From the IMG/VR virus record IMGVR_UViG_3300020165_000025, positions 1 through 56,130 of that record: a stretch of 56,130 bases of DNA; one strand, 5' to 3'. Source of the DNA: a virus (taxonomy: Duplodnaviria; Caudoviricetes). How positions within the stretch are numbered: the first letter of the stretch is position 1; each line of letters opens with the position of its first letter. The position numbers and the translations under genes are program-made. The notes below the pieces were generated by a model, which was not told where the DNA came from, made no database searches, and was given only the letters and a program-made list of their open reading frames with translations. Positions 1-56,130 of the stretch are shown here, piece by piece.

Positions 1-3000
1 CCCTAAATTCCAAGGCTGAATGTATATTAGTTACTTGGTTACTAGCCCCATCACCAAGTATTTTTGATGTGAAGCTGTTTGCGTACTGATTGTTCAACCA
101 TGAGTTATCACTGGTTAAGTCTACTCTAAACTGATTGCCAGTACCTTCTGAGTCACAAGATTGTGTTTTATGAGCAGAGATGGATGAAAGCTCTAATTCT
201 TGACTACCGCTATTGAAAACAAAACTAGAGTCATCTGTTAGTAGACCGTCATTTCCGAAAAATGCAACCCCACTAACTGAACCGCTAACTTGCCCACTAT
301 CAACCGCAGAACCGTTGAACATCAAAGTCCCACCGTTGTTGTACAACTTATTGGACGTGTCCGTGGGGGTATGACTATAAAGCAACATACCACTTGCTTG
401 AACACCACTAGAACTTACAGTATTACTAAAGTCACCGTTAACCGCATATAAATTAGGCCATCTATTAGTGGTACGCCCCAAGTCTTGATTAGATATAGGT
501 CTGAGAGTTTTAAAGACGTCCACAAACGAGCTTGTCAACCGGAAAGCTTGACCCGTGTTGCAGTAAAAATTCATCGTGCCATCAGATACGTCTATGTATG
601 TGTCGTTCGACCCTCGAAGTCTAAGATACCCACCCGTATCCTGTGGAGATTTAAGCTCTCCTGCGATCAATGTCCCACTAACTGAAATGTCTCCGCTTGT
701 AGCGATACTACCGTCTGGAGCAACCTGTGCAATAACAACATCGTCACTAGCCTTCCATTCAGTTAGGTTCGCGGACTGTGCAGCTTGAGCATCTATGGTT
801 AGCGGAATATTAGTTGCTGTACTACCTTTAAGATTTGCATTGCTTGAATGTAAACTGCCCCAATAGTTAGAAGCACCACCAAGGGCAATTGATGTTGCAC
901 TTTGAGGCTTTAACGCGTTAGCACCATAAAATATGTAGCCACCAGTTTGACCAAATAAATAGGTAAACGCAGAATCACCCCTTACCCTTGTACTACCACC
1001 TCGCTGTAATTCTACAGAACCTTCTGCATTGACAGTTACGTTGCTTCCTAGAACTTTTGTTGGAACTGCACTTCCACCAAACACCAAATGATCATCATTA
1101 GCAGTAGAAGAAAACTTAAATATATTTTCAGCACCAGAACTTCCTTCGCCACTAGCGGTAATTTGAAATGCGTCTACATCCGTAGCACCAAGAGTTATAT
1201 TGTCTGTGTCGTTATCTCTAAGTCTTATGTAGTATGCACCACCAGAAAAATTGTCATCTTGAGTGATGGTAACTGGAAAATTTTCACTTCCCTTAGCTAT
1301 AGCTATACCTTTGTCAGCGTTAGGTATTAGCGTTCCACCGTCAACTAAAATTCCAGAGGAATAAGTTCCCACACCAGAAGCATAAGCGGCTATCCCAGAA
1401 ACATAAATTAAATCTTCTTCACTAGCTCCAGAGTCGTTAGCGGATATAGTTATGGTATCTGTGGAGGCTGAAGTTGTTATTGTTATATTAGAACCTTCAG
1501 CAAGAGTTAATGAGTCAGAGTTTGAATCTGCGTCAATGTGGTCTTGACCCGCTACAGAGACTCTACTAAATATGCCTAAATTATTTATTGAGTCTGTTAG
1601 TGTAGTAGCTATGCTAGCGTCGTCATTTAATGCTGCGGCTATCTCATTTAGAGTGTTTAGGGTGTCTGGAGCACTATCAACAAGTAGTGCTATTTGAACA
1701 TCTGTATAGCCTACGTTGTATCCTGAAACAGCGGCTATAGCTGTACTAGCTAAACCAGACACGTGCGCACCACTAGCGTAAATTTCATCAAGCAGGAAGT
1801 TTCCAGAACTATGAATTAGGTTTGTGTTCTGAGTTATCAAGCCTCCACTGGCAGCAGGCACTCCCCCAGCTATACCAGAAACAACCAACAAGTCTGCCGC
1901 ATTTGCAGCTCCGCTCGCTGAGTTAGCCAAGATTTCAGTAAGTATGAAATCTCCTGAGCTATGAGGCAGAGCGTCTATGCTAGCATTTGTTAAGCCTGAA
2001 ACAAAAAGTATATCGCTAGCATTTTGAGTTATCTGTGGTTCTAAAAATCCACTCAAAGCAGTAGATGTGTGATCTTGACTATCTACGTAATATCTAGCCC
2101 AACCACTTATTGAAACACCGCTGGTGTGTAAATTTGATATATTAGTGAGAACATTATTCCCTGAAGCTATTAAATCTCCAGTTGATTGTATTGTGTTTGC
2201 AACAATACTTCCATCACTCTCGACTCTAGCTAGAGAACTGTTTGAGCTACTTATCCACTCTTGTAAAGGTGCTGCCTGCGCTACCGCCCCCTTTACTGTG
2301 AAGACTGAATTCGCAGTAGAGAAAGAGTTTATTTGAACACCTGTACTACTGTAAGCTGTAAGTATGGTGTTGCCTTTATTCTTTACATTAAAGCCTCCTC
2401 CATGGGATAGGTTTATGCTATTCAAGGAATTTGAGTAAAGACCTATACTTCCATCTTCAGCATAAACATAAGCATACGTAGGAGGATCTCCAGAGTTGTC
2501 TGGCGAGTTCTTGAGTCCAAGTTTCCAGCCCGGAGATATAGATCCGTCATGGTATAAAGATATTGTTTTGTCTTGACCATTGTCTACGTAAGCATGGAAG
2601 AAGTTTCCTGCGCTATCTCGTCTTAGTGTTAGTAAACCGCTAACACCTAAATTTCCACTGTCTGCTGTAACAAGACCGTCTATGTTTAACGAATCTATGG
2701 CTAACGATGTAATAGGTATGTTTAGCTCATCATTTTCGTCCAGAAACACCGCTTTGCTAGCAGGGTATGTGCAGAAAACAATAGATAGTCCGCTTAGGTC
2801 AACTTTTGCGCCACCGTTTGAGCTGTCTAGAACAGTGTCTCTGGAGAGTGAATTATCAGACTCTGTGTAAGTACCTATACCTACTTCAAATTTAGACTCA
2901 TTTTCTATGACATAGTAAGTTGTGTTTCCATCGCCTATACCGTCTAGGAAACTCTGAAATCCACCAAAAGAGCCAGTAAGAGTAATAGTACCCGTACCGT

Positions 3001-3046
3001 TAGTTATTGATGTTTCTTTTACTCTGTCGGTTAGAACCAAAGACAT
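1..3046 (-). CDS. Tail fibre-like structural protein (runs off the window edge; absent from the ORF track)
   Basis: ATG at 3046 after a purine-rich RBS. Translates MSLVLTDRVKETSITNGTGTITL... and contains LVDSAPDTLNTLNEIAAALNDD, a motif typical of phage tail fibres. No stop seen in the stretches translated. Confidence 0.75.
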   Translation of the reverse strand, partial: MSLVLTDRVKETSITNGTGTITLTGSFGGFQSFLDGIGDGNTTYYVIENESKFEVGIGTYTESDNSLSRDTVLDSSNGGAKVDLSGLSIVFCTYPASKAVFLDENDELNIPITSLAIDSLNIDGLVTADSGNLGVSGLLTLRRDSAGNFFHAYVDNGQDKTISLYHDGSISPGWKLGLKNSPDNSGDPPTYAYVYAEDGSIGLYSNSLNSINLSHGGGFNVKNKGNTILTAYSSTGVQINSFSTANSVFTVKGAVAQAAPLQEWISSSNSSLARVESDGSIVANTIQSTGDLIASGNNVLTNISNLHTSGVSISGWARYYVDSQDHTSTALSGFLEPQITQNASDILFVSGLTNASIDALPHSSGDFILTEILANSASGAANAADLLVVSGIAGGVPAASGGLITQNTNLIHSSGNFLLDEIYASGAHVSGLASTAIAAVSGYNVGYTDVQIALLVDSAPDTLNTLNEIAAALNDDASIATTLTDSINNLGIFSRVSVAGQDHIDADSNSDSLTLAEGSNITITTSASTDTITISANDSGASEEDLIYVSGIAAYASGVGTYSSGILVDGGTLIPNADKGIAIAKGSENFPVTITQDDNFSGGAYYIRLRDNDTDNITLGATDVDAFQITASGEGSSGAENIFKFSSTANDDHLVFGGSAVPTKVLGSNVTVNAEGSVELQRGGSTRVRGDSAFTYLFGQTGGYIFYGANALKPQSATSIALGGASNYWGSLHSSNANLKGSTATNIPLTIDAQAAQSANLTEWKASDDVVIAQVAPDGSIATSGDISVSGTLIAGELKSPQDTGGYLRLRGSNDTYIDVSDGTMNFYCNTGQAFRLTSSFVDVFKTLRPISNQDLGRTTNRWPNLYAVNGDFSNTVSSSGVQASGMLLYSHTPTDTSNKLYNNGGTLMFNGSAVDSGQVSGSVSGVAFFGNDGLLTDDSSFVFNSGSQELELSSISAHKTQSCDSEGTGNQFRVDLTSDNSWLNNQYANSFTSKILGDGASNQVTNIHSALEFR

Positions 3047-3069
3047 CTTTTTACCCCATTCTTACTGTA

Positions 3070-4230
3070 TTATTGTTTTTTTGTTTTGCAGCAAGGTCTT
3101 TTTGAAAGATCTTGGATTTGCTTCTCTAATTTTTTTATAGTTTCAATAAGCTCTTCGTCTCGTTGGGTTCCTGTTGGTTGAGACTGTTTTTCACTAAGGA
3201 TGTTAGACGTTTCGAGACTGATCAAATCCCAAGTTTTTGCTTCAACTTTTAATCCTTCTACAAAATGTTTTCTTAAGGGTGTTTTGTCTAACCCTAATTC
3301 TTCGAACTCTAACATGTAATTTTTTAACTTTTGATTTGTTGAGATGGGGTACTGAATCCCCTGCGGCCTGCCAAATCTATGTATCCATTTTAAGAACGGT
3401 AGGCAAACCGTCTTTCTTCCTGCCATTCTGTATTTTTCGTGGATATAACACTCTTCACCACCAAACCCTGATGCGTGACTATTGAATTTTAGCCATGAGT
3501 TTTTTCTTGTAAGAAACACGCCGAGACCTTGTGCAAAAATTTCAAACGGCTTTTCTTTTTCTTCAAACCCACTTCTGTTGTACCCCTCTTCTTTTAATCT
3601 AGATGAAACGCCGTTATAATCCCCGTGAGGAAACTCTTTGTCGCAGTATTCGCATTTTGTTATTTTCTTTGCGTCTGACAACCGCCTGAACACTACTTTG
3701 TTGTCTTCACCTTTAGTAAATGAAAAGTGAAACGAATCACATATACAATTCCAAGCCTGCCCCCATCTACCCCACATTCCTGACCCCCATTCATCATTAA
3801 AATGAGTGTATATATCTGAGAATGAGTTTAAAACCATTGGGCCGCTAAATAAATCCTCTGACTTGTCATTGTGAGTTATGAAAGTTATTAACCTATCTAA
3901 CGTTGATACCGTTGGGCATAACATAACATGACAATCCATTACTAACACATAGTTAGTCATGGCTTCTTCTATAATTTTATTCCTAGAAGGAGATGTTCCT
4001 ACCTTGTCTGAATCTATGACTTTAACTAAATTTCCTAGTCCTCTAGCGAAATTTTTCACCGCTTTTGCATGTTCGTCTTTAGGATTATTTTCTATAATCA
4101 AAAATTGAATTTGCGAGAGTAAGTCTCTTCTTCTGTTGTATATAAGCTCTTTTACAATATCTTGAATAGTAAAAAATACCCCGTCGAAGTCAGAGTAGTG
4201 AGCCATTCCTATAGTTAGTTTTTTGTCCAT
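3070..4230 (-). CDS. GT-A fold (family 2-like) glycosyltransferase
   Basis: N-terminal LTIGM..Y, IIENNP, SRNKII, VLVMDCH (DxD-like) and GFGGEE motifs. Confidence 0.75.
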   Translation of the reverse strand: MDKKLTIGMAHYSDFDGVFFTIQDIVKELIYNRRRDLLSQIQFLIIENNPKDEHAKAVKNFARGLGNLVKVIDSDKVGTSPSRNKIIEEAMTNYVLVMDCHVMLCPTVSTLDRLITFITHNDKSEDLFSGPMVLNSFSDIYTHFNDEWGSGMWGRWGQAWNCICDSFHFSFTKGEDNKVVFRRLSDAKKITKCEYCDKEFPHGDYNGVSSRLKEEGYNRSGFEEKEKPFEIFAQGLGVFLTRKNSWLKFNSHASGFGGEECYIHEKYRMAGRKTVCLPFLKWIHRFGRPQGIQYPISTNQKLKNYMLEFEELGLDKTPLRKHFVEGLKVEAKTWDLISLETSNILSEKQSQPTGTQRDEELIETIKKLEKQIQDLSKRPCCKTKKQ

Positions 4231-4262
4231 TTTTCCTCCTAGTTTCCTTGAAATATCAATTT

Positions 4263-4271
4263 ATTATACAC
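4263..4271 (-). promoter_or_regulatory. Putative late promoter GTGTATAAT
   Basis: Recurrent motif upstream of late genes, without a TTGACA. Confidence 0.6.
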
Positions 4272-4278
4272 ATTATGG

Positions 4279-6384
4279 TCAGAATCCTCCTTCTTGCGGA
4301 TCGTCCGGATTGTCATCTGGTGGCACTAAAGTGGTAACCTCTGGCTGGGTAGTGGTGGATGGAGGATCGCAGTCTCCTACGCAACTACAATCTTCACAGC
4401 TAAAAGTACAGTCAGGATTGCTTATTCCACAATCGGCAATTGGCGCATCAGGCTGGTCGCAACACTGCTGGAAATTACACGCACAGTTACCTGCGCAGCA
4501 AGGGCATGATGTGTCTGACGCTTGCGCTGTTACAGTCCAAGCGGGTGGTGCATCACAAGACCCTGTTGCATTTGGATTGTCAGCACTGTTATCCGTGTAG
4601 TCAACTTGACAGGTGTTCATGTCAAGACTCCATCTATCTGGATCATTAGCCTCTTTATCAGCGTTACACGTTACTGTTCCAGACCAAGTGTCTCCACATC
4701 CAAGGGTTCCATTTGCAGTATACGTGTGTGAGCCTGTACATTTATTGTCTCCCCCAACTCTTGTCGCTGTTGCAGAGCCTGTATCAGAATAAACGCAGTC
4801 GCCAACTATATTGACGCTGGCCGCAACTGTTATACTGTCTGGACAGCAGCAGTTTTCAGGCGGCTGTGTCGAAGTGGTTGTTGTGGGTTCGACTGTTGTA
4901 GGTTCAGCGGTTGTTGAACCTCCAGAATTTAAACATTGGCTATCAAGTGTCTGACCAAACTCCGCAGGTGTACAAGGAGTTCCAATTGTAATATCTTCGC
5001 CTCCTGATCGATATATACAATCGCACCCATTAGGGCATTGATCGCTACCAATGTTGTAGCCCCAAGATTGTCCATCGCAGTACAGCTCACACGGCGATCC
5101 GCAAGGGTCTTCAGTCGTTGTAGGCTGAACGGTGGTCGTGGGTGCATCTGGATCAACGGTGGTCGTGGGTGCATCTGGATCAACGGTGGTCGTGGGTGCA
5201 TCTGGATCAACGGTGGTCGTGGGTGCATCTGGATCAACGGTGGTTGTAGGCTCGGCAGTAGTTGTAGGCTCTTCACTCGGGTTGTAGCCTTCTGGACAGC
5301 AGCAGCAGCATCCAACAGGATCGTTGCAAAAAACCTCAACTATACTGCCATCAATCACGCTGACACATTCTAATCTTTCACCGACCGTTTGTATCATTTT
5401 ACACCCACCAACAGGTGTGCATGGCTGACCAGTAATACTATCTGTTCCGCAGTTTGAAAGTGGGCCAGTTCTGCATGATGGACAGTTGGGAGGAGATAAG
5501 GTAGTGCCCGGAGGATCTGTACTTGGAGGATCTGTGCTTGGGGAAACCGTGGTCGTTGGCGAAGACTCACAATCAACAAGATCGCAAGTTTTACCCGGAT
5601 GAAAAACTGACTCAGAATTTTGGCATAACGTTATGTCTACTTCAGAGCACACTACAGCTCCAGTTAACAGGTCGGATGTGCAACAAGCGCCTGTGCATGG
5701 ATTATTTGGAATCTCAGAACATGGGGATGATAAGCATACGCCACCTAAAAGTACGCATGTAGGGCAATCAAAATTGTCACTACAGAAACCATTGATGCAG
5801 CAACCATTGTTTGGAGGGGCAGTTGTGAACTCGTCTTGCGGGCAAAATTGACTATTGTTATTGCAATCAAAGTAAGGAAAAAAATGATCTTCCTCAAAGC
5901 AGTCGCTCGAAGCTTCACAACTTTCTTTGCTTACCGGAGATACGCAGGTGTAATATTTACCTTCAGGAGTTTGGCGGCATATGCAGCACATGCCGAGCGG
6001 ATCTGGGTCTACGGTTGTTGAGTCTGTACAGTTTTCATTACAGTCTGCATCACTAGAATACACAACGGTTACGTTAGTGGTTGTAAATCCCGCAGCTATA
6101 CAATCCTGCACCCTTTCTTGTGGATGCCCATCGTCTGGTATACAACCCAGTTTAGTTACTGTTCCTAGAAACGAGTTTCTTTCCATGCAGCAGACAGTAT
6201 CTTGCTCGTTTGGACAAGTTATCTGAGAGCAATTCTGGTTAGGGTAGAAGTTAGAACATTCTCGGGATAGACAATCTCCTGCCGCTACGTTGTTTTCGCA
6301 CTGATTTGAAGAACAACCATAACAACAAGCCCCTCTGGGTGATGGTGGAGGCGTTCCCCCTTCACATTGACAACACTGTGTCAT
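4279..6384 (-). CDS. Cys/Thr-rich 701-aa protein with mucin-like PTTT repeats, probably virion-associated
   Basis: Many CC/GACC modules and PTTTVDPDA x4; AGGAG RBS; lies in the structural operon. Confidence 0.7.
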   Translation of the reverse strand: MTQCCQCEGGTPPPSPRGACCYGCSSNQCENNVAAGDCLSRECSNFYPNQNCSQITCPNEQDTVCCMERNSFLGTVTKLGCIPDDGHPQERVQDCIAAGFTTTNVTVVYSSDADCNENCTDSTTVDPDPLGMCCICRQTPEGKYYTCVSPVSKESCEASSDCFEEDHFFPYFDCNNNSQFCPQDEFTTAPPNNGCCINGFCSDNFDCPTCVLLGGVCLSSPCSEIPNNPCTGACCTSDLLTGAVVCSEVDITLCQNSESVFHPGKTCDLVDCESSPTTTVSPSTDPPSTDPPGTTLSPPNCPSCRTGPLSNCGTDSITGQPCTPVGGCKMIQTVGERLECVSVIDGSIVEVFCNDPVGCCCCCPEGYNPSEEPTTTAEPTTTVDPDAPTTTVDPDAPTTTVDPDAPTTTVDPDAPTTTVQPTTTEDPCGSPCELYCDGQSWGYNIGSDQCPNGCDCIYRSGGEDITIGTPCTPAEFGQTLDSQCLNSGGSTTAEPTTVEPTTTTSTQPPENCCCPDSITVAASVNIVGDCVYSDTGSATATRVGGDNKCTGSHTYTANGTLGCGDTWSGTVTCNADKEANDPDRWSLDMNTCQVDYTDNSADNPNATGSCDAPPAWTVTAQASDTSCPCCAGNCACNFQQCCDQPDAPIADCGISNPDCTFSCEDCSCVGDCDPPSTTTQPEVTTLVPPDDNPDDPQEGGF
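5128..5244. repeat. Perfect 27-bp tandem repeat, about 4.3 copies, encoding PTTTVDPDA
   Basis: aacggtggtcgtgggtgcatctggatc at 5128, 5155, 5182, 5209. Confidence 0.95.
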
Positions 6385-6402
6385 TACAAACTCCTAATGT
6401 TG

Positions 6403-9042
6403 TTAAGATCCGGAACAGCTTATATAGACTGGCCTATTCTCTCCGTTGACCCTATTTGTTACTACAAAGGCAGCTCCACCGATAGCTCCCTCACCATGAA
6501 TATTTAATTTAGGATCTCTATTTGTTACCCATATCAGACTGTCGGTAGAAAATCCATTATCGTAAGTTCTTGTTCTCATTAGGCCGCTGGTTGGCGCGGT
6601 ATAGCTACTTGGGGCGTATATGTAATCAACCATAAACCCTTCGTATTGGCCGAACCAAGCTTCTGTTCCTTGCTCATCTCTTCTTATGTAGTCTCCTGAT
6701 GCTGTCGTCCTAGCGACAATCAAATCATTATCAGCCCACGTTTGAACATCTTCAGAGTCACTGTGACCATTTAGTTCTGTGTCTCTTCTTACTTCCAGCG
6801 GTGCTTGCGGAGAAAGTCTAGCGTCTCCTATTGAGATCATTCTTTTTCCGTGGTCACCAGCTATAACATTTTGTATATTAATCCTTGAGTTTAAATTACC
6901 ACTACCATAGAACAATCTTTGATTACTATCTAGCCCTGTTACAATTTCTATATTATTGTTTCCGTACAGAGAATCGTGGCCCGGTGTGTCTTCTCCATCA
7001 AGCGCGTGTTCTCCTATACCCAAGCAGTTTCTATTGCCGGAAGCATTGAGTCCTGCGCTAGAGCCAATGAATATGGAGCTAGAAGAGTTGTCTGCATTTT
7101 TACCCGCATTTGTTCCGATGAAGATTGAGTTTTCTAAAGAATCTGCGTCGTATCCTGCTCGGTAACCTATAAATACTGGGGCTGTGTCTGTTAGCAGACT
7201 TGTATTCGGAGTCGTACTGTGTGCTCCGGCTTCTTGCCCTAAGAAAACTCCGTTTTTCCATCCGGTTGCCCCTACGCCTACTCCACACCCAACAAAAACC
7301 ATTCCCGAGTTATTTATTGTATCTATGTTCATTTCGGAGGTTACATCTGCAAACAGCATGTTGCAGTTGTCAGCAACACCTGCGTAACCACTTCCAATAT
7401 AAGCAGCAAGAGAATCTACACTAATTTTACCAACAAATCTACTACTTCCCGAGGGTACTTCCAGTGGCAGGTAACTATAGGTCGTGTCTATTTGAGGTGT
7501 AAGGGAAGCTGCCATAGACAGGTCTTGATAGTCTAGCACGAAATCGGTTTGTGAAGCAGCGATTTTTTTCGCGACACCTGATGTAGCTGTTATGTTAATA
7601 TCTTGTGAAGAGCTTATAGACGTGCCGTTTGCAAACCTAATTGAGCCTAGCAGTCTAATGTCTCCACTTACAGCGATGTAGGGAGTTGAATACTGAGGTA
7701 AATTCCAGATGGGCGAAGACACGGGAATGTCACCGCTAGGAACAAAGTCTACAAGAGTTTGTTTTTGTCCAAATCTATTCTCAAACCTTAAAGATGCCAT
7801 CCCTCTATGTTGTATTGAAGAGGATTTATCTCTGAAGGTAATTTGACCAACATTGGTTGTTCCTATATCAAACGTGGCTTCTTCTGACTCTGTTAAAGCT
7901 ACGTGAAAAGAATTGTTTGCGCTGTCAACCCTTAGTTGGGCAGGGTAGTTTGCTACAGATTTTACGGCCAAGAATCTGTTAGAAGCTATTGATCCTCCGA
8001 GACCAGCTCTAATTACAGGATCATCGCCATAACCTATGAGCATACTGTAGTCATTATCTACCGCATCAGATTCGAAGTCTTTACCTATCAATACTAAGTT
8101 ATTAAATGCTTCACCCTGATGATTAGCTTCTCCTACTTCTGGCACTATAATATTTGTACCAATTATAATGGAGTTGCTAGAGTTACGGTGCGTGAGATTG
8201 TTTGCTCCAACAATCACGTTGTTGCCACCAGTTTTTAATCCGCTACCGGCACTGTATCCAACCAGAGTATTACTATCGCCTGTTGTTAAGCCCCAACCAC
8301 CAGCATAACCATATATAGTATTGTAATATAAACTTGTGTTTTCCGAGCATAACCATTCGGATAGTGGGGCAAATCTACCTGCGTATGTGTTAAATCTATT
8401 ATCTGTCTCAACAAGACCAGTCGGATGTGAAAGATTGTATTCGTTGTTAGCATCGTCCAAGAAGAAAAAACTTTGCCTTCCTTGGCAGTTATCATCTGCC
8501 TTGACATATATTTTACCAAACTCAAACGTACTTACGGGTCTTGTGGACTGCTCTTTTATTGCAATCGTTCCACTGTTGGTCGTACCCTCATGATAAATAG
8601 TTAGAGGCGAATTTGGAGTGAAAGTTCTAGATGATTTAAGCTTTGTTGTTCCTAGACCGATAAAATTATTACTGGTAACAGATAAGAATCCAGAGCCTAT
8701 GCCCTCGCAACCGCTAGGTTTTATTGTAGAAAAATCTACATAGCCAACCGCTGGAGAGTAAGACATTTCTACTCCAGAAGCTCTAGTGTTGCCATTAGCT
8801 AAAATTTGCAAAGAGCTAGTATTTACATCAACACTAGCAAACCTAACAACGGAATCCCCAGTTGTTTGAACATTGAAGATCGTTTCTGGCAGTATTGGAT
8901 GATCGTTTTCCGCTCGCTTAATATTTGTTATGCCTACTAAGCCGGATTGAGAAGCTGTAGTGAACCCATTTCTTACAACCGTCAGAGCTTCAAGCTCATG
9001 GGTTTGACCATCATGTACGTGTAGTGAAAATCTATCTTTCAT
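6403..9042 (-). CDS. Tail fibre/adhesin-like protein with beta-roll type (NxxxGxxAG) repeats
   Basis: Repeated NTIYGYAGG, NTLVGYSAG, SIFIGTNAG, SIFIGSSAG. Confidence 0.65.
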   Translation of the reverse strand: MKDRFSLHVHDGQTHELEALTVVRNGFTTASQSGLVGITNIKRAENDHPILPETIFNVQTTGDSVVRFASVDVNTSSLQILANGNTRASGVEMSYSPAVGYVDFSTIKPSGCEGIGSGFLSVTSNNFIGLGTTKLKSSRTFTPNSPLTIYHEGTTNSGTIAIKEQSTRPVSTFEFGKIYVKADDNCQGRQSFFFLDDANNEYNLSHPTGLVETDNRFNTYAGRFAPLSEWLCSENTSLYYNTIYGYAGGWGLTTGDSNTLVGYSAGSGLKTGGNNVIVGANNLTHRNSSNSIIIGTNIIVPEVGEANHQGEAFNNLVLIGKDFESDAVDNDYSMLIGYGDDPVIRAGLGGSIASNRFLAVKSVANYPAQLRVDSANNSFHVALTESEEATFDIGTTNVGQITFRDKSSSIQHRGMASLRFENRFGQKQTLVDFVPSGDIPVSSPIWNLPQYSTPYIAVSGDIRLLGSIRFANGTSISSSQDINITATSGVAKKIAASQTDFVLDYQDLSMAASLTPQIDTTYSYLPLEVPSGSSRFVGKISVDSLAAYIGSGYAGVADNCNMLFADVTSEMNIDTINNSGMVFVGCGVGVGATGWKNGVFLGQEAGAHSTTPNTSLLTDTAPVFIGYRAGYDADSLENSIFIGTNAGKNADNSSSSIFIGSSAGLNASGNRNCLGIGEHALDGEDTPGHDSLYGNNNIEIVTGLDSNQRLFYGSGNLNSRINIQNVIAGDHGKRMISIGDARLSPQAPLEVRRDTELNGHSDSEDVQTWADNDLIVARTTASGDYIRRDEQGTEAWFGQYEGFMVDYIYAPSSYTAPTSGLMRTRTYDNGFSTDSLIWVTNRDPKLNIHGEGAIGGAAFVVTNRVNGENRPVYISCSGS

Positions 9043-9071
9043 CTAATATACCTTTTTATTATTATCCTAAT

Positions 9072-10709
9072 TTATGGCGAGGGGTTAACAACGTGTGGAG
9101 AACCAAGACCGTCACAATTATTAGCTTGCTGATCCATTTCGTCGTGATAAACCCAGCTAAACCCCTTTAAGGAATCACAGCTTTTAATTCTTGTAGCAAA
9201 CTGGGTTGAGATTTTAACTCCTGAGTCGACACTACCAAAGAGAGCGGAAACATCATGGCCGCTTGGGTTGCCGTCAATCAAGTAGTCTCCTGAAGCAGAG
9301 ACAAAATTAAAGTCTTTGTAGCAATAGTCGCTGTCGGTTACTTCTATTGGGCCGAAATTTACAGAGTTGCCGGAAGTCTCGTGGTCAGTTCTAAGTCCAA
9401 TCCCAAAACATCCACTCTGTGTAACTAAAGATAGCCTATCCCTTGGCCCCAAAACTCTTTCTGTTTGTACATGTCTTCCAGAAACAACTTCTAAAGATAT
9501 GTTAGATTGCCAACGTGCTCTCGCGTAATGGTCATCTACCTCCAATGCACAAGAGTTTATTGTTGTGTCCGGATGTCTGAATAAGAACTTATAGTCTCTT
9601 TGATAGTCTGCACCACTAGAATGAATTTCAAATCCACCACCATCTATAGCTTCATCACTAAGAAATCCGCAAAGAGCGTCGTTGTGGAAGCCTAAATCTT
9701 CTGAGTCGCAAAATCCGCTGGTTGCTAAGTGTAATGTTTTACAGTCGTATAAGCACTCATTAATATGATTATAGTTAACATCGTTAGCGTGTAATTGTCC
9801 GCTAATTACTACGTCATTAAACCATCCATCGAACTTCAAATCTCTATGGCCTATAGACCATATTGAATCTTGATTTGGAACTATGTGACCATTTACTGTA
9901 AGCAACCCTTCATCACCAGATGGTGCGTTTGTGTTAAGGCCAATTTTGCCGCCAGAGAAGTGTACGACTTCATTTACAGAAGCCCAAGGATATTCATGTG
10001 TTCCTATATTTCCATAGCTACTTATTAGTGGGGTAATATCTCCAGAGACTTGTAAGGTTCCACCATCTGAGTTAGTAGTAGGAACCGCGACTCCTAATCT
10101 AAGGTTGTCCAATTCTCCATACATCAAAGGGTTTTTATTACCAGTTAATGATATGTCGCAAGTGTGATCTTGATCAAACCCCGGATATGAGCCTAGAAAA
10201 AATCTGTTATTTTCATTGCCTGAAGCATAAAATGCAGCACCATGGCCTATCGCTATGTTAAAGTCGCCATGCTTATTAGTCATAAAGGCAAAGTTTCCTA
10301 TGCCCACATTGCCCGACCCGTTAACATTTCCTGCTAAAGTGTTATAGCCAACTCCTACATTATGCGTACCCTGAAGGTTACAACCAAGGGCGTAAGATCC
10401 AACGGCGGTATTGCCACTGCTTGAATAGTTGGCTCCTAAAGCATAATATCCAAAGGCTGTATTGTCAACACTTAACCTATTTGCTAAGTGTATTTTTCCT
10501 AAAGCCTCGTCTCCACCTCTGGTTGTTCTAAAGTCTGGTGAAGCAAAATTGCTACTTATTATTTTGTTTCCATCCAAGAAAAGATGAACAGAATCTATAA
10601 GGTCTACTAAGCTCTCTCTAAGATCTTCTGGGGAAATCTGTTGAGTAGAGTTATCAGGTAGCAAACCTTGAATTTTTGTTAGATACTCCGACTTGGATAA
10701 AACAGTCAT
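9072..10709 (-). CDS. Tail fibre/adhesin-like protein with NTAxGxxAL repeats
   Basis: NTAFGYYAL, NTAVGSYAL, NVGVGYNTL, NIAIGHGAA. Confidence 0.65.
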   Translation of the reverse strand: MTVLSKSEYLTKIQGLLPDNSTQQISPEDLRESLVDLIDSVHLFLDGNKIISSNFASPDFRTTRGGDEALGKIHLANRLSVDNTAFGYYALGANYSSSGNTAVGSYALGCNLQGTHNVGVGYNTLAGNVNGSGNVGIGNFAFMTNKHGDFNIAIGHGAAFYASGNENNRFFLGSYPGFDQDHTCDISLTGNKNPLMYGELDNLRLGVAVPTTNSDGGTLQVSGDITPLISSYGNIGTHEYPWASVNEVVHFSGGKIGLNTNAPSGDEGLLTVNGHIVPNQDSIWSIGHRDLKFDGWFNDVVISGQLHANDVNYNHINECLYDCKTLHLATSGFCDSEDLGFHNDALCGFLSDEAIDGGGFEIHSSGADYQRDYKFLFRHPDTTINSCALEVDDHYARARWQSNISLEVVSGRHVQTERVLGPRDRLSLVTQSGCFGIGLRTDHETSGNSVNFGPIEVTDSDYCYKDFNFVSASGDYLIDGNPSGHDVSALFGSVDSGVKISTQFATRIKSCDSLKGFSWVYHDEMDQQANNCDGLGSPHVVNPSP

Positions 10710-10730
10710 TTAAATAACCTTTGTTAAATT

Positions 10731-11213
10731 TTATTTAAAGCTAATTTGCAAGGTTGATACATCGAACTTAACTGTATCTCCTGTGTAAATTACACGAGGG
10801 TTGTCAAGCTGCGCGTGCATTAAAACGTTTCCTACTCCCCACTCTCCAGAATCCACAATAGCGATTCCAGATACCCACCCCCAATCTTTAAGGGCTGGAG
10901 AACCATCACCTGTGTCGAATAAAAAAGAGTTAGTATTCTTTATTAATCCGCTTCCTGCCGCGTGATCTTCAGAACTATAAGTCCACACCCCATTACCAGC
11001 GGTAGACGGATCGCCAAGGCTAAGTCTTCTGTATCCAGTGTCATTGCCTTGACTGTCACCAGATGGTAATTCTAATAGAGTAGCTCCGGTATCTGAGTCA
11101 TTTGGAACACCACTGGTCAATGCGATAGCTAGGTTAGTTGGCTTCGCGAAGGTTTCACCTCTGAATATGTGATGTAAAAGTCCAGATTCTAAGTAATCTG
11201 ATAAAGCTGCCAT
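10731..11213 (-). CDS. Small virion/tail structural protein
   Basis: MAALSDYLE..LL.HIF, WG.V...AI.D, GN.L and GDTVKF pattern of a widespread phage structural family. Confidence 0.65.
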   Translation of the reverse strand: MAALSDYLESGLLHHIFRGETFAKPTNLAIALTSGVPNDSDTGATLLELPSGDSQGNDTGYRRLSLGDPSTAGNGVWTYSSEDHAAGSGLIKNTNSFLFDTGDGSPALKDWGWVSGIAIVDSGEWGVGNVLMHAQLDNPRVIYTGDTVKFDVSTLQISFK

Positions 11214-11260
11214 AGTTAAACTCCTAGTAAAGTCCTTAAAACAAGGTTTTATTATATACT

Positions 11261-11269
11261 ATTATACAC
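11261..11269 (-). promoter_or_regulatory. Putative late promoter GTGTATAAT
   Basis: Directly after the capsid terminator, upstream of the tail genes. Confidence 0.65.
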
Positions 11270-11307
11270 AAAAAAGAGCCACTCCCAAAGAAATGGAAGT
11301 GACTCTT
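11270..11307 (-). terminator. Intrinsic terminator after the major capsid gene
   Basis: Minus-strand hairpin AAGAGTCACTTCC...GGGAGTGGCTCTT followed by a T run. Confidence 0.75.
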
Positions 11308-11333
11308 ATATAGCGGCTGGTTTTCAGTCGACA

Positions 11334-12347
11334 CTAGAATGAGCCAAGAATGACTCTTCTGTTGTCAAGAACGCCGAATCCAAGTTCAGCAAATCCATAG
11401 TAACCAGCTCTCTGCTGACGATGAAGTGTAGGATCTTCAAAGATCTCTACATTTTGCTTCATTGGCATGATGAAGCTATCATTGGCTCCTTGATCAAGGC
11501 CAACGACAAGCTCTACATCAGAACCTTCGAGAGCACCGCCAAGGCCGTCTGCTGCTGAGAAGAAGGTTTGGTACTCTTGACCTTCACCAAGCTCATCTAG
11601 GTCGTGTAGGTTCACGCCAAAGATGCGGGTGATAGGAGCACCACCTTCGCTGGCAGTGTAGATTTGAGTTCTGATTTGATCAGAAACTTGATCTAGACCC
11701 CAGTTTCTTACGTCCTCAAGAGCTTCTGGAGAAACGTAAAGGTCAGTCAAACGACCACGATTAGCCGATCCAGTGTTACCACCTGCATTTCGACGCATAA
11801 CAGTCTGCATCAAGGAAACTAATCGCTTGCTGAACATTCCGGCTGTGGCATCACCATCATAAACCAAAATGTTTCGATCTACACCAGCGGCCAAAAGGGT
11901 GTGCCATCCGTCATCGTTCATTTTTTTAACGAATCCGGCCTCTAGGACTTGCATAGCGCGACCTACAATATCCCAACGAGCTTCACGAGCGTAACGCAAC
12001 AAGTAATCAATACTTGATGTGATGCTGTAGGTTGGAATCATAACATAGTCGCTCTCGACCGCACGTTCCGGTACGCGACCATGACCCGGGTTGGTGTAAG
12101 CTACGTGCTCACCTTCAAGTCCGGGAGAAATCAAGTCGAGTGGGTATTCTGTGGAAGCTCCCGGCTCTACATTGATTGTTTCAAAAATATTTCCAAGAAT
12201 ATTGCCTACGAGAACGCCCTTGCGAAGAGGGAGTTCAAGAGCTTTAGCAAATTCTCTTTGAGCGGCATAAGCAACGTTTTGGTCGCTATCGCCCGACTTT
12301 TTTAGCAATGAAATAAACTCATCACTAGGTCTTTCTGTAAGTGACAT
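11334..12347 (-). CDS. Major capsid protein (HK97 fold, putative)
   Basis: 337 aa; follows portal, protease and decoration genes; strong AAGGAG RBS; terminator downstream. Confidence 0.8.
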   Translation of the reverse strand: MSLTERPSDEFISLLKKSGDSDQNVAYAAQREFAKALELPLRKGVLVGNILGNIFETINVEPGASTEYPLDLISPGLEGEHVAYTNPGHGRVPERAVESDYVMIPTYSITSSIDYLLRYAREARWDIVGRAMQVLEAGFVKKMNDDGWHTLLAAGVDRNILVYDGDATAGMFSKRLVSLMQTVMRRNAGGNTGSANRGRLTDLYVSPEALEDVRNWGLDQVSDQIRTQIYTASEGGAPITRIFGVNLHDLDELGEGQEYQTFFSAADGLGGALEGSDVELVVGLDQGANDSFIMPMKQNVEIFEDPTLHRQQRAGYYGFAELGFGVLDNRRVILGSF

Positions 12348-12375
12348 AAAATATCTCCTTTAGGGTTAGGGCGTA

Positions 12376-12882
12376 TTATTGGCCGCGTGCGTTAGGAAGG
12401 TTGACATAAACTTTGCAGTATCCGTCAGCGTCTTTGCGGGACATAAATCGTCCAATGCAAAGCTCTCCTGATGCTGCTGCAAAACTGGTAGCATTACAAA
12501 TGTGACCAGCGGTTCCGTCAACATCGACTGTAGAAGCAAAAGCTTCTTCACCGGCTTTAGGTGTGCCTTCGATGTTATTAGTTACAACCCATCCACGAGT
12601 CAAAACGGTGACTTTACCACCTTTTTGTACTTCATCCTTGTATTGGTTGATGTGGGTTTTTGTTAAGTCTTTGTTAACGACATCGTTTAGAAGGATTCCG
12701 ATAGGAACGTCTGTGGATGTTGCCTTGGCGTATTTGACTAGGTTTTCGCCCTGATCCAATGCTGCACCAGATGCTTGACCTTGATCTGCCAAAACAACAA
12801 CACCACCCCTCGTGGCTTCCCCTTCGTTATAGAAAAAGGAAATATCTGTTGATTCTTCAAATCTATCTGCTTTAAGAGCCAT
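12376..12882 (-). CDS. Capsid decoration/cement protein (putative)
   Basis: Between protease/scaffold and capsid genes; PIGILL..V and GKVTVLTRG.V.T pattern. Confidence 0.6.
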   Translation of the reverse strand: MALKADRFEESTDISFFYNEGEATRGGVVVLADQGQASGAALDQGENLVKYAKATSTDVPIGILLNDVVNKDLTKTHINQYKDEVQKGGKVTVLTRGWVVTNNIEGTPKAGEEAFASTVDVDGTAGHICNATSFAAASGELCIGRFMSRKDADGYCKVYVNLPNARGQ

Positions 12883-12902
12883 TTTTATTTCTCCTGTTAT
12901 GG

Positions 12903-14384
12903 TTACTTGTTTAGTACGTTGTTTTCTAACCAGCTAGCAACGCTCGCTCTGGTCGCTTCCATTTCATCGATTTCGGCTGAATTTAGAGTTGCTTCCGAAG
13001 TTTCTACATCATCAAAAGCTTCTTCATTCAAATCTGCTTCATTCAAATCTGCTTCAGCTTCATCTGCCTTAGCTTCTTTTTCCTTCTTCTTCTTTTCGAT
13101 AGCTTCCTTAAGTTCAGGAGGCATCGCAGCTTCAGCTTCTTTGTCCTTTTTCTCTTTGTCATCTTTTGCGTACTTCTTTTTCATAAGCGCAATAACAGAA
13201 TCAAAAGCGTCTTCTTCAAGAGCGTCAAAACTGGCTAGAGAATCTTCTACGTCTTCTTCGCTGATACCAGCTTCAACAAGTGCAGCTTTTCTCTTCTCCA
13301 TCTTCTCTTTCTTCTTCATCTCATCCATGTCTTTCATAGCCACAGATAGATCGTCTTGAGATTTAGCAAGAGCGTCCTCTAGTTCAGCAACACGAGCTTG
13401 AGTGCTCTTGATGCTTTCCTCTAGTTCAGCAATGCTAGAATCTTTGTCGCTAATTTCGCCTTCATAAGCTTGAACTTTAGAAGCGAACTCTTTGTCTTTA
13501 GCTTCTTCGATCTGAGCTTTGATAGCCTCATTCTCCGCTTTTGATGCAGCAAGCTCTGCTCGAACTTCTTTGATCTGCATTTCTAAAACGTTTTCAGCCA
13601 TTGTAAATTCTCCTATATTAAAATTAGAAATATGGTCTTTTTCAAACGCGACAGATTTTGTTAAAATGATACTTCTTGGGTTGGCTGGTTTGGAAACAAG
13701 ACCTTTACCTGAGAAAGCTATATTTCTCAAAGCCCTGCCAACCTTATAACCTTCGTATTCACCCTTGCCGCCATAAGCTCTAAGATGCTTAGTCAAAAAA
13801 GCAGACTGCTCATCTCTAGCTAAAATTTTAGCGTTGCCGTCGTCGTTTATTAGTGCGTAATCAAATCCAGCAAATAGACATTCCATAGAAACATACCATT
13901 TGCCATCTTCGATTTCTGAAAGAATTTTGCTCATTCTTTCTTTGTTTTCTTCATCAGTCCAGCTATTATAGAGAACTGCTTGAGTAATTATGTCAAAATC
14001 TTCCGGCATTAGACTGTCATCTGCAACAGCCTTTCCATCTTTTGTTAAAACATAACTACCAGTAATATGCCCGATAATATCATTTTCATCGTGCATAAAA
14101 TTAAACTGTTTGTCCTCTGGAGTGTTTCTGGCCTCCCATGTCGATTCTGCTAGAAAAACATCATCGTTTTTGTTCCATCCACAAGAAACCAAAACAGATT
14201 CTAAATAGAATAAATCTATCTGGTCTTTGTTCTCTGCAACAATTTTCTGAGTGGCGCGTACCACATCGGCTTCAGTTACTTTTTTTCTTACTGATGCCTC
14301 AGAACAATACGCAACGCTGGCGGTACTCTTGACGAGTTCACCAACGCCGTCGTCTATTTCTTTTTGAAAAATTTTTATAGTCAT
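12903..14384 (-). CDS. Prohead protease fused to a coiled-coil scaffold
   Basis: N-domain with N.NDD.F, H....IIGH, VSMEC and G.GLV.KPA; acidic coiled-coil C-terminal half. Confidence 0.75.
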   Translation of the reverse strand: MTIKIFQKEIDDGVGELVKSTASVAYCSEASVRKKVTEADVVRATQKIVAENKDQIDLFYLESVLVSCGWNKNDDVFLAESTWEARNTPEDKQFNFMHDENDIIGHITGSYVLTKDGKAVADDSLMPEDFDIITQAVLYNSWTDEENKERMSKILSEIEDGKWYVSMECLFAGFDYALINDDGNAKILARDEQSAFLTKHLRAYGGKGEYEGYKVGRALRNIAFSGKGLVSKPANPRSIILTKSVAFEKDHISNFNIGEFTMAENVLEMQIKEVRAELAASKAENEAIKAQIEEAKDKEFASKVQAYEGEISDKDSSIAELEESIKSTQARVAELEDALAKSQDDLSVAMKDMDEMKKKEKMEKRKAALVEAGISEEDVEDSLASFDALEEDAFDSVIALMKKKYAKDDKEKKDKEAEAAMPPELKEAIEKKKKEKEAKADEAEADLNEADLNEEAFDDVETSEATLNSAEIDEMEATRASVASWLENNVLNK

Positions 14385-14400
14385 TTAATTACCTCAGACA

Positions 14401-14409
14401 ATTATACAC
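14401..14409 (-). promoter_or_regulatory. Putative late promoter GTGTATAAT
   Basis: Upstream of protease/scaffold; preceded by T tracts. Confidence 0.65.
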
Positions 14410-14442
14410 AAAAAAATCAAAAAAATCGAAAAAGGGTCATTT

Positions 14443-16461
14443 TTACCCATTCGGAGGCTCTAAAAGCGTCTCAATCCTCCGAGAGATGACCATTTTCTTG
14501 TAGTCTGCCCTGCTGAGATTTTGCTCTCTGATGTCTTTGTAAGCACCCCATTGTGCGTTGTTTACTCTTTGTTTTAAAGTTTTATACAAGTTTTCATCGC
14601 TGAGTTCAGTCATTGGTTTGAAGCATAAGAAAGAGTTGAGCTTTACTTCTTCTAACTCTTGGACTTGAGCCTTTGTCATTTGACGCATGTTGTTAAGACC
14701 TTTTGACCCTAAGTATCCTGCGGTAAGTTCTTCCGCTTTTTCGTAGGCAGACATTACCCATTGAATAAGGTCAGCTTTCCCGGGATTAGACTTTGGAGTT
14801 TCTACACGCTTTTTTCTTGGCTCTTCGTCTTTTTGAAAGTTCGGCCTGCCGTTATCTTTAGGCTGATTCTTCTCTTTTTGTTCTTGGTTTTTTATTTGGA
14901 TGTCTCCCTGCTTTTCAATTTTTTCCAAGTCTTTGTTATGATTTGCGTTATGGAATGGGCTTGCTTTGGGAGGTATTTTATCTGAGCCTCTGTCTTTATC
15001 TTCTCTCTTGAGCCTGACTTTTTCAACCATTGGTATTTCCTTGAATCTTTCAAGAACTGTTTCGTGAGAAATTATATCTCTGTCAGCCAACTGTATTAAG
15101 AGGTTCTTTTCAGAAGATTCATCAGATAAGCTCATTTGATCGTAAACTACGTGCGCAGGTTTTCTAAAGCCCATGGCTTTTCTTACAATTTCCATCTCAG
15201 CCTGCCAGAATCTGGTTAGCTGATCTCTTCCGTACTGTAGTCTTTCTACCAACGTTTTTAAGGATATAAAGTTGTTAGTAAATCCTCCGCTTTGACCAGC
15301 AATACCTGTTAGCGTGGGAGGTACACCAAGACCTGCGTATATACTGTTTAACACTGATTGATATTTTTCAGATCCTAAGAATTTATAAACCTGACTGTTG
15401 GACTCAGTGTATGAAAGCTCTGGCCCCCAAACTAACTCCATGGTTCCTCCACCAACGTTACTGGCAAGAATATTTCTTAGTTTATTGATAACCGCTTTGT
15501 TTGGAAGGATTTTATGATCTAAGCTACCAACTGTCCATAGTCTGATGTTTGATATAGCTCCATCCAGTGCTGATAAATCAGCGAGCTTCATCTTTTCTAG
15601 CATTATGATGTCGTCTAAGATAGCGTAGGTAAGCGGGTAAGCCCATTGCTGCCAATCATCTTTCTTATAATAAAATATTGAAAGCCTGCTTTCGTCTAGG
15701 TCAATTTTTCTTTTGCCTGATTTTATTGCTTGCTTTACGCTTGGCGGCAAAGTCTCTAGTATCTTAGCGGGAACTGCTCCGTCTTTAAAATTATCAAAGA
15801 AAGAATTCGCACTTAACTCGTGAGTTCTCCTTCCTAAAAACATGCTGATGTCGCCGTTTTTTACGTCGATATTTAACGGGTTAAAGAAGTTGTATCTCCA
15901 TGGAATCACGTTTGATTCTGTGATTGGCAGGTCGATTCTTATGTCGTTAGCCATCGCTTTCATGAATTTCTTGATCTCAGGAGTTACCGCTGCCTCACTC
16001 CTGTACACAAAAACCTGACCAGTTTTGTATAGATTATTTAAAAACCTTTCAGATCTTTCTTTGCCTTGCACCTTTTTAAACCACTGCTTGAAAAACTTTT
16101 CTGCACTTTTACTTTCGTGTACTACATTTATTCCTTGGCATCCAAAATCTCCCATTAAATCTATAATGTTTCTAACTATGCCGACTTTCTCGTAAGCATC
16201 CATACATAGTTTAATTGCTCTTTTTTGTTTTCTAGGAGTCGCTTCGTTTGGTCTGAAAGCGTCATAATCACTACGTCCGAATTGCGGTCTAACTGATCTG
16301 TTAGGCTCAATATCTAAAAAGTCCCTGTGATAACCTTTTGAGATGCCCTCGTAGGACTCCATCGAGTTAGAGAAATTTTCAAATGCCCGAGCTTTACTCG
16401 TTTGATCTATGTCGTTCCATGTTATAAAATTATCTTCTGTTTGTTTTTTATCTTCTGACAT
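14443..16461 (-). CDS. Portal protein (putative)
   Basis: 672 aa, directly after the terminase; helical, with I.AGLGVP.TL and ISHET.LE motifs. Confidence 0.75.
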   Translation of the reverse strand: MSEDKKQTEDNFITWNDIDQTSKARAFENFSNSMESYEGISKGYHRDFLDIEPNRSVRPQFGRSDYDAFRPNEATPRKQKRAIKLCMDAYEKVGIVRNIIDLMGDFGCQGINVVHESKSAEKFFKQWFKKVQGKERSERFLNNLYKTGQVFVYRSEAAVTPEIKKFMKAMANDIRIDLPITESNVIPWRYNFFNPLNIDVKNGDISMFLGRRTHELSANSFFDNFKDGAVPAKILETLPPSVKQAIKSGKRKIDLDESRLSIFYYKKDDWQQWAYPLTYAILDDIIMLEKMKLADLSALDGAISNIRLWTVGSLDHKILPNKAVINKLRNILASNVGGGTMELVWGPELSYTESNSQVYKFLGSEKYQSVLNSIYAGLGVPPTLTGIAGQSGGFTNNFISLKTLVERLQYGRDQLTRFWQAEMEIVRKAMGFRKPAHVVYDQMSLSDESSEKNLLIQLADRDIISHETVLERFKEIPMVEKVRLKREDKDRGSDKIPPKASPFHNANHNKDLEKIEKQGDIQIKNQEQKEKNQPKDNGRPNFQKDEEPRKKRVETPKSNPGKADLIQWVMSAYEKAEELTAGYLGSKGLNNMRQMTKAQVQELEEVKLNSFLCFKPMTELSDENLYKTLKQRVNNAQWGAYKDIREQNLSRADYKKMVISRRIETLLEPPNG

Positions 16462-16508
16462 TTTTAAAACCGTTAATGTTAATTGGAATGTAATTGGAAT
16501 GGTGTTAG

Positions 16509-16517
16509 ATTATACAC
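16509..16517 (-). promoter_or_regulatory. Putative late promoter GTGTATAAT
   Basis: Upstream of the portal gene. Confidence 0.6.
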
Positions 16518-16520
16518 GGA

Positions 16521-18512
16521 TTAGTATAAATCTTGCGTGCCGTCTGTAAACCAGTTTGGCCCAGAGTATAAGCTTCCGTTTTTTTCAGTCTTTTCAATCG
16601 TCGCAAAGCCTCCAAAGAAGTTATATTCTGCCGCCGTTGGTAGTCTTGCTAGGGTTCTTGCGGCCATATTAGCCATAAGCAATGCTGAGTAACGGTCTTT
16701 CCTGAGCTTACCCTTCTTTCCCGTACCAATTACGGTTTCTGGTGTATCCCATTTGTCTCGACCTGATGGCGTAGAAGTAATGGCTATCATTGCAAGCTCA
16801 TCCTTCATATCCTCAATCTCCATAACACACTGCTCTAAAGTGTCGTAGACTCTACCTTTTAGTCCATCTTCAGCGTTTGCTATACCTAAGCTAACTGTGT
16901 CAAACATAGGAAACAGCAAAACTTTATCTTCAAAATCTTTTCTCATTCCGTGATTGGCTTCTGCAAGCCAGTCGTACTTGGAAAACTGACACATTTCTAA
17001 GATATGTAATCCACGCTCGTCGTCTGTGTCCTTTGGTTTACCGTCGTCGATAACAGGCCATATAGCAAGCTCACCTTCTTTGATTTTGTCTTTGTCGTGT
17101 AGAGATTCCATAACAGCAATACCGCCTCCACCAGCATCCATGGCGATATGGATACACGGGAATCTAATCATCAAGTCTCTAATTTTCCTAGCGCAGTATG
17201 CGTAAAAGTCTGTTTCGGCAGAGTATCCACTCTTGACTTTACCTTTGTGTTCTTCTCTGTTTGTTGTCCAGCAGTGAACAATACGCCTGTGGTCTGCGTT
17301 TACCTCTAGTACAACGATGCTGAAATTGTCAACCTCAGAAGCGGGGTCAACACCAAAGATATACTTCTTGTCTTTGTCACCAATAAGTTGTGATTGGAAG
17401 TTAATATGATGACCGTCTGATGTCTTGATTGGTTGTTTATCTGTGTATTTTTCTTCTACAACGCACGACTCGATAAGAGAACGCTTGAAGAAGCCCTGAG
17501 AGTCCCGTGTGAAGCACGCGCCAAATTCCATCTGATATATACCGGCATGGACTGTAGCCTTACTACGGGCGACCTGAGAGGCATCCATAAAGCCGTCTGG
17601 AAGCAACTCGTATGGAACGCGGATAATAGAATAGTCTTTCCAGTTAAAGTCTTTAGGGGGGTCTTCCCCAAAGACTTCTCTTAACCTACTACTTTTCCCT
17701 TGACTTTTAATTATAGACTTCCACTTTTTCCAATACTCTGCAAAATGGTTAAAATCATAGTAGGCCGTTCCCGATAGGATGATTTGGTTGTCTCTCTTTT
17801 TTACTACGTCCCTACTTTCTTGTTCTATTTCTAGACCTAATTCTGCTGCTTTCTTTTTTGCTGCAATCTTTTTAACATTCTCAATAGGGTCTGAGCTGAC
17901 CGCAGCGAAACCAGCAACGACAGTCTCAAAGATGTCTCTGGGTATAGAAGCAAACTCGTCAGAAATAATGTCGTTAGCACGCTGACCACGAATCTTTTGC
18001 CCGTCTCCCAAGGGAAGGCAAGTGACGCGAGATTTATTAATACGCATAACACAACGGTCAACATCACGTCTCGGCCCACTACTCGCATCGCACATACTCC
18101 TTAAAATTGGTGCATTGTTCCAAATTGTTTCCATGTATTCAAAAAGAACCTTGGACTGCCTAAAAGCAGCACCAACGACTACGACTTTACGTTCAGGCAG
18201 AATCAAAGCTCTAATCATTGAATATAAAGATAGAATAAAGGATTTACCAAAACCACGACTAGCTATAAGCATGGGAAATTTTCTATTCCACATCTCGCAC
18301 AAAAACAGTGCTTGGGACGGTAGTATGTTTATATTGAATATGTACTTACATAAAAAAGAAAAATACTCTGGTCTGGTCATCAACCAAAGCATTTTATAAT
18401 GCGCGTCGTCCCCGCTGAATTTAACAATGTCAAACGGGTTGACTATTGTTGATTCGTCTAAGCCTTCTAGGTTTAACCAAGCTTCGTCTAGGTCTTTTAG
18501 TTTTGCTGTCAT
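16521..18512 (-). CDS. terL: Terminase large subunit
   Basis: Walker A ASRGFGKS, RG.RA, Walker B IISDE, nuclease FGVDPA and C-terminal KDRYSA. Confidence 0.9.
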   Translation of the reverse strand: MTAKLKDLDEAWLNLEGLDESTIVNPFDIVKFSGDDAHYKMLWLMTRPEYFSFLCKYIFNINILPSQALFLCEMWNRKFPMLIASRGFGKSFILSLYSMIRALILPERKVVVVGAAFRQSKVLFEYMETIWNNAPILRSMCDASSGPRRDVDRCVMRINKSRVTCLPLGDGQKIRGQRANDIISDEFASIPRDIFETVVAGFAAVSSDPIENVKKIAAKKKAAELGLEIEQESRDVVKKRDNQIILSGTAYYDFNHFAEYWKKWKSIIKSQGKSSRLREVFGEDPPKDFNWKDYSIIRVPYELLPDGFMDASQVARSKATVHAGIYQMEFGACFTRDSQGFFKRSLIESCVVEEKYTDKQPIKTSDGHHINFQSQLIGDKDKKYIFGVDPASEVDNFSIVVLEVNADHRRIVHCWTTNREEHKGKVKSGYSAETDFYAYCARKIRDLMIRFPCIHIAMDAGGGGIAVMESLHDKDKIKEGELAIWPVIDDGKPKDTDDERGLHILEMCQFSKYDWLAEANHGMRKDFEDKVLLFPMFDTVSLGIANAEDGLKGRVYDTLEQCVMEIEDMKDELAMIAITSTPSGRDKWDTPETVIGTGKKGKLRKDRYSALLMANMAARTLARLPTAAEYNFFGGFATIEKTEKNGSLYSGPNWFTDGTQDLY

Positions 18513-19162
18513 TTTAAGCTTTCTATATTTTCCAGTTTTCTTGTGTCTAGAACACTATCGGCAAATCCGTAATACACAGCTTCATTAGCGTCTAAAATCC
18601 AGTCTCCATCTTTTAGCTTTCTTTTTATGTTTGTCTTTATTTTTTCTAAGGTTAGATTTTTGATGGACTCTTTAAAATACTTACCTTTGATACAGCCATT
18701 GGCGTAAATGTCGATCATTGTCTCTGTGTTCTTTTTCTCAGCCTTTGCGTGATTTTGCGAGCTTAGATAATCACAGGTGAACCCTGAAGTCCCGTAGTGT
18801 AACAAGAAATATGCTCTGGGCATCATAACTCTTTTATCTGCCGCTTGAAGTATAATACTACTCATAGAGGTAGCAGCGCCGTATGCTATGATTGTTACAA
18901 AAGACTTGCAAACTCTAATAGCATCGAATATAGCCATTCCAGCGTCCCACTCTCCCCCATCGCTATACATGTGAATCAAAATAGGCTTTGACGACTGTGA
19001 ATCTAAGATTCTAATGTTTTTATAAAAGTTTGCCGCCATTCTGTATTCTACTCCGGGATCCTCGTCGGTGTTTCCTACATGTCCGTGAAGAAATATCTCT
19101 CTGTTCTTGATGTCTATACCGTAAGAATGTATTTCAGAAGTAATATCTAAACTATTTGTCAT
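18509..19162 (-). CDS. clpP: ClpP-family protease
   Basis: REIFL.G, S.GG...AGMAIFD.I, GAATSMSSII.QA, R.MMP.A..LLH and A.EAV.YGFAD; start moved to MTNSL. Confidence 0.85.
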   Translation of the reverse strand: MTNSLDITSEIHSYGIDIKNREIFLHGHVGNTDEDPGVEYRMAANFYKNIRILDSQSSKPILIHMYSDGGEWDAGMAIFDAIRVCKSFVTIIAYGAATSMSSIILQAADKRVMMPRAYFLLHYGTSGFTCDYLSSQNHAKAEKKNTETMIDIYANGCIKGKYFKESIKNLTLEKIKTNIKRKLKDGDWILDANEAVYYGFADSVLDTRKLENIESLK

Positions 19163-19664
19163 TATTTCCCTCCACTTCGTACAGTTCATTTATTCTTTTT
19201 AATATACTTAAAACAGTCCATTTTGCATTTTTCTTAGAATCACAAAATATTACGTGAATGCCATTGTGCATTTGGTACTCCATTATTCTTCTGAGCATGA
19301 ATTTATTTGTGACTTTCAGTTTCCCCCAATCCTCTTGTGGGATTCCAGATCTATCGGGAAAATCCATCAAGTCTGATAAAGAAAATTCAAAGATCATAAA
19401 TCTATGAGGAAACTCCATCATTCTCTTGATTTCTTTGTTGAATCTCACCATGTCGTGACCAATGTTGTTTGCAAACTCGACCACACTAGCCTTTCTTTCT
19501 ATGCACACCTTGTCCTCTAGCCCTTCCAGACTATAGTCTCCAGTGTCTAGTTTTCTTACTACCATACCTTCGCACTTGTGGTATCTAGAACTACTAGGCT
19601 TAAAGGTGTACCCTTCTTGCTCGCGACTATCTTTGATTATTGTAAACGGTTGTATTTTAGGCAT
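19152..19664 (-). CDS. ERCC4-domain nuclease
   Basis: DSREQ, LDTGDY and IERK motifs. Confidence 0.85.
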   Translation of the reverse strand: MPKIQPFTIIKDSREQEGYTFKPSSSRYHKCEGMVVRKLDTGDYSLEGLEDKVCIERKASVVEFANNIGHDMVRFNKEIKRMMEFPHRFMIFEFSLSDLMDFPDRSGIPQEDWGKLKVTNKFMLRRIMEYQMHNGIHVIFCDSKKNAKWTVLSILKRINELYEVEGNNDK

Positions 19665-19923
19665 TTTTTCGCCTCACTATCTGTGAAAATAAAGTTTCGT
19701 AAAAATTTTCATTATTATTAACTTCCTTGTGGCATCTCGCGCATAGCGTGATTCCATTGTCTATGTCAAATCTTAATGTAGAAGCGGAAGACCATTTCCT
19801 GATGTGGTGAACTTGTAAATACTTTTTATGTTTACATCTCGGCATTTGGCATTTATATCCGTCTCTATTCAATACTCGCTTCCTCCAGTCTTTGTATACA
19901 GGGTCGTTATAGTCTCTTTTCAT
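19657..19923 (-). CDS. HNH endonuclease
   Basis: RD.YKCQ..C, VHHI, N.ITLC..CH. Confidence 0.9.
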   Translation of the reverse strand: MKRDYNDPVYKDWRKRVLNRDGYKCQMPRCKHKKYLQVHHIRKWSSASTLRFDIDNGITLCARCHKEVNNNENFYETLFSQIVRRKNA

Positions 19924-20165
19924 TCTGCTACCCTCACTTTTATAATTCTAAAATCGAAAAGAAGATCTTTCATTATCTTTGCCATTTTTGGCTTTTGACT
20001 TATTATTAAAGACACAAACTTGAAATGCGCGTTAGAACATGCGTCGTCTGGATCGTTTGCGTCTACAAAAATAATAGGTCTTTGTGAATTAAATTCTTTA
20101 AGATCTATATCTTTGAGTCTGGGTAAAACAAATGTTAAGTCTAACGTAACTTTATAAATTTTCAT
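19920..20165 (-). CDS. Hypothetical protein
   Basis: Overlaps both neighbours in the operon. Confidence 0.6.
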   Translation of the reverse strand: MKIYKVTLDLTFVLPRLKDIDLKEFNSQRPIIFVDANDPDDACSNAHFKFVSLIISQKPKMAKIMKDLLFDFRIIKVRVAE

Positions 20166-21255
20166 TAATATCGTGATCCAACATTTTCTTTACTAGGTCT
20201 TCAAAGCTATGCTTGGGAGTCCAGCCAAGGATCTTATCAGCTTTGCTACAATCACCCCGTAAGTATTCTACCTCTGCTGGTCTATAGAATTCTGGGTCTT
20301 GAACTACTAAGTCAGACCAATTTTCTATATTAATATGAGAAAACGCTACGTCTAGGAACTCGCGAATAGTATGAGTCTCGCCGGTGCAGATAACAAAGTC
20401 CTGTGGGCTGTCCTGTTGGAGCATCATCCACATCGCTTCCACGTAATCTCCTGCGTACCCCCAATCTCTAAATGCTTCTAAGTTACCTAGACGCAGCTTT
20501 GGAAATGTATCTTTTGAAAAGTGCTGATCCTCTACGTCGTATGATGTTCTTTTGTAGATAACGTCTGGAGCGTCCTCTACAGAACCTACCCAAAATGGAT
20601 ATTCATCGTCTGATCTCCATGCTTCAAACTCCCCAATCCACTTGGTGATCTTTCTTGTGACAAATGTCTCGCCTCGTCGTTCACCTTCGTGATTGAATAA
20701 AATGCCAGCACTAGCGTGTAAACCGTAAGCCTCGCGGAATAGTCTAGTCATGTGGTGAGCCGCACACTTAGCAATCGCGTATGGGCTTTGCGGCATAAAT
20801 TTAGTCTCTTCGTTTTGAAATTTATTTTGAGACCTGTCTACATCATAATTTTTTCCAAACATCTCAGAAGAACTAGCCTGATAGAACCTAGCATCAATTC
20901 CAAGATCGACTATTGATTGTAAAATATTCAAACAGCCTTTGCCTGTTATGTCCCAAGTGAGTGCTGGTTGCTTAAAAGACACTGCTACATGGCTTTGAGC
21001 CGCTAAATTGTAGATTTCATCTACGTCTGCGTGTTCTTTTAGAATGTTATTTATACAAAGAGAATCAGTAATGTCACCACATTCGAGAATGAAATTTTCA
21101 TTACCAAGATTGTGATTGATTCTATCTGTGCTTTTTGTACTCGACCTTCTATGAACACCAACCACTTTATAACCTTTTTCAAGCAGTAGGTCTAATAGGT
21201 GACTACCGTCCTGTCCAGTTATTCCAAATATGATTGCTTTTTTTCTATCTTCCAT
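20152..21255 (-). CDS. gmd: GDP-mannose 4,6-dehydratase
   Basis: GITGQDG, YNLAAQSHV, YQASSSE, PQSPYAIAK, GILFNHE, FVTRKIT, RDWG. Confidence 0.95.
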   Translation of the reverse strand: MEDRKKAIIFGITGQDGSHLLDLLLEKGYKVVGVHRRSSTKSTDRINHNLGNENFILECGDITDSLCINNILKEHADVDEIYNLAAQSHVAVSFKQPALTWDITGKGCLNILQSIVDLGIDARFYQASSSEMFGKNYDVDRSQNKFQNEETKFMPQSPYAIAKCAAHHMTRLFREAYGLHASAGILFNHEGERRGETFVTRKITKWIGEFEAWRSDDEYPFWVGSVEDAPDVIYKRTSYDVEDQHFSKDTFPKLRLGNLEAFRDWGYAGDYVEAMWMMLQQDSPQDFVICTGETHTIREFLDVAFSHINIENWSDLVVQDPEFYRPAEVEYLRGDCSKADKILGWTPKHSFEDLVKKMLDHDINENL

Positions 21256-21261
21256 TTTTTC

Positions 21262-21783
21262 CTATCCGTTTAAAAATTTTACCCTGTTTTGTTTTATAAG
21301 TTTTTGTATGACCTCGTGTTCTTTTTTAGGGTTGTGAATATGACCCCTCACCTCATTGTCTCCATAATGATGTTCGTTTCTTTCCCACCAATCAAATCCA
21401 GTTATAACAACATCGTCGTAACGTTCTAGCATTTTATAGATTGCTATCAACCCTGTGCTTGGGGCTGCCCCTAATCCTATTTTTCCTACAAACTCTTTTG
21501 TTATTTTTTTACAATCAGGGCGGCTCTTTAAAATACTTTGATATACTTTACATTTGCTTTCATTCCATGTCCAACTATGAAATAGAACTTCTTTAAAGGT
21601 ATTTATATTTTTGATGTGGTGTATGTTTACAGTAAACCATATATCTGTTTTTGTTCCTGTGTATTGTTCGTATCCTTTTATTTTGAAGCTATTGAATCTT
21701 AAAACCGTATCAAATCCATCTATCTTTTTGCCGTCTTGATTATCTTTTATTGATGTTCCGTTGCCAACAATAATTATACTCAT
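21262..21783 (-). CDS. GT29 (sialyltransferase-like) glycosyltransferase
   Basis: Sialylmotif-like IVGNG...G.KID.FD.V.RFN...G.KTD, PSTGL.AI, HY and H...KE. Confidence 0.75.
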   Translation of the reverse strand: MSIIIVGNGTSIKDNQDGKKIDGFDTVLRFNSFKIKGYEQYTGTKTDIWFTVNIHHIKNINTFKEVLFHSWTWNESKCKVYQSILKSRPDCKKITKEFVGKIGLGAAPSTGLIAIYKMLERYDDVVITGFDWWERNEHHYGDNEVRGHIHNPKKEHEVIQKLIKQNRVKFLNG

Positions 21784-22601
21784 TAATCTTGTACCGTATC
21801 AGGAGTTAGAAAGGGTTGGTCAACTTGATCGTCTGTATATTTGTGGAATTGGGAAAGTCTATCTTGTTCTTTTAGCATTGCCATTCTCATTTTTTCCATT
21901 TCGACACCGTAAGATTTTGTTATCTCAGGATTAGCAATCAAATACGCCATGTATCCAGAGAAGCTTGTTTTGCTGTCCTCGAAACGTTTCACCCTTTGCT
22001 CACGGGTAGCTTTCATTTCTTTAAGCATAGAATTTTTCTTAGTTTGAAGTTCCCTATAGTCTTTGTTCAGAGACTCTTGAGAAGCCTTCAGGGAGGCCAC
22101 CTGACGCTCCATATTAAATATTTGGTCTAGATCTTGCTGATCAGGATCTCGCGCCCTCTCTTCAGCTATGAGGGCAGCCAACGCGCTTATTTGTTCTATG
22201 TTATCTTTGTTATGTTTTAATGACCTATTCATAAGTAGTTCTAGTTTGATCAAGTCAACCACTTGTAGTTCTTCTGTTGGAATAACATCATCTTTAAACT
22301 GTGAAATAATTCTAGCCCAATGATATTGAAAAAGTTTTAGTTCGTCTTCAGTAAACTGTTGTTTTAGCTCTATCCAGTAGGGGCGAAACTGTAAATCGAA
22401 CTGAGCTTCCTCTTCTGCGGAGTTTTGCATCCAAGAGGGCTTCTCAAACGTACCTTTGGCGACCTTTCTCTTGATAAAATCTAAAATGGACTCAGGAGTT
22501 CGGTTTAGCTCGGTTGCCACTCGGTTATGGTCGCGATCTAGGTTGTTTTTGATGAAATTTTCTTCATCTTTGGATATTCTACCCTTTTTCATGGTATCCA
22601 T
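21783..22601 (-). CDS. Coiled-coil protein with N-terminal HTH-like segment (terminase small subunit candidate)
   Basis: VATELNRTPESI HTH-like segment, then a long coiled coil; same operon as terL. Confidence 0.5.
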   Translation of the reverse strand: MDTMKKGRISKDEENFIKNNLDRDHNRVATELNRTPESILDFIKRKVAKGTFEKPSWMQNSAEEEAQFDLQFRPYWIELKQQFTEDELKLFQYHWARIISQFKDDVIPTEELQVVDLIKLELLMNRSLKHNKDNIEQISALAALIAEERARDPDQQDLDQIFNMERQVASLKASQESLNKDYRELQTKKNSMLKEMKATREQRVKRFEDSKTSFSGYMAYLIANPEITKSYGVEMEKMRMAMLKEQDRLSQFHKYTDDQVDQPFLTPDTVQD

Positions 22602-23094
22602 GCTCCTCTAGTATGTCTGAAATCATATCTATAATTTCTTCTCTGCGTTGTTTGGTAACATAAACGTCGTTGATTATCTTTAAGTAGTCCATTCTTACTT
22701 GTGCGGGCAAATATTTATTAACTAAATCAACTATATCTCTGTTTTCTATGTCGTCATAGGATATTGAATACTTTTCTCTTTCGTCAATCAACTGCTCTTC
22801 GTAGTCTAGTTGTGCTGGCTGAAGAACTTTGGATCGATCTTCGTCTGAATTAGCTAAAAAATGATTGTCTCTAACAAAGTTTTTGAGTCTGTTGGAAAGA
22901 TTGACACATAGGAAGTTATAAAGAGGGCGACATCCATCATATCTATTAAGGGCTTCCATACATATAATAAAGGCTTCCTGTTTCATGTCATTAACTGTAT
23001 AGCCATAGAATGTATATCTGGGTGCAATCAACTGACATACAGTTGTTATTGTCTCTACAACCTCTTCTTCTGTCATTCCCTTGGGAATATTCAT
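22579..23094 (-). CDS. Sigma70-family (region 2-like) phage transcription factor
   Basis: DMKQEAFI.C.EAL.RYD...PL.NFL...L.NRLKNF.R; start moved to MNIP. Confidence 0.7.
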   Translation of the reverse strand: MNIPKGMTEEEVVETITTVCQLIAPRYTFYGYTVNDMKQEAFIICMEALNRYDGCRPLYNFLCVNLSNRLKNFVRDNHFLANSDEDRSKVLQPAQLDYEEQLIDEREKYSISYDDIENRDIVDLVNKYLPAQVRMDYLKIINDVYVTKQRREEIIDMISDILEEHGYHEKG

Positions 23095-23095
23095 G

Positions 23096-23884
23096 TTAAT
23101 CCTCTGTTTTGATCTTTCTCCACTTGGTTCCGTCGAAAAATTCAAGTGAGTTGGTTGATTTATTGTAAAATATAAGCCCTTGTTCTTTGTTTCTCGGTTT
23201 TGATCGAGGTTTGAGAACCATTTGGGATAATAATAACTTAGACTTAGAACTTGTTAGCTCGAAATGGTCAGAAGATATTAAAATAGGGTCAGAATTAGAC
23301 TGAAGTGTTTTTACAACGTAGTCTGGGGATATTATAAGAGATATATCGTCAGAGTCTAATGCTTGAATCTCTCCATCTAGTCTTCCTAGAACCGAGTTGT
23401 TTGTCAACTCAACTGGAGAGGGCGATAATTCGTCTGTACTACATATAATAGAGTGATTTCTGTAAAATAAATCTATGTAGTTGGTGGGAATGTAAGAGCC
23501 AATGACTGCATAAGTGTCATCGGGTAGAATAAAGCACCCGTTGGTGTCTTTCATTGCACATGAGGCAACCTCTTCGCTCTCTATCGACGATAGGGCGGTT
23601 TCTCTGTCTAAGAAAAATGTATCTCTGGATTTTTTAACTCGTGCGATTCCAGACTCTTTCCTTGTAAGCTTTCTAGAGTTTATGTCTAGACTGTCGAAAG
23701 TTTCCAAGGTGTAAAAGAAGCCAGTGTCTTGATCAAAAGATTTTCTGAGACTATCTTCTTCTTGTATATATCCAGTGAGATGACTTCCAGTTTTTGCAAG
23801 TTCATCGACTTCCAGTAAGTGTACTACGCCATTTATAAATTTAGCAGGACTTACAGTAAAGTTTTTATTCCTTATCTTCGTCAT
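23096..23884 (-). CDS. Hypothetical protein, possibly structural
   Basis: 262 aa; C-terminal G.IFYN......EFFDG.KW motif seen in fibre proteins. Confidence 0.65.
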   Translation of the reverse strand: MTKIRNKNFTVSPAKFINGVVHLLEVDELAKTGSHLTGYIQEEDSLRKSFDQDTGFFYTLETFDSLDINSRKLTRKESGIARVKKSRDTFFLDRETALSSIESEEVASCAMKDTNGCFILPDDTYAVIGSYIPTNYIDLFYRNHSIICSTDELSPSPVELTNNSVLGRLDGEIQALDSDDISLIISPDYVVKTLQSNSDPILISSDHFELTSSKSKLLLSQMVLKPRSKPRNKEQGLIFYNKSTNSLEFFDGTKWRKIKTED

Positions 23885-24023
23885 TTTGCAAAAGTTCCTT
23901 TAGTGGTTTATCTTCTTCTTCCAATTCCTCTTTGATTCTTGTCTTTAGGGCGGCAGTAGCCTTGCAGCTAAGTTGAGCCTCTACCTCTTTAACAGACGGC
24001 ATCTTTTTCTTTTTGTTAGTCAT
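23865..24023 (-). CDS. Small charged protein (52 aa; not in ORF track)
   Basis: MTNKKKKMPSVKE...QNDEDKE; AAGG RBS; first gene of the minus-strand block. Confidence 0.6.
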   Translation of the reverse strand: MTNKKKKMPSVKEVEAQLSCKATAALKTRIKEELEEEDKPLKELLQNDEDKE

Positions 24024-24071
24024 TGTTAGTTACCTTGATTGATTTGTATTAAGCTTAAACCTGTATACTAT

Positions 24072-24080
24072 ATAATACAC
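24072..24080 (-). promoter_or_regulatory. Putative late promoter variant GTGTATTAT
   Basis: Heads the minus-strand block. Confidence 0.5.
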
Positions 24081-24164
24081 GAAAAGTAGCTTTTTTCCAA
24101 AAAGTAATTTGAAGATTTGGTAAAATAGACTATAATATAGATGATTAATGGTTGAAAAGTGATC

Positions 24165-24445
24165 GAATCCAGTAAATAATTGTACAAATCCGAAAAAGGG
24201 GCTGTGGTAACGAGGCCAAGTCCATCTGGAAAGAAAGTTACATGAGAGTGTCCAAGCACTCCGAGATTAGGCAAATTAAATCTAGGCAATGTCCAGCCAT
24301 GACAACCTAGTACCTGTGAAGAGTCCGAGAGGGCGAACAAAGCAAAGAATATCATCTAGTATTTAAGACCTAATTGCTTTCTAACTCAACCTGTACCTTG
24401 ATCTTCTTCACAGGTATAAATGGCCTTGGTGTAGAGTAATATAAA
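24165..24445 (+). ncRNA. Large structured ncRNA, copy A (double pseudoknot, unassigned)
   Basis: Follows TATAAT at 24131; paralogue of 48545-48835 with compensatory changes in five helices. Confidence 0.75.
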
Positions 24446-24645
24446 AAATTTAGGGGCGATCAGGGTCTGTTAGGCACTGTCTAATTATTATTTATGGGCC
24501 GACTTATATACTTTAGGTAAGACACCCCTATTTCTGCTCCGTGATTGCGTATGAACCACCCAAGCTTTTTTCGCGTGAAAAGCGGTTAACTGGTCTGAAG
24601 ATAAAACACCCCCAACCCCAATTTCAGCCGCAGGTAGGGCGAAGC

Positions 24646-24678
24646 GACGTAAACCATTGGCATATAAGGACTTACGTC
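24646..24678. repeat. Palindromic element (single) TAARYCCTT-N7-AAGGACTTA
   Basis: gacgtaaaccatt-ggcatat-aaggacttacgtc. Confidence 0.85.
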
Positions 24679-24735
24679 AATTTTATCGCGTAATAAAAAA
24701 CTTTGATAAAAATATAAAAAAAGACTGGATAGCTA

Positions 24736-24763
24736 TTGACTTTTCTGCCGATATATGTATAAT
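24736..24763 (+). promoter_or_regulatory. Sigma70 early promoter, first of about 27 similar ones
   Basis: TTGACT-16-TATAAT with GCCGATA in the spacer. Others near 25068, 26850, 28773, 31095, 31292, 31564, 31929, 32733, 32921, 33286, 34454, 35844, 36297, 37503, 37645, 39113, 40194, 41517, 41979, 44166, 44866, 47095, 48324, 48855, 51171. Confidence 0.9.
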
Positions 24764-24824
24764 AGAGGCATAAGAAGTTAAGAGACTTCAAAACATTTTC
24801 CCCGATCTTGAAAGGATCAACAAT

Positions 24825-25058
24825 ATGAAATTCATCACACTAACCAAACCTGTTACCGTTCCTGCTGCTGACCTATTCAGCAAGCCAACCATCCTACCTG
24901 CTGGAAAGCGATTTAAGATTACTGATCGCGACGGTATCGCGATTGATGGTAAAACCATCTTCAAGCGTATGGCGGTTGTCGATGGTCGATTCATCGACTT
25001 GGACATTCCAACCGATGCGGTTACCAAAAAAACTTTGGAAAACTTCAAGATTAACTGA
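24825..25058 (+). CDS. Early hypothetical protein
   Basis: Own promoter, AAAGGA RBS. Confidence 0.75.
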   Translation: MKFITLTKPVTVPAADLFSKPTILPAGKRFKITDRDGIAIDGKTIFKRMAVVDGRFIDLDIPTDAVTKKTLENFKIN

Positions 25059-25140
25059 TGATACCCCTTGACAAATGCCGATAATTATGTTATAATGTTA
25101 TTATAACAAGTTAACAACAACACAACAGAAAGAAAACATT

Positions 25141-25362
25141 ATGCGACTTGGACAAACTTACAACGGTTGGAGAAACCGAGAAACTTGGCTTGTCAACTTA
25201 TGGTATGGTGATGTCGGCATCGACATTGACTGCGTTAGGGAAATACTGGAAGAAATGGTTGAGAATTTGGGCAATGGCATTTTGCAAGATATGCTCGACC
25301 TTGATTGTATCGACTGGGATGAGTTGCGGGAATCTTGGGAAGATACAGACGAAGAAGAATAG
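25141..25362 (+). CDS. Early acidic protein (YNGW.N.ETW.V.LW phage family)
   Basis: Own promoter; conserved-looking N-terminal motif; acidic C-terminus. Confidence 0.75.
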   Translation: MRLGQTYNGWRNRETWLVNLWYGDVGIDIDCVREILEEMVENLGNGILQDMLDLDCIDWDELRESWEDTDEEE

Positions 25363-25390
25363 CAGGTGCAAGCCGATTGCAACTAGAATT

Positions 25391-25475
25391 GACGCAAACC
25401 CTTGGTGCGTAAGGACTTAGGTCGGCTGGGGCAGCAAAAATCGTCGTAAACCCTTGGCGTATAAGGACTTACGAC
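25391..25475. repeat. Paired palindromic element (52-bp period)
   Basis: Two palindromes with a GC-rich linker. Confidence 0.9.
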
Positions 25476-25508
25476 AACAAAAAAGTTGGATTATTCTCAA
25501 ATTTTGAT

Positions 25509-25670
25509 TTTAGGTGGACACATGGTAAATGTGAATAGGTTTCCCCAGCAGCATAAAACCACGGTTTTTACCGAGTCAAAAAAACCTTTCCCCAGTTGCT
25601 CATTTTCGAGCTAAACCCTTGGTGTGTATAGACTTACGGCGACGATTTGACTCTCTCTGTATAATTAAGT
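25509..25670 (+). repeat. ~160-bp composite promoter-like repeat, copy 1
   Basis: Homologous to 28501-28662 and 29783-29936; contains one palindrome and ends in TATAAT. Confidence 0.85.
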
Positions 25671-25698
25671 GAAAGAAAGAAAAAAGGACATTAAAACT

Positions 25699-25788
25699 AT
25701 GAAAACAATCATCAACTTAATCATCGAACTGACCAAAGCCTTTTGTGAGGATATTAACAAAGTCCGAAAAGATAGAATTAATTTCTAA
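25699..25788 (+). CDS. 29-aa peptide
   Basis: AAAGGA RBS, downstream of the composite promoter. Confidence 0.5.
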   Translation: MKTIINLIIELTKAFCEDINKVRKDRINF

Positions 25789-25801
25789 AAAGGTCGGCAA
25801 A

Positions 25802-25818
25802 GTGACCTAACGTGTCAC
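25802..25818 (+). promoter_or_regulatory. GTGAC-N7-GTCAC operator over the -35 region (7 copies)
   Basis: Also at 26687, 27418, 29996, 30145, 30449 and inverted at 34362; six are followed by a -10 box at fixed distance. Confidence 0.8.
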
Positions 25819-25896
25819 ACCCATAGACGATAATACTAATATAAGAAGTTAACAGTTAACTTCACAAAACTACTCGATCTTGAAAGGATCAACATT

Positions 25897-26097
25897 ATGA
25901 CTACTCCAAAATACCTAGAGATGTTCGAAATCTTCGATTGCGATAGCAACGATCATCGACCACTGGCACAGTTGCCAAACATGCGAGATGCTATGAACTT
26001 CGTTCGTGGTACTAGCATGGATTTACAAATCGAATCACGCTTCGTCGATGTAGATACTTTCTACCGTTGCGTTGAACTTAGCAAGAAAGGTAAGTAA
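25897..26097 (+). CDS. Early hypothetical protein
   Basis: AAAGGA RBS within the GATC hairpin. Confidence 0.7.
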   Translation: MTTPKYLEMFEIFDCDSNDHRPLAQLPNMRDAMNFVRGTSMDLQIESRFVDVDTFYRCVELSKKGK

Positions 26098-26099
26098 TT

Positions 26100-26264
26100 A
26101 TGACTTATGCAATATTTAATCTCGTGCTTGACTGGTGCGGTAAACAGATCGACAAAGCACACGCCGAATTGGTTGAGGATGGTGAAACAAAGGTATCAAT
26201 GGAATACCTCGAAGCTATCCGCAATCTAGTGGTGGCGGTGTCCAATGTAAAGAAATATCACTAG
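26100..26264 (+). CDS. 54-aa hypothetical protein
   Basis: AAAGG RBS; fills the gap between neighbours. Confidence 0.6.
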   Translation: MTYAIFNLVLDWCGKQIDKAHAELVEDGETKVSMEYLEAIRNLVVAVSNVKKYH

Positions 26265-26275
26265 AAAGGATAATT

Positions 26276-26461
26276 ATGATTACTAAAACACTTAACAACG
26301 GTCTCAAACTTGAGATTAAACAATTTTCAACACACGGCTCAATGCGTGTAATCAATCATCGTGGTGTTGTCATCGCTTCCCATAGCTGGCAAAACTCAAA
26401 CAAGTCGTACAAGCGACAATTGATTCAACGCTACGAAGCTTTGAAAATCGTATCAACTTAG
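26276..26461 (+). CDS. Early hypothetical protein
   Basis: AAAGGA RBS. Confidence 0.7.
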   Translation: MITKTLNNGLKLEIKQFSTHGSMRVINHRGVVIASHSWQNSNKSYKRQLIQRYEALKIVST

Positions 26462-26551
26462 GTGCAATTGCAAACCGATTGCATTTACCGTAATTGCAAA
26501 CCAATTGCATGTCGCACCCCAACCAGCCGAGTAGCGACACACTACAATTAT

Positions 26552-26637
26552 GACGTAAACCCTTGTCACATAAGGACTTAGGGCGCTGGGCGCTGCCGCC
26601 GCCGGCCGTAAACCCTTGATACATAAGGACTTACGTC
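26552..26637. repeat. Paired palindromic element (53-bp period)
   Basis: Spacers gtcacat and gatacat; GC-rich linker. Confidence 0.9.
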
Positions 26638-26757
26638 AATTTTGATTTAAAATAATATCAAAAAAATTTTATTTTATTGTGAGTTTTTGACCTAACGTGT
26701 CACACTGGTATGCGATAATATATATATAAGAAGTTATTAAGCAAGAAAGAGGAAAAG

Positions 26758-26853
26758 ATGACAGAAACAGACTTAAACGTATACATCTCACTAGCGATTG
26801 TCCTATCTGTGATTGTGGGAATTATTTCGCATTTTTTCTCAGATACCCCTTGA
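26758..26853 (+). CDS. 31-aa single-TM peptide
   Basis: GAGGA RBS; hydrophobic VYISLAIVLSVIVGII. Confidence 0.55.
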   Translation: MTETDLNVYISLAIVLSVIVGIISHFFSDTP

Positions 26854-26905
26854 CAAATTAAGATTTTATGGTATAATTAAATATATGAAAAAGAAAGATA
26901 ACAAC

Positions 26906-27397
26906 ATGAAAAAAGCCTTTGTATTTGATTTTGATGATACCCTTGCGACTACTGATTGCATGGTTTTGGTTCGAAATATCGACGGTAAACACGTCCGCAA
27001 ACTAACACCGGCAGAGTTTAACATCTACACACTGCCACCCTTCTGCCGATATGATTTTAGCGAGTTCCGATCCGCTGAGTTTATCCACAATGCAAACCCA
27101 ACAAAGTTAATTGATTTTGCGAAAGAAGTACACGATGAAGGCCACAGTGTTTATGTTCTTACCGCTCGCACTGATAACGTAGCCGATGCAATATTTGATT
27201 GGCTTTGCGGTTTTGAGATTCAGCCTATTCGCGTTTACGGTGTTGGTTCCGATGATAAAAAAGTTGACATTGCAGAAGAAAAGCAGAACGTTTTGAGAAC
27301 CTTGAATCAGGTTTTCGATGTTGTCTATTTCTACGATGACGATCAACACAATATTGATATGGCCGATCAAGTCGGCGTTAAAACTTATTTGATTTAA
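26906..27397 (+). CDS. HAD-superfamily phosphatase
   Basis: FDFDDTL, LTAR, K and FYDDD motifs. Confidence 0.85.
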   Translation: MKKAFVFDFDDTLATTDCMVLVRNIDGKHVRKLTPAEFNIYTLPPFCRYDFSEFRSAEFIHNANPTKLIDFAKEVHDEGHSVYVLTARTDNVADAIFDWLCGFEIQPIRVYGVGSDDKKVDIAEEKQNVLRTLNQVFDVVYFYDDDQHNIDMADQVGVKTYLI

Positions 27398-27487
27398 TTT
27401 GGAAAAATATTGAAATTGTGACCTAACGTGTCACACACCTATGCTATAATAGGGTATAACAGAAAACAACTTAGAAAGGTTAAGATT

Positions 27488-27922
27488 ATGACAAAATTTG
27501 ATTTCTCAAAAACTATCGGTGGAAAGATTCACGCGGAAGCGATCAAGACTCTACGCGATTGCGTAACCGTTGACAACTCAACAATCATCGCTCTCGGACA
27601 ACCAGAGATGGTGGACGAAGTTCGTGGATGTCGTACACTTGCACGACTCGAAGAATTGTGCAACAAGCGTGACAAAATCAGCGAACACACAATCGCCAAG
27701 GCTACAAAGTCCAGAAACGTGGAAAGACTCGCCAAGCAGTTCGAAGCATTGGCTAAGTACAAAACCCACAAAGGTGGTACAGATTTCGTCGATCTGTCTG
27801 GTGAATTTGATTACTCGGATAACGAGTGTGATGAAATCGCTCTGCATCGTGCGGAGTGTGCGTTGGTCGGTGGAATGATCAACGGCGGTTTGATTGATGC
27901 TGATGATCTTTTGGAGGATTGA
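27488..27922 (+). CDS. Early hypothetical protein
   Basis: AAAGG RBS; start at MTKF. Confidence 0.75.
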   Translation: MTKFDFSKTIGGKIHAEAIKTLRDCVTVDNSTIIALGQPEMVDEVRGCRTLARLEELCNKRDKISEHTIAKATKSRNVERLAKQFEALAKYKTHKGGTDFVDLSGEFDYSDNECDEIALHRAECALVGGMINGGLIDADDLLED

Positions 27923-27926
27923 TTCT

Positions 27927-28247
27927 ATGTATATGAGCAAAGTTTCTTATTTAGCTGCGTTATATCGGCCACGAACTCACTCGTTCGCCGTTCACGAATT
28001 TCCGGCAGGCGAATCGTTTGATTTTAATTTAGAGTCGCACGTTTTTATGGCTAATGATAAAGTTATGAAATTGGGCGGTGGATTTTTGCCACTTGGTTAT
28101 GCAACCATTGAATATTTAGACCAAGCAGAAAAAGATCAAGCGTTCCATAAATTTTTTGAGGACACCGTTAAAAAGATCAATGAAGCGCGGCCGATTCCAC
28201 CTTGTGACGTTTCCACGTTCGAGCCACCAAATGAAGAATGGAGCTAA
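27927..28247 (+). CDS. Early hypothetical protein
   Basis: GGAGG RBS. Confidence 0.7.
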   Translation: MYMSKVSYLAALYRPRTHSFAVHEFPAGESFDFNLESHVFMANDKVMKLGGGFLPLGYATIEYLDQAEKDQAFHKFFEDTVKKINEARPIPPCDVSTFEPPNEEWS

Positions 28248-28257
28248 TACAAATATC

Positions 28258-28362
28258 ATGAAAAAAATTAAATACGAAGAATCGCAACCTAATGCAGTGT
28301 TGTTATGTACACTAGCGTTTATTGCCGGAACTTTATTGCAAGCCGCTCTGTGTCTTTTCTAA
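28258..28362 (+). CDS. Small TM peptide
   Basis: GGAG upstream; hydrophobic C-terminus. Confidence 0.45.
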   Translation: MKKIKYEESQPNAVLLCTLAFIAGTLLQAALCLF

Positions 28363-28387
28363 CCTTTGCGGATAGAGCTAAAAGATC

Positions 28388-28473
28388 GACGTAAACCCTT
28401 GGGGCGTAAGGACTTAGGGCGGCGGGGGCTGCCGGCGGCCGACGTAAACCCTTATATACCAACGACTTACGTC
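28388..28473. repeat. Paired palindromic element (53-bp period)
   Basis: Spacers ggggcgt and atatacc. Confidence 0.9.
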
Positions 28474-28500
28474 AATCTTGAAAAACTTTAAAATTTCTTT

Positions 28501-28662
28501 TTTAGGTGGACACCCGAGAAACGGGAAAAGGCTTCCCCAGCAACCATATTACACGGTAAAAACCGAGGTGAAAAAAACCTTTCCCCAGCGACCCAAAATC
28601 GAGCTAAGTCCTTGCCACATAACGAGTTATGGCTTCAATTTGACCTCTCCGGTATAATAAGG
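28501..28662 (+). repeat. ~160-bp composite promoter-like repeat, copy 2
   Basis: Same block order and length as copy 1. Confidence 0.85.
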
Positions 28663-28817
28663 TGTAAGAAGAAAAAAACTCTTCTTCCCAGCCGACCGGC
28701 GAAAGCTAACAGGTGTCGGCAAAATGTTCTTTGAAAATTTGGTTTTTTTTCTGATTTTGTTCAAGATACCCCTTGACAAATGACGATAAATAGTATATAA
28801 TGATAACATGTTCAGAA

Positions 28818-28945
28818 GGATACGTGAGTCTGGAGGCGACTTAACGACGATCAACCTCAATCGGTGCGGCGTATCTGGATGTAAAAGAGATTGTGAACTC
28901 TTAAACACCACAGGGCAGAAGTGGAACTGCCATATCAAAAGCCAC
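28818..28945 (+). ncRNA. Structured leader or sRNA: three-way junction with kissing loops plus two H-type pseudoknots
   Basis: Starts after promoter 28773; GGATACGT/GCGTATCT closing stem; loops GAGG and CCTC. Confidence 0.55.
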
Positions 28946-28954
28946 GGGACAATC

Positions 28955-29182
28955 ATGAGTTTTGATGTGCCTGTAGCACCAAAATTCGACACATGTTTTG
29001 CAATCAATTGCAGAATGTGCAACTCTCAAAATTTTGTGCGAGTTGTCGAAAGTGATTTCGACGCTTGGCGAAATGGCGAGTTTATCCAAAACGCTTTGCC
29101 GTATTTGGACGCAAATCAACGCGAGTTATTAATGACTCAGATTTGCGGCACTTGCTTTGATGCACTCCCTTTTGGGGAATAG
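28955..29182 (+). CDS. Small CxxC..CxxC protein
   Basis: CRMC...W..G.FIQ.ALPYL...QRE.L....CGTC. Confidence 0.7.
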   Translation: MSFDVPVAPKFDTCFAINCRMCNSQNFVRVVESDFDAWRNGEFIQNALPYLDANQRELLMTQICGTCFDALPFGE

Positions 29183-29315
29183 TCGAATTTGCTACCGTTT
29201 GGGGATAACCCTGTGAAGTCTAACCAGCTTTGTCGTTAACCACTCAATTGGTGAGTCGATTAGAGATAGTCGCATTTAATAACTTGGCGAAGTATAAACG
29301 CCAACAATTCAATAC

Positions 29316-29488
29316 GCCCCTATAGTTTAACGGTAAAACATTGTTAACCGACTAAGTGAGTTTGATCGCTCACGATTCTACAACCAGAGCGATGGACGCA
29401 TTAGCTGGGTTGCATTGGCTTGATCACCGATGACACGAATCAGGTTGGATACTTAACAAAGATCGTGGTTCGAATCCACTATGGGGCA
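29316..29488 (+). ncRNA. tRNA-like RNA with a 105-nt structured insertion in the anticodon arm
   Basis: GCCCC/GGGGC acceptor, D arm GTTT-AACGGTA-AAAC, TTGTTAA/TTAACAA stem, T arm GTGG-TTCGAAT-CCAC. Confidence 0.7.
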
Positions 29489-29499
29489 GCACATTCTGA

Positions 29500-29650
29500 T
29501 AACGGGGCGTCATAGCCGAGAGGCAAGACCAATCACGCCCACAAGCCCGCAAGGGTGGAGAGAAGTAGGGTTGGCAAATACAAGGGCTTGACCCGAAAGC
29601 ACCGCCTAAGTCGCGGCCATAGCTGGCGAGCTATTCAAGATACGCCAACA
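29500..29650 (+). ncRNA. Putative structured RNA
   Basis: GGGCGT/ACGCCC stem; GNRA hairpins GCC-GAGA-GGC and CCC-GCAA-GGG; no ORF. Confidence 0.45.
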
Positions 29651-29654
29651 CAAT

Positions 29655-29739
29655 GACGTAAGTCCTTACAGGGTAAGGGTTTAGGTCTCCGGGGGCGGCA
29701 AAAATCGTCGTAACTCCTTATGCCCCAACGACTTACGTC
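29655..29739. repeat. Paired palindromic element (52-bp period)
   Basis: Spacers acagggt and atgcccc. Confidence 0.9.
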
Positions 29740-29782
29740 AATTTAAAATATCCTGTTTTTCTGCTTTTTATTTCTTTCCCCA

Positions 29783-29936
29783 GACACCTAGTAAATGTGA
29801 AAAGGCTTCCCCATCGGCATTTTACCCCGCTTTTTACCGAGTCAAAAAAACCTTTCCCTAGTTGCTCAAAATCGAGCTAAGTCATTGGGATATATAGACT
29901 TACGGCGACGACTTGACCGCTCCGGTATAATTAAGT
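29783..29936 (+). repeat. ~160-bp composite promoter-like repeat, copy 3
   Basis: GACAC-to-TATAAT distance 143 bp, as in copy 1. Confidence 0.85.
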
Positions 29937-30055
29937 AAAAGAAGAAAAGAAAGACAAAAAGAAAGATCAAAAAAATCTGAAAAAAAATCTTCAAAGTGAC
30001 CAAAGGTGTCACATGGATAGACGATAATATATATATAAGAAAGAAAGAAAGAATT

Positions 30056-30148
30056 ATGACTCAAAACAATGAAACAGACTGGCAAGGAATGGCAACTTTT
30101 CTCGAATGGCTTTTATCAGAAAAATCTGAAAAAGAATCGGAAAAATGA
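30056..30148 (+). CDS. 30-aa peptide
   Basis: Between two GTGAC-class promoters; purine-rich leader. Confidence 0.45.
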   Translation: MTQNNETDWQGMATFLEWLLSEKSEKESEK

Positions 30149-30211
30149 CCTAACGTGTCACTAGGTTATGCTATAATATAGTATAAGAAAAAACAACAGA
30201 AAGAAAGAATT

Positions 30212-30457
30212 ATGAATCACATCACTAGACAAATTTTAGACAACAACCTACCAATCTCGGACGTTACGAGAACGGTTACCATAACGGGTACAGAACTGGA
30301 CAATCCAGTTTATAAATGGTTCAACAAAGACACCAAAAAATGGTACTTTGGGGACAAGTGGAGCCAAAAGTGCAATTTCTCACCAAACTCAGCGATTAAT
30401 TGCGGTGGAAAGTATTATATCAATAAAATTTTCCTAAATCACAAAATCACGACCTAA
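30212..30457 (+). CDS. Early hypothetical protein
   Basis: Own promoter. Confidence 0.7.
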   Translation: MNHITRQILDNNLPISDVTRTVTITGTELDNPVYKWFNKDTKKWYFGDKWSQKCNFSPNSAINCGGKYYINKIFLNHKITT

Positions 30458-30601
30458 CGTGTCACTACACTGTGCTATAATACAGTATAACAAAAAAAGA
30501 GAAGCGGAACTGCTATAACAACCGCACTTGCAAGAGGAAGCAAGTAAAAAAATCCTCGGAACACTTACTATTTATTCCGATCTTGAAAGGATCAAAAAAT
30601 T

Positions 30602-30826
30602 ATGTTTCAACACAAACTACAAACCAAAACCGATTCCATGCGATTGTTTCGCACTACTGCCGACCTATTAAAATGGTCGCAAGATAATCCAGACGTTAAG
30701 ATTGTCAAAGGCAATCACGATGCCAGAACTGGCACGACTACTTGGAACGTCCCACAATGGGACAAGGTTCGAGCAGATTACTGCTCTGCTAAATTGGCTA
30801 CCATCAAGCGTTATGGTTCTAATTAA
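30602..30826 (+). CDS. Early hypothetical protein
   Basis: AAAGGA RBS in the GATC hairpin. Confidence 0.7.
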   Translation: MFQHKLQTKTDSMRLFRTTADLLKWSQDNPDVKIVKGNHDARTGTTTWNVPQWDKVRADYCSAKLATIKRYGSN

Positions 30827-30829
30827 CGC

Positions 30830-30975
30830 TCGCAACTGCAACACGATTGCAGGTAACAATTCAACTTCATCTAATGCCGAGATGACCGATAGGGTGGCGA
30901 GATAGTTCGCCTTAAAATGCCAACGCGGTAACAAGACCGGCTCTCCACGCTCGGGAGAGGTAAAAACAGAGCCAG
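30830..30975 (+). ncRNA. Putative structured RNA ending in an H-type pseudoknot
   Basis: Hairpins CTGCAA/TTGCAG, TCATCT/AGATGA, GGCGA/TCGCC, CTCTCC/GGAGAG. Confidence 0.5.
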
Positions 30976-30981
30976 AACATT

Positions 30982-31064
30982 GACGTAAGTGCTTGGCATT
31001 AAAGGACTTACGACGGCGGCGGCAGCCCCCAGCGACCTAAGTCCTTATATAGCAATGACTTAGA
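30982..31064. repeat. Paired palindromic element (52-bp period)
   Basis: Spacers ggcatta and atatagc. Confidence 0.9.
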
Positions 31065-31127
31065 ACAATTTTAAAAAAAACTAAAGATAACCCCTTGACA
31101 ATGCCGATATATACTATATAATGGAAT

Positions 31128-31267
31128 CATGAGACAGGGTGCGAAGGCCGTTCGATTCGACCGTGACCTTGGTGGGGGATGGGCGCGCGACCACTCCCCG
31201 ATGGCAACACCCTTGTCTCACCTTAATAAACCAAGTAAAACCATCACATCACTGCCAGCGAAAAAAA
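31128..31267 (+). ncRNA. Promoter-driven sRNA cassette 1 (TGAGACA...TGTCTCA stem plus conserved tail)
   Basis: Starts at +1 of promoter 31095; frame shared with 32767-32898; interior has a T-loop arm. Confidence 0.65.
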
Positions 31268-31358
31268 GTCAAAATAAATTAAAGAACCCCCTTGACAAAT
31301 GCCGATAATATACTATAATAGGGCATACGGGACGCGAACAACTTTAAAGGGTAAAAAG

Positions 31359-31547
31359 ATGCTAGACGACTTCACAACTCAAATCCAATCCGATGAAGCA
31401 AACGAGCCTACCGCCGCCGACTGGCAGGACTACAATGAATGGCTTGACCGCTTGGAGCGTAAAGAGTCGATCCGTCGATTGATGGATGCAATGGATGGAT
31501 TGCAGCAAGACGAAGGCCATTGCCTTGACTTTGGACTTTGTAAATAA
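31359..31547 (+). CDS. Early hypothetical protein
   Basis: Own promoter, AAAGGG RBS. Confidence 0.7.
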   Translation: MLDDFTTQIQSDEANEPTAADWQDYNEWLDRLERKESIRRLMDAMDGLQQDEGHCLDFGLCK

Positions 31548-31626
31548 ATTTTATTTTACCCCCTTGACAACTGTAATCCATACTGTATAATAGAAGCATA
31601 AGAACTTAACAACACGAGGTAACAAA

Positions 31627-31932
31627 ATGGCATTTTTCACTTTCGATCAAAACAACTCTGGCGGCTCTTACGTTGGCGATTTTCAATTCATTATCATCGA
31701 AGCCCCTCATGCTGAATGGGCGAACGATATGGCTGCCGATCACGGTATCTATTTCAATGGTTGTAGTCTCGGATGGGATTGCGATTGTTGCGGTGATCGT
31801 TGGAGTCGTGTAGACGATGACGATGCGACCGATTCCCCAGAAATTTGGGGTACGCCTGCTGCTGAGTATCGCGATTGGAACGGTAAAGCACCTGCTTATA
31901 AAATTGTCAGGAGTTTACCCGCAGGGGCTTGA
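31627..31932 (+). CDS. Conserved phage protein (QNNSGG...DCxCCGDRW family)
   Basis: GAGGT RBS; recognisable motif. Confidence 0.8.
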   Translation: MAFFTFDQNNSGGSYVGDFQFIIIEAPHAEWANDMAADHGIYFNGCSLGWDCDCCGDRWSRVDDDDATDSPEIWGTPAAEYRDWNGKAPAYKIVRSLPAGA

Positions 31933-32001
31933 CAAACTAAATTGATACTGTATAATATAATTATACGAAGCACACTTTTGAAAGGTTTTTAGAGGTTTAT
32001 T

Positions 32002-32157
32002 ATGAACGACGATTTTGCTGTTGATCCCGACGATTTTTGCACTATTGATTTCCTTGATTCAATCGGGTATGATAACGGTGATGATGACTGCGATGGTTAC
32101 GATCCTGATGACAATCATGGTTTTCAGAACGGCGTTTTTGACAACATCATTTTTTAG
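32002..32157 (+). CDS. Extremely acidic 51-aa protein
   Basis: GAGGT RBS; 16 Asp, no Lys or Arg. Confidence 0.6.
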   Translation: MNDDFAVDPDDFCTIDFLDSIGYDNGDDDCDGYDPDDNHGFQNGVFDNIIF

Positions 32158-32169
32158 AAAGGTTTTGAT

Positions 32170-32328
32170 ATGTTAGATGAAGATTTTTACTATGATGATC
32201 AGGTTTATGATCTGATTGACGAGGCTGAAAGTTTCGACGCGGATTTTTATGGCGAGCCGACACGCCACGAGGATGACGGTAATTATGACGACCTACTTAA
32301 CGAATTGGATTTTTTAGATGACGAATAA
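32170..32328 (+). CDS. Extremely acidic 52-aa protein
   Basis: AAAGG RBS; 22 Asp/Glu, one Arg. Confidence 0.6.
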   Translation: MLDEDFYYDDQVYDLIDEAESFDADFYGEPTRHEDDGNYDDLLNELDFLDDE

Positions 32329-32602
32329 AATTGCGACACAAATTAAAGATGTTAGCGATCAATTTCGCGGGCGTGCTGCCGTTTTCAATGTGGCTCCTGC
32401 GATGGAGGACTACGATGGAAACAAGTGGGATCACGTTGTTGTTTCGACTGCATCGGCAATTACTGGCACAGAAACTTACATCTTTCCATCCGACCCCGAA
32501 GGTAACATTGTAGATTGGTGCGAGTTGGAAGGATCAATGCGGGGTTGTGATAGTTGGAGCGATGCTTTGAATAACGCGGGCTACTCGCTGGAAGAGAGTT
32601 AA
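32318..32602 (+). CDS. Early hypothetical protein
   Basis: Overlaps the upstream ORF; V.VS....TETYIFP.D..G motif. Confidence 0.75.
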   Translation: MTNKIATQIKDVSDQFRGRAAVFNVAPAMEDYDGNKWDHVVVSTASAITGTETYIFPSDPEGNIVDWCELEGSMRGCDSWSDALNNAGYSLEES

Positions 32603-32608
32603 GATGTT

Positions 32609-32691
32609 GCCCTAAGTCCTTATCCCGCAAGGGGTTAGGGCGCTGGGGGCGGCCCCGGCCGTCGTAAGTCCTTACACACCAACGACTTACA
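32609..32691. repeat. Paired palindromic element (52-bp period)
   Basis: Spacers atcccgc and acacacc. Confidence 0.9.
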
Positions 32692-32766
32692 ACAAATATG
32701 AAAAAACTTTGAGAATTACTATTGACAACCCCTTGCAATTGACGATATATATAGTATAATGGGAGC

Positions 32767-32898
32767 ATGAGACACGGGGCAGGTGGTCGAGGTAGACCCC
32801 CTCCATGGAGAGGCAGTACGCCGAGGTAATGCAGCCCACCGCCCCTGTCTCACCTTAATAAACCAAGTAAAGGCATCACATCACTGCCAGCGAAAAAA
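32767..32898 (+). ncRNA. Promoter-driven sRNA cassette 2
   Basis: Same stem and tail as 31128; interior homologous to 33961-34044. Confidence 0.7.
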
Positions 32899-32954
32899 GT
32901 AAAAAAAATAAAAATACCCCTTGACATTCGCCAACAATATGGTATAATATAAGT

Positions 32955-33101
32955 ATGAAAGAGACAATTACAATCAAGATCAAGCTGGCGAAACCGGCAA
33001 TCGGCCATCAGGCCAACACGCATCAGGTTCACGACAATCGGCCTAAGCGACAACGTACACGCCAAGCACAACGTAGTGCATGGCAAAAAGATGTTAACTA
33101 G
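32955..33101 (+). CDS. 48-aa basic protein, probably leaderless
   Basis: ATG 7 nt after TATAAT; HDNRPKRQRTR. Confidence 0.55.
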   Translation: MKETITIKIKLAKPAIGHQANTHQVHDNRPKRQRTRQAQRSAWQKDVN

Positions 33102-33114
33102 AAAGGTTAAAAAG

Positions 33115-33276
33115 ATGAGCATTACATTCACCAAAGACAAAGAGACAAAGAACAAGGTTCGTTTTAGCGTTAACTCGCAAGACGTTCAGGGCAGTATCTA
33201 CGTTAGCAAGGATTCAGAACTTGCAAGCAATGATACAATTTCCCTAGAAATTTCAGAATATGAAGAAGTTTCTTAA
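33115..33276 (+). CDS. Small hypothetical protein
   Basis: AAAGG RBS. Confidence 0.65.
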   Translation: MSITFTKDKETKNKVRFSVNSQDVQGSIYVSKDSELASNDTISLEISEYEEVS

Positions 33277-33362
33277 AGTTTACCCCTTGACTTTGCCGAT
33301 AATTATTGTATAATGGTAGTGTACTACCGAGTTTAACAACTGTTTTTTTAGAAAGGTTTGAT

Positions 33363-33590
33363 ATGAAAATCAAGCAAACTGTAGAGTTAACTTTTGAGTC
33401 CTGCTGGATGGGCTGGGACGGCCTGCGGATTACAGACGTAGTAGGTAACGAGGCCGTTATCAAAATGTCTGATGAGGCTTGTCTTAAGTTGGAGTCGTCA
33501 CTTATTAGAAAGTGCGACGAGATTCGCGAAAAGGCAGCGGAAGCCGCTCGCCAAGCAATCGCCGATAGTGTGGAGGAAGAGAATGAGTAA
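33363..33590 (+). CDS. Hypothetical protein
   Basis: AAAGG RBS, own promoter. Confidence 0.7.
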   Translation: MKIKQTVELTFESCWMGWDGLRITDVVGNEAVIKMSDEACLKLESSLIRKCDEIREKAAEAARQAIADSVEEENE

Positions 33591-33759
33591 AGATACTCAA
33601 ACGCCGGATGTAGTAATCGGCCACCAATTTGCTGCTGGTACTGTTGTCGCCATCAATGGCAACTCTGTTTCGATTGACACTGCGGAAGGTGTTAAGCAAT
33701 TTAGTTTTTCTCAAGTGGAAGGTTTTATCAATGATCAACGATCTTTATCTCAAGCGTAA
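33583..33759 (+). CDS. Hypothetical protein
   Basis: GGAGGA upstream; overlap-coupled. Confidence 0.6.
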   Translation: MSKDTQTPDVVIGHQFAAGTVVAINGNSVSIDTAEGVKQFSFSQVEGFINDQRSLSQA

Positions 33760-33934
33760 CGAGCGCAAAGTCAGTTTTTTGTATCCCAAGAACGGGAACA
33801 AAAACATTCTCCGGCAAGTTAATGGTGTAAAGATTCGTTCCTACACCAGCAAGAACGGTCGCGGGATTACCGTCAAAGAGGATAACGGTTTGCACAAGTC
33901 GTTCCTAGTTTCAAAGTGCGTGGCCTCACTATAA
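33731..33934 (+). CDS. Hypothetical basic protein
   Basis: GGAAGG RBS. Confidence 0.6.
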   Translation: MINDLYLKRNERKVSFLYPKNGNKNILRQVNGVKIRSYTSKNGRGITVKEDNGLHKSFLVSKCVASL

Positions 33935-33960
33935 TCTAGGCTAACCTTTCGTGTTGTTGC

Positions 33961-34044
33961 GAAGACGCGGAGCAGGTGGTTGAGGTAGTTTCTGATCCGG
34001 CATCAGACAGTACGCCGATGTAATGCAGTCCACCGCTCCGCTTC
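33961..34044 (+). ncRNA. Small structured RNA, paralogue of the cassette 2 interior
   Basis: GCAGGTGGTYGAGGTAG-hairpin-CAGTACGCCGAKGTAATGCAGYCCACCGC shared with 32776-32845. Confidence 0.7.
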
Positions 34045-34060
34045 TTTGTTTTTAATATAT

Positions 34061-34211
34061 CTAGGGGTGCTTGCATGATACCTATGGAAATGTGGGTGGG
34101 TAATTGACATAAGTCACCACCTAATAAGGTGCAAGATTCGCTTGCTGGGATACCACTCGCGGAAGTTTGGGCAGTCGTGTATTCGAAATCGTTCGATTCC
34201 CACACTCCTAG
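34061..34211 (+). ncRNA. Putative ~150-nt structured RNA
   Basis: Closing stem CTAGGGGTG/CACTCCTAG, inner CTTGCA/TGCAAG, GTTCGATTC motif, T tract after. Confidence 0.55.
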
Positions 34212-34232
34212 CTTTTATTTTGATTGATGTTT

Positions 34233-34304
34233 TGTGTGGTAGCTCAGTGGTAGAGCGATGGACTGTTAATCCATTGGTCGCAGGTTCGAATCCTGCCCGC
34301 ACAG
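34233..34304 (+). tRNA. tRNA-Asn(GTT)
   Basis: Complete cloverleaf; ATGGA-CT-GTT-AA-TCCAT. Confidence 0.95.
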
Positions 34305-34308
34305 CTTT

Positions 34309-34378
34309 GACGTAAACCCTTGGTATCAAAGGACTTAGGGCGGCGGTGGCTGCCAGCGGCCGTGACACGTTAGGTCAC
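34309..34378. repeat. Single palindrome, GC linker, then an inverted GTGAC-N7-GTCAC site where the second palindrome would be
   Basis: Spacer ggtatca; gtgacacgttaggtcac at 34362. Confidence 0.8.
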
Positions 34379-34515
34379 TATCAAGCCATAAAATAAAAAA
34401 AAGACAAAAAAAATATATTTTAAAAAAAGTGGGTTTTCTTTCAAGCATAGGGGTTGACATTGCCGATAAATACTGTATAATGATAGAGTAACAAGCACAC
34501 TTCGAAAGGTTTACA

Positions 34516-35277
34516 ATGGTAAAATTCAGCCCAGCAAACGCTAAACTCAAAGCACTAAATCACGTTCCCGAATTGCAATCATGGTTGCAAGATCGACGCA
34601 AAGTCTATTCATTCGATCTGTTGTCTGGTTGGTCGTGTCCACAGGCTAAAGATTGCCTATCAAAAGTTGTTCAATTAGAACACGGTCGCAAAATCCAAGA
34701 TGGTAAAGATTGCCAGTTCCGATGTTTCTCTGCATCACAAGAAGCGACGTTCCCAAGTTGCTACGACAAACGCAAAGCCAATTTTGACGCTATGCGTTCG
34801 CTCAAAGGCTGCTATGATAAGGCACACGCTATTGCTGACGCTATGCCCGCAAACCTTGGTATCTGCCGGATTCACGTTGCTGGCGATTTCTTCAATCAAG
34901 ATTATTTTCGTGCTTGGCACTTGGTCGCAGAATGGCATCCTGACCGATTGTTTTACGCTTATACCAAATCACTCTCGTGGTGGTTGGAAGATCGTGACAG
35001 CTTGCCTAACAATTTTGTTCTAACCGCTTCTCGTGGTGGTCGTCAAGATCATTTGATTGACCAACACAATTTGCGAGAATCAAAGGTTGTTTTCTCTGTT
35101 GCCGAAGCTGACGCACTAGGTTATGAGATTGACCACACTGACGAACACGCAGCGATTCCAGAGATTCGCGACGAATCTTTCGCTCTACTAATTCACGGCG
35201 TTCAGCCTAAAGGCTCAAAGGCATCGGACGCTATCAAAGCACTCAAGAAAGAGAAGGTGAAGTTTTCCTATAGTTAG
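34516..35277 (+). CDS. GP88-like (radical-SAM-related) phage protein
   Basis: N.KL, SCP.A..C, CF.AS, RIHVAGDFF and FYAYTKS motifs. Confidence 0.75.
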   Translation: MVKFSPANAKLKALNHVPELQSWLQDRRKVYSFDLLSGWSCPQAKDCLSKVVQLEHGRKIQDGKDCQFRCFSASQEATFPSCYDKRKANFDAMRSLKGCYDKAHAIADAMPANLGICRIHVAGDFFNQDYFRAWHLVAEWHPDRLFYAYTKSLSWWLEDRDSLPNNFVLTASRGGRQDHLIDQHNLRESKVVFSVAEADALGYEIDHTDEHAAIPEIRDESFALLIHGVQPKGSKASDAIKALKKEKVKFSYS

Positions 35278-35370
35278 AAGGGCGGCATATGTGACGCAGT
35301 TTTTAGTTTTATCAGTTTTGTTAATTGTAATCCAGTCTATTTCCGACAAGTACACGAAGGAATTTTAAGC

Positions 35371-35637
35371 ATGAAAAGTTTAGTTTTATTTAGTTACCGC
35401 CAACCCGTCGAAGGTTTTAAATTTCGCTGGGGAGTTTTAGAGTCTCGCCGTGATACCGTCAAGCATCCGGTAGACAATGCCGCGTATCGTGCAGACGATC
35501 CAGCGTTCGAGCGTTCGCGACATCTTGATATGGTGTCAACCTTGGAAGGTGTCAAAGCCTTCTATCGTCAACGGCAACACTGGAAAGTAAAAATTCCGTT
35601 AGTTGGTTCGCTTGTCAAACCGTTCATGGCTAAATAG
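35371..35637 (+). CDS. Hypothetical protein
   Basis: AAGGA RBS. Confidence 0.7.
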   Translation: MKSLVLFSYRQPVEGFKFRWGVLESRRDTVKHPVDNAAYRADDPAFERSRHLDMVSTLEGVKAFYRQRQHWKVKIPLVGSLVKPFMAK

Positions 35638-35710
35638 CTATGTTAAGCACTTGCAAGCCGGTTGCATGTAAGCAACGCTGATGCAATCGGTTTGCATTTG
35701 TTGTTTCGTC

Positions 35711-35795
35711 GCCCTAAGTCCTTACGTGATAAGGGTTTAGGTGGGGCGGGGCAGCAAGCGGCGTGCCAAACCCTTTGATAGCAACGACTTACGTC
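35711..35795. repeat. Paired palindromic element (52-bp period)
   Basis: Spacers acgtgat and tgatagc. Confidence 0.85.
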
Positions 35796-35878
35796 TTTTC
35801 TAAAGAAATCAGATAAAAACACGAAATAAACTGGACATACCCCCTTGACAATGCCGATATATAATGTATAATAGGAGT

Positions 35879-36097
35879 ATGAACATTAAAGAAAAACAAA
35901 AGATTATGGTTGACGCTTTTACTAACGTTACAGGTGTTTACGCATCGTTTTGCGAGTCGTGTAACATCTGGCAGGTGCATTGTCCAGAGTGTAATCAAAA
36001 CTGGTGTGGTGGACATTGCGGTTGCAGTCCCGCGTTCCTCGACATCAAACAAGCACAATTAGATAAAATCTTATTAACTTTAGAAGGGGAAAAGTAA
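35879..36097 (+). CDS. Small Cys-rich (Zn-finger-like) protein
   Basis: CESC, CPEC, C...C.C. Confidence 0.65.
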   Translation: MNIKEKQKIMVDAFTNVTGVYASFCESCNIWQVHCPECNQNWCGGHCGCSPAFLDIKQAQLDKILLTLEGEK

Positions 36098-36312
36098 TGC
36101 CAGCATGGACAGCAAGTGACGGAGAAAATTGGGCAGACGAAATGTCTTACAGGCTTTGGATAGAAGATGCCAAACAGTGGGATAACATCTCTCTTGACCA
36201 AGCACAAGGTAAGGTTATCACAATGACGGAAGTTAACCCCGTCTTCGGGCATGTAACTATTTATGTAAAATCCCCAAAAGATGTAGGGATGACCCCTTGC
36301 AATCGACGATAA
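36097..36312 (+). CDS. Hypothetical protein
   Basis: TAATG coupling; AGGGGA RBS. Confidence 0.65.
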   Translation: MPAWTASDGENWADEMSYRLWIEDAKQWDNISLDQAQGKVITMTEVNPVFGHVTIYVKSPKDVGMTPCNRR

Positions 36313-36353
36313 TTAGTATACAATGGTGGTATAACACAACACGAAAGGAAGTT

Positions 36354-36821
36354 ATGAAAAAGCCAAGAGTAGGACGCAGTTTAGAGATTTGGGATCACAT
36401 TGATCCATCACGCAAGGTTCGCGTATATCGCAACCTACACAAAAAATGTTTTAGCATCAAGCAGGACGGTTTAGTTTGTTGTCATGCAGAACATGTAACC
36501 CTGCAAGAATGTAAGTTTATTATATCCAAGGCTGGACAATCAAGAGTTAGAAATGATCAACAGAAAAACGTTCATGCGTTCATTGAGGGTTACGTTGTAG
36601 GAACCAACGAAGCTGATCTCGAAGTAGATGGCGAAGTCACTGACGGTCAATTGATGAGTGGACTGACTAACTGGGAAACTCTTTATTATAATCCTTACGA
36701 GTGTGATGGGTTTATGAATACTGGTCAAGGTATGATCGCGGACACCGCACGATTTGTTGATCTGTATTGTGATGACACGGTTTTTTATGGTGCTGATGTA
36801 GTTTACGGAGCAAATGTATGA
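36354..36821 (+). CDS. Conserved phage hypothetical protein (VYRNLHK...KNVHAF..G...YNPY family)
   Basis: AAAGGA RBS; recognisable motifs. Confidence 0.8.
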   Translation: MKKPRVGRSLEIWDHIDPSRKVRVYRNLHKKCFSIKQDGLVCCHAEHVTLQECKFIISKAGQSRVRNDQQKNVHAFIEGYVVGTNEADLEVDGEVTDGQLMSGLTNWETLYYNPYECDGFMNTGQGMIADTARFVDLYCDDTVFYGADVVYGANV

Positions 36822-37096
36822 AAATTTTTGATAGTGGTTATGAAGGCGTTTCCAATAGCGAAGAATTTATCGCAGAGAATCCAACCATCACAATTAATGA
36901 GGCAATGGCAATTCTGGAACACCACAAGTATTTCAGCCACAGAACTGTTTTGTTAGACGATTGGACGACTGGACAACTTAACGTGCGTGCATTGATTTAC
37001 GAATCAACAAAAGATAACATCGAGATAATTTGCAGACAGTGTAGAATCTCGCAACGTGTTTCTACCAAAGAAGTTTTCGATTGGATGGGTTACTAA
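36818..37096 (+). CDS. Hypothetical protein
   Basis: ATGA coupling; GGAG RBS. Confidence 0.7.
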   Translation: MKIFDSGYEGVSNSEEFIAENPTITINEAMAILEHHKYFSHRTVLLDDWTTGQLNVRALIYESTKDNIEIICRQCRISQRVSTKEVFDWMGY

Positions 37097-37377
37097 TGAC
37101 AAAATTACAAGACAGCGAACTTATCAACCACGTTCTAAATTGGCTTTCCAAGCATGTTGACGACAAGGAAACCTTTAGACTGCAACATAGCTACTCGGTA
37201 GAGTTTATCGCCATGGGGCATGGATGGTGTGAGTTTGACTTGCACCTATGGGATGGATCAACGCTCTACATGGAAGCATGGATTGACCGGCAGGACACTG
37301 AATTGACGTTCACCAATCGCAATCCAATCACTCACGAGACGGAGTTAACGTTTCTTGACGTGGTAAAATTCTCCTAA
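37096..37377 (+). CDS. Hypothetical protein
   Basis: TAATG coupling; stop codon lies inside the palindrome arm. Confidence 0.7.
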   Translation: MTKLQDSELINHVLNWLSKHVDDKETFRLQHSYSVEFIAMGHGWCEFDLHLWDGSTLYMEAWIDRQDTELTFTNRNPITHETELTFLDVVKFS

Positions 37378-37455
37378 GTCCTTGCCCCGCAAGGGGTTAG
37401 GGCGCTGGCCGCCGCCCGCCGGGCCGTAAGTCCTTACGCACCAACGACTTACGTC
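37372..37455. repeat. Paired palindromic element (52-bp period)
   Basis: Spacers gccccgc and acgcacc. Confidence 0.9.
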
Positions 37456-37536
37456 AATTATGTTTTTTTTGGGAAAAATTATCTTTTCACTGGATTTACC
37501 CCTTGACATTGGTCGATAATATAGTATAATGAAAGA

Positions 37537-37623
37537 GTTCCAACGATGGTTCGCTGACCTTTCCAAAGGTCGTAAGGGCTGAGTAAGTCAGTGGGTTCGA
37601 TTCCCACATTGGTTCCTTTTTTT
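37537..37623 (+). ncRNA. Promoter-driven tRNA-like small RNA
   Basis: Perfect T arm GTGGG-TTCGATT-CCCAC, CCAA/TTGG closure, two inner hairpins, T7 tail. Confidence 0.6.
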
Positions 37624-37717
37624 AAGTTTTTAAGGTTTACCCCCTTGACTTTTGCCGTGTGTATGGTATAATTGTGGTATAACCTGTTAGTTTCCCGATC
37701 TTGAAAGGATCAATCTT

Positions 37718-38644
37718 ATGAGCAATGTTCAAAACATTTCCACCGTTTCCGCTTCTGTCCGTTCAGCTTTCGACTTTGATGTTGACAAGTTCCCGCTATT
37801 CGGGCCGGACAATATGAAAACTGACCAATATGGTCTGTTTCGTTCCGACACTGGCTACATCGAGGGCGTTAAGTCGATTAGCGGTCGATACGTTCCTCAC
37901 TCCACCGATGACGTTTGTGCATTGGTCGAGGCAGCTTCCACCATGTTTGATGGTGACGTTACCTGCAAAACCCATTGGAATCGCGGTCATTACGTTTCTA
38001 TTCAGCCTACCGATGAGCATCGTCGTGCTATTCATGGCAAGAATGATAACATTTTCCCGCGTGTAATTATTCGCGGTGGATTTGACGGCAAAGGTTTCCA
38101 CGGTACTATGGGATATTTCCGTGATGCGTGCAGCAATCTCGCAATGATGCGAAAAGTCGCAGGCACTTGCGTTTCGATTCGTCACACTTCTGGTTTGCGT
38201 GATCGAATGAATTTCCTTGTTGATACTTTTGGCGAATTGTCAGAAGGTTGGGAGAATCTTGTTTCTGTTGCTACTGCGATGGAATCCAAGAACGTTAACC
38301 TTGACAATTTCCTTGGTAGTCTGTTTGCCGATAAAGCACCAACGGAAGCGGAATTTCAAGCCGCTGATGATGGTGACAAGGTTCGAAAAGTGACCAGCTA
38401 CAATGATCGAATCGAAGCGATCACCAAGAGGGTTGTTGGCGAACGTGCCAAGACTGGCCGCGTAGCATTGGAAAAAGACGCACCGAAGATTGTTTCCGCT
38501 TGGGAAATGTTCAACGCTGTGCAGGGTTATTACCAGCATGACGCACAAGCGAAAAAGGGCTTCAAGTCTGATTTCGCTCGCATCCTTCGAAGTGCGAATG
38601 AGCGTTACGTGCATCAGGCTGAAAACCTGCTGCTTGCTGCTTAG
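37718..38644 (+). CDS. DUF932-like protein
   Basis: RSDT....G...S.RY.P, FR.ACSN, IRHT and W..FNAV..Y..H motifs. Confidence 0.75.
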   Translation: MSNVQNISTVSASVRSAFDFDVDKFPLFGPDNMKTDQYGLFRSDTGYIEGVKSISGRYVPHSTDDVCALVEAASTMFDGDVTCKTHWNRGHYVSIQPTDEHRRAIHGKNDNIFPRVIIRGGFDGKGFHGTMGYFRDACSNLAMMRKVAGTCVSIRHTSGLRDRMNFLVDTFGELSEGWENLVSVATAMESKNVNLDNFLGSLFADKAPTEAEFQAADDGDKVRKVTSYNDRIEAITKRVVGERAKTGRVALEKDAPKIVSAWEMFNAVQGYYQHDAQAKKGFKSDFARILRSANERYVHQAENLLLAA

Positions 38645-38661
38645 AGGTATCCTTTCGAGAT

Positions 38662-38693
38662 GCCATCGCCTCACCGTGAGGCGGTGGCTTTTT
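38662..38693 (+). terminator. Intrinsic terminator
   Basis: GCCATCGCCTCA/TGAGGCGGTGGC followed by TTTTT. Confidence 0.85.
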
Positions 38694-38847
38694 GTCTTCC
38701 TCTAAATAGGTGTACAGATGTGAGCCAATTTATAATTCTATTATGTTCACTTGCCATTTTGCATTGGGTTGCGGAAGATTGGTAAGATACCTCGACGGTC
38801 ACTATGTGGCCGTTTTTTTTTGCTTTTTTTTAAAATTAAATAGATTT

Positions 38848-38880
38848 GACGTAAGTCCTTTAATACCAAGGGGTTACGTC
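38848..38880. repeat. Palindromic element (single, last copy)
   Basis: gacgtaagtcctt-taatacc-aaggggttacgtc. Confidence 0.85.
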
Positions 38881-38965
38881 GCCGCTGGCCGCAAACCGCA
38901 TACCAACGTAATATACCCATATATAAATATGCACACACATATGTATTAGCTTAACTAATAATATA

Positions 38966-39037
38966 CGCCACGATAGCCACAGTCAGCGAAAATGTCGCAT
39001 CTTATCTAAACACATCGCCACGATAGCCACAGTCAGC
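38966..39037 (+). repeat. 22-bp direct repeat CGCCACGATAGCCACAGTCAGC x2 (50-bp period)
   Basis: 38966 and 39016; core AGTCAGCGAAA recurs at 39192 and 39500. Confidence 0.85.
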
Positions 39038-39220
39038 CAAAATTTAATAATATTTACATAAACATATTTCGATAACGGGAAAATAAAGACACAAATATTC
39101 TAAAGTTCCCCCTTGACAAATGTCGATATATAATGTATAATAAGTAGTGCGGCTGTCTTTTGTTAACTACAAAGGTCGCACGATAACGTATAGTCAGCGA
39201 AAAAAGGAGATTATTTATTT

Positions 39221-39457
39221 ATGAATACTAACGAGAACACTAATGAGAATAATACATGGTATTGTTGTGACCCTTGTGCAATTATAGTTATATTATTATC
39301 TAGCTTTCCGTCAAAGTTTTGTATGGAGCCGGGCGAACTGAACATGATGCTACATACTCTTGATAATCATGGTTGGCTCGACGAGGATGGAAAGATGGAT
39401 TTGCCCGCAGCGTCAAAAGAACTTGCCCGCGCCAAAAAGCTGTCTCAGCAGAACTAG
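39221..39457 (+). CDS. Hypothetical protein
   Basis: AAGGAG upstream, own promoter. Confidence 0.55.
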   Translation: MNTNENTNENNTWYCCDPCAIIVILLSSFPSKFCMEPGELNMMLHTLDNHGWLDEDGKMDLPAASKELARAKKLSQQN

Positions 39458-39920
39458 GTCACAGATCACCTAAACCATTAAGGTCGTCAACATGCGTACA
39501 GTCAGCGAAATACACGATTATAGATTAGATAATACATGTATATGTGTCTATATTCCCCCCTATACACATCGCCGAAATACACACTTTTATGCTTCTTTTG
39601 TATCATTTTTACACGCTTTTTTACGTGTTTTTATGTTTTTATACGCTTATTGTGGGGGAACGAGGTTGAAAACATAATATAAAACAACAACAAAATAACC
39701 CTATTGTAAGTATACTCTTTATTGTATTATTATAACATTGTAATATTGTTAAGTTTTTTACGGGGTTTAACTAACATGAGTCATATTTAAATCTCTCTAA
39801 AGTGTATAATATATTGAATGATCTTTTGATTGTAAGTTCGTTGATAATTTCATTTTTTTTATTTAAGATGGTTGTAAAACTCATTTTAAAAACAAATAAT
39901 AACAAATAGGAGAGAAAAAT

Positions 39921-40169
39921 ATGTCAGAAATGAACAATGATGAAATCAGAGAAGATATGACTCCGGTAATCGAAGAATTAGAAAGGCAGGGCGTAAATTT
40001 TAATACTAAAGAGGGCGAGTATGTTGGATTGGGAGATGTTGTTCAATCGACCTTGGAGGCGTTTGGAATCACGGAAGAAAGGTTCAAACAATGGTTTAAT
40101 TTAAAAGAGTGCAATTGTGCTAAAAGAAAGAAGTGGTTAAATAACTTGTTCTCATGGAGAAAAAAATAG
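39921..40169 (+). CDS. Conserved small protein (GLGD.V...GI...C.C..R...LN)
   Basis: AGGAG RBS; GTGTATAAT at 39802. Confidence 0.75.
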   Translation: MSEMNNDEIREDMTPVIEELERQGVNFNTKEGEYVGLGDVVQSTLEAFGITEERFKQWFNLKECNCAKRKKWLNNLFSWRKK

Positions 40170-40256
40170 TTGAATAAATTCTAAAGAAACCCCTTGACAA
40201 TGACGATAAATATAGTATAATAGAGTCATACGACAGACTAACCATAGGAGATTGCG

Positions 40257-40484
40257 ATGCGGAATTTTGAAACAGGCGAAGGTATGAACATGGCTTACAA
40301 GTTGATGTGTAACAGGAACATCAGCAAGGACGAACTCAAGTATCTTTTGTTTATGGCTTTATCAGAATTGTCATGGGCAACTGCCGAAGAAACTGTCGGG
40401 CAGTTTGACGAGCAGGAATGTTTTAACATGGACGATATGTTGGAATGTCTTTGTGACCAACTACAGATTTCCACAGGAGAATGA
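40257..40484 (+). CDS. Hypothetical protein
   Basis: AGGAG RBS, own promoter. Confidence 0.7.
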   Translation: MRNFETGEGMNMAYKLMCNRNISKDELKYLLFMALSELSWATAEETVGQFDEQECFNMDDMLECLCDQLQISTGE

Positions 40485-40693
40485 CGATGAGTAATAATCT
40501 GCAAATGGACTTGTTTGACAATAAGATTTACTACTATGATCTTATCAGTGACCTTGCCAATCTTGGATCACTTCGTGACACCTTGAAAGTAGGAGAAACA
40601 TTTGACCACAACGACAAGACCTACGAGATTCTCGAACGAGAAGATTTTAACCAATGTTTTGTGATTCAGGAAGTTGTAAACGATGATGTTTAA
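40481..40693 (+). CDS. Hypothetical protein
   Basis: AGGAG RBS; overlap-coupled. Confidence 0.65.
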   Translation: MTMSNNLQMDLFDNKIYYYDLISDLANLGSLRDTLKVGETFDHNDKTYEILEREDFNQCFVIQEVVNDDV

Positions 40694-40794
40694 ATACTAT
40701 TTTATGATACTATTTTATTGTATGGCATGTTGGGTATTGATGTGGGCTTTTCTTACCCCATCTTCGCCTAACAAATCAAACACAGATTACAGAA

Positions 40795-41013
40795 ATGAGG
40801 ATTGGAATGAGTAGAGTTAACCATTGTGCAGATGAAGGTTGGGCAGAAACAAAGATCAACGAGAATAAAAAGTTAGAAGAAAAGGTTATTCGCTATGCTT
40901 TAGTGTATTTCCATGCAAATTGGGAGGAGGCAGATGCGGAAGATTTAGAGATTGATGAATTAGTTTTGGATAACACGTTGAAAAGGTTGATTAAACAAAG
41001 GACAGAAAAATGA
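40795..41013 (+). CDS. Hypothetical protein
   Basis: ORF in a dense operon. Confidence 0.6.
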   Translation: MRIGMSRVNHCADEGWAETKINENKKLEEKVIRYALVYFHANWEEADAEDLEIDELVLDNTLKRLIKQRTEK

Positions 41014-41186
41014 CTAACAAAGAATTTATGGAAAAAGTCTATCGGAAGGTTTGTGGATATGAGATTACTCTCTGTTCTCCCAAAGAACGCAAACACAGGC
41101 TTTATCAATGCTGGAAGAATCTTGAAAGCCAGATCGAATCGGGACGAAAATGGGATAACCTCATGGAGATGATACATGACGAGTAA
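41010..41186 (+). CDS. 58-aa hypothetical protein
   Basis: AAGGA RBS; ATGA coupling. Confidence 0.55.
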   Translation: MTNKEFMEKVYRKVCGYEITLCSPKERKHRLYQCWKNLESQIESGRKWDNLMEMIHDE

Positions 41187-41520
41187 TACTGCCAAAGATT
41201 TATCGGACACGATCTTCATGGTTCTGTTTTCTGCGTTAATCGCTGGAATTTTGATTAGCTGTGGCGTGGCGTGGGAAAGGAATTACCAACACAGAGTATT
41301 GGAACGTGCGAGATTTATTGAGAAAGAGAGGAATGAAATGAAAGAATCAGAATTGTTAAAGAAGTTAATCACAATGGAAGAAATGCACAGAAAAGCAAGA
41401 GCGTTTGACGCTATCGTGCAAGAGTGCCAAGCCAATCCCACCAAGTCGAGAAAGTGGGTGTTATCATTGATGAAAAGAAATTTGGCAAAAACTTCAAAGA
41501 AAACTAAAGAAACCAATTGA
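41176..41520 (+). CDS. Hypothetical protein with N-terminal TM
   Basis: GGAG RBS; hydrophobic segment. Confidence 0.6.
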   Translation: MTSNTAKDLSDTIFMVLFSALIAGILISCGVAWERNYQHRVLERARFIEKERNEMKESELLKKLITMEEMHRKARAFDAIVQECQANPTKSRKWVLSLMKRNLAKTSKKTKETN

Positions 41521-41579
41521 CATTGACGATATGTATTTTACAATGGCATTAAACACCACTAACCGAAAACGAGGAAACT

Positions 41580-41756
41580 ATGAGCGACCCTTTGACCAAA
41601 AAAATTGAACTAGGTGGCAGCAATATGTCACAAAAAGATAGTGACGATGTAGGGGAAATTATCTACGAGGCATTGCTGGAGAAAGGAATTTTCACCGATG
41701 GTTTTAGTTGGGCGATTAACGTAGAGTATCTTGAATCGGAGGATGAAGATGAATGA
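41580..41756 (+). CDS. 58-aa acidic protein
   Basis: GAGGA RBS, own promoter. Confidence 0.55.
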   Translation: MSDPLTKKIELGGSNMSQKDSDDVGEIIYEALLEKGIFTDGFSWAINVEYLESEDEDE

Positions 41757-41982
41757 CGACCCGCTAGATACCTTTCTAAAATACGTAGAAATTGATAATG
41801 TTATTAAATTATTAACAGAGGCAATGAACTCCCCTATCTTAACAAATAACATTGTTGATGATATTAACGTAGTAATCGCGTCTATAAAGGATTATTATGA
41901 TAGCGATATGATCCATCGGATGAGAGACGTGATCGAATCTCACGATCAAGATTTTGATAGAAATTCTCAAGAAACCCCTTGA
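41749..41982 (+). CDS. Hypothetical protein
   Basis: GGAGGA RBS. Confidence 0.6.
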   Translation: MNDDPLDTFLKYVEIDNVIKLLTEAMNSPILTNNIVDDINVVIASIKDYYDSDMIHRMRDVIESHDQDFDRNSQETP

Positions 41983-42048
41983 CAATGCCGATACCTATGG
42001 TATAATAGAGTCGTACAATCAACCAACCACTTTAAGGAAATTAGCTTT

Positions 42049-44169
42049 ATGAAAATGCAGCAAGAGTCACAGAACGTAGTAGTAAACGGATCATTCGAAA
42101 CCAGTGAATTTGCTACTGGTGATATTTCTTTTCTTGTAGATATGATGTCTGATTATATCTACACCAATAAAGAGCGAGCGATTTTGCGTGAGATTAGCGT
42201 AAACGGTCACGATGCTCAAGTGCGGGCAGGAACCGAGCATATTCCAATCGAGGTGCGTATTCCTACTGTGCTAGACAATACGGTATCCTTCCGAGACTCT
42301 GGTGCTGGACTGTCTGACGCTGGTATTCGAGGTACGTTTTGCGGCATCGGAATCAGCGATAAGCGTGACTCTGACACAGAAACAGGTTGTTTTGGTGTAG
42401 GTACTTTGTCTCCATACTCATTGTGTGATAGTTTTAGTGTAACAAGTTATCACGGCGATACTGTGATCGACTACCTATGTTACCGTGACGAGAGTAGACG
42501 ACCTCAAGTATCCGAGCTAACTCGTAGAGAGCGTAACAAGGACGACCATGATGACCGGACTGGACTGCTCATCAGTATGACCGTGAAGGACAAGGTTAAA
42601 GAGTTTCGCAAGGAAGCTGCCCATGTTTACAAGCATTGGCGAGGTACGACTGTAGACCTTTCTGCACAAAATGTTCTAGAGGACATAGAGGCGGCTAACA
42701 AGAAAATCATTATCGAGAACGACGACTGTATGATCTCTAGCAGTGGCGATTCCGATGATTTTATGTCAGCGTTCCAAGGTAACATCTGTTACGAGATTCC
42801 AAGTTTCGACTGGAGCAGTGTAGGTGAAGATTTACCTGTAACCGCATACCAGTGTGAACGGTTCCTACGTTGTTTTGGTCTGTTAAAGTTTTGTGTCAAA
42901 GAGGATGCGTTGTCATTCGATGTTTCTCGCGAAAAGTTAGAGAACAAGCCAGAAAACATGCTCAAGATCAAAAAGAAGATGGCAAAAGTTATTGCACAGT
43001 TGAACAAGAACGTCATTAAATTGATCGAAGAAGGTGAGACTCCGCTTGATCGTGCGAAAAAGGCTTGGAATTTAGGTTGTGGGGAACTTGGTAGAATTGT
43101 CAAGCAGGACAAGGAAATGGATGCTGTCCTACGCAAATACGAGTTAAAAACCGAGGAACCTCATACCGTGTGGAGTTCTCGTTATCGAGGTAGCGACAAG
43201 TCTGAAAGAACAACGGTTGAGTTGGAAGGGGGACGGGTCAAAGTAAAATACGCATTGGCAAAACCTCGTATGACAACAAGGATCAAGAATTACCTAAAGG
43301 ATAAACGTACTGGTGAATCCATTGTTATTTTTAATGATAAAGAGCAACAGCAACAAGCACAGATTCCCGACTCAGAATTGTTTGACCTTGAAGATTTGCC
43401 AAAGGTTGTTCGCAGTTCAAGCCGTGGAATATCATCGTCAGGCAATGTTTACAGTACCTACAAGACGTTCGAGGTTGATAAGACGCAAACTGGTTGGAAT
43501 GAAAAGAACTACTTTAAGGAATGTGAATTGTCAGTCGAGGAAGGCAGTACCGAACCTATTTATTATGTTGAGATCAATCGTTACGAAATAGTGCGTCAGG
43601 TCTATGGGGACGGGAGGAACGATGCACAGGTGCTTGGTAAAATTTTGCGTCAAGCAGAATCACAAGGATACGATGTTCCAAAGGTTTACGCTCTTAAAAG
43701 TTCGTTTCTTAATTCTAGAAAGTTTAAGAAGCATAAATTTGTGCCGCTTACTGAGTGGATCAAGAATGTTGTACTGCCTGATCTACCAGAATCAAAACGA
43801 TTGCCATGCGAATATCACGATCAGGACATCAAACAATTGTTATCATGCGTAAAACATGAAGGGATTGAACAGTTTGCTAGAGAGTTTTGGGTCAAACTAG
43901 GTTCAGCTTTACACTTCCATGTTCAAGTATGGTTAGGTGGAACCAACATGGGTGATAAAGTGTTGCTGACAGCGAGCGACTCGGATACACACTGGGACAA
44001 GGCGACAAGTATGTATGGACTTCTAGAGTGTATTTCGTGTTACAACTTTAACAATAATAAGGGCGAGTTAGCTAAATACTTAGGAGGAACTGTTATCGAG
44101 GACGAGACTAAGTTATCATGGACTGCTCGCAAGAAAGAAATTATCAAAAATGTTAAAGTTACCGCTTGA
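42049..44169 (+). CDS. rIIA: rIIA-like protein (N-terminal GHKL ATPase)
   Basis: IY.NK.RA.LRE...N..DA, RD.G.GLS, G.FGVG, SRE.L; rIIB-like gene nearby. Confidence 0.8.
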   Translation: MKMQQESQNVVVNGSFETSEFATGDISFLVDMMSDYIYTNKERAILREISVNGHDAQVRAGTEHIPIEVRIPTVLDNTVSFRDSGAGLSDAGIRGTFCGIGISDKRDSDTETGCFGVGTLSPYSLCDSFSVTSYHGDTVIDYLCYRDESRRPQVSELTRRERNKDDHDDRTGLLISMTVKDKVKEFRKEAAHVYKHWRGTTVDLSAQNVLEDIEAANKKIIIENDDCMISSSGDSDDFMSAFQGNICYEIPSFDWSSVGEDLPVTAYQCERFLRCFGLLKFCVKEDALSFDVSREKLENKPENMLKIKKKMAKVIAQLNKNVIKLIEEGETPLDRAKKAWNLGCGELGRIVKQDKEMDAVLRKYELKTEEPHTVWSSRYRGSDKSERTTVELEGGRVKVKYALAKPRMTTRIKNYLKDKRTGESIVIFNDKEQQQQAQIPDSELFDLEDLPKVVRSSSRGISSSGNVYSTYKTFEVDKTQTGWNEKNYFKECELSVEEGSTEPIYYVEINRYEIVRQVYGDGRNDAQVLGKILRQAESQGYDVPKVYALKSSFLNSRKFKKHKFVPLTEWIKNVVLPDLPESKRLPCEYHDQDIKQLLSCVKHEGIEQFAREFWVKLGSALHFHVQVWLGGTNMGDKVLLTASDSDTHWDKATSMYGLLECISCYNFNNNKGELAKYLGGTVIEDETKLSWTARKKEIIKNVKVTA

Positions 44170-44242
44170 CATTGACGATACTTATGTTATAATGGGGGTA
44201 TGATTCGCTCTGCCCCATATTTTCAACCACAGGAGATTAACT

Positions 44243-44641
44243 ATGCCACCTATGAAAACTAAAAGAGCAAAAAAAACAAAGGAATTCACACCAACACCTC
44301 CGAAACCCCCTGTTCCATCAATCCCTCGTGATATTTTGATGGAGTTTTTGGAAGAAAAAATCCAAATCTCAAACGTGAAAGATATTGCAAAGATCAATGA
44401 TGGTTTTGCGTATGAAAAAAATGGGATTGAAAGATATAGAATTGACGTGTGGATAGGCAAGACTGTACCCAATAAGTTTTGCCGAGAGTTTAATATTGAG
44501 TATTCGTTTTGGGTTCACTACGATCAAGCAAAAATTACTGACAAAACTTTAGGTCAAACAAAGAAAGATGATAAAAACAAAATAAAGAAACTTGAGGGCA
44601 TTGCAGATAGCAATGTGCGAGTTGGAAAGTCACCTTGGTAG
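44243..44641 (+). CDS. Hypothetical protein
   Basis: AGGAG RBS, own promoter. Confidence 0.7.
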   Translation: MPPMKTKRAKKTKEFTPTPPKPPVPSIPRDILMEFLEEKIQISNVKDIAKINDGFAYEKNGIERYRIDVWIGKTVPNKFCREFNIEYSFWVHYDQAKITDKTLGQTKKDDKNKIKKLEGIADSNVRVGKSPW

Positions 44642-44650
44642 GAGAATAAA

Positions 44651-44848
44651 ATGAAAAACCCAACAATACTTATTGATGTAGACTCAGACGGAACTATTCA
44701 AGTTTACTGGCACGATACCGAAGAATCAGGGCGAGTAGCACCAGAAATTTCTGTAGTTTATCCATACGATCGAGGGGTCGGTAGTGCGTGGGTCGATGAC
44801 CACGATAGCATGATCCGAGCCGAATGGGGGACGGAGCAAATTTTCTAA
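44651..44848 (+). CDS. Hypothetical protein
   Basis: AGGAG RBS. Confidence 0.65.
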   Translation: MKNPTILIDVDSDGTIQVYWHDTEESGRVAPEISVVYPYDRGVGSAWVDDHDSMIRAEWGTEQIF

Positions 44849-44935
44849 AAAAAATTAAATTACCCCTTGACATTTGCCGATAATAGACTATAATAGAGTA
44901 GTCAAAACATTTTCACTTTAGCCACAGGAATAACT

Positions 44936-45784
44936 ATGTCTTTACCACACATTCAAAACAACGATTCTTCTTACACTGTCATTGTAGACAACAAGCCAGT
45001 CAAATTTGACGCTACGCACCCATCTTTCATTGGGTTGGTCGAGTGCGTCGAGGCGGGTGATGCTACTGAGTTCCAGAAACTCATAGATACTGGTAGTGTT
45101 ATCGAAGATTGGAGCGACAACGAGTTCGAGTATCGTGAGGGCGAACTTTACTACGAGGGCGAACAAGTCGCACCTGAGCCAGTAGATCGTATTGTCAGAT
45201 GCCTCAAGGGTGGATTGTCTGCTGCACCTACGCTCAACTACTTGCGTAACATCTACGAAAACGTAAGTTCTAGGGCAATCAACCAAGGTTTCAACTGGTG
45301 TCAGCACAAGGGTATCGCCATCACCGAGGAAGGTCTGCTTGTAGGCTACAAAGGTGTAAAAGCCTATGGTGGCGAAATAAATACTGTAGACAAGATGGGT
45401 AACACTATCACCAAGGGTGATCTTGTTGACATATACACGGGAAATAGTTTCCGTAACAACATCGGTGACAAGCCAAGCATGAAGCGTAGGCAAGTCTGTG
45501 ATGACCATACTCAAGGTTGCTCTGCCGGTCTGCATGTCGGCACTTACGACTATGCTTGCAACTGGGCAGGTTCCGGTGGGATTGTTGTTCTGGTAACTTT
45601 TAACCCTAAAGACATTGTTAGCGTTCCAAGCGACTGTGACTTCCAGAAGATTCGCGTATCAGATTACGAGGTGTTGCAGATTGCCCGTGAGGAAATCGAA
45701 GATATCGTATTCGAATCAGAGGACGAGGACTTTGACGAGTACGATCTAGCTATCGACGAGTTCGATGACGATTACGATCTTTAA
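44936..45784 (+). CDS. rIIB: rIIB-like protein
   Basis: IT..G.L.GYK.V, M.R..V.DD....CS.GLHVG..YA, NPKD.VSVP.D....K.RV..Y. Confidence 0.85.
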   Translation: MSLPHIQNNDSSYTVIVDNKPVKFDATHPSFIGLVECVEAGDATEFQKLIDTGSVIEDWSDNEFEYREGELYYEGEQVAPEPVDRIVRCLKGGLSAAPTLNYLRNIYENVSSRAINQGFNWCQHKGIAITEEGLLVGYKGVKAYGGEINTVDKMGNTITKGDLVDIYTGNSFRNNIGDKPSMKRRQVCDDHTQGCSAGLHVGTYDYACNWAGSGGIVVLVTFNPKDIVSVPSDCDFQKIRVSDYEVLQIAREEIEDIVFESEDEDFDEYDLAIDEFDDDYDL

Positions 45785-45850
45785 TTCACTGTGGTTGGTG
45801 ATGAGGGGTATGATTCGCTCTGCCCCTTTTTCTTTGGTTTAGGAGATAAT

Positions 45851-46063
45851 ATGGACAAGAATGAGTTTACAAAAGGTTGGGATGGGAATTGGTATCACGA
45901 CCTCGGAATTGTAGGGGCAACTGGTTGTAGGATGCCCTTCTCTCATAGTAAAGAGTTGATCGAGCGAGAGAGTTCAGATTATTATCCCTATAGCTACATT
46001 GAGGATGATGATGAACCCTTGAGTATTGATAGTGCCAGTTTAGCGGATTGGGATTGGGAATAG
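45851..46063 (+). CDS. Hypothetical acidic protein
   Basis: AGGAG RBS. Confidence 0.6.
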   Translation: MDKNEFTKGWDGNWYHDLGIVGATGCRMPFSHSKELIERESSDYYPYSYIEDDDEPLSIDSASLADWDWE

Positions 46064-46137
46064 TGTATAATCATAGGTAAGGATCATGGATAACGTAAGG
46101 AAGTCTATGACACGTCTTGTCTTTAGGTCATATACTT

Positions 46138-46521
46138 ATGTTTTCACTGTCAATTTTAAAAAGTAGAGCAGCATGTTTGTTGATGTCGTTCTTATCTGGA
46201 CTAATTTCTGTCTACGACAATGTAATGAACGTGGTTTATTTCGAGTCTTTAGAAATCAATGAGCAAAATCCTGTAGCGTCAATGATTATAGGTGCGGTCG
46301 GAGTTGAAGGGTTAGTTATTATAAAGGGGGTTACAACTATACTTGCTGTTCTAGCTATGTGTGTACTTAGTTTTACTAAGCTAAGAATAGTTATACCTTT
46401 TGTTTTTGCTTTCCAGCTATTACTGTTTGTTTATCTGAGTTTTTACACTCCTGTAGGAATGTTCGAAACCCACGATTTATTTTTGGCTATACGTCAATTT
46501 TTTGAGTTTTATTTAAAATGA
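46138..46521 (+). CDS. Membrane protein (DUF5658-like, E.NP motif)
   Basis: Several TM segments; D...E.NP...K pattern; GTGTATAAT at 46063. Confidence 0.65.
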   Translation: MFSLSILKSRAACLLMSFLSGLISVYDNVMNVVYFESLEINEQNPVASMIIGAVGVEGLVIIKGVTTILAVLAMCVLSFTKLRIVIPFVFAFQLLLFVYLSFYTPVGMFETHDLFLAIRQFFEFYLK

Positions 46522-46698
46522 AAAAACTTTTGCTTTTTAAGTTTTTCGGGTTAATTTTGTGGCTGATTTTTATGCTACACATTGACTTTATGATTAAATT
46601 TTTATGCTGGTTGTCTAATTGAGTATTATCTTATCTAGCACAATCGGCACAGTCTTGATGGTCAGGGCTGTTGGTATCTTTTAAAAAGGAGAATTTAG

Positions 46699-47016
46699 AT
46701 GAAGGGAATTTTTGCTGTTGCCATTCTTGTTTTTGCGATGGTTGCACCAAGCGTGTCTGATGCGGCTTGTAAAACGCCTGTTCGTTGTACTGTTAAGCGT
46801 GCTTACTGTAAAATGGTTTGCGATCAACCAGTCAGAACTGCGACGAAGGCAATGTTTAAAGAGTCGTGTTGTGTTTTGAAGTGTTCTCGGTGTGCAGTTC
46901 AGGACGCTGTAAAAAAATCGAAAGAGACTGTAAAGAGTGCTGTCAAAGATACTCGATGCGCAGTTAAGGGTATGATGCAGCGGACTCGCTCTCGCATGTT
47001 AAGTTGTTGTGAGTAA
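46699..47016 (+). CDS. Secreted Cys/Lys-rich small protein
   Basis: Signal peptide; PVR repeats; AAGGAG RBS. Confidence 0.7.
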   Translation: MKGIFAVAILVFAMVAPSVSDAACKTPVRCTVKRAYCKMVCDQPVRTATKAMFKESCCVLKCSRCAVQDAVKKSKETVKSAVKDTRCAVKGMMQRTRSRMLSCCE

Positions 47017-47041
47017 AAATTAACAACCAATACCCGATGAA

Positions 47042-47073
47042 AGTCAGGATCGAAAGATTCTGGCTTTTTTTTT
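47042..47073 (+). terminator. Intrinsic terminator
   Basis: AGTCAGGATC-GAAA-GATTCTGGCT followed by a T run. Confidence 0.85.
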
Positions 47074-47158
47074 GGAATTTTCTAAAGATACCTATTGACA
47101 TTTCCGATATGTATGGTATAATGGTATTGTATCGCCAACTAAGCACAGGAGAATTATT

Positions 47159-48319
47159 ATGAGTACAGCATTTGCACTAGCACCACTTTACAAAATGGAC
47201 AGCAAGGGTAAGATTCGCGTGTTAAACGTGTATCATGGCAGCGACGAGCGTGGATGGTTCTACGAGCAGGAACACGGCCTGTATGGTGGCAAGCTACAGC
47301 ACAGTCGCACCTATGTAGAAGGCAAGAACGCAGGACGAGCAAACGCTACGACCGACGAGCAGCAGGCAGAGAAAGAGGCAGAGGCTAAGTGGAAGCAGAA
47401 GCGTGACCGTAGTGGTTACTCTGAAACAATCCCTACAGACAAGCCTATGATGCCCATGCTCGCACAGTCGCACGACAAACATAGCCACAAGATAGCTTAC
47501 CCTGCGTACATCCAGCCCAAGCTAGACGGTATTCGTTGCTTCATTCATGTAGATGGCGAGAACGTCAAGCTAGTAAGTCGTACCGGCAAAGAGTTTACAT
47601 CTCTTGGTCACATTGCCGATGCGATCAGCGAGTTGGTGTCTGTGATGGGCAAGGACACAAGCGGGTTTTCACCATCTGCTAGATCATTTATTCTTGATGG
47701 AGAGTTATACAACCATCAGTTTAAAGAGGACTTTCAAGGTCTTGTGTCAGCGATCAAACGTGACAAGCCAAGTGAGAACACTCATCTAGTACAGTTTCAC
47801 TGTTATGATTATGTAGCAGAGGATAGAGACTTTGAGGATCGTATTCACGAACTCTATCACATGGATCAGTGGTGGCAAGAGGGAGACTGTATTCATATCG
47901 TACCAACTTTTCCTGTCGATAACTTAGATGAAGTAGTCGAGCAGAACTCTTTGTGGCTAGAAGATGGTTATGAGGGCAGCATGATCCGTAACGCCAAGGG
48001 TGGATACCAACCCAATCGTCGATCTCCTGACTTACAGAAGTACAAGTCTTTTCTTGACGCAGAGTTCGAGATCGTGGGAGCGTATGAGAATAAGGGCAAG
48101 ATGGAGGGTCAGTGTACCTTCACTTGTGTGACAGAGGATGGTACAGAGTTTGGTGTCAAGCCAATGGGTGATGAGTCTCAACGTGAGCAATACTGGATTG
48201 ACTTTCAAGCAGGAAAACTTACTGGTAAAATGTTAACAGTAAAATTCTTTGAGTGGACGACCAGTGAAAACCCTGTGCCAAGGTTCCCCGTTGGAGTTTG
48301 TGTTAGAGATTACGAATAA
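47159..48319 (+). CDS. lig: ATP-dependent DNA ligase
   Basis: PMLA, QPKLDGIR, LDGELY, EGSMIR, K.K and PRFP motifs. Confidence 0.92.
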   Translation: MSTAFALAPLYKMDSKGKIRVLNVYHGSDERGWFYEQEHGLYGGKLQHSRTYVEGKNAGRANATTDEQQAEKEAEAKWKQKRDRSGYSETIPTDKPMMPMLAQSHDKHSHKIAYPAYIQPKLDGIRCFIHVDGENVKLVSRTGKEFTSLGHIADAISELVSVMGKDTSGFSPSARSFILDGELYNHQFKEDFQGLVSAIKRDKPSENTHLVQFHCYDYVAEDRDFEDRIHELYHMDQWWQEGDCIHIVPTFPVDNLDEVVEQNSLWLEDGYEGSMIRNAKGGYQPNRRSPDLQKYKSFLDAEFEIVGAYENKGKMEGQCTFTCVTEDGTEFGVKPMGDESQREQYWIDFQAGKLTGKMLTVKFFEWTTSENPVPRFPVGVCVRDYE

Positions 48320-48365
48320 TTCGGTTGCAAAACCGATGACTGTAGACTATAATAGTTTACGCCGT

Positions 48366-48439
48366 GGACTGGTAGCTCAGTTGGTTAGAGCAGGGAACTC
48401 ATAATTCCTTGGTCGGGGGTTCGAGTCCCTCCCAGTCTA
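48366..48439 (+). tRNA. tRNA with CAT anticodon (Ile2-like, or elongator Met)
   Basis: Full cloverleaf; CT-CAT-AA loop; no initiator GGG/CCC anticodon stem. Confidence 0.9.
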
Positions 48440-48444
48440 CTTAC

Positions 48445-48518
<74 letters not shown>

Positions 48519-48544
48519 CTTGTGGTAATGGTAGCACAGTGCCA

Positions 48545-48835
48545 CGTTCTTGTAAAAATTTGTATAAAAAAGTTAGCGGGTGAAGTTATCTTTCTTACCC
48601 TTAACAAGAAGATAGGTTGCAGCGGAGTGAACGACCACTCCAAGGTATCGAAATAAAATTATAAATCTAGGCTATGATCTACCACTGTCAACCTAGTCCT
48701 GTGAAGAAGCACAGAAATTTAGCATTGAGAATATACTAGCCTGTAAGATACTGCCTATCAAAGCTACTTAATTACTTGGTGAAGTCTTTACTTCTTCTTC
48801 ACAGGTATAATGTGGTGTCGGTACGCAATTATCTA
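48545..48835 (+). ncRNA. Large structured ncRNA, copy B
   Basis: Directly downstream of the tRNA pair; paralogue of 24165-24445 with covarying helices. Confidence 0.75.
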
Positions 48836-48917
48836 AAATTTTCTAAAGTACCACTTGACAAATGACGATGTATAGACTATAATAGGGTAGTCAATCACAA
48901 TTAACCGAGGATTTCAA

Positions 48918-50066
48918 ATGTATAACTTATGCTGCATCAGTAACGAACTCAAAGAGCAAGGCTACAGCTTTCAAACCATGACGTGGAAGCGATTCAATCA
49001 GTTAATAGAATCAGAAGGTGAGGCTTCTGCGTTGACCGAGCTAGGCGAGCGTTGGCTCAACAATGTTCGCGTCACGTTCATGTCTATCCAACACTGTTAC
49101 CAGAATGGCTGGGGTTATCGTGTTTCTTCATCTTTATTTCCCTGCTTGACTCATCCAGAGTTTGTATATGGCATTTCAGATGTTCCGCAATATCGTGAGA
49201 TCATAGAAGAAATGAAAGCTATTGCAGAATACAACGAGGACTGGCAGGTGCGTCTGTCTACTCATCCTGACCAGTTCAACGTACTTGCGTCAGAGAACCA
49301 GTCAGCAGTAGAAAAGACCATTACAGAACTTAATCATCACGGTTGGGTTATGGATATGCTAGGTTGCGAGCGTAGTTACTACAATCCCATCAATATCCAT
49401 GTTAATTGCACCAAGGGTGAGCTTGTAGATATTGCCTGTCGGTTTATGTCCAATCTAAACAAGTGCGATCAAAGTGTGCAGTCTCGCCTTGTTGTAGAGA
49501 ACGAGGACAAAGGTTGCTGGACTGTTGCTAACTTGCTAGAACATTTTAATATTCCAATTACTTACGACAACTTGCACGACAAGTGTAATCCGTCAACTGC
49601 TGCTACACACGTTTCCAACATGGCGGCATGTGCGGCTACATGGGGAAGCGTCAAGCCTTTGTTTCATTACAGCGAGTCATGTCCAGATGCGACCAATCCA
49701 CGCAAACACGCACAGATGCCCACAGATTTTCCTACCACTGACAGATATGATTGGGACATAGAACTTAAATCCAAGGACAAAGCGATTCGTGGGCTTTCAA
49801 TGACAGTCCAATCCCTACAGGAAGCGTGGTACAAGCAGAGTATCGAACTTGTGCGACAGTCAGAGGAAATGGGTCTTTATGACACTCAAATGAACATTGC
49901 TAATAAAGTAATGGAAGAAGATAAAAAAGTTCTTGAGATGTTGAGAAACGGTCGCGTCGCTGGCAAGCAGTGGATCGCGACCTCCGGCGAATTTGTTATC
50001 AAGAAAAGTGAGGAAGGAACTGCAAGAATTGCCGACCCACGATACCGAGAAGATAGGTCTTACTAA
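48918..50066 (+). CDS. uvsE: UV damage endonuclease
   Basis: YRVSS.LFP, RLSTHPDQFNVLAS, NIHV, RLVVENED, D..H, HYSE, H and ELKSKDKA motifs. Confidence 0.92.
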   Translation: MYNLCCISNELKEQGYSFQTMTWKRFNQLIESEGEASALTELGERWLNNVRVTFMSIQHCYQNGWGYRVSSSLFPCLTHPEFVYGISDVPQYREIIEEMKAIAEYNEDWQVRLSTHPDQFNVLASENQSAVEKTITELNHHGWVMDMLGCERSYYNPINIHVNCTKGELVDIACRFMSNLNKCDQSVQSRLVVENEDKGCWTVANLLEHFNIPITYDNLHDKCNPSTAATHVSNMAACAATWGSVKPLFHYSESCPDATNPRKHAQMPTDFPTTDRYDWDIELKSKDKAIRGLSMTVQSLQEAWYKQSIELVRQSEEMGLYDTQMNIANKVMEEDKKVLEMLRNGRVAGKQWIATSGEFVIKKSEEGTARIADPRYREDRSY

Positions 50067-50121
50067 TTACCGCCAGATATTTATAAGTGGAGGGGTTTTG
50101 TACCCTGAAAGGAATTGACAA

Positions 50122-50262
50122 ATGAGTAAAGAATTAGAACAATCAGAAAAAATCTTTGAGGCCATTAAGATTCTGATGGAATTTGGCGAGAAGGATTTAG
50201 CGTTTCAGTTACGGGTTGCTCACGACACCCATCTGCGGTTAAATTGGAAAGAAAGAACATAA
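50122..50262 (+). CDS. 46-aa hypothetical protein
   Basis: AAAGGA RBS. Confidence 0.5.
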   Translation: MSKELEQSEKIFEAIKILMEFGEKDLAFQLRVAHDTHLRLNWKERT

Positions 50263-50266
50263 GGAA

Positions 50267-50467
50267 TTGAAAATGAAGCAAATTAAAAAAGACATTAAAA
50301 AAGCAGAAGAGAATATTAACACAATCTTAGTAGGACTGGCTGAGAAATACGAAGATGTTAATTTTGATTTGGATTACGAATCAATTTCTGTCAAGCAGAG
50401 TTTCGGATTTTCTGCTGGAACAACAACAAAAATAGGCAATGCTAAGATAACAGCCTCTATTAAGTAG
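50267..50467 (+). CDS. Hypothetical protein
   Basis: AAGGA RBS. Confidence 0.6.
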   Translation: MKMKQIKKDIKKAEENINTILVGLAEKYEDVNFDLDYESISVKQSFGFSAGTTTKIGNAKITASIK

Positions 50468-50477
50468 GAGTTGAAAA

Positions 50478-50810
50478 ATGAGTGAAATAGATCAACATTG
50501 GCTAACAGCTTTCCTGTTTTCCGCATTGGCGACTTTATCGCTTATGTGGTGGCGTGATTCTCACGACACGAAGGAGGCAATTGATTGGCTTGAGGATGAG
50601 AATAATCGACTATCAGAGGAGCATAATGATTTAGTAGATATGTGCAAAAACCTTTTGAATATTATTGATACCTGTGAAGGTAGTACCAGTGCTTGGAGAG
50701 GCCGCGACCCTACGATTCTTGAACTCGCAGAAATTCTAAAAGATATTGATGAGTGTGTAAATCCGAACTGTCAAAGCGGTACGCAGATAAAGGAGTTGAA
50801 AAATGAATGA
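50478..50810 (+). CDS. Hypothetical protein, N-terminal TM plus coiled coil
   Basis: AGGAG RBS. Confidence 0.65.
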   Translation: MSEIDQHWLTAFLFSALATLSLMWWRDSHDTKEAIDWLEDENNRLSEEHNDLVDMCKNLLNIIDTCEGSTSAWRGRDPTILELAEILKDIDECVNPNCQSGTQIKELKNE

Positions 50811-51174
50811 ACGAACAGCTAAAAAGTTAATGTCGAATATAAAATTTGGGCAGACCAGAAATGCGGCAAGAAAAAGTCTAGGTCAGGGGTTAAGGGTTCA
50901 ACCTATAGAGGTGACTACTAAAGACCTCATTGGGAAGTTTCACGATCAAAACGGAAAGTGTTATTGGTCTGGAATTAGTTTAGATGAAAACTTTAACTAC
51001 ATAAAGCGACACCCATTGGCAATATCAGTAGACAGGCTTGACAACAGTATTGGCTACATTTACGACAACCTAGCACTAACTCTTAGAGTTTTTAATTTAG
51101 GAAGAGGGTCGTTCACAGGAGATTTTACAGACGTAATGAAAACTATTCGTAAAAATATTAAAGATACCAATTGA
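50803..51174 (+). CDS. His-Me finger (HNH-like) nuclease
   Basis: Q.GKCY.SG, S.DR.D...GY...N motifs. Confidence 0.7.
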   Translation: MNERTAKKLMSNIKFGQTRNAARKSLGQGLRVQPIEVTTKDLIGKFHDQNGKCYWSGISLDENFNYIKRHPLAISVDRLDNSIGYIYDNLALTLRVFNLGRGSFTGDFTDVMKTIRKNIKDTN

Positions 51175-51223
51175 CAAACGCCGATACGTATTGTATAATA
51201 GGGTAAACCAAACGGAGACAAGC

Positions 51224-51880
51224 ATGAAATTAAAAGTTAGAGTAGAACAAGATGAATTCACAGCAAGAGTCGCACAGGCTTTTGATCTGGATTTTGATGG
51301 ACTTATCGAAACAGAGATTCCTGATTTTAAGTTTCCACCATACAATTCTTACAACATAGGATTGGTTGTGGGATCAAGTGGCAGCGGTAAAAGTACCCTT
51401 TTGAAAAAGGGTTTGTGGTGGGATAGTCCAGAAATGAAAGCTGCGTCTGCCAGCGAAGATGGTATATTTAACTGGGAACACAACAAAGCGATTGTATCTC
51501 ATTTTGATAGTCCAGATGAGGCCATTGAAAAGCTACATGCTTGCGGTCTTGCGTCAGTACCTACGCTATGCAAGCCGTTCCATGTATTGAGTAATGGCGA
51601 AAAGTATCGTGCGGAATTTGCTAGGATGCTAGAGGATGATTTGGTTATGGACGAATTTACGAGCGAAGTAAATCGCGAAACAGCAAAGAGCCTCTGCGTA
51701 AGTGCCAGTAAATATATCCGTAAGAAAGACCTAAAGAATATTGTGCTTGCATCTTGCCATAAAGATATAATTCCTTGGCTACAACCTGACTGGGTATTCG
51801 ACTGCGATACAGGTCAAAAGTTCGAGAACGACAACGTAAAAGAGAATCTCAACCGAGTTGCTAAGATAACGATAGGATAA
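51224..51880 (+). CDS. ABC-type ATPase
   Basis: GSSGSGKST, LSNGEKYR, MDEF, SCH. Confidence 0.85.
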   Translation: MKLKVRVEQDEFTARVAQAFDLDFDGLIETEIPDFKFPPYNSYNIGLVVGSSGSGKSTLLKKGLWWDSPEMKAASASEDGIFNWEHNKAIVSHFDSPDEAIEKLHACGLASVPTLCKPFHVLSNGEKYRAEFARMLEDDLVMDEFTSEVNRETAKSLCVSASKYIRKKDLKNIVLASCHKDIIPWLQPDWVFDCDTGQKFENDNVKENLNRVAKITIG

Positions 51881-51883
51881 GTT

Positions 51884-52396
51884 ATGTTTGACAAACCACA
51901 GTTAGAATTAGATGTTTACGAGATACCCAAGGACTTAAAAAGTAAGTATTGGGAGATATTCAAGAAGCATCATTACCTTGACGGTGCTATCAACAAAGGT
52001 GCTAGGTGTTGGGTTGCATACCTCTGGGGCAATCCTGTGGCCTTTAATTCTGTCTTAGCTATGCCAAGCGGATCGCTGAAGCGAGCGTGGCGAGAGCATC
52101 GTTTGGTTGTTTTGTCGGACTATCAGGGGATGGGCATAGGAAGTGCCATGAGCGAGTGTGTTGGAGAGATTTTACTGTCAGAGAACAAGAGATTCTTTTC
52201 CAAGACTGCAAACATAAAGCTAGGTTCTTACAGAAATAGTAGACCACAATGGCGACCAACCAGCAAGAATGGAATCGCAAGAAAAGACCATATAAAAAGC
52301 ACCAGAGAAAATTACAACAATATGGTTAATAAAAAATTGTCTTTACGGGTATGCTACTCCCATGAGTATTTGGGATGCCAAGAAAATATTATTTAA
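51884..52396 (+). CDS. GNAT (Mom-like) acetyltransferase
   Basis: F..HHYL and RLVVL.DYQG.GIG acetyl-CoA motif. Confidence 0.8.
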   Translation: MFDKPQLELDVYEIPKDLKSKYWEIFKKHHYLDGAINKGARCWVAYLWGNPVAFNSVLAMPSGSLKRAWREHRLVVLSDYQGMGIGSAMSECVGEILLSENKRFFSKTANIKLGSYRNSRPQWRPTSKNGIARKDHIKSTRENYNNMVNKKLSLRVCYSHEYLGCQENII

Positions 52397-52452
52397 AATT
52401 TGATTGGTAATTCAATTAAAACCGACTATAATAAGGAGTTAGAAGATCACAA

Positions 52453-52668
52453 ATGAAATACAGAGGTCAGTCAGACAGTAAGTTTATGGTAACACAAAGG
52501 TTGTTACAGAAAAAACTGCTTCAATCAAAAGAGTCTATAGAAAATGAAGCAGAGAAATTTGCCTTAGAGATTAAGCTCAAGAGGGCGAAAAGACAAAATA
52601 AAAAACAAGAAGGTTTCTTCGCTACAATACAAGAGAAGTTCTCTAAATTTATCTCAAGGATTTGGTAA
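52453..52668 (+). CDS. Hypothetical basic protein
   Basis: Own TATAAT; AAGGAG upstream. Confidence 0.6.
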   Translation: MKYRGQSDSKFMVTQRLLQKKLLQSKESIENEAEKFALEIKLKRAKRQNKKQEGFFATIQEKFSKFISRIW

Positions 52669-52669
52669 T

Positions 52670-53179
52670 ATGATTGAAGTAAAAGTCACAAAAGAAATGC
52701 TCAAGAAAGCTGGTGAAAAGGCTAAAGAAATGGGTACTATCAACAACTCTATAGTTCGCGGAGATGGGAATATCGCAGGCTTTTTGGGAGAAGAAGTTGC
52801 AAACAACATTTTGAGTGGACAAATCCTTAACACGTTTGATTATGATATATTGACTGGTGATCTATGCGGAAATAGTCAACAGATTACTTGGGACGTTAAG
52901 ACCAAGAGATGCAAAAGCCCTCCGAGAGATTATTATGAATGTTCCGTTGCAGACATACAAAACCAAAAGTGTGACCGCTACGTATTCGTAAGGGTACAAA
53001 CCCCGATTGTCGATCAAGGCAAAGCGTGGGTGCTTGGATGGCTACCCCGCGAAGAATACTTTAAAAAGGCTAGGAAGATGACCAAAGGCGAAACTGATAC
53101 ATCCAACGGGTTTGTTGTCAAAGCAGACTGTCACAATGTTGCAATAAAAGATTTAAATAAATTTGAAAGTAGAAAATGA
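52670..53179 (+). CDS. PD-(D/E)XK nuclease-like protein
   Basis: G.LGE, DYD, DVKT, D.YVF and W.LGW motifs. Confidence 0.7.
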   Translation: MIEVKVTKEMLKKAGEKAKEMGTINNSIVRGDGNIAGFLGEEVANNILSGQILNTFDYDILTGDLCGNSQQITWDVKTKRCKSPPRDYYECSVADIQNQKCDRYVFVRVQTPIVDQGKAWVLGWLPREEYFKKARKMTKGETDTSNGFVVKADCHNVAIKDLNKFESRK

Positions 53180-53952
53180 AAAACAAAGTAGAACTAATTG
53201 GATTTTATGGTGACGACGAGACTATTGCCTGTTCAGCTTGGACATCAACATCACGAAAACTTACGGACGAAAAAAAGGCTAGGGTCAGCAAACTTATCAA
53301 TATGTTATGGAGCGAAGGTCATGAGACTCCCTTTGAAAAAGGTGTTATTCATTTTATTGTTGACACTGATATTGCATCCCATATCCATCTTCTTAAGCAC
53401 CGTATTAGTAGTCTTAATGCTGAGTCTGCTAGATACAAGGAATTGAAGGAAGATAAATACTTCCTGCCGGAAGATTGGGGTGATGTAAAATCATCAAGAT
53501 ATATTGCTTGGCTAGATGATTTTTCTTTTGGTGTGAATGGAGAAAAATGGACTGACATTTTAGAGAATTATACCAATTTAGGTAACAATCTTTACCACCA
53601 ATGTATCGCAGACCTAGAACCAGTATTGGGACGCAAACGAGCAAAAGAGTCAGCAAGGTTTTTCAAAACATACAACAGTCAGATTCAGGCAGATGTAATG
53701 TTCAATATGCGTAGCTTTGCTAACTTTGTGCAACTAAGAAATAGTAAACACGCACAGCTAGAGATCAGAGACATTGCAGCAGAGATGCTGAGAATCGTTA
53801 CAGATATTGCTGGAGAACCTTTCAAAGCTACACTAAAGGCTTTTGAGGAACGACGAGAGTTGGATGAAGTGGTGAAAGAATTATTGAAATCAAACGGTGG
53901 CGATGTTAAAAAGACATCCCACGACATTCTTGAATTGATGCTACCTTTCTAG
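53176..53952 (+). CDS. thyX: FAD-dependent thymidylate synthase
   Basis: GHETPFE, KHR...N.ESARY, ARFF, N.RS..NF..LR..KHAQ.EIR. Confidence 0.93.
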   Translation: MKNKVELIGFYGDDETIACSAWTSTSRKLTDEKKARVSKLINMLWSEGHETPFEKGVIHFIVDTDIASHIHLLKHRISSLNAESARYKELKEDKYFLPEDWGDVKSSRYIAWLDDFSFGVNGEKWTDILENYTNLGNNLYHQCIADLEPVLGRKRAKESARFFKTYNSQIQADVMFNMRSFANFVQLRNSKHAQLEIRDIAAEMLRIVTDIAGEPFKATLKAFEERRELDEVVKELLKSNGGDVKKTSHDILELMLPF

Positions 53953-54112
53953 GAGAGACAGTGGACATTAAACAACAAAAAGAATATGTAGAAATACTTA
54001 GAAAAATGTACGAAAAAGTTTTGCGACTTTGTGGAGAAGGCAGTAGGCAAGAAAAATCTTTTTTAGATATACTTGTAAAAGAAACTGAAATTTTAGACGA
54101 AATGGAGTCACA

Positions 54113-54568
54113 ATGAAAAGTTTTTATAGAATAGCTATTGCCTTTGTTGTCTTGACTTTGTTCCTCCGTGGCGTGCTGTTTATAACCCACACCGCTTCGA
54201 CCGTCTTTACTAACCCTACAGAAAAAGAAGCGAATGAAATTGTTGCCACGCAAAGATACGGCACAGAAACTTATTGGCAAGATATAATCCAAGAAGAGAT
54301 CGGTGGAGAAAAAGAATACCGATTAGATGATGGTACGCGAGTCGATTTGCTTTTCGAGGACAAAGCCTGTGAGATTGATTGGGCAAATAAATGGGCTGAA
54401 GGAATCGGTCAGTCGATTTATTACGGCCTTAAAACGGAACGCCCACCGTTAGTGATTCTTCTTGCAAAGAAAGATGGCTGGGAAAAGTACCGTGACCGAG
54501 TTGAGTATTGCGACATTGAATGTTGGGTGTATGACACAAGAATCGAGGGTTGGGTTGACCATGAATAA
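54113..54568 (+). CDS. Restriction-endonuclease-fold protein with N-terminal TM/signal
   Basis: EY.L.DGTRVD.L....A.E.DWA.KWAE.IGQ..YY. Confidence 0.7.
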   Translation: MKSFYRIAIAFVVLTLFLRGVLFITHTASTVFTNPTEKEANEIVATQRYGTETYWQDIIQEEIGGEKEYRLDDGTRVDLLFEDKACEIDWANKWAEGIGQSIYYGLKTERPPLVILLAKKDGWEKYRDRVEYCDIECWVYDTRIEGWVDHE

Positions 54569-54830
54569 AAAAATTGTTGACGATATAATTATGTGGTTCT
54601 CTGCAATATCGCGAGAAGTGCTGTGGGTGACCTCGTTCGCTGTGGCTGTAGTTATGATTGTCGGTGTAATCAACTCATCGAGAGCTTCAAGTCCAAAACA
54701 AAAAGATTATATTTTGCACAGCATAACATCAGATGGAACGGCTTTTTATCTCCACATGGATGAAGAAGAGTACCAACAATGGGCATCAGAAAATCATATT
54801 AAAATTAAAAAACTACAACTGGAGAAATAA
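54561..54830 (+). CDS. Hypothetical membrane protein
   Basis: TM segment; overlap-coupled. Confidence 0.6.
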   Translation: MNKKIVDDIIMWFSAISREVLWVTSFAVAVVMIVGVINSSRASSPKQKDYILHSITSDGTAFYLHMDEEEYQQWASENHIKIKKLQLEK

Positions 54831-55289
54831 ATGAAAGTCTATGTTGTTATCTCAATAGAGCAAGAGAAAAATTTTAAGGTTTCGAGCATAGAGCCTCTAG
54901 GTGTCTACTCTGACTTTGAAACTGCTATGGAATACGTTGACAAACTGCAAGGTGCTAGAGACGCAATTTATCCAACAACCTCCAAAGAAAATAAAGAAGT
55001 GGTTTTTGATGTTTTTGAGTTCGAAGTAGACAAAGAGCCAATTTTACTTTCTTACTTGAAGTCACAGGAAAACCTCGTAAACGCGATGTTAGACAAGACT
55101 ATAGAGAACTTAATGAAAGACGGACTGATAGAACAACTTATTGGGGAAGATGGACGTTTTTACTACGAGCTTACGAAAAAAGGGAAAGGTAAGGCTAAGA
55201 AATTGAAAGACTTACTTTCAAAAAATCCTCGGTGGAATGAAGATTCTTTCCGAGATTTTATTGACGACGAGGACTATGATGAGTATTAA
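54831..55289 (+). CDS. Hypothetical protein with C-terminal winged-helix-like motif
   Basis: L.KDGLIE.....G..YY.LT.KG. Confidence 0.7.
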   Translation: MKVYVVISIEQEKNFKVSSIEPLGVYSDFETAMEYVDKLQGARDAIYPTTSKENKEVVFDVFEFEVDKEPILLSYLKSQENLVNAMLDKTIENLMKDGLIEQLIGEDGRFYYELTKKGKGKAKKLKDLLSKNPRWNEDSFRDFIDDEDYDEY

Positions 55290-55479
55290 TTGTGCTGAAT
55301 GTGGAAAAACGTGTGACCGCTTGCTTGAGTACAGATGTAGAATATGTGAGGAAGTTTACTGTGAAGAATGTTCGCTAAAACATTTCGGCTTAAAAGAATG
55401 TAAAGGCAGAGTGTATCAAAAAAATATAATTAAAAGTTTATTCTGGATGCTACACAAAAAGTTTTTCAGAAAAGATTAG
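55276..55479 (+). CDS. Small Zn-finger protein
   Basis: CAEC, CRIC, CEEC...H. Confidence 0.65.
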   Translation: MMSINCAECGKTCDRLLEYRCRICEEVYCEECSLKHFGLKECKGRVYQKNIIKSLFWMLHKKFFRKD

Positions 55480-55482
55480 TTA

Positions 55483-55553
55483 GCCACTATAGTTAAACGG
55501 TATAACTGCTGATTTCCAATCAGCTATTCGGGGTTCGATTCCTCGTAGTGGCT
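55483..55553 (+). tRNA. tRNA-Gly(TCC)
   Basis: Full cloverleaf; GCTGA-TT-TCC-AA-TCAGC; U73. Confidence 0.92.
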
Positions 55554-55556
55554 CTT

Positions 55557-55630
55557 GGCTCTGTAGCATAATTGGTTAATGCACTGGACTGTCGATCCAG
55601 CGATTGCCGGTTCGAGTCCGGTCAGAGTCG
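55557..55630 (+). tRNA. tRNA-Asp(GTC)
   Basis: Full cloverleaf; CTGGA-CT-GTC-GA-TCCAG; G73. Confidence 0.92.
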
Positions 55631-55639
55631 CTCCCTTCG

Positions 55640-56062
55640 GGGATGGAGTACGGCAAGTGCTATGATTGTAGACGTTGTTATGGGAGATTATTAGGGACGG
55701 GAGGGGCAGTTCCTCCCCGCCTCCACCAGAAGCACACCACAGTGTGTAAACCGAAAGACTGATTTCGTGGGCGTTTCGGGGTATCGGACTATGAACCGAG
55801 TTAGCCATGCACGTATTGCCTAATCTTAGGAAACGTGAGAGTCTAATAGCTGGTAAAAATCCAGAAAGTCGCAGCGAGATATTATGGTGTGTTTCTGACG
55901 GGGGCGAAATAGATTCGACCTGTAATAAGAAGTAACAATTGCAATCCGTAGTTGACAGAAGGGCTACGTTAAAAATCTGTTAAATGTTAATTGCAGAACC
56001 TAGTTTCGCAATGGCAGCGTAAGCTGTCCGAGGTTCCTATACCTTGTCACCCAACATAGGCA
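55640..56062 (+). ncRNA. ssrA: Circularly permuted (two-piece) tmRNA, tag (A)AEPSFAMAA; outer ends approximate
   Basis: Acceptor end CGCCTCCACCA (55718-55728) lies upstream of the 5' end GGGGGCGAAATAGATTCGAC (55900); G3.U pair; tag ORF 55993-56022. Confidence 0.88.
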
Positions 56063-56130
56063 GTTTTTATGCCCAACCGTTTTCTGTAAAAAAACGGGGA
56101 TTTTAGTGTACTACCTAATTCTATCGAATC

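Follow-up and report, generated by a model that had tools for sequence, protein, structure and literature searches.

A covarying, multi-pseudoknot RNA gene of about 300 nt occurs as paralogous copies in uncultivated marine phages

We describe a family of phage-encoded structured RNAs that has many diverse members and no match to catalogued RNA families. Two copies lie in the stretch of phage DNA analysed here (56,130 nt, hereafter the window), and we put the probability that each segment is a real structured RNA gene at roughly 95%. Copy A and copy B are paralogues that share 58% identity and lie on the same strand (Table 1), in agreement with a preliminary description that had reported two related intergenic segments. 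In the window, nhmmer and covariance-model searches each detect these two copies and no others. An 18-mer on the 3′ side of the long arm (helix H9, below) has two exact occurrences in the window, against 0.04 expected. The preliminary description had begun the RNA at 24165 and 48545, but the true start is ∼24 nt upstream in both copies; it also missed a covarying hairpin, H1, whose conserved loop forms a third pseudoknot, PKc. The bounds given for copy A are probable ones, with the 5′ end placed from the promoter and the 3′ end from the limit of conservation.

Homologues were collected by pattern scans, nhmmer, and the covariance model. The collection holds 100 distinct full-length sequences, which form 57 clusters at 90% identity (median pairwise identity 60%, median RNA length 302.5 nt). 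Its sources are seven IMG/VR contigs, 110 metagenome stretches, and 26 of the 33 further IMG/VR loci retrieved by a DNA pattern that leaves out H9; the other seven of these loci were false positives. Every homologue comes from a phage or metagenome contig. Among 185,579 prokaryote genomes, the strict pattern gave no matches and the H9-free pattern gave ten, none of which nhmmer confirmed at E ≤ 10. Likewise, a blastn search of GenBank phage records with four subtypes returned no match. The carriers are uncultivated marine phages of ∼165–175 kb; the genomes compared span 163–174 kb. Complete genomes of 167–174 kb contain two copies each, and a spacing of 20–24 kb separates the copies in two complete genomes as well as in the window. 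The large terminase of the window phage has a T4-type domain, and its best matches among phages, to Microcystis and Bacillus phages, reach only 24–27% identity; neither a cultured relative nor a host can therefore be assigned.

Comparison of the homologues shows that the RNA fold of the + strand is under selection. Covariation supports 12 helices, including the pseudoknots. In alignment A3, 96.0% of 5370 cells pair, compared with 31.7–43.4% after the partners are slid; the covariation score reaches 0.498, versus 0.058–0.087 for the slid versions. Double-sided changes occur at 49 of the 69 pairs in this alignment, so that covariation among homologues, proposed at the outset as a check, is present. 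Alignment A3 excludes two of 83 distinct sequences (L031 and L104) whose 5′ ends were cut by the extraction window; both are included in alignment A6. When the alignment is fitted to a model that lacks the pseudoknots and H9, 93.3% of the cells in these elements still pair, versus 27.8–49.1% in slid versions. G–U pairs are frequent in alignment A3 (e.g., one pair with GC:42 and GU:37, another with UG:78), which identifies the + strand RNA, and not duplex DNA, as the selected molecule. The pairing of H2 and H4 depends on the alignment: 99.0% and 97.9% of their cells pair in A3, versus 61.7% and 74.8% in A5, a MAFFT alignment of 59 of the ∼100 distinct sequences in which near-duplicates were thinned and H9 variants added. 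Judging from the A3 values, we attribute the lower figures to misalignment of this region in A5. Single-sequence folding energy is unremarkable (z = −1.14 for copy A and −2.11 for copy B), and such folds cannot model pseudoknots.

Eight nested helices and three H-type pseudoknots make up the fold, together with the long-range helix H9, whose strands cross those of H5 and H7. Each of the pseudoknots joins a hairpin loop (that of H1, H6, or H8) to a distant strand, and two adjoining segments of the 3′ tail hold the H6 and H8 loops side by side. One to three unpaired nucleotides precede the pairing segment in all three loops, and none follows it in the H6 and H8 loops. Short hairpins with GNRA or UUCG tetraloops surround the core. 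While the helices drift, several loops and joining segments are conserved, with invariant columns; they include the H1 loop, the stretch that follows H6, and the linker after H9. In one copy from a complete genome, this otherwise near-invariant linker has a C instead of a U. Between copies A and B, the letters of PKa, PKb, and PKc all differ on both strands of each pseudoknot.

Much of the structure drawn in the preliminary description is recovered. Its 5′ stem (TCCAG/CTGGA in copy A and TCTTG/CAAGA in copy B) is H2, its GAGTG hairpin is H6, and its CTAGG hairpin with an inner stem is H8, and each of these is paired in nearly all homologues (Table 1). The long arm holds as a helix, H9, and compensatory variants of it occur in 11 homologues collected without H9 as bait; it is not the plain hairpin once supposed. 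Its interior carries the 3′ strands of H5, H7, and PKc, and thus the core is knotted. The two proposed loop-to-tail pseudoknots, PKa and PKb, reappear on a model-blind alignment, with solid cores of 4 and 3–4 pairs, respectively, rather than 5. Two of the four core pairs of PKa switch from GC to AU or from CG to GC in 44–49 of 101 rows. By contrast, a closing helix, GTTAC/GTAAT, had also been suggested, and here the comparison is unfavourable: a 5-nt tail complement is found in 26 of 84 members, versus 16 of 84 with the tails swapped between sequences, and part of the supposed segment is instead one strand of H5, whose partner lies inside the long arm. A further pairing, H3, stays tentative because just two column pairs are consistent.

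Table 1. Coordinates of the two RNA copies, their helices, and neighbouring features in the window. Remarks on helices concern copy A and its homologues unless copy B is named.
Feature	Copy A	Copy B	Strand	Remarks
RNA, full gene	24141–24440	48521–48832	+	A: nhmmer 24144–24436, E 6e-60; covariance model 24139–24440, 236.8 bits. B: nhmmer 48522–48831, E 1.2e-64; covariance model 48519–48832, 250 bits
H1 hairpin	24141–24147 with 24160–24165	48521–48527 with 48540–48546	+	conserved 12-nt loop; 7/7 pairs changed on both sides
PKc	H1 loop 24150–24155 with 24386–24391	48530–48535 with 48763–48768	+	98.8% paired, 5/6 pairs doubly changed; 97.0% on model-blind alignment
H2	24168–24172 with 24226–24230	48549–48553 with 48604–48608	+	encloses H4; 5/5 pairs changed on both sides
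H3 (tentative)		∼48568–48571 into H4 loop 48590–48593	+	only alignment A3 columns 56/98 and 55/99 pair consistently
H4	24200–24207 with 24216–24222	48578–48585 with 48594–48600	+	
H5	24233–24238 with 24376–24381	48612–48617 with 48753–48758	+	long-range; 96.7% paired, 5 pairs doubly changed
H6 hairpin	24246–24250 with 24257–24261	48625–48629 with 48636–48640	+	loop 24252–24256 is the PKa 5′ strand; 99.2% paired
PKa	H6 loop 24252–24256 with tail 24425–24429	48632–48635 with 48817–48820	+	covarying, model-blind alignment
H7	24265–24271 with 24369–24375	48644–48649 with 48747–48752	+	long-range; 100% paired, 4 pairs doubly changed
H8 hairpin	24282–24291 with 24303–24310	48667–48676 with 48689–48696	+	loop 24296–24300 is the PKb 5′ strand; 98.5% and 100% (inner stem) paired
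PKb	H8 loop 24296–24300 with tail 24420–24424	48681–48685 with 48812–48816	+	adjoins PKa strand; 3 pairs doubly changed
H9	24313–24321 with 24406–24414	48698–48706 with 48797–48805	+	crosses H5 and H7; 5/9 pairs doubly changed, 99.4% paired
Near-invariant linker after H9	24415–24419	48806–48811	+	
Promoter-like site TTGAAG-16 nt-TATAAT	24109–24136		+	10/12 consensus matches
Promoter-like site upstream of tRNA pair		48325–48353	+	
tRNA-Met(CAT) and tRNA-Arg(TCT)		48366–48519	+	directly upstream of the RNA; intact (ARAGORN)
Promoter TTGACA-17 nt-TATAAT		48855–48883	+	full consensus; divides the RNA from the UvdE-like gene
UvdE-like gene		48918–50066		downstream of the RNA

Both upstream settings noted at first sight are present. 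The TATAAT before copy A lies at 24131–24136, with TTGAAG 16 nt upstream, and H1 starts 5–7 nt after this sigma-70-type −10 box. Copy B follows the tRNA-Met and tRNA-Arg pair, and its H1 starts 2 nt past the end of tRNA-Arg. The two settings recur across the family: a −10-like hexamer occupies the equivalent position in 74 of 95 distinct upstream contexts, and 14 of the 95 have a tRNA immediately before the RNA, which starts 2–4 nt after it. Downstream, a new consensus-like promoter occurs within 200 nt in 40 of 106 contexts (copy B included), and a ribosome-binding site with an ORF occurs within 60 nt in 18 of 106 and within 61–300 nt in 13 more. We found no terminator after copy A or copy B. 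No reading frame is conserved across the family, and a stop-free stretch of at least 80 aa is present in just 13 of 100 members. Nor is any neighbouring protein constant: depending on the subtype, the RNA lies beside an unknown 260-aa protein, beside dCMP deaminase and SSB, or beside a tRNA and UvdE. Genes of DNA metabolism are nearby (SSB, dCMP deaminase, ligase, UvdE, and ThyX). Copy A is located where leftward and rightward genes diverge and cumulative GC skew reaches its minimum (∼22–24 kb), and copy B and a third subtype are located inside gene clusters with no strand switch. Antisense matches of A and B within the window are at most 13 nt long, which is chance level.

Two of the 20 sequencing runs with the RNA family are metatranscriptomes. 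One 254-nt metatranscriptome contig lies inside copy A (24171–24424) with no mismatches. The same metatranscriptome covers 23 of 30 bins of 12 kb around copy A, and the contig could therefore be DNA carry-over or read-through. Its ends reflect assembly and not RNA ends, and the uncovered parts are not informative.

No family in Rfam 15 (4227 models) matches the RNA. At the gathering score, it identifies only five tRNAs and a tmRNA in the window. At E ≤ 10, the two copies give only chance matches of 13–16 bits, located on the other strand or beyond the RNA, and 18 homologous loci give nothing on the RNA. Together with covariation across ∼100 homologues, this supports the initial view of a highly folded functional RNA of no assigned family. 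A literature search that included motif strings returned no description of the RNA. The motif strings themselves matched unrelated primer lists only. A screen of ∼5 million viral sequences in IMG/VR (Fremin, Bhatt and Kyrpides 2023) yielded 10,006 covariation candidates (PMC10690425). The elements presented in the accessible text of that study are tRNA-like elements, terminators, and the leaders of two phage genes, with no 300-nt multi-pseudoknot RNA among them; the present family may be among its unnamed candidates.

The architecture invites comparison with large catalytic RNAs. The strand order H5/H7(5′), H9(5′), H7/H5(3′), H9(3′) matches the crossing topology of group I P3/P7 or RNase P P2/P4. 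In common with those cores, the RNA has a long-range helix that crosses others and GNRA-capped peripheral hairpins, but it has no terminal P1-type helix and their conserved motifs are absent. No match to the Intron_gpI model was obtained at E ≤ 10 in either copy or in the 18 homologous loci; the Rfam group I intron model is weak for some phage subgroups, so that this negative is not absolute. Group I introns interrupt a gene or tRNA and have splice sites marked by a U–G pair in P1 and a terminal G. The location of the RNA, between a promoter or an intact tRNA and non-coding or promoter DNA, with no splice sites or exons, argues against a group I intron. A likeness between the conserved 3′ block and the group I ‘R’ element was discarded, as the covarying H9 pairing contradicts it. 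Models of RNase P, whose hallmarks are a P4 pseudoknot with conserved CR-I and CR-V and a terminal P1, likewise give no match at E ≤ 10, and a helix between the two ends was not found (the 26/84 versus 16/84 comparison above). HDV-type models do not match either copy or the 18 loci at E ≤ 10. The HDV-like theta ribozymes are small RNAs directly downstream of phage tRNAs in gut phages (PMC10879173). They share with our RNA a place after a phage tRNA and a pseudoknotted fold, but are shorter than ∼100 nt with a nested double pseudoknot and cleave at their own 5′ end, whereas the RNA described here is ∼300 nt long and has a promoter-like box in 74 of 95 contexts.

Other phage RNAs offer likenesses of a different sort. 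The phi29-type pRNA, from small phages with protein-primed DNA, is an early, promoter-driven, structured RNA whose loop complementarity covaries between relatives. Our RNA is similarly a promoter-driven, presumably early structured phage RNA with covarying loop complementarity, but it belongs to a ∼170-kb phage with a T4-type terminase, occurs as two paralogues, and has another fold; neither copy matches the Rfam model of phi29 pRNA at E ≤ 10. ROOL and GOLLD are RNAs of phages and prophages, often near tRNA islands, that form RNA-only homo-oligomeric cages (PMC12286853). Like them, the present RNA is phage-encoded and intricately pseudoknotted, has no known protein partner, and is in some members (14 of 95) tRNA-adjacent, a contextual trait that is no proof of membership. 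It differs from them in size (∼300 nt versus roughly 500–800 nt or more), shows no sequence or structure match in Rfam, and mostly has its own promoter rather than a tRNA neighbour. Moreover, ROOL and GOLLD are common in prophages, whereas all contigs with this RNA derive from uncultivated marine phages, and none of the bacterial genomes has it.

We propose that the RNA is a stand-alone molecule that probably acts in trans. It would be made early by the host polymerase or, alternatively, be released from a tRNA co-transcript through tRNA 3′ processing, and it would then fold alone. As has been proposed for ROOL and GOLLD, we speculate that it may form a compact RNA or RNA–protein particle aimed at the host tRNA or translation apparatus; this link to tRNA and translation is drawn from position (14 of 95 contexts) and from analogy. 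Taken as a whole, the reading as a folded phage RNA of the ROOL/GOLLD kind is tentative, and we give it somewhat less than an even chance.

Alternatively, the knotted core may be a catalytic centre, one that could process a tRNA-linked precursor or host or phage tRNA or RNA. With 12 covarying helices, three to four pseudoknots, and crossing helices, the RNA has the complexity of large ribozymes, its joining segments and loops are conserved amid drifting helices, GNRA- and UUCG-capped hairpins lie at its periphery, and its crossing topology recalls that of group I P3/P7 and RNase P P2/P4. The 14 members that begin 2–4 nt after a tRNA occupy the same place as theta ribozymes (PMC10879173). We nonetheless regard a ribozyme as unlikely, though a serious rival. 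No Rfam ribozyme model matches the window or the 18 loci at E ≤ 10, the C-for-U change in one complete genome falls in the linker after H9, and no cleavage or ligation junction is apparent; in the 74 members with their own promoter, self-processing would be unneeded. It is distinctly less probable still that PKa, PKb, and perhaps PKc are intermolecular, generating dimers, rings, or cages from orthogonal paralogues. Covariation cannot separate pairing within a molecule from pairing between molecules, the two tail segments adjoin each other at a free 3′ end, and A and B could not cross-pair, since all three pseudoknots differ between them on both strands. The loop–loop pairs of phi29 pRNA, a precedent for such assembly, were first read as an intramolecular pseudoknot, and ROOL and GOLLD are homo-oligomeric cages (PMC12286853). 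However, the loop sizes suit ordinary intramolecular H-type pseudoknots, neutral drift with compensation would give the same differences between paralogues, and the length is far below that of ROOL or GOLLD.

Two further explanations tie the RNA to its own DNA. As a cis-acting leader, for instance a sizeable riboswitch or a 5′ UTR bound by a protein, it would control the genes that follow; 74 of 95 contexts place it next to a promoter-like box, the 18 and 13 contexts with a downstream ribosome-binding site and ORF fit this role, and no terminator separates the RNA from the following DNA. Riboswitches and cis-leaders keep a constant place before a functionally coherent gene set, however, which this family does not show, and for the family we think such a role very improbable: downstream genes are unrelated across subtypes, 40 of 106 contexts have a fresh promoter, 14 of 95 members are tRNA-linked, and the pseudoknots use up the 3′ tail, with no alternative expression platform visible. 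A cis role in some members is possible, given the 18 contexts in which an ORF follows at no more than 60 nt. The smallest likelihood of all falls to an RNA for replication or packaging, or to a DNA-level element (e.g., an origin and its primer transcript, or a pRNA-like scaffold at a pac site). The position of copy A at the gene divergence and GC-skew minimum and the DNA-metabolism neighbours point that way, but copy B and the third subtype are not at a strand switch, a change in transcription direction explains the skew equally well, and the G–U pairs mark selection on RNA. The phage also carries a T4-type large terminase, and T4-type terminases are not known to need a pRNA.

Few large RNAs have many covarying helices and pseudoknots, and those that are understood are ribozymes, guide RNAs, riboswitches, or self-assembling cages. 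It is a minority prospect, in our judgement rather unlikely, that the RNA described here represents a new class of large RNA machine confined to virulent marine phages, either a ribozyme acting on tRNA or other RNA as the host is taken over or a small self-assembling particle, with a fold (a knotted core locked by three loop–strand pseudoknots) that has no solved counterpart and two orthogonal paralogues per genome. The family has ∼100 members and a well-determined secondary and pseudoknot structure, and its length suits synthesis, chemical probing, cryo-EM, and tests of activity. It clearly stems from uncultivated marine phages that are abundant, measure ∼170 kb, and have tRNAs and a tmRNA as well, and the orthogonal pair of paralogues in each genome is a ready-made comparative experiment. 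The RNA thus offers a tractable case for the role of tRNA-island-linked phage RNAs such as ROOL and GOLLD, and for whether natural ribozyme classes await discovery.

A profile and a covariance model, both built from homologues, match the window exactly twice, and an 18-nt block occurs there exactly two times against 0.04 expected. The two matches, copies A and B, are 24.4 kb apart and 58% identical over core columns; they are real paralogues, as claimed in the preliminary description. The window, whose genes include terminase, GDP-mannose dehydratase, ligase, UvdE and ThyX, is phage DNA judged by its sequence. A DNA pattern on the long arm of the RNA (helix H9) served as first bait and matched 7 IMG/VR contigs and 110 metagenome stretches; with the window these give 119 matches, 104 full length and 83 distinct. 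Because this bait fixed the long arm, IMG/VR was rescanned with a pattern lacking any part of it. The arm-free pattern matched 37 stretches, 33 of them new loci, of which nhmmer confirmed 26 and rejected seven as false; the first pattern is absent from 11 of those confirmed.

The family now holds 139 full-length matches and 100 distinct sequences, which group into 57 clusters at 90% identity (30 at 80%), with a median pairwise identity of 60%; exact-match patterns gave the initial access to every homologue, which leaves out more divergent relatives. The runs in which copy A occurs are marine metagenomes, drawn from 15 studies. No match to four RNA subtypes was found by blastn in 50,697 GenBank phage records, and two pattern scans of 185,579 prokaryote species (one genome each) found no true copy. 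Each of two IMG/VR genomes with a rating of complete, 174 and 167 kb long, carries two copies on the same strand, 19.8 and 22.7 kb apart, and one rated 98% complete (163 kb) carries a single copy. On one metagenome contig a second, degenerate copy lies ∼1.6 kb downstream of the full one.

The RNA has a conserved, autonomous, knotted fold, and its predicted 5′ end is well defined. From 81 sequences RNAalifold derived 34 pairs, with compensatory changes in 23; extra long-range helices came from an APC-corrected G-test on all column pairs, then stacking. In the final model of 12 helices and 69 pairs, 96.0% of 5370 cells pair, against 31.7–43.4% when 3′ partners are slid by 1–3 columns. Both sides have changed in 49 of the 69 pairs, and the covariation score is 0.498 (0.058–0.087 slid), a value reached by none of 500 shuffles. 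From 5′ to 3′ the RNA comprises hairpin H1 with a conserved loop; H2, enclosing H4; the H5 5′ strand; hairpin H6; the H7 5′ strand; hairpin H8; the H9 5′ strand; variable hairpins, frequently capped by GNRA or UUCG; the 3′ strands of H7 and then H5; the strand that pairs with the H1 loop (PKc); one variable hairpin; the H9 3′ strand; a near-invariant linker of six bases; and two adjoining tail segments, one pairing with the H8 loop (PKb) and the other with the H6 loop (PKa). By this strand order H9 crosses H5 and H7. The linker is not absolutely fixed, since one complete genome has C for U in this otherwise invariant stretch.

Among homologues not selected for H9, both of its strands co-vary, with five variants by base substitution and two by insertion of a single base; in a MAFFT alignment of 59 distinct sequences (A5), five of its nine pairs show double changes, and pairing holds in 99.4% of cells. 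For a test free of alignment bias, 101 matches were aligned to a covariance model of the nested helices only, and just the pseudoknots and H9 were counted: 93.3% of cells pair, against 27.8–49.1% slid, with double changes in 14 of 25 pairs. Of the five measures, further pair types alone fails to exceed the shuffles, its value being attained in 63 of 500. Solid pseudoknot cores comprise six pairs in PKc, four in PKa and three to four in PKb. The homologues thus bear out the long arm and the pairing of both hairpin loops with adjacent tail segments, as first described from the window; the closing helix described with them (GTTAC/GTAAT in A, GTTGC/GCAAT in B) found no support. H2 and H4 are 61.7% and 74.8% paired in A5, a drop that we attribute to shifted alignment of that region because the 81-sequence alignment gives 99.0% and 97.9%. 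Tentatively, the segment before H4 also pairs into the H4 loop.

Abundant G-U pairs in the helices show that the + strand RNA is the selected molecule, and a duplex-DNA element is rejected. Rfam 15 assigns the RNA to no family at gathering score, in agreement with the first description; relaxing the threshold to E≤10 yields just chance matches for both copies and nothing on the RNA at 18 homologous loci. An intron is ruled out by the flanks, since non-coding DNA borders the RNA at one end and a promoter or intact tRNA at the other. So is a protein-coding gene: no reading frame is conserved across members, and the longest stop-free stretch (median 55 aa) reaches 80 aa in just 13 of 100.

The TATAAT noted earlier before copy A belongs to a site with TTGAAG and a 16-nt spacer, and H1 begins 5–7 nt beyond it. 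Copy B does trail a tRNA pair, starting 2 nt past tRNA-Arg in the order promoter-like site, tRNA-Met, tRNA-Arg. Among 95 distinct upstream contexts, 74 have a −10-like box, 14 a tRNA (Leu 9, Arg 5) and seven neither. No terminator was found after either copy. The full or near-full sigma-70 consensus promoters of the early region suggest heavy phage reliance on host polymerase. Between 60 and 66% of sampled words are present in two metatranscriptome runs, and one 254-nt contig lies wholly within copy A without mismatch; the same libraries also reach 23 and 27 of the 30 bins into which the 12 kb around it was divided, and their contigs cannot show RNA ends, so this contig is at most a weak hint of expression.

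Immediately 3′ of copy A lies a second conserved non-coding block, common to at least 12 loci with A-type copies, with indels that are not multiples of three, several conserved C-rich motifs and no Rfam match; this block could prolong the A-type RNA at its 3′ end or encode a small RNA of its own. A repeat of ∼37–40 nt containing an inverted repeat, also present in related loci, probably acts as a phage-specific hairpin, either regulatory or terminator-like. Permuted tmRNAs are characteristic of alphaproteobacteria and of certain cyanobacteria, and the one in this window, directly preceded by tRNA-Gly and tRNA-Asp, may hint at the host group.

Coordinates of the RNA copies and other features (window positions unless a locus is named)
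Feature	Position	Strand	Remark
Copy A	24141-24440	+	model match 24139-24440
Copy B	48521-48832	+	model match 48519-48832
Promoter-like site before copy A	24109-24136		TTGAAG, TATAAT
Sigma-70 consensus promoter	48855-48883		12/12 matches
Sigma-70 consensus promoter	24736-24763		11/12 matches
Conserved non-coding block	24484-24620		3′ of copy A
Intergenic repeat, early region	24644-24684, 25439-25477, 26552-26580, 26607-26643		
Intergenic repeat, early region	38840-38882	−	
Cumulative GC-skew minimum	22000-24000		beside copy A
tRNA-Asn	34233-34305		
tRNA/tmRNA block	55483-56044		
Two-piece (permuted) tmRNA	55664-56022		RF04321, 89.3 bits
Degenerate copy	L088:5126-5365		nhmmer, 3′ third, 57 bits; covariance model 46.9 bits
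Copy with linker C	G003:C1:45534-45847 (L154)		IMG/VR record

The RNA occurs in three syntenies: with a 260-aa protein of no assigned identity on the opposite strand (39 loci), between dCMP deaminase (before, 26 loci) and SSB (after, 34 loci), and between a tRNA and UvdE (16 loci). No neighbour protein is constant across the three, and neither a reverse transcriptase nor a nuclease partner was found among the neighbours. After a stand-alone particle, our first choice, a ribozyme ranks next, though we consider it unlikely; intermolecular tail-loop pairs, joining molecules hand in hand, are less probable still. A general cis leader is rejected, as 40 of 106 distinct downstream contexts have a consensus-like promoter within 200 nt; a ribosome-binding site and ORF follow within 60 nt in 18 and at 61–300 nt in 13, the other 35 having none of these, and we give a leader role little credence. 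Least probable is a role in replication or packaging, which the position of copy A at a strand switch and GC-skew minimum would favour; there the structural genes, which run leftward, adjoin the rightward early genes, and the minimum could mark either the change in transcription direction or a replication origin.

No description of this RNA appears in the literature examined, and it may figure without a name among the 10,006 candidates of PMC10690425. It is a kind of large ornate phage RNA that belongs to no existing family. ROOL and GOLLD, phage or prophage RNAs often near tRNA islands, are described in PMC12286853 as forming cages. Our leading reading, at a probability of roughly 0.4, is a stand-alone folded particle made of RNA alone or of RNA with protein. 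The RNA would be transcribed early by host polymerase, or freed by tRNA 3′ processing, and would then act in trans; by analogy with ROOL and GOLLD, the particle may be aimed at tRNA or the translation apparatus.

What the first reader, a model, noticed from the sequence alone, without database searches (positions are those of the whole stretch)
29316..29488. tRNA scaffold whose anticodon loop is replaced by a 105-nt domain with potential kissing loops
Seen: recognisable D and T arms and a GCCCC/GGGGC acceptor, but the anticodon stem extends (TTGTTAA/TTAACAA) into a multibranch insert (29348-29452). The insert has hairpins GTGAG-TTTGATCG-CTCAC and CATTGG-CTTGATCA-CCGATG, whose loops can form 6 bp with each other and are also self-complementary (GATC). 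No canonical U33 anticodon loop is evident. Inference: a tRNA-framed functional RNA, such as a decoy for anticodon nucleases or a multimerising RNA, or an unusual intron.
Basis: partly seen in the sequence, partly recalled or inferred. Interest (0 to 1): 0.72.

Follow-up and report, generated by a model that had tools for sequence, protein, structure and literature searches.

The report
Phage tRNA-shaped RNA without an anticodon
An uncultured marine phage encodes a conserved RNA with the body of a tRNA whose codon-reading loop is replaced by a folded 109-base module bearing two nearly invariant loops, so it probably displays that module rather than reading codons.

Summary
Window 29316-29488 (+) scores 31.0 bits on Rfam tRNA (cut-off 29), with about 109 nt where the 7-nt anticodon loop should be. 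It is neither chance nor decay. Twelve distinct homologues, 173-177 nt long, come from marine metagenome and viral contigs. They keep all eight helices: 98.6% of 504 cells pair, and 24 of 42 pairs change on both sides. None of 500 shuffles reaches this, and slid controls give 1-6 pairs.

It does not look like an intron. None of 88 excision registers yields a loop with U33 and a purine at 37. ARAGORN with introns allowed gives a different anticodon in nearly every relative. No intron, ribozyme or tmRNA family matches.

The stems covary, but two 8-nt loops, UUUGAUCG and CUUGAUCA, stay almost fixed. They can pair with each other, but without covariation.

My reading is a stable, non-decoding, tRNA-framed RNA whose loops dock a still unknown partner. 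Self-association is my leading guess. It is a new family in the little-understood class of phage tRNA-like stable RNAs such as T5 RNA1. Transcription was not demonstrated.

The parts
29316..29488 (+). The whole tRNA-shaped RNA, 173 nt; the last base is the discriminator A. No CCA is encoded.
   Evidence: Rfam tRNA gives 31.0 bits. My covariance model R1 gives 197 bits and finds no other full-length copy in the window; two canonical tRNAs (55483-55553, 55557-55630) score only 38.3 and 34.2 bits. Twelve distinct homologues were found.
29316..29322 (+). Acceptor 5' strand GCCCCUA. It pairs with 29480-29487 (UA-U-GGGGC), which carries a bulged U.
   Evidence: Helix 1: 95.2% of cells paired. It is a perfect 7-bp stem without the bulge in L035 and L057.
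29325..29339 (+). D arm: GUUU / AAAC stem and loop AACGGUA with the GG of the tRNA elbow.
   Evidence: Helix 2: 100% paired, and 3 of 4 pairs change on both sides (GCGU/ACGC in L035, GAGG/UCUC in L057).
29341..29345 (+). Anticodon-stem 5' strand UUGUU. It pairs with AACAA at 29455-29459.
   Evidence: Helix 3: 5 of 5 pairs change on both sides (UAAUC/GAUUA, UCGCG/CGCGA, CUAUU/AAUAG and others).
29346..29454 (+). The 109-nt module that replaces the anticodon loop. It consists of P2, hairpin A, P3, the variable hairpin P4 and hairpin B, joined at two three-way junctions.
   Evidence: Folded alone it gives -33.8 kcal/mol, 51% of the ensemble, z -3.17. Helices 4-7 are supported.
29348..29353 (+). 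P2 5' strand CCGACU. It pairs with GGUUGG at 29443-29448.
   Evidence: Helix 4: 98.6% paired, 3 of 6 pairs change on both sides, and there are many G-U pairs.
29356..29373 (+). Hairpin A: stem GUGAG/CUCAC and loop UUUGAUCG (29361-29368).
   Evidence: Helix 5: 100% paired, 3 of 5 pairs change on both sides. The loop is identical in 9 of 12 variants.
29374..29378 (+). P3 5' strand GAUUC. It pairs with GAAUC at 29437-29441.
   Evidence: Helix 6: 100% paired, 3 of 5 pairs change on both sides.
29381..29412 (+). P4, a variable hairpin that comes in at least three unrelated versions across the family.
   Evidence: Read from the alignment. It was left unpaired in the model and not counted.
29413..29432 (+). 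Hairpin B: stem CAUUGG/CCGAUG and loop CUUGAUCA (29419-29426).
   Evidence: Helix 7: 98.6% paired, 4 of 6 pairs change on both sides. The loop core UUGAUC is kept in 11 of 12 variants.
29465..29479 (+). T arm: GUGG / CCAC stem and T loop UUCGAAU.
   Evidence: Helix 8: 100% paired, 2 of 4 pairs change on both sides.
29283..29302 (+). Conserved upstream 20-mer CTTGGCGAAGTATAAACGCC, 13 nt before the RNA. It is a hairpin and holds a TATAAA. It may be a promoter or a processing signal.
   Evidence: It occurs once in the window. It is exact in 2 viral and 21 metagenome loci. Its function was not tested.
28773..28801 (+). Perfect sigma-70 consensus TTGACA-17-TATAAT ahead of ORF 28808-29182. It could drive read-through into the RNA.
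   Evidence: 12 of 12 matches. This is a consensus match only.
29494..29574 (+). Adjacent conserved pseudoknotted domain, starting 5 nt after the RNA. It may be a separate module released by tRNA-type processing.
   Evidence: 100% of 147 cells paired and 7 of 21 pairs change on both sides. The changes come largely from one divergent lineage.

Best explanation
This is a gene for a stable, non-decoding RNA built on a tRNA frame.

Shown: the acceptor, D, anticodon-stem and T helices of a class I tRNA are all kept by compensatory change in 12 distinct homologues from uncultured marine phages. The elbow-forming GG and UUCGA loops are kept in 11 of 12. The anticodon loop is replaced by a conserved four-helix, 109-nt module. 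The stems of that module covary, while its two 8-nt loops (UUUGAUCG and CUUGAUCA) stay almost fixed. The folded strand is the + strand.

Inferred:
- The RNA is transcribed from the upstream promoter(s).
- It is cut out like a tRNA, by RNase P at G1 with 3' trimming and CCA addition by host enzymes. The phage's tRNA-Asn (34233-34305) likewise encodes no CCA (read).
- It owes its stability to the tRNA body.
- It is never spliced and never reads a codon.
- The working part is the pair of loops presented on rigid stems.

My committed mechanism, at about one chance in four, is that the loops mediate RNA-RNA docking. Each holds the palindrome GAUC.

Nearly as likely, the two loops are twin binding sites for one protein or one host RNA that recognises UUGA(UC).
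For: - tRNA body: Rfam tRNA 31.0 bits, above its cut-off of 29.
- Family: using the upstream 20-mer as bait, 23 loci were recovered. Sixteen hold a full-length copy, 4 are cut by a contig end, and 3 hold a different tRNA-like RNA. One divergent member, L057, came from a different bait.
- Structure: 98.6% of 504 cells paired, 24 of 42 pairs changed on both sides, 0 of 500 shuffles as high, and slid controls 1-6 pairs. With 11 sequences the figures were 98.9% and 20 of 42.
- Strand: 47 of the 504 cells are G-U pairs (summed). On the other strand these would be A-C mismatches.
- Length is held at 173-177 nt.
- Not an intron: 0 of 88 registers give U33 plus a purine at 37. ARAGORN with introns names Ser, Val, Gly, His, Arg, Leu or Ile for different homologues. 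There is no group I or II intron, ribozyme, tmRNA or Y RNA match at E up to 10.
- RNA-library contigs cover 28991-29620 without a joint across the insert.
- Loops: they are pairable in 69 of 72 cells. Duplex energies are A-B -5.1, A-A -4.8 and B-B -5.4 kcal/mol, and only 98 of 5000 random loop pairs do as well. The loops are unchanged in L057, where every stem has changed.
- Precedent: T5 RNA1, annotated 'tRNA-like stable RNA with unknown functions', has the same layout. Rfam tRNA gives it 24 bits with 47 nt inserted at the anticodon loop.
- Phage RNAs near tRNA islands that self-assemble are known (passages read; abstract read).
Against: - Transcription, processing, CCA addition and stability were not shown. 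The two 'RNA' runs cover the whole 6 kb about as evenly as the DNA run of the same study, so DNA carry-over cannot be excluded.
- The loop-loop pairing has no covariation at all. Its three departures are uncompensated.
- The predicted duplex falls to -1.9 kcal/mol in L044 and -2.5 in L035, which argues against an essential kiss.
- Two loops that share one palindromic motif are automatically complementary. That complementarity adds little beyond 'both loops carry UUGAUC', and a common protein or RNA ligand explains the invariance equally well.
- The alignments used for counting (A4, A5) were fitted to the model structure and lean towards it. The plain MAFFT alignment A2 is almost the same.
- The 12 sequences come from related phages, so the events are fewer than the cells.
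Confidence: 0.55

Rival explanations
1. It is a twin-site handle or sponge for one trans factor. The two loops, and other yUUGA loops in the same non-coding island, bind a phage or host protein or a conserved host RNA. The tRNA frame only supplies processing and stability.
For: - The loops are nearly invariant while all stems vary, even in the divergent L057.
- UUGA is present in 23 of 24 loops.
- Similar loops occur in neighbouring modules: GGG-CUUGA-CCC at 29584-29594 and GGGG-AUUGA-CC in the second tRNA-like family.
- The kissing pairing is weak in L044 and L035.
Against: - No partner is identified.
- No RNA-binding protein family was recognised among the ORFs scanned.
- The neighbouring Cys-rich ORF 28808-29182 is syntenic in many loci but absent upstream of L057.
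- The recurrence of UUGA in loops was judged by eye, not tested statistically.
Confidence: 0.25
2. It is a regulator of phage mRNAs. The loops pair with the GAUC arms of the conserved 5'-UTR hairpin cGAUC-UUGAAAG-GAUCaa, which overlaps the Shine-Dalgarno sequence of several early genes.
For: - The UTR motif occurs 4 times in the window (24804, 25876, 30579, 37697) and repeatedly in related contigs.
- Loop GAUCG is complementary to cGAUC, and UUGAUC to GAUCaa.
- A multi-copy target would explain why the loops do not change.
Against: - The 19-kb record holding the divergent member L057 has identical loops but no copy of the UTR motif at up to 1 mismatch. Its genes are leaderless or use ACGAAAGRR without GAUC arms.
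- Phages with the other tRNA-like RNA (L038 type) also carry the UTR motif.
- Complementarity is only 5-6 nt.
Confidence: 0.07
3. It is a processing punctuation mark. The tRNA shape exists mainly so that RNase P and 3' processing enzymes release the flanking RNAs, such as the pseudoknot domain 29494-29574. The insert is a passenger.
For: - The RNA sits in an island of structured modules.
- The pseudoknot domain starts 5 nt after the discriminator in 8 aligned loci.
- Other tRNA-like modules are interleaved with structured modules in relatives.
Against: - A passenger would not keep four helices by compensatory change, two fixed loops and a constant length.
- In L035 and L040 the RNA is followed by different modules.
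Confidence: 0.08
4. It is an intron-bearing tRNA, spliced by an unknown route to a working tRNA. One such route would be cut-and-reseal by the phage's kinase/phosphatase-like and ligase-like enzymes.
For: - The insert sits exactly between the strands of the anticodon stem.
- The phage encodes a polynucleotide kinase-like protein (phrog_415, 5.7e-18) and an ATP-dependent ligase.
- Lak megaphages were reported to have tRNAs with conserved introns (passages read).
Against: - 0 of 88 registers give a canonical loop.
- No anticodon is shared among homologues.
- At 109 nt it is far below the roughly 200 nt I recall as the lower size limit of group I introns, and no intron family matches.
- There is no bulge-helix-bulge motif: a 2-nt and a 6-nt strand face each other directly (read).
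- No joint appears in contigs, though this is weak evidence.
Confidence: 0.04
5. It is a tmRNA-like ribosome ligand. The RNA is aminoacylated and enters the ribosome, with the module in place of the anticodon arm.
For: - Acceptor, T arm and elbow are intact.
- A large domain replaces the anticodon arm, as in tmRNA.
- The phage cares about ribosome rescue: it carries a permuted tmRNA at 55664-56022 (89.3 bits).
Against: - No tmRNA model matches here, and ARAGORN finds no tmRNA.
- Pair 3:70 is C-G in 12 of 12 sequences, not the G-U that alanine charging needs.
- The discriminator varies between A and U.
- The bulged U in the acceptor is unusual for a charged tRNA.
- There is no conserved reading frame.
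Confidence: 0.04

Closest known systems
Phage T5 RNA1 (NC_005859 30501-30644, annotated 'tRNA-like stable RNA with unknown functions')
   Same: It is a phage-encoded RNA in a tRNA island with acceptor, D and T arms and an extended, structured region where the anticodon loop should be. Rfam tRNA gives it 24 bits with 47 nt inserted there. Its function is unknown.
   Different: There is no sequence or model homology: R1 gives only a 3.7-bit fragment on it. T5 RNA1 has a long variable arm, a shorter and simpler insert, and no UUGAUC loops. It scores below the Rfam cut-off, whereas the window's RNA scores above it.
Phage T4 stable RNAs species 1 and 2 (rnaC, rnaD). This is recalled, and prompted by earlier finding e1-5984109; I did not fetch or test them.
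   Same: As I recall, these are stable RNAs encoded in the phage tRNA cluster and processed like tRNAs, with no known function.
   Different: Not compared here. No claim of homology is made.
tmRNA, including the phage's own permuted tmRNA at 55664-56022
   Same: A tRNA-like acceptor and T-arm module is joined to a large structured domain that takes the place of the anticodon arm.
   Different: This RNA has a full D stem. It has no G3-U70, no tag reading frame and no tmRNA model match. It is much smaller.
Engineered 'tRNA scaffold' RNAs for expressing recombinant RNA in E. coli (PMC3753655, seen only in the listing; the design itself is recalled)
   Same: The architecture is the same: a cargo RNA is inserted in place of the anticodon loop, so that the tRNA body gives processing and nuclease resistance.
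   Different: Those are man-made. This one is natural and kept by selection.
'Introns' in tRNAs of Lak megaphages (Devoto et al. 2019, PMC6784885; passages read)
   Same: These are conserved inserts inside phage tRNA genes, of unknown type.
   Different: There a tRNA type and anticodon could be assigned after removing the insert. Here no register gives one. That paper's supplementary tables were not available to me.
GOLLD and ROOL RNAs (10.1101/2024.12.08.627333, passages read) and phi29 pRNA (recalled)
   Same: They are phage RNAs found near tRNA islands, and the GOLLD and ROOL RNAs assemble into RNA-only multimeric cages. From recall, phi29 pRNA builds a ring through two complementary loops.
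   Different: No Rfam match to any of them. Those RNAs are not built on a tRNA frame. Multimerisation of this RNA is untested.
YrlA-type bacterial Y RNAs (PMC4201824, abstract seen)
   Same: They are non-coding RNAs that mimic tRNA and are also found in phages.
   Different: From recall, in YrlA the RNA ends lie on the anticodon-stem side and the acceptor is closed. Here the ends form the acceptor. There is no Rfam YrlA match, and no Ro60-like family appeared among the roughly 40 ORFs scanned.

Membership tests
Canonical tRNA (Rfam RF00005) | Cloverleaf with acceptor, D and T arms scoring above the family cut-off | tested here: met
   31.0 bits against a cut-off of 29. All four helices are supported by covariation.
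Canonical tRNA (Rfam RF00005) | A 7-nt anticodon loop with U33 and a purine at 37 | tested here: not met
   109 nt lie between the stem strands. 0 of 88 registers (11 sequences x 8) restore such a loop. Default ARAGORN does not call it.
Intron-bearing tRNA (group I intron) | A group I intron fold, which I recall as about 200 nt or more, with a match to the intron model | tested here: not met
   The insert is 109 nt. No intron family matches at E up to 10 in 29000-29900.
Intron-bearing tRNA (archaeal bulge-helix-bulge type) | Two 3-nt bulges separated by a 4-bp helix at the exon-intron borders | tested here: not met
   By inspection, a 1-2-nt strand and a 5-7-nt strand (2 and 6 nt in the window) face each other at the stem end, and the next helix has 6 bp (5 in L035). 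The genome context is bacterial: sigma-70 promoters, an AAGGA ribosome-binding site and a tmRNA.
Intron-bearing tRNA (any type) | The same anticodon and tRNA identity in orthologues after excision | tested here: not met
   ARAGORN with introns gives Ser(act), Val(cac), Gly(acc), His(atg), Arg(ccg), Leu(gag), Ile(aat) and Ile(gat) across homologues.
Intron-bearing tRNA (any type) | A spliced form present in RNA | tested here: inconclusive
   No joint across 29346-29454 appears in contigs of two RNA-library runs. Contigs drop rare forms, and these libraries may hold DNA.
tmRNA | A match to tmRNA models or an ARAGORN tmRNA call | tested here: not met
   No match at this locus, while the same tools find the real tmRNA at 55664-56022.
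tmRNA | The G3-U70 alanine identity pair | tested here: not met
   Pair 3:70 is C-G in 12 of 12 sequences (columns 3 and 178).
Phage tRNA-like stable RNAs (T5 RNA1 type) | Encoded in a phage tRNA or ncRNA island, with a tRNA-like body and an enlarged anticodon region | tested here: met
   Both RNAs match the tRNA model only with a large insertion at the anticodon loop. This is a class defined by layout, not by homology.
Phage tRNA-like stable RNAs (T5 RNA1 type) | Accumulates as a stable processed RNA | not testable with these tools
   Only contigs of RNA libraries were available.
Kissing-loop or self-assembling RNAs (pRNA, ROOL, GOLLD) | Loop-loop pairing supported by covariation or shown by structure | tested here: inconclusive
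   69 of 72 cells are pairable, 0 pairs covary, and 3 departures are uncompensated. Energies range from -5.4 down to -1.9 kcal/mol. There is no Rfam match to these families.
YrlA / Y RNA | A match to Rfam YrlA, with the RNA ends in the Ro-binding stem | tested here: not met
   No match. Here the ends form the acceptor stem.

The most novel reading that the evidence does not exclude
The RNA is a self-assembling building block. The two palindromic loops are held at fixed geometry by two three-way junctions. That would make a small RNA-only assembly, like a miniature ROOL or GOLLD or a pRNA ring, that displays many tRNA elbows or acceptor ends to host enzymes or ribosomes.
Probability: 0.15. Interest if true: 0.85.

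Novelty: new variant of a known kind. Interest (0 to 1): 0.62.

Why it matters
Phage stable RNAs shaped like tRNAs were annotated long ago in classic phages such as T5, and as I recall also in T4, yet none has a known function. This family gives that old puzzle a clean comparative handle:
- a complete tRNA frame kept by selection;
- no possible anticodon;
- a cargo whose helices covary while two short loops do not.

That pattern points straight at the nucleotides to mutate.

At least two other tRNA-framed RNAs with different cargoes sit in the same islands of related marine phages. This suggests that 'tRNA body plus exchangeable module' is a general phage way of making stable RNAs, the same trick engineers use in tRNA scaffolds.

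The RNA's sequence is found in marine data from 15 studies, so the family is environmentally common.

Tried and rejected
- My first bait (D arm plus T arm) returned 15 viral loci that were all two adjacent ordinary tRNAs. Rejected.
- The exact hairpin-A 18-mer gave 4 viral loci that are unrelated coding sequence.
- blastn of 28000-31000 and tblastn of a 672-aa structural ORF against cultured phages found nothing. The large terminase reaches only about 25% identity to Bacillus and Microcystis phages, so there is no cultured relative and no host assignment.
- No whole genome is held for the window.
- A relative of the downstream ORF was sought and not found.
- The related record G001 holds the 5' part of the RNA, but the contig ends inside the insert.
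- A pattern for the RNA's 3' part found nothing in 185,579 prokaryote genomes.
- The 17-mer of the neighbouring module gave 120 or more scattered hits in unrelated taxa. I estimate about 70 are expected by chance for 596 Gb, so I treat these as chance.
- Laying RNA-library contigs did not settle transcription: coverage resembles the DNA run. Run X19 matched only two short pieces.
- The idea that the loops target the phage's GAUC 5'-UTR hairpin was weakened by L057, whose record lacks that motif.
- GATC is not avoided or enriched in the window: 196 found against 205 expected. I therefore dropped a DNA-methylation or restriction reading.
- A resemblance of GAUCACC and GGUUGGAU to the 3' end of 16S rRNA rests on recall only, and the complementarity would be 5 nt. 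Not pursued.
- Literature searches found no description of this family. The 10,006 candidate phage RNAs of PMC10690425 are listed in supplements I could not open, so it may be among them.
- Earlier notes of this scan hold nothing for this sequence.

Full report
**Setting.** The window is a tailed-phage genome or a large part of one.
- Structural and packaging genes lie on the minus strand up to about 24 kb: large terminase, head protease and tail fibres.
- From about 24.8 kb, short early-type ORFs run on the plus strand with strong sigma-70-like promoters.
- The window carries five ordinary tRNAs and a permuted two-piece tmRNA at 55664-56022 (89.3 bits).
- It also carries a polynucleotide-kinase-like gene, an ATP-dependent ligase and UvdE, an RIIA-like gene and ThyX.
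- No cultured phage is close. There are no DNA or structural-protein matches, and the terminase is about 25% identical to Bacillus and Microcystis phages.
- The stretch around the finding is held by runs from 15 studies, almost all labelled marine.

**The observation.** Positions 29316-29488 match the Rfam tRNA model at 31.0 bits (cut-off 29), with 111 nt inserted at the anticodon loop.
- Default ARAGORN and the fast-filtered whole-window scan miss it.
- The acceptor, D arm with GG loop, five-pair anticodon stem, five-base variable loop and T arm with UUCGAAU loop are all present.
- There are two blemishes: a four-pair T stem and a bulged U in the 3' acceptor strand.
- The 109 nt between the stem strands fold into one dominant structure (51% of the ensemble, z -3.17, 0 of 200 shuffles as good).
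- That structure has helix P2, hairpin A, helix P3, a variable hairpin P4 and hairpin B, joined at two three-way junctions.

**Is it more than chance?** A 20-mer just upstream (29283-29302), unique in the window, served as bait. It is exact in 2 viral and 21 metagenome loci.
- Of these 23 loci, 16 hold a full-length homologue, 4 are cut by a contig end, and 3 hold a different tRNA-like RNA at the same place.
- A further divergent member, L057, was found through the neighbouring domain.
- Collapsing identical copies leaves 12 distinct sequences of 173-177 nt.

I built a covariance model from the MAFFT alignment and my structure. It finds no other full-length copy in the window; two canonical tRNAs score only 38.3 and 34.2 bits against 197 for the RNA itself.

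On the 12-sequence alignment:
- 98.6% of 504 cells form standard pairs.
- 24 of 42 pairs show changes on both sides.
- No shuffle out of 500 reaches any of the five measures.
- Sliding the partners by 1-3 columns leaves 31-45% pairing and 1-6 such pairs.
- Every helix has compensatory changes. All five pairs of the anticodon stem and three of four pairs of the D stem change on both sides.
- 47 cells are G-U pairs, so the folded strand is the plus strand.

The alignment was fitted to the model, which favours the structure, but the plain MAFFT alignment is almost identical. The sequences are related phages, so cells overcount events. Even so, decay can be excluded. This is a selected RNA structure.

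- For each of 11 homologues I built every 7-nt loop obtainable by removing an internal piece between the stem strands. That gives 8 registers each. None of the 88 has U at 33 and a purine at 37.
When relaxed, it assigns different anticodons and intron positions to close homologues.
- No group I or II intron, self-cleaving ribozyme, tmRNA or Y RNA model matches at E up to 10.
- The junction is not a bulge-helix-bulge.
- Contigs from two RNA libraries run through the element without a joint. Those libraries cover the whole region like the DNA run, so they prove neither transcription nor absence of splicing.

I put an intron at about 4%.

**What is the working part?** Across the family the stems of hairpins A and B, P2 and P3 change freely, while the two loops hardly change. 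Even L057, whose every stem differs, has identical loops. L057 has also lost the GG and UUCG elbow signature.

The loops can pair with each other in 69 of 72 cells. No position covaries, and the three departures (two in L044, one in L040) are uncompensated.
- Predicted duplexes are -5.1 (A-B), -4.8 (A-A) and -5.4 (B-B) kcal/mol. Only 98 of 5000 random loop pairs match this.
- The duplex falls to -1.9 kcal/mol in L044 and -2.5 in L035.
- Because both loops carry the same palindromic motif, mutual complementarity comes for free.
- The data therefore support 'two copies of a recognised motif' more firmly than 'a kiss'.

I looked for a partner in the phage itself and found a conserved 5'-UTR hairpin, cGAUC-UUGAAAG-GAUCaa.
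- It overlaps the ribosome-binding site of four genes in the window and many in relatives.
- Both of its arms are complementary to the loops.
- However, the 19-kb record of L057 has the same loops and no such motif. That weakens the idea.

**Most likely mechanism.** What is shown is a non-decoding RNA on a complete tRNA frame, with a conserved cargo and two fixed loops.

What is inferred is the following. The tRNA frame recruits RNase P, 3' trimming and CCA addition. It also protects the RNA, as in engineered tRNA scaffolds. The cargo presents the loops to a partner.

I commit to loop-mediated RNA-RNA docking between copies as the single most likely mechanism, at about one in four. A twin binding site for one protein or host RNA is close behind.

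**Comparison with known RNAs.** The nearest documented thing is phage T5 RNA1, annotated 'tRNA-like stable RNA with unknown functions'.
- It too matches the tRNA model only with a large insertion at the anticodon loop (24 bits, 47 nt).
- My model does not recognise it. The likeness is therefore one of layout, not descent.

The other comparisons:
- tmRNA shares the idea of a tRNA-like module plus a large domain, but every tmRNA feature tested fails.
- GOLLD and ROOL are phage RNAs near tRNA islands that assemble into RNA-only cages (passages read), but they are not tRNA-framed and do not match.
- Lak megaphage tRNA 'introns' (passages read) differ in leaving an assignable tRNA.

Earlier notes of this scan list several other anticodon-less tRNA-shaped RNAs in unrelated phages. 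I treat these as leads only. They gave me the T5 pointer, which I checked.

**Verdict.** The finding is real, conserved and not in Rfam 15. It is a new family within a known but unexplained class. Its function, and even its transcription, remain to be shown.

Noticed in passing
window 29494-29574 (+): A conserved pseudoknotted domain starts 5 nt after the tRNA-like RNA. Its helices are UUCU/AGAA, GGGCG/CGCCC, two GNRA-capped hairpins (GAGA, and GCAA which becomes GAAA in relatives), and a pseudoknot CCAAUC/GGGUUGG (CUAACA/UGUUAG in L029). All 147 cells pair and 7 of 21 pairs change on both sides. There is no Rfam match.
   Followed up: partly
window 29581-29653 (+): A 73-nt module (AAGGGCTTGACCCGAAAGC...CTAAGTCGCGG..ATAGCTGGCGAGCTATTCAAGATACGC) recurs in many related contigs. 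It occurs at least twice in L029, and one hairpin covaries (CCGC/GCGG becomes UAGC/GCUA, read by eye). I could not tell whether it is an RNA element or a promoter-like signal.
   Followed up: partly
window 24804-24818, 25876-25890, 30579-30593, 37697-37711 (+): A conserved 5'-UTR hairpin GATC-TTGAAAG-GATC lies 4-6 nt before the ATG and overlaps the AAGGA ribosome-binding site of four early genes. It is widespread in related phage contigs but absent from the L057 record.
   Followed up: partly
window 34061-34211 (+), just upstream of tRNA-Asn 34233-34305: This is a second tRNA-framed RNA, with acceptor-like ends and a T loop around a core of about 130 nt. It is homologous to a module that follows the target in L030, L040 and L044. 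In the window copy the 5' strand of the T stem (TGGG) is missing, so this copy may be decaying.
   Followed up: partly
L038 3550-3700, L043, L048; L045 and L055 (minus strand): A third tRNA-framed RNA has a different cargo (GCCGGACGCUAC...UAAUCCUUUAGCGGGGAUUGACCUAACAG...). In L038-type phages it sits exactly where the target sits in the window. Acceptor and T stems differ by compensatory changes between the two versions.
   Followed up: partly
window 26813-27397 (+) and 47159-48319 (+): A polynucleotide kinase/phosphatase-like ORF (phrog_415, 5.7e-18) and an ATP-dependent ligase next to tRNA-Met and tRNA-Arg could form a tRNA repair kit. The ORF at 42049-44169 is RIIA-like.
   Followed up: no
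L001-L015 (viral contigs): These contigs hold marine phage tRNAs with the same D arm as the target, the anticodon loop CUUAUAC or UUUAUAU (anticodon UAU), an odd structured variable region of about 22 nt, and an encoded CCA. A long variable arm is unusual for an isoleucine-type anticodon.
   Followed up: no
L057 1-8728: Many genes of this related phage appear leaderless: a TTGACA-17-TATAAT promoter ends 4-6 nt before the ATG.
   Followed up: no
window 28808-29182 (+): A Cys-rich 124-aa ORF with no Pfam match (phrog_20898 only) sits directly upstream of the RNA behind a perfect sigma-70 consensus promoter. The arrangement is the same in most related loci, but not in L057.
   Followed up: partly

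Follow-up and report, generated by a model that had tools for sequence, protein, structure and literature searches.

Two short units in a phage genome that begin alike, close alike and continue into similar tails while enclosing unrelated sequences, as described in a first-pass annotation of this DNA, raise the question of whether they represent a common frame for the expression of different RNAs. We have examined this question for the window, viz. the whole 56,130-nucleotide stretch of a Caudoviricetes virus record (IMGVR_UViG_3300020165_000025), and for related marine metagenome contigs that carry similar units, referred to here as cassettes.

The two cassettes of the window and their setting

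The features of the two cassettes and of their surroundings are as follows.

30978..31073, +: double-hairpin repeat module (GACGTAAGTCCTTA type; families D4, D6, D7, D8), 5' of the cassette 1 promoter
31095..31122, +: cassette 1 sigma-70 promoter, TTGACA-16-TATAAT, 12/12 match
31129-31268, +: cassette 1 unit (promoter start, closing stem, tail)
31129..31220, +: cassette 1 RNA, payload of class E enclosed by a predicted frame helix (AUGAGACAGGGUG / CACCCUUGUCUCA), from sequence and fold
31146..31163, +: tRNA-type T arm in payload E, 18-mer GGCCGTTCGATTCGACCG
31174..31199, +: payload E, GC hairpin whose loop contains the palindrome GCGCGC, from sequence and as part of the predicted fold
31221..31268, +: tail 1, a weak hairpin followed by UAAA, a C-rich spacer, then GCCAGC (33 nt past the stem) and an A tract
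31292..31319, +: promoter directly 3' of tail 1, 12/12 match
32608..32700, +: double-hairpin repeat module (families D6-D8), 5' of the cassette 2 promoter
32733..32760, +: cassette 2 sigma-70 promoter, TTGCAA-16-TATAAT, 10/12 match
32767-32899, +: cassette 2 unit (promoter start, closing stem, tail)
32767..32852, +: cassette 2 RNA, predicted frame helix around payload M2, from model R1 and fold
32853..32899, +: tail 2, GCCAGC 33 nt past the stem, 92% identical to tail 1
32921..32948, +: promoter after tail 2, 12/12 match, driving a leaderless 48-aa gene (32955-33101)
33959..34053, +: free M2 copy in a terminator-type stem (GCGAAGA...UCUUUGU plus U run) at an operon end

Both cassettes have a repeat module and a promoter immediately upstream, and in the promoter scan of the window the +1 of each lies 6 nt past the -10 box. 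The double-hairpin modules occur in at least 13 copies between 24.6 and 38.9 kb, with a promoter downstream of each copy; among the repeat families of the window, D1-D9 are promoters and D4 and D6-D8 are hairpin modules. The ATG of the gene at 32955-33101 is likewise located 6 nt past a -10 box, a leaderless promoter-ATG geometry found in the window at 32955 and 35879. Because this gene is leaderless and is transcribed from its own promoter, the cassette 2 transcript is dispensable as its mRNA.

A megablast search of positions 30900-34300 against phage records yielded no match among cultured relatives, and the best matches of the terminase of the window phage, which are terminases of Microcystis and Bacillus phages, are 24-27% identical. 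Judged by sequence, the window phage is not recognisably T4-like and a close cultured relative is absent. Marine metagenome runs from 16 coded studies contain the cassette region (of these studies, 3 may be the window's own source), and the phage is common.

The frame helix and the tail

Both units carry AUGAGACA at their start and UGUCUCA at their close, and the promoter starts, the shared opening and the TGTCTCA close reported in the first-pass annotation were all recovered at their places. The sequence ATGAGACA is found in the window at positions 31129 and 32767 only; the frame 8-mer, taken alone, occurs at chance frequency (2 seen vs 2.33 expected, with 72 of 100 shuffles reaching 2). The closing strands are TTGTCTCA at 31213-31220 in cassette 1 and CTGTCTCA at 32845-32852 in cassette 2, and the predicted folds of both RNAs close the frame helix (93 nt, -40.6 kcal/mol, z -2.07 and 87 nt, -40.0 kcal/mol, z -3.44, respectively).

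A search of related phages for the stem and tail, as the annotation had proposed, identified the frame in 15 distinct cassettes from related marine metagenome contigs. Across these cassettes, pair 2 of the helix covaries (G-C in 6, A-U in 7 and G-U in 2), pair 7 is A-U in 7, G-U in 7 and G-C in 1, and pairs 1 and 3 to 6 are near-invariant (13-15 of the 15). The frame is closed in most of the predicted folds (class D, z -4.7; class H, z -4.5 and -4.4; M2, z -3.4). The class G cassette of contig L080 is weakly structured (z +1.4) and has only about 5 frame pairs. By eye, the 5' frame strand is similar to early mRNA starts of the window (e.g. GCAUAAGAAG, GCAUAAGAAC and UCAUACGACAG), and this half of the frame resembles the generic early-transcript start of the lineage and not a dedicated scaffold element. 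The cassette-specific parts are the 3' complement strand and the tail with its fixed GCCAGC spacing.

The tails of the two window cassettes constitute a 62-nt direct repeat (family D20) that is 92% identical, bearing out their earlier description as near-identical, and the tail 19-mer CATCACATCACTGCCAGCG has 2 copies in the window compared with 0 of 100 shuffles. The distance from the end of the frame to GCCAGC is exactly 33 nt in 10 of 10 cassettes and is kept while the sequence of the spacer diverges; the distance from GCCAGC to the next -35 box (21 to 32 nt) and the length of the unit (69 to 133 nt) are variable. Tail identities within genomes are 0.92, 0.73, 0.71 and 0.73, against a between-genome mean of 0.58. 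In the viral collection, CATCACATCACTGCCAGCG has one match only, in coding sequence with unrelated flanks, and TGTCTCACCTTAATAAACC has none. A simple terminator scan detected no terminator-like site within or just past either tail. Some tails read CUUUAACAA or CCUUAACAAAC, which resemble the rrn boxA sequence, and these boxA-like words are not kept in every tail. A sigma-54-like GG-N10-GC pattern fits 6 of the 10 tails by eye; the two tails of the window are not among them.

Several specific roles for the tail were considered and rejected. The suggestion that it might be an antisense promoter did not hold, as the scan gave no minus-strand sigma-70 match within either window tail. A role as a base-pairing seed was discarded, the sole long match in the window, 13 nt within a gene on the minus strand (11646-11658), being a copy and not a complement. 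As coding sequence, the tail has in-frame stops in 3 of 10 cases and no start codon; its variability by codon phase (36/40/46) shows a slight excess in one phase only, and one of its frames gives similar peptides in several contigs (LSHLIKTDKDANVPPAKN).

Payload classes, their exchange and the M2 RNA

The interiors of the two window cassettes show no relation to each other (z -0.6 in local alignment, with 100 shuffles), in agreement with the first description of the locus, and at least 7 mutually unrelated payload classes are present in the 15 distinct cassettes. Alignment z values lie between -1.7 and 2.8 between classes, with one borderline pair at 4.5, and are at least 19.7 within classes; interiors that align as one diverged family, which the first-pass annotation had named as the contrary outcome, are not seen. 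The syntenic slot of cassette 2, with conserved flanks, is occupied by M2 (3 contigs), class H (2 contigs) or class B (1 contig), and the slot of cassette 1 carries class E in the window, class G in L080 and M2 in L102. The anatomy of the cassette, its conservation and the exchange of payloads are established, and a frame with swappable payloads is, as far as the contigs indicate, a lineage-wide feature of an uncultured marine phage lineage.

No match to Rfam 15 was found on any cassette in scans that covered the whole window at gathering score, positions 30500-34400 at E<=10 and 8 related loci at E<=1, and a narrow full-text search found no publication on such cassettes or on M2. Mimicry of rRNA was considered and rejected, since the cassettes, the free M2 copy and the tail align to the E. 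coli rrnH operon at chance level (best local score 27 vs a shuffle maximum of 26).

Payload E contains the T-loop arm and the GC hairpin that had been described in cassette 1. Its 18-mer GGCCGTTCGATTCGACCG is identical to the T arms of an ARAGORN-called tRNA-Phe (L164) and tRNA-Val (L168) in two unrelated viral contigs, and a third match, of 5 examined in all, adjoins a tRNA-Leu cluster. ARAGORN and the Rfam model RF00005 found no cloverleaf at the cassettes, and 5 tRNAs were called elsewhere in the window. No homologue of payload E was found among the related loci, and the viral scan gave T-arm matches only; because of this, its predicted fold is without covariation support. The T arm is the only part that payload E shares with tRNAs.

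The payload of cassette 2 is also found free near 33961, as first noticed: the two copies have 80% column identity and are recovered by the same covariance model R1 with 91.5 bits (32775-32848) and 91.4 bits (33968-34042), the next best score in the window being 9.1 bits. The free copy (fold -40.4 kcal/mol, z -3.31) has the outer stem GCGAAGA-C-GCGGAGC / GCUCCGC-UUCUUUGU, followed by UUUUU; the simple terminator scan makes no call here because the loop is above its size limit. This form, embedded in a terminator-type stem, recurs in many contigs of the clade, and M2 is also found in three unrelated phage genomes; a blastn search with the free copy gave chance matches only (E>=2). M2 appears to work outside the frame too, in a terminator-type stem in the window and in other phages.

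The structure of M2 is established. In a set of related sequences whose 3' core is fixed by the search pattern, the 22 pairs are 96.6% paired compared with 90.0% in shuffles, and 11 pairs are changed on both sides compared with 5.5 in shuffles (0 of 500 reach it); slid controls are 32-56% paired. The internal core of the motif does not vary and the apical loop is palindromic in all copies; G-U pairs that are strand-specific are frequent, which favours RNA over duplex DNA. M2 is a candidate new structured RNA class by comparison with Rfam 15, in which it has no match; it may overlap motifs listed in the catalogue of PMC10690425. All three non-marine phages that carry M2 encode a ViaA-like vWA protein and a MoxR ATPase close to it; this gene pair was rejected as a partner, as just 3 of the 51 viral loci with a gene of that vWA family contain M2, which looks like shared phage ancestry and not a fixed partnership. 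Self-pairing of M2 through its palindromic loop may occur; a dimer was not accepted on the basis of the predicted cofold, 13-15 kcal/mol below two monomers, because any hairpin gives such a gain. The strong conservation of M2 in distant phage groups points to a widely conserved target.

The proposal that a standard frame displays interchangeable RNA domains is supported in part: one frame with interchangeable payloads stands (at least 7 classes, with swaps in the same slots), and two corrections to it are the resemblance of the 5' half of the frame to a generic start and the occurrence of M2 without the frame.

Proposed explanation, alternatives and known systems

We consider it somewhat probable that each of the two units is a small RNA gene in its own right, within a modular cassette family with exchanged payloads in one marine phage lineage. 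A strong early sigma-70 promoter of its own would drive each unit, and the transcript start, (A/G)U(G/A)AGAC, would pair with GUCU(C/U)A once the payload is made, so that a helix would hold both ends of a folded RNA of ~70-130 nt. Next would come a tail of fixed geometry (small hairpin, (A)UAAAG, and GCCAGC exactly 33 nt from the helix). This tail most likely determines where the RNA ends, through cleavage or release ahead of the next promoter, and the product would be a stable, abundant, trans-acting RNA. We infer in this way discrete transcripts, protection of their ends, processing at the tail and action in trans. The payloads (M2, the T-arm class E and others) would be unrelated modules that probably bind or titrate host or phage factors, and recombination in the conserved flanks, viz. 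the terminator/promoter module on the left and the tail and next promoter on the right, would swap them between phages. Tentatively, and with a good deal less confidence, we suggest that the stem and the 33-nt ruler tail may be a handle for one conserved factor, serving in processing or RNP assembly, and that the modules may be early decoys or adaptors directed against the host, such as a T-arm mimic and a self-pairing M2, the latter possibly a homodimer with a universally conserved target.

RNA-library contigs span the payload, the tail and the promoter and gene that follow (31162-31542 and 32678-33269), and one of them begins 5' of the cassette promoter, indicating read-through or DNA carry-over; these data are assembled contigs from two metatranscriptome runs of one study, which are silent on ends, strand and level and in which gaps are meaningless. 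No conserved ORF was found in the cassettes. An AUG at +1 yields 59 aa in cassette 1 and 20 aa in cassette 2, in different frames and with nothing in common, and related cassettes begin with GUAAGAC or GUGAGAC. Just downstream, the window and L102 encode an Arg-rich protein of 48 aa; in L057, L058 and L079 an unrelated protein replaces it, and the cassettes are still present.

A rather unlikely alternative is that the frame has no scaffold function and consists of the usual promoter start joined to the edge of a recombination module, with only the payloads, or nothing, being functional and with duplication or gene conversion maintaining the similarity of the tails within a genome. The similar words with which the mRNA promoters of the window begin, the greater likeness of tails within than between genomes, the occurrence of M2 in a different stem elsewhere, and the repeated terminator/promoter modules that flank the units, comparable to promoter-early stem-loop (PeSL) elements (PMC4122927), are all consistent with this. 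However, the two strands stay complementary in 15 cassettes through G-C to A-U exchange (6 vs 7), and a 33-nt spacing retained in 10 of 10 cassettes despite divergence of the spacer is unexpected for neutral scars.

The lambda nut and HK022 put sites are structured RNAs located just after early promoters, two per genome and phage-specific in sequence. The cassettes are also post-promoter structured RNAs, two per genome, with genome-specific tails, and they could be cis-acting antitermination leaders of this style directed against the downstream terminator modules, the tail hairpin being boxB-like and a CUUAAC-like stretch a boxA-like signal. Units that directly follow early promoters and head gene blocks bounded by hairpin modules, the terminator scan that found none after the units, RNA-library contigs that run from a cassette into the next gene, and the Arg-rich protein just downstream all accord with such a role, as do the boxA-like words of some tails. 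Within a genome, the tails share 0.71-0.92 identity but the payloads are unrelated, which is hard to square with a polymerase-binding fold; moreover, M2 also forms a terminator-type stem at operon ends, a strong promoter follows each tail immediately, boxA-like words are missing from part of the tails, and no conserved partner protein was found, the Arg-rich protein being replaced in three contigs that retain cassettes. We regard this explanation as improbable.

More doubtful still is the possibility that the units are Y-RNA-like adaptors, in which the constant stem and tail bind one protein, much as the stems of Y RNAs bind Ro60/Rsr, and the variable module recruits partners. In YrlA (PMC4201824), the 5' and 3' ends pair in a conserved stem around a variable, tRNA-mimicking module, and some YrlA RNAs are encoded in phages. 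The architecture of paired ends and variable module is alike, a T arm is present in one module, and the exact 33-nt ruler suggests a protein footprint. Nevertheless, the cassette payloads are far more diverse than tRNA-like domains, and the Rsr-binding motif GNCGAAN0-1G, located near the 5' end in YrlA (PMC4201824), is absent from the frame; payload E has UGCGAAGG, one base off, and M2 has GGUYGAGG. A Pfam scan of 34 ORFs of the 56-kb window found no TROVE/Ro60, vWA or MoxR domain, and no Ro60/Rsr (TROVE) gene within ~4 kb on the same strand. Rfam, including its YrlA-type models, matches nothing on the cassettes at E<=10, and the sole YrlA match (34156-34287; 18 bits vs a gathering score of 69) rests on a tRNA-Asn. 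A role of the units as leaderless mRNAs that encode small peptides from an AUG at +1 is scarcely credible: genes of equal geometry exist in the window (32955 and 35879) and tail peptides are similar in several contigs, but the 59-aa and 20-aa frames share nothing, the GUAAGAC starts of relatives lack a start codon, and the tail frame has stops in 3 of 10, no start codon and only a slight phase signal.

Phage small RNAs have so far been known singly, and this lineage seems to use one frame for many unrelated RNAs; it appears to trade folded RNAs much as gene cassettes are traded. Should the frame work in the way proposed for a modular family of small RNA genes, it would be a naturally occurring scaffold for RNA display, one that could be adopted for aptamer expression in bacteria, and the list of payloads would be a catalogue of early-infection phage RNA tools.

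Such a family can be compared with the PeSL elements that T4-type phages carry (PMC2839356; PMC4122927), which are composite terminator/promoter repeats in the early variable region that act as points of homologous exchange (PMC4122927). In both cases, repeated stem-loop and early promoter modules flank variable cassettes and unrelated inserts share one syntenic slot (M2/H/B; E/G/M2). In contrast to the small ORFs that PeSL elements swap, the cassettes swap non-coding folded RNA, the unit brings its own closing stem and fixed-length tail, and the cassette phage is not T4-like, whereas PeSL hosts are T4-type myoviruses. In a catalogue of candidate structured RNAs in viruses (PMC10690425), many motifs overlap intrinsic terminators, and M2, a phage RNA motif with covariation support, is of the type listed there.

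Genomic setting and the two units

The window phage has no close cultured relative; the minus strand carries its structural genes (to ~24 kb) and the plus strand, beyond that point, its early and middle genes together with ~25 near-consensus sigma-70 promoters, five tRNAs and a permuted tmRNA. Double-hairpin modules without U runs are situated upstream of promoters in this part and may be recombination points of the PeSL type (promoter-early stem-loop elements of T4-type phages) or factor-dependent terminators. The region 30900-34300 was found in marine metagenome runs of 16 studies, three of which are possibly the origin of the window itself.

Features of the window (strand where assigned)
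18509-19189: ClpP-like protease
20152-21255: GDP-mannose 4,6-dehydratase
24642-38895: double-hairpin modules, at least 13 copies in the plus-strand part; conserved stems GACGTAAGTCCTTA...TAAGGGTTTAGG, a GC-rich stretch and a second GTAAGTC hairpin
34060-34232, plus: structured region between the free M2 copy and tRNA-Asn, with T-loop-like GUUCGAUUCC
37503-37625, plus: tRNA-like RNA, ~90 nt; consensus promoter, T arm GUGGGUUCGAUUCCCAC, closing stem GUUCCAAC/AUUGGUUCC, U run
42049-44169: rIIA-like protein
55664-56022: permuted tmRNA gene

All of the strings quoted in the first-pass annotation are present in the window. The start sequence ATGAGACA occurs only twice, a count that alone equals chance expectation; both copies lie 6 nt past a -10 box (promoter matches 12/12 and 10/12) and are answered 70-80 nt downstream by TGTCTCA, and the predicted RNA folds close this frame helix in both units, viz. 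cassette 1 (31129-31268) and cassette 2 (32767-32899). A 62-nt repeat, 92% identical, follows both units, and the 19-mer core of this tail was contained in none of 100 shuffles. Alignment shows no similarity between the two interiors (z -0.6). The interior of cassette 2, a structured RNA termed M2, is 80% identical to the free copy near 33961, and one covariance model gives 91.5 and 91.4 bits for these two, the next match in the window having 9.1 bits.

Directly after cassette 2 lies a leaderless 48-aa gene (32955-33101, plus strand), whose product has an arginine-rich motif, RPKRQRTRQAQRSAWQK, and no family match; this protein is kept in contig L102, and an unrelated protein stands in its place in L057, L058 and L079. 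Contigs of runs X20 and X5 fuse 31018/31019 to 32733, so that ~1714 nt between two module/promoter repeats are absent; with 28 nt on its shorter side, this junction is a weak indication of what would be a strain without the whole block.

Exchange of interiors within a constant frame

Relatives were sought in public collections with a 20-mer of the M2 core. In metagenomes 62 loci matched, of which, judged by eye, 46 have the whole motif and 16 are chance matches in coding sequence; among 18 matching loci in species-representative genomes, only two small contigs of a single MAG are genuine. About 43 of the metagenome loci come from the clade of marine phages to which the window belongs, their nucleotide identity to its early region being 65-95%, and in them M2 takes the same two forms as in the window, viz. 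a promoter cassette and a copy in a U-run-ended stem at the operon end.

Fifteen distinct cassettes were picked from clade contigs for comparison. All 15 start 5-9 nt past a -10 box, with U(G/A)AGAC except for UAAGGC (two of class H) and UGAGAA (class G), and all 15 are closed by GUCU(C/U)A or a near variant. At frame pair 2, six of them have G-C, seven A-U and two G-U; at pair 7, seven have A-U, seven G-U and one G-C; pairs 1 and 3-6 hardly vary (13-15 of 15). At least seven classes of interior (M2, B, C, D, E, G and H) can be told apart, with local-alignment z of at least 19.7 within classes and of -1.7 to 2.8 between them; the one pair excepted is H and M2 (z 4.5), which share the word GGUUGRGGUAG and, judged by it, may be distantly kin. 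Six contigs align at the cassette 2 slot over the upstream promoter, frame, tail, next promoter and next-gene start; three of them have an M2 interior, two an H interior and one a B interior. In the slot 5' of the gene 31627 homologue, the window has class E, contig L080 class G and L102 M2. Most units fold better than their shuffles and with the frame closed, class G being the exception. This clade-wide comparison bears out the original proposal of a constant frame carrying interchangeable RNA domains.

The tail consists, in order, of a small hairpin in fixed register (UUAUC/GAUAA, with one pair U-A for C-G in the window), (A)UAAAG, a C-rich stretch that varies, GCCAGC and finally an A tract. 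GCCAGC lies exactly 33 nt from the stem in all 10 cassettes of the shared tail type, versus 21 to 32 nt from the next -35 and a unit length of 69 to 133 nt; this spacing argues that the tail is part of the RNA unit, not of the next promoter. Tail identity is 0.71-0.92 within each of four genomes and averages 0.58 between genomes. A coding role for the tail was rejected, and its suggested function as an antisense promoter found no fit in the window.

Several single loci are also recorded. Inside a 337-aa minus-strand structural gene, at 11646-11658, 13 nt of the tail core recur (CACTGCCAGCGAA, minus-strand reading; ~0.05 expected by chance). Payload D of contig L105 (about 5640-5770) has a palindromic frame with a correctly spaced TATAAT box on either strand, and therefore might be transcribed in both directions. 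In L107 (2749-2900), tandem frame units of class C and then class B are separated by CUGGC only. The segment 29577-29664 of the window, 92-98% identical across clade contigs between flanks of 70-80% identity, is a candidate conserved non-coding RNA.

The M2 RNA and tRNA-like elements

Covariation in M2 was counted for 22 pairs on 31 distinct sequences, which are related to each other and have a 3' core fixed by the search pattern. Paired cells amount to 96.6%, compared with 90.0% in shuffles and 32-56% with partners slid, and double-sided changes occur at 11 pairs, a number reached by none of 500 shuffles. Covarying pairs make up 6 of 10 in the outer helices, 5 of 6 in the apical helix and none of the six proposed inner pairs (31 sequences). 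The many strand-specific G-U pairs favour an RNA, and the 5' core GGUNNAGGUAG is nearly invariant though not fixed by the search pattern. Every even-sized apical loop is a 4-nt palindrome (CAUG, CCGG, GUAC, UCGA or GCGC) and the 5-nt loops contain CCGG, which suggests self-pairing between loops or a DNA-palindrome mechanism of correction.

Beyond the marine clade, M2 is found once in each of three viral genomes, all three with MoxR ATPase and ViaA-like vWA genes nearby; within the ViaA-like vWA family it is present at only 3 of 51 loci. Two more metagenome loci (L071 and L078) carry it in other terminator-like stems, and closing stems of three or more kinds are used with the M2 core. No described family in the resources searched matched the frame or M2.

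Payload E of cassette 1 has no homologue among the related loci compared. Its 18-nt T arm is identical to those of two called tRNA genes, tRNA-Phe and tRNA-Val, from two viral contigs; the loop of its second hairpin contains GCGCGC, and neither ARAGORN nor Rfam reports a tRNA or YrlA there. The tRNA-like RNA at 37503-37625, likewise without an ARAGORN or Rfam call, has the same layout as the cassettes (module, promoter, ncRNA, promoter, gene). A YrlA match near 34060-34232 is weak (18 bits) and mostly due to tRNA.

Small-RNA interpretation and known systems

We favour the reading of the cassettes as putative independent, early and abundant small RNAs, chiefly on indirect grounds: the 3' strand of the frame stays complementary across unrelated payloads, the 33-nt spacing is exact, the next gene is leaderless with its own promoter, and M2 is also used in other stems. 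The frame helix would clamp both RNA ends, the 3' end would be set within the tail and the payloads would act in trans. Two observations count against this reading: a scan of the window revealed no terminator after either tail, and RNA-library contigs, in which DNA carry-over is possible, continue from cassettes into the next genes.

By eye, transcripts from mRNA promoters of the window begin with GCAUAAGAAG, GCAUAAGAAC, UUAUACGAAG and UCAUACGACAG, and the 5' strand of the frame resembles these usual first bases of early transcripts; hence, what is peculiar to the cassettes is the 3' complement of that strand, together with the tail. It is unlikely that promoter modules gave rise to the frame as a neutral by-product, and rather less likely that the units are cis antitermination elements. 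We consider it improbable that they are Y-RNA-like adaptors, since a TROVE domain was detected in none of the 34 window ORFs scanned and the Rsr-binding motif given in PMC4201824 is missing from the frame. Leaderless peptide genes are a most implausible reading. The architecture seen in the first-pass annotation is confirmed; the roles proposed there (processing signal, decoys, aptamers) are candidate functions.

Recombination in the repeated flanks best accounts for the exchange of payloads, and in this the cassettes are like the PeSL elements of T4-type phages, for which such recombination is described (PMC4122927; see also PMC2839356). The known kinds to which we relate the cassettes are phage small RNAs and PeSL-type shuffling.
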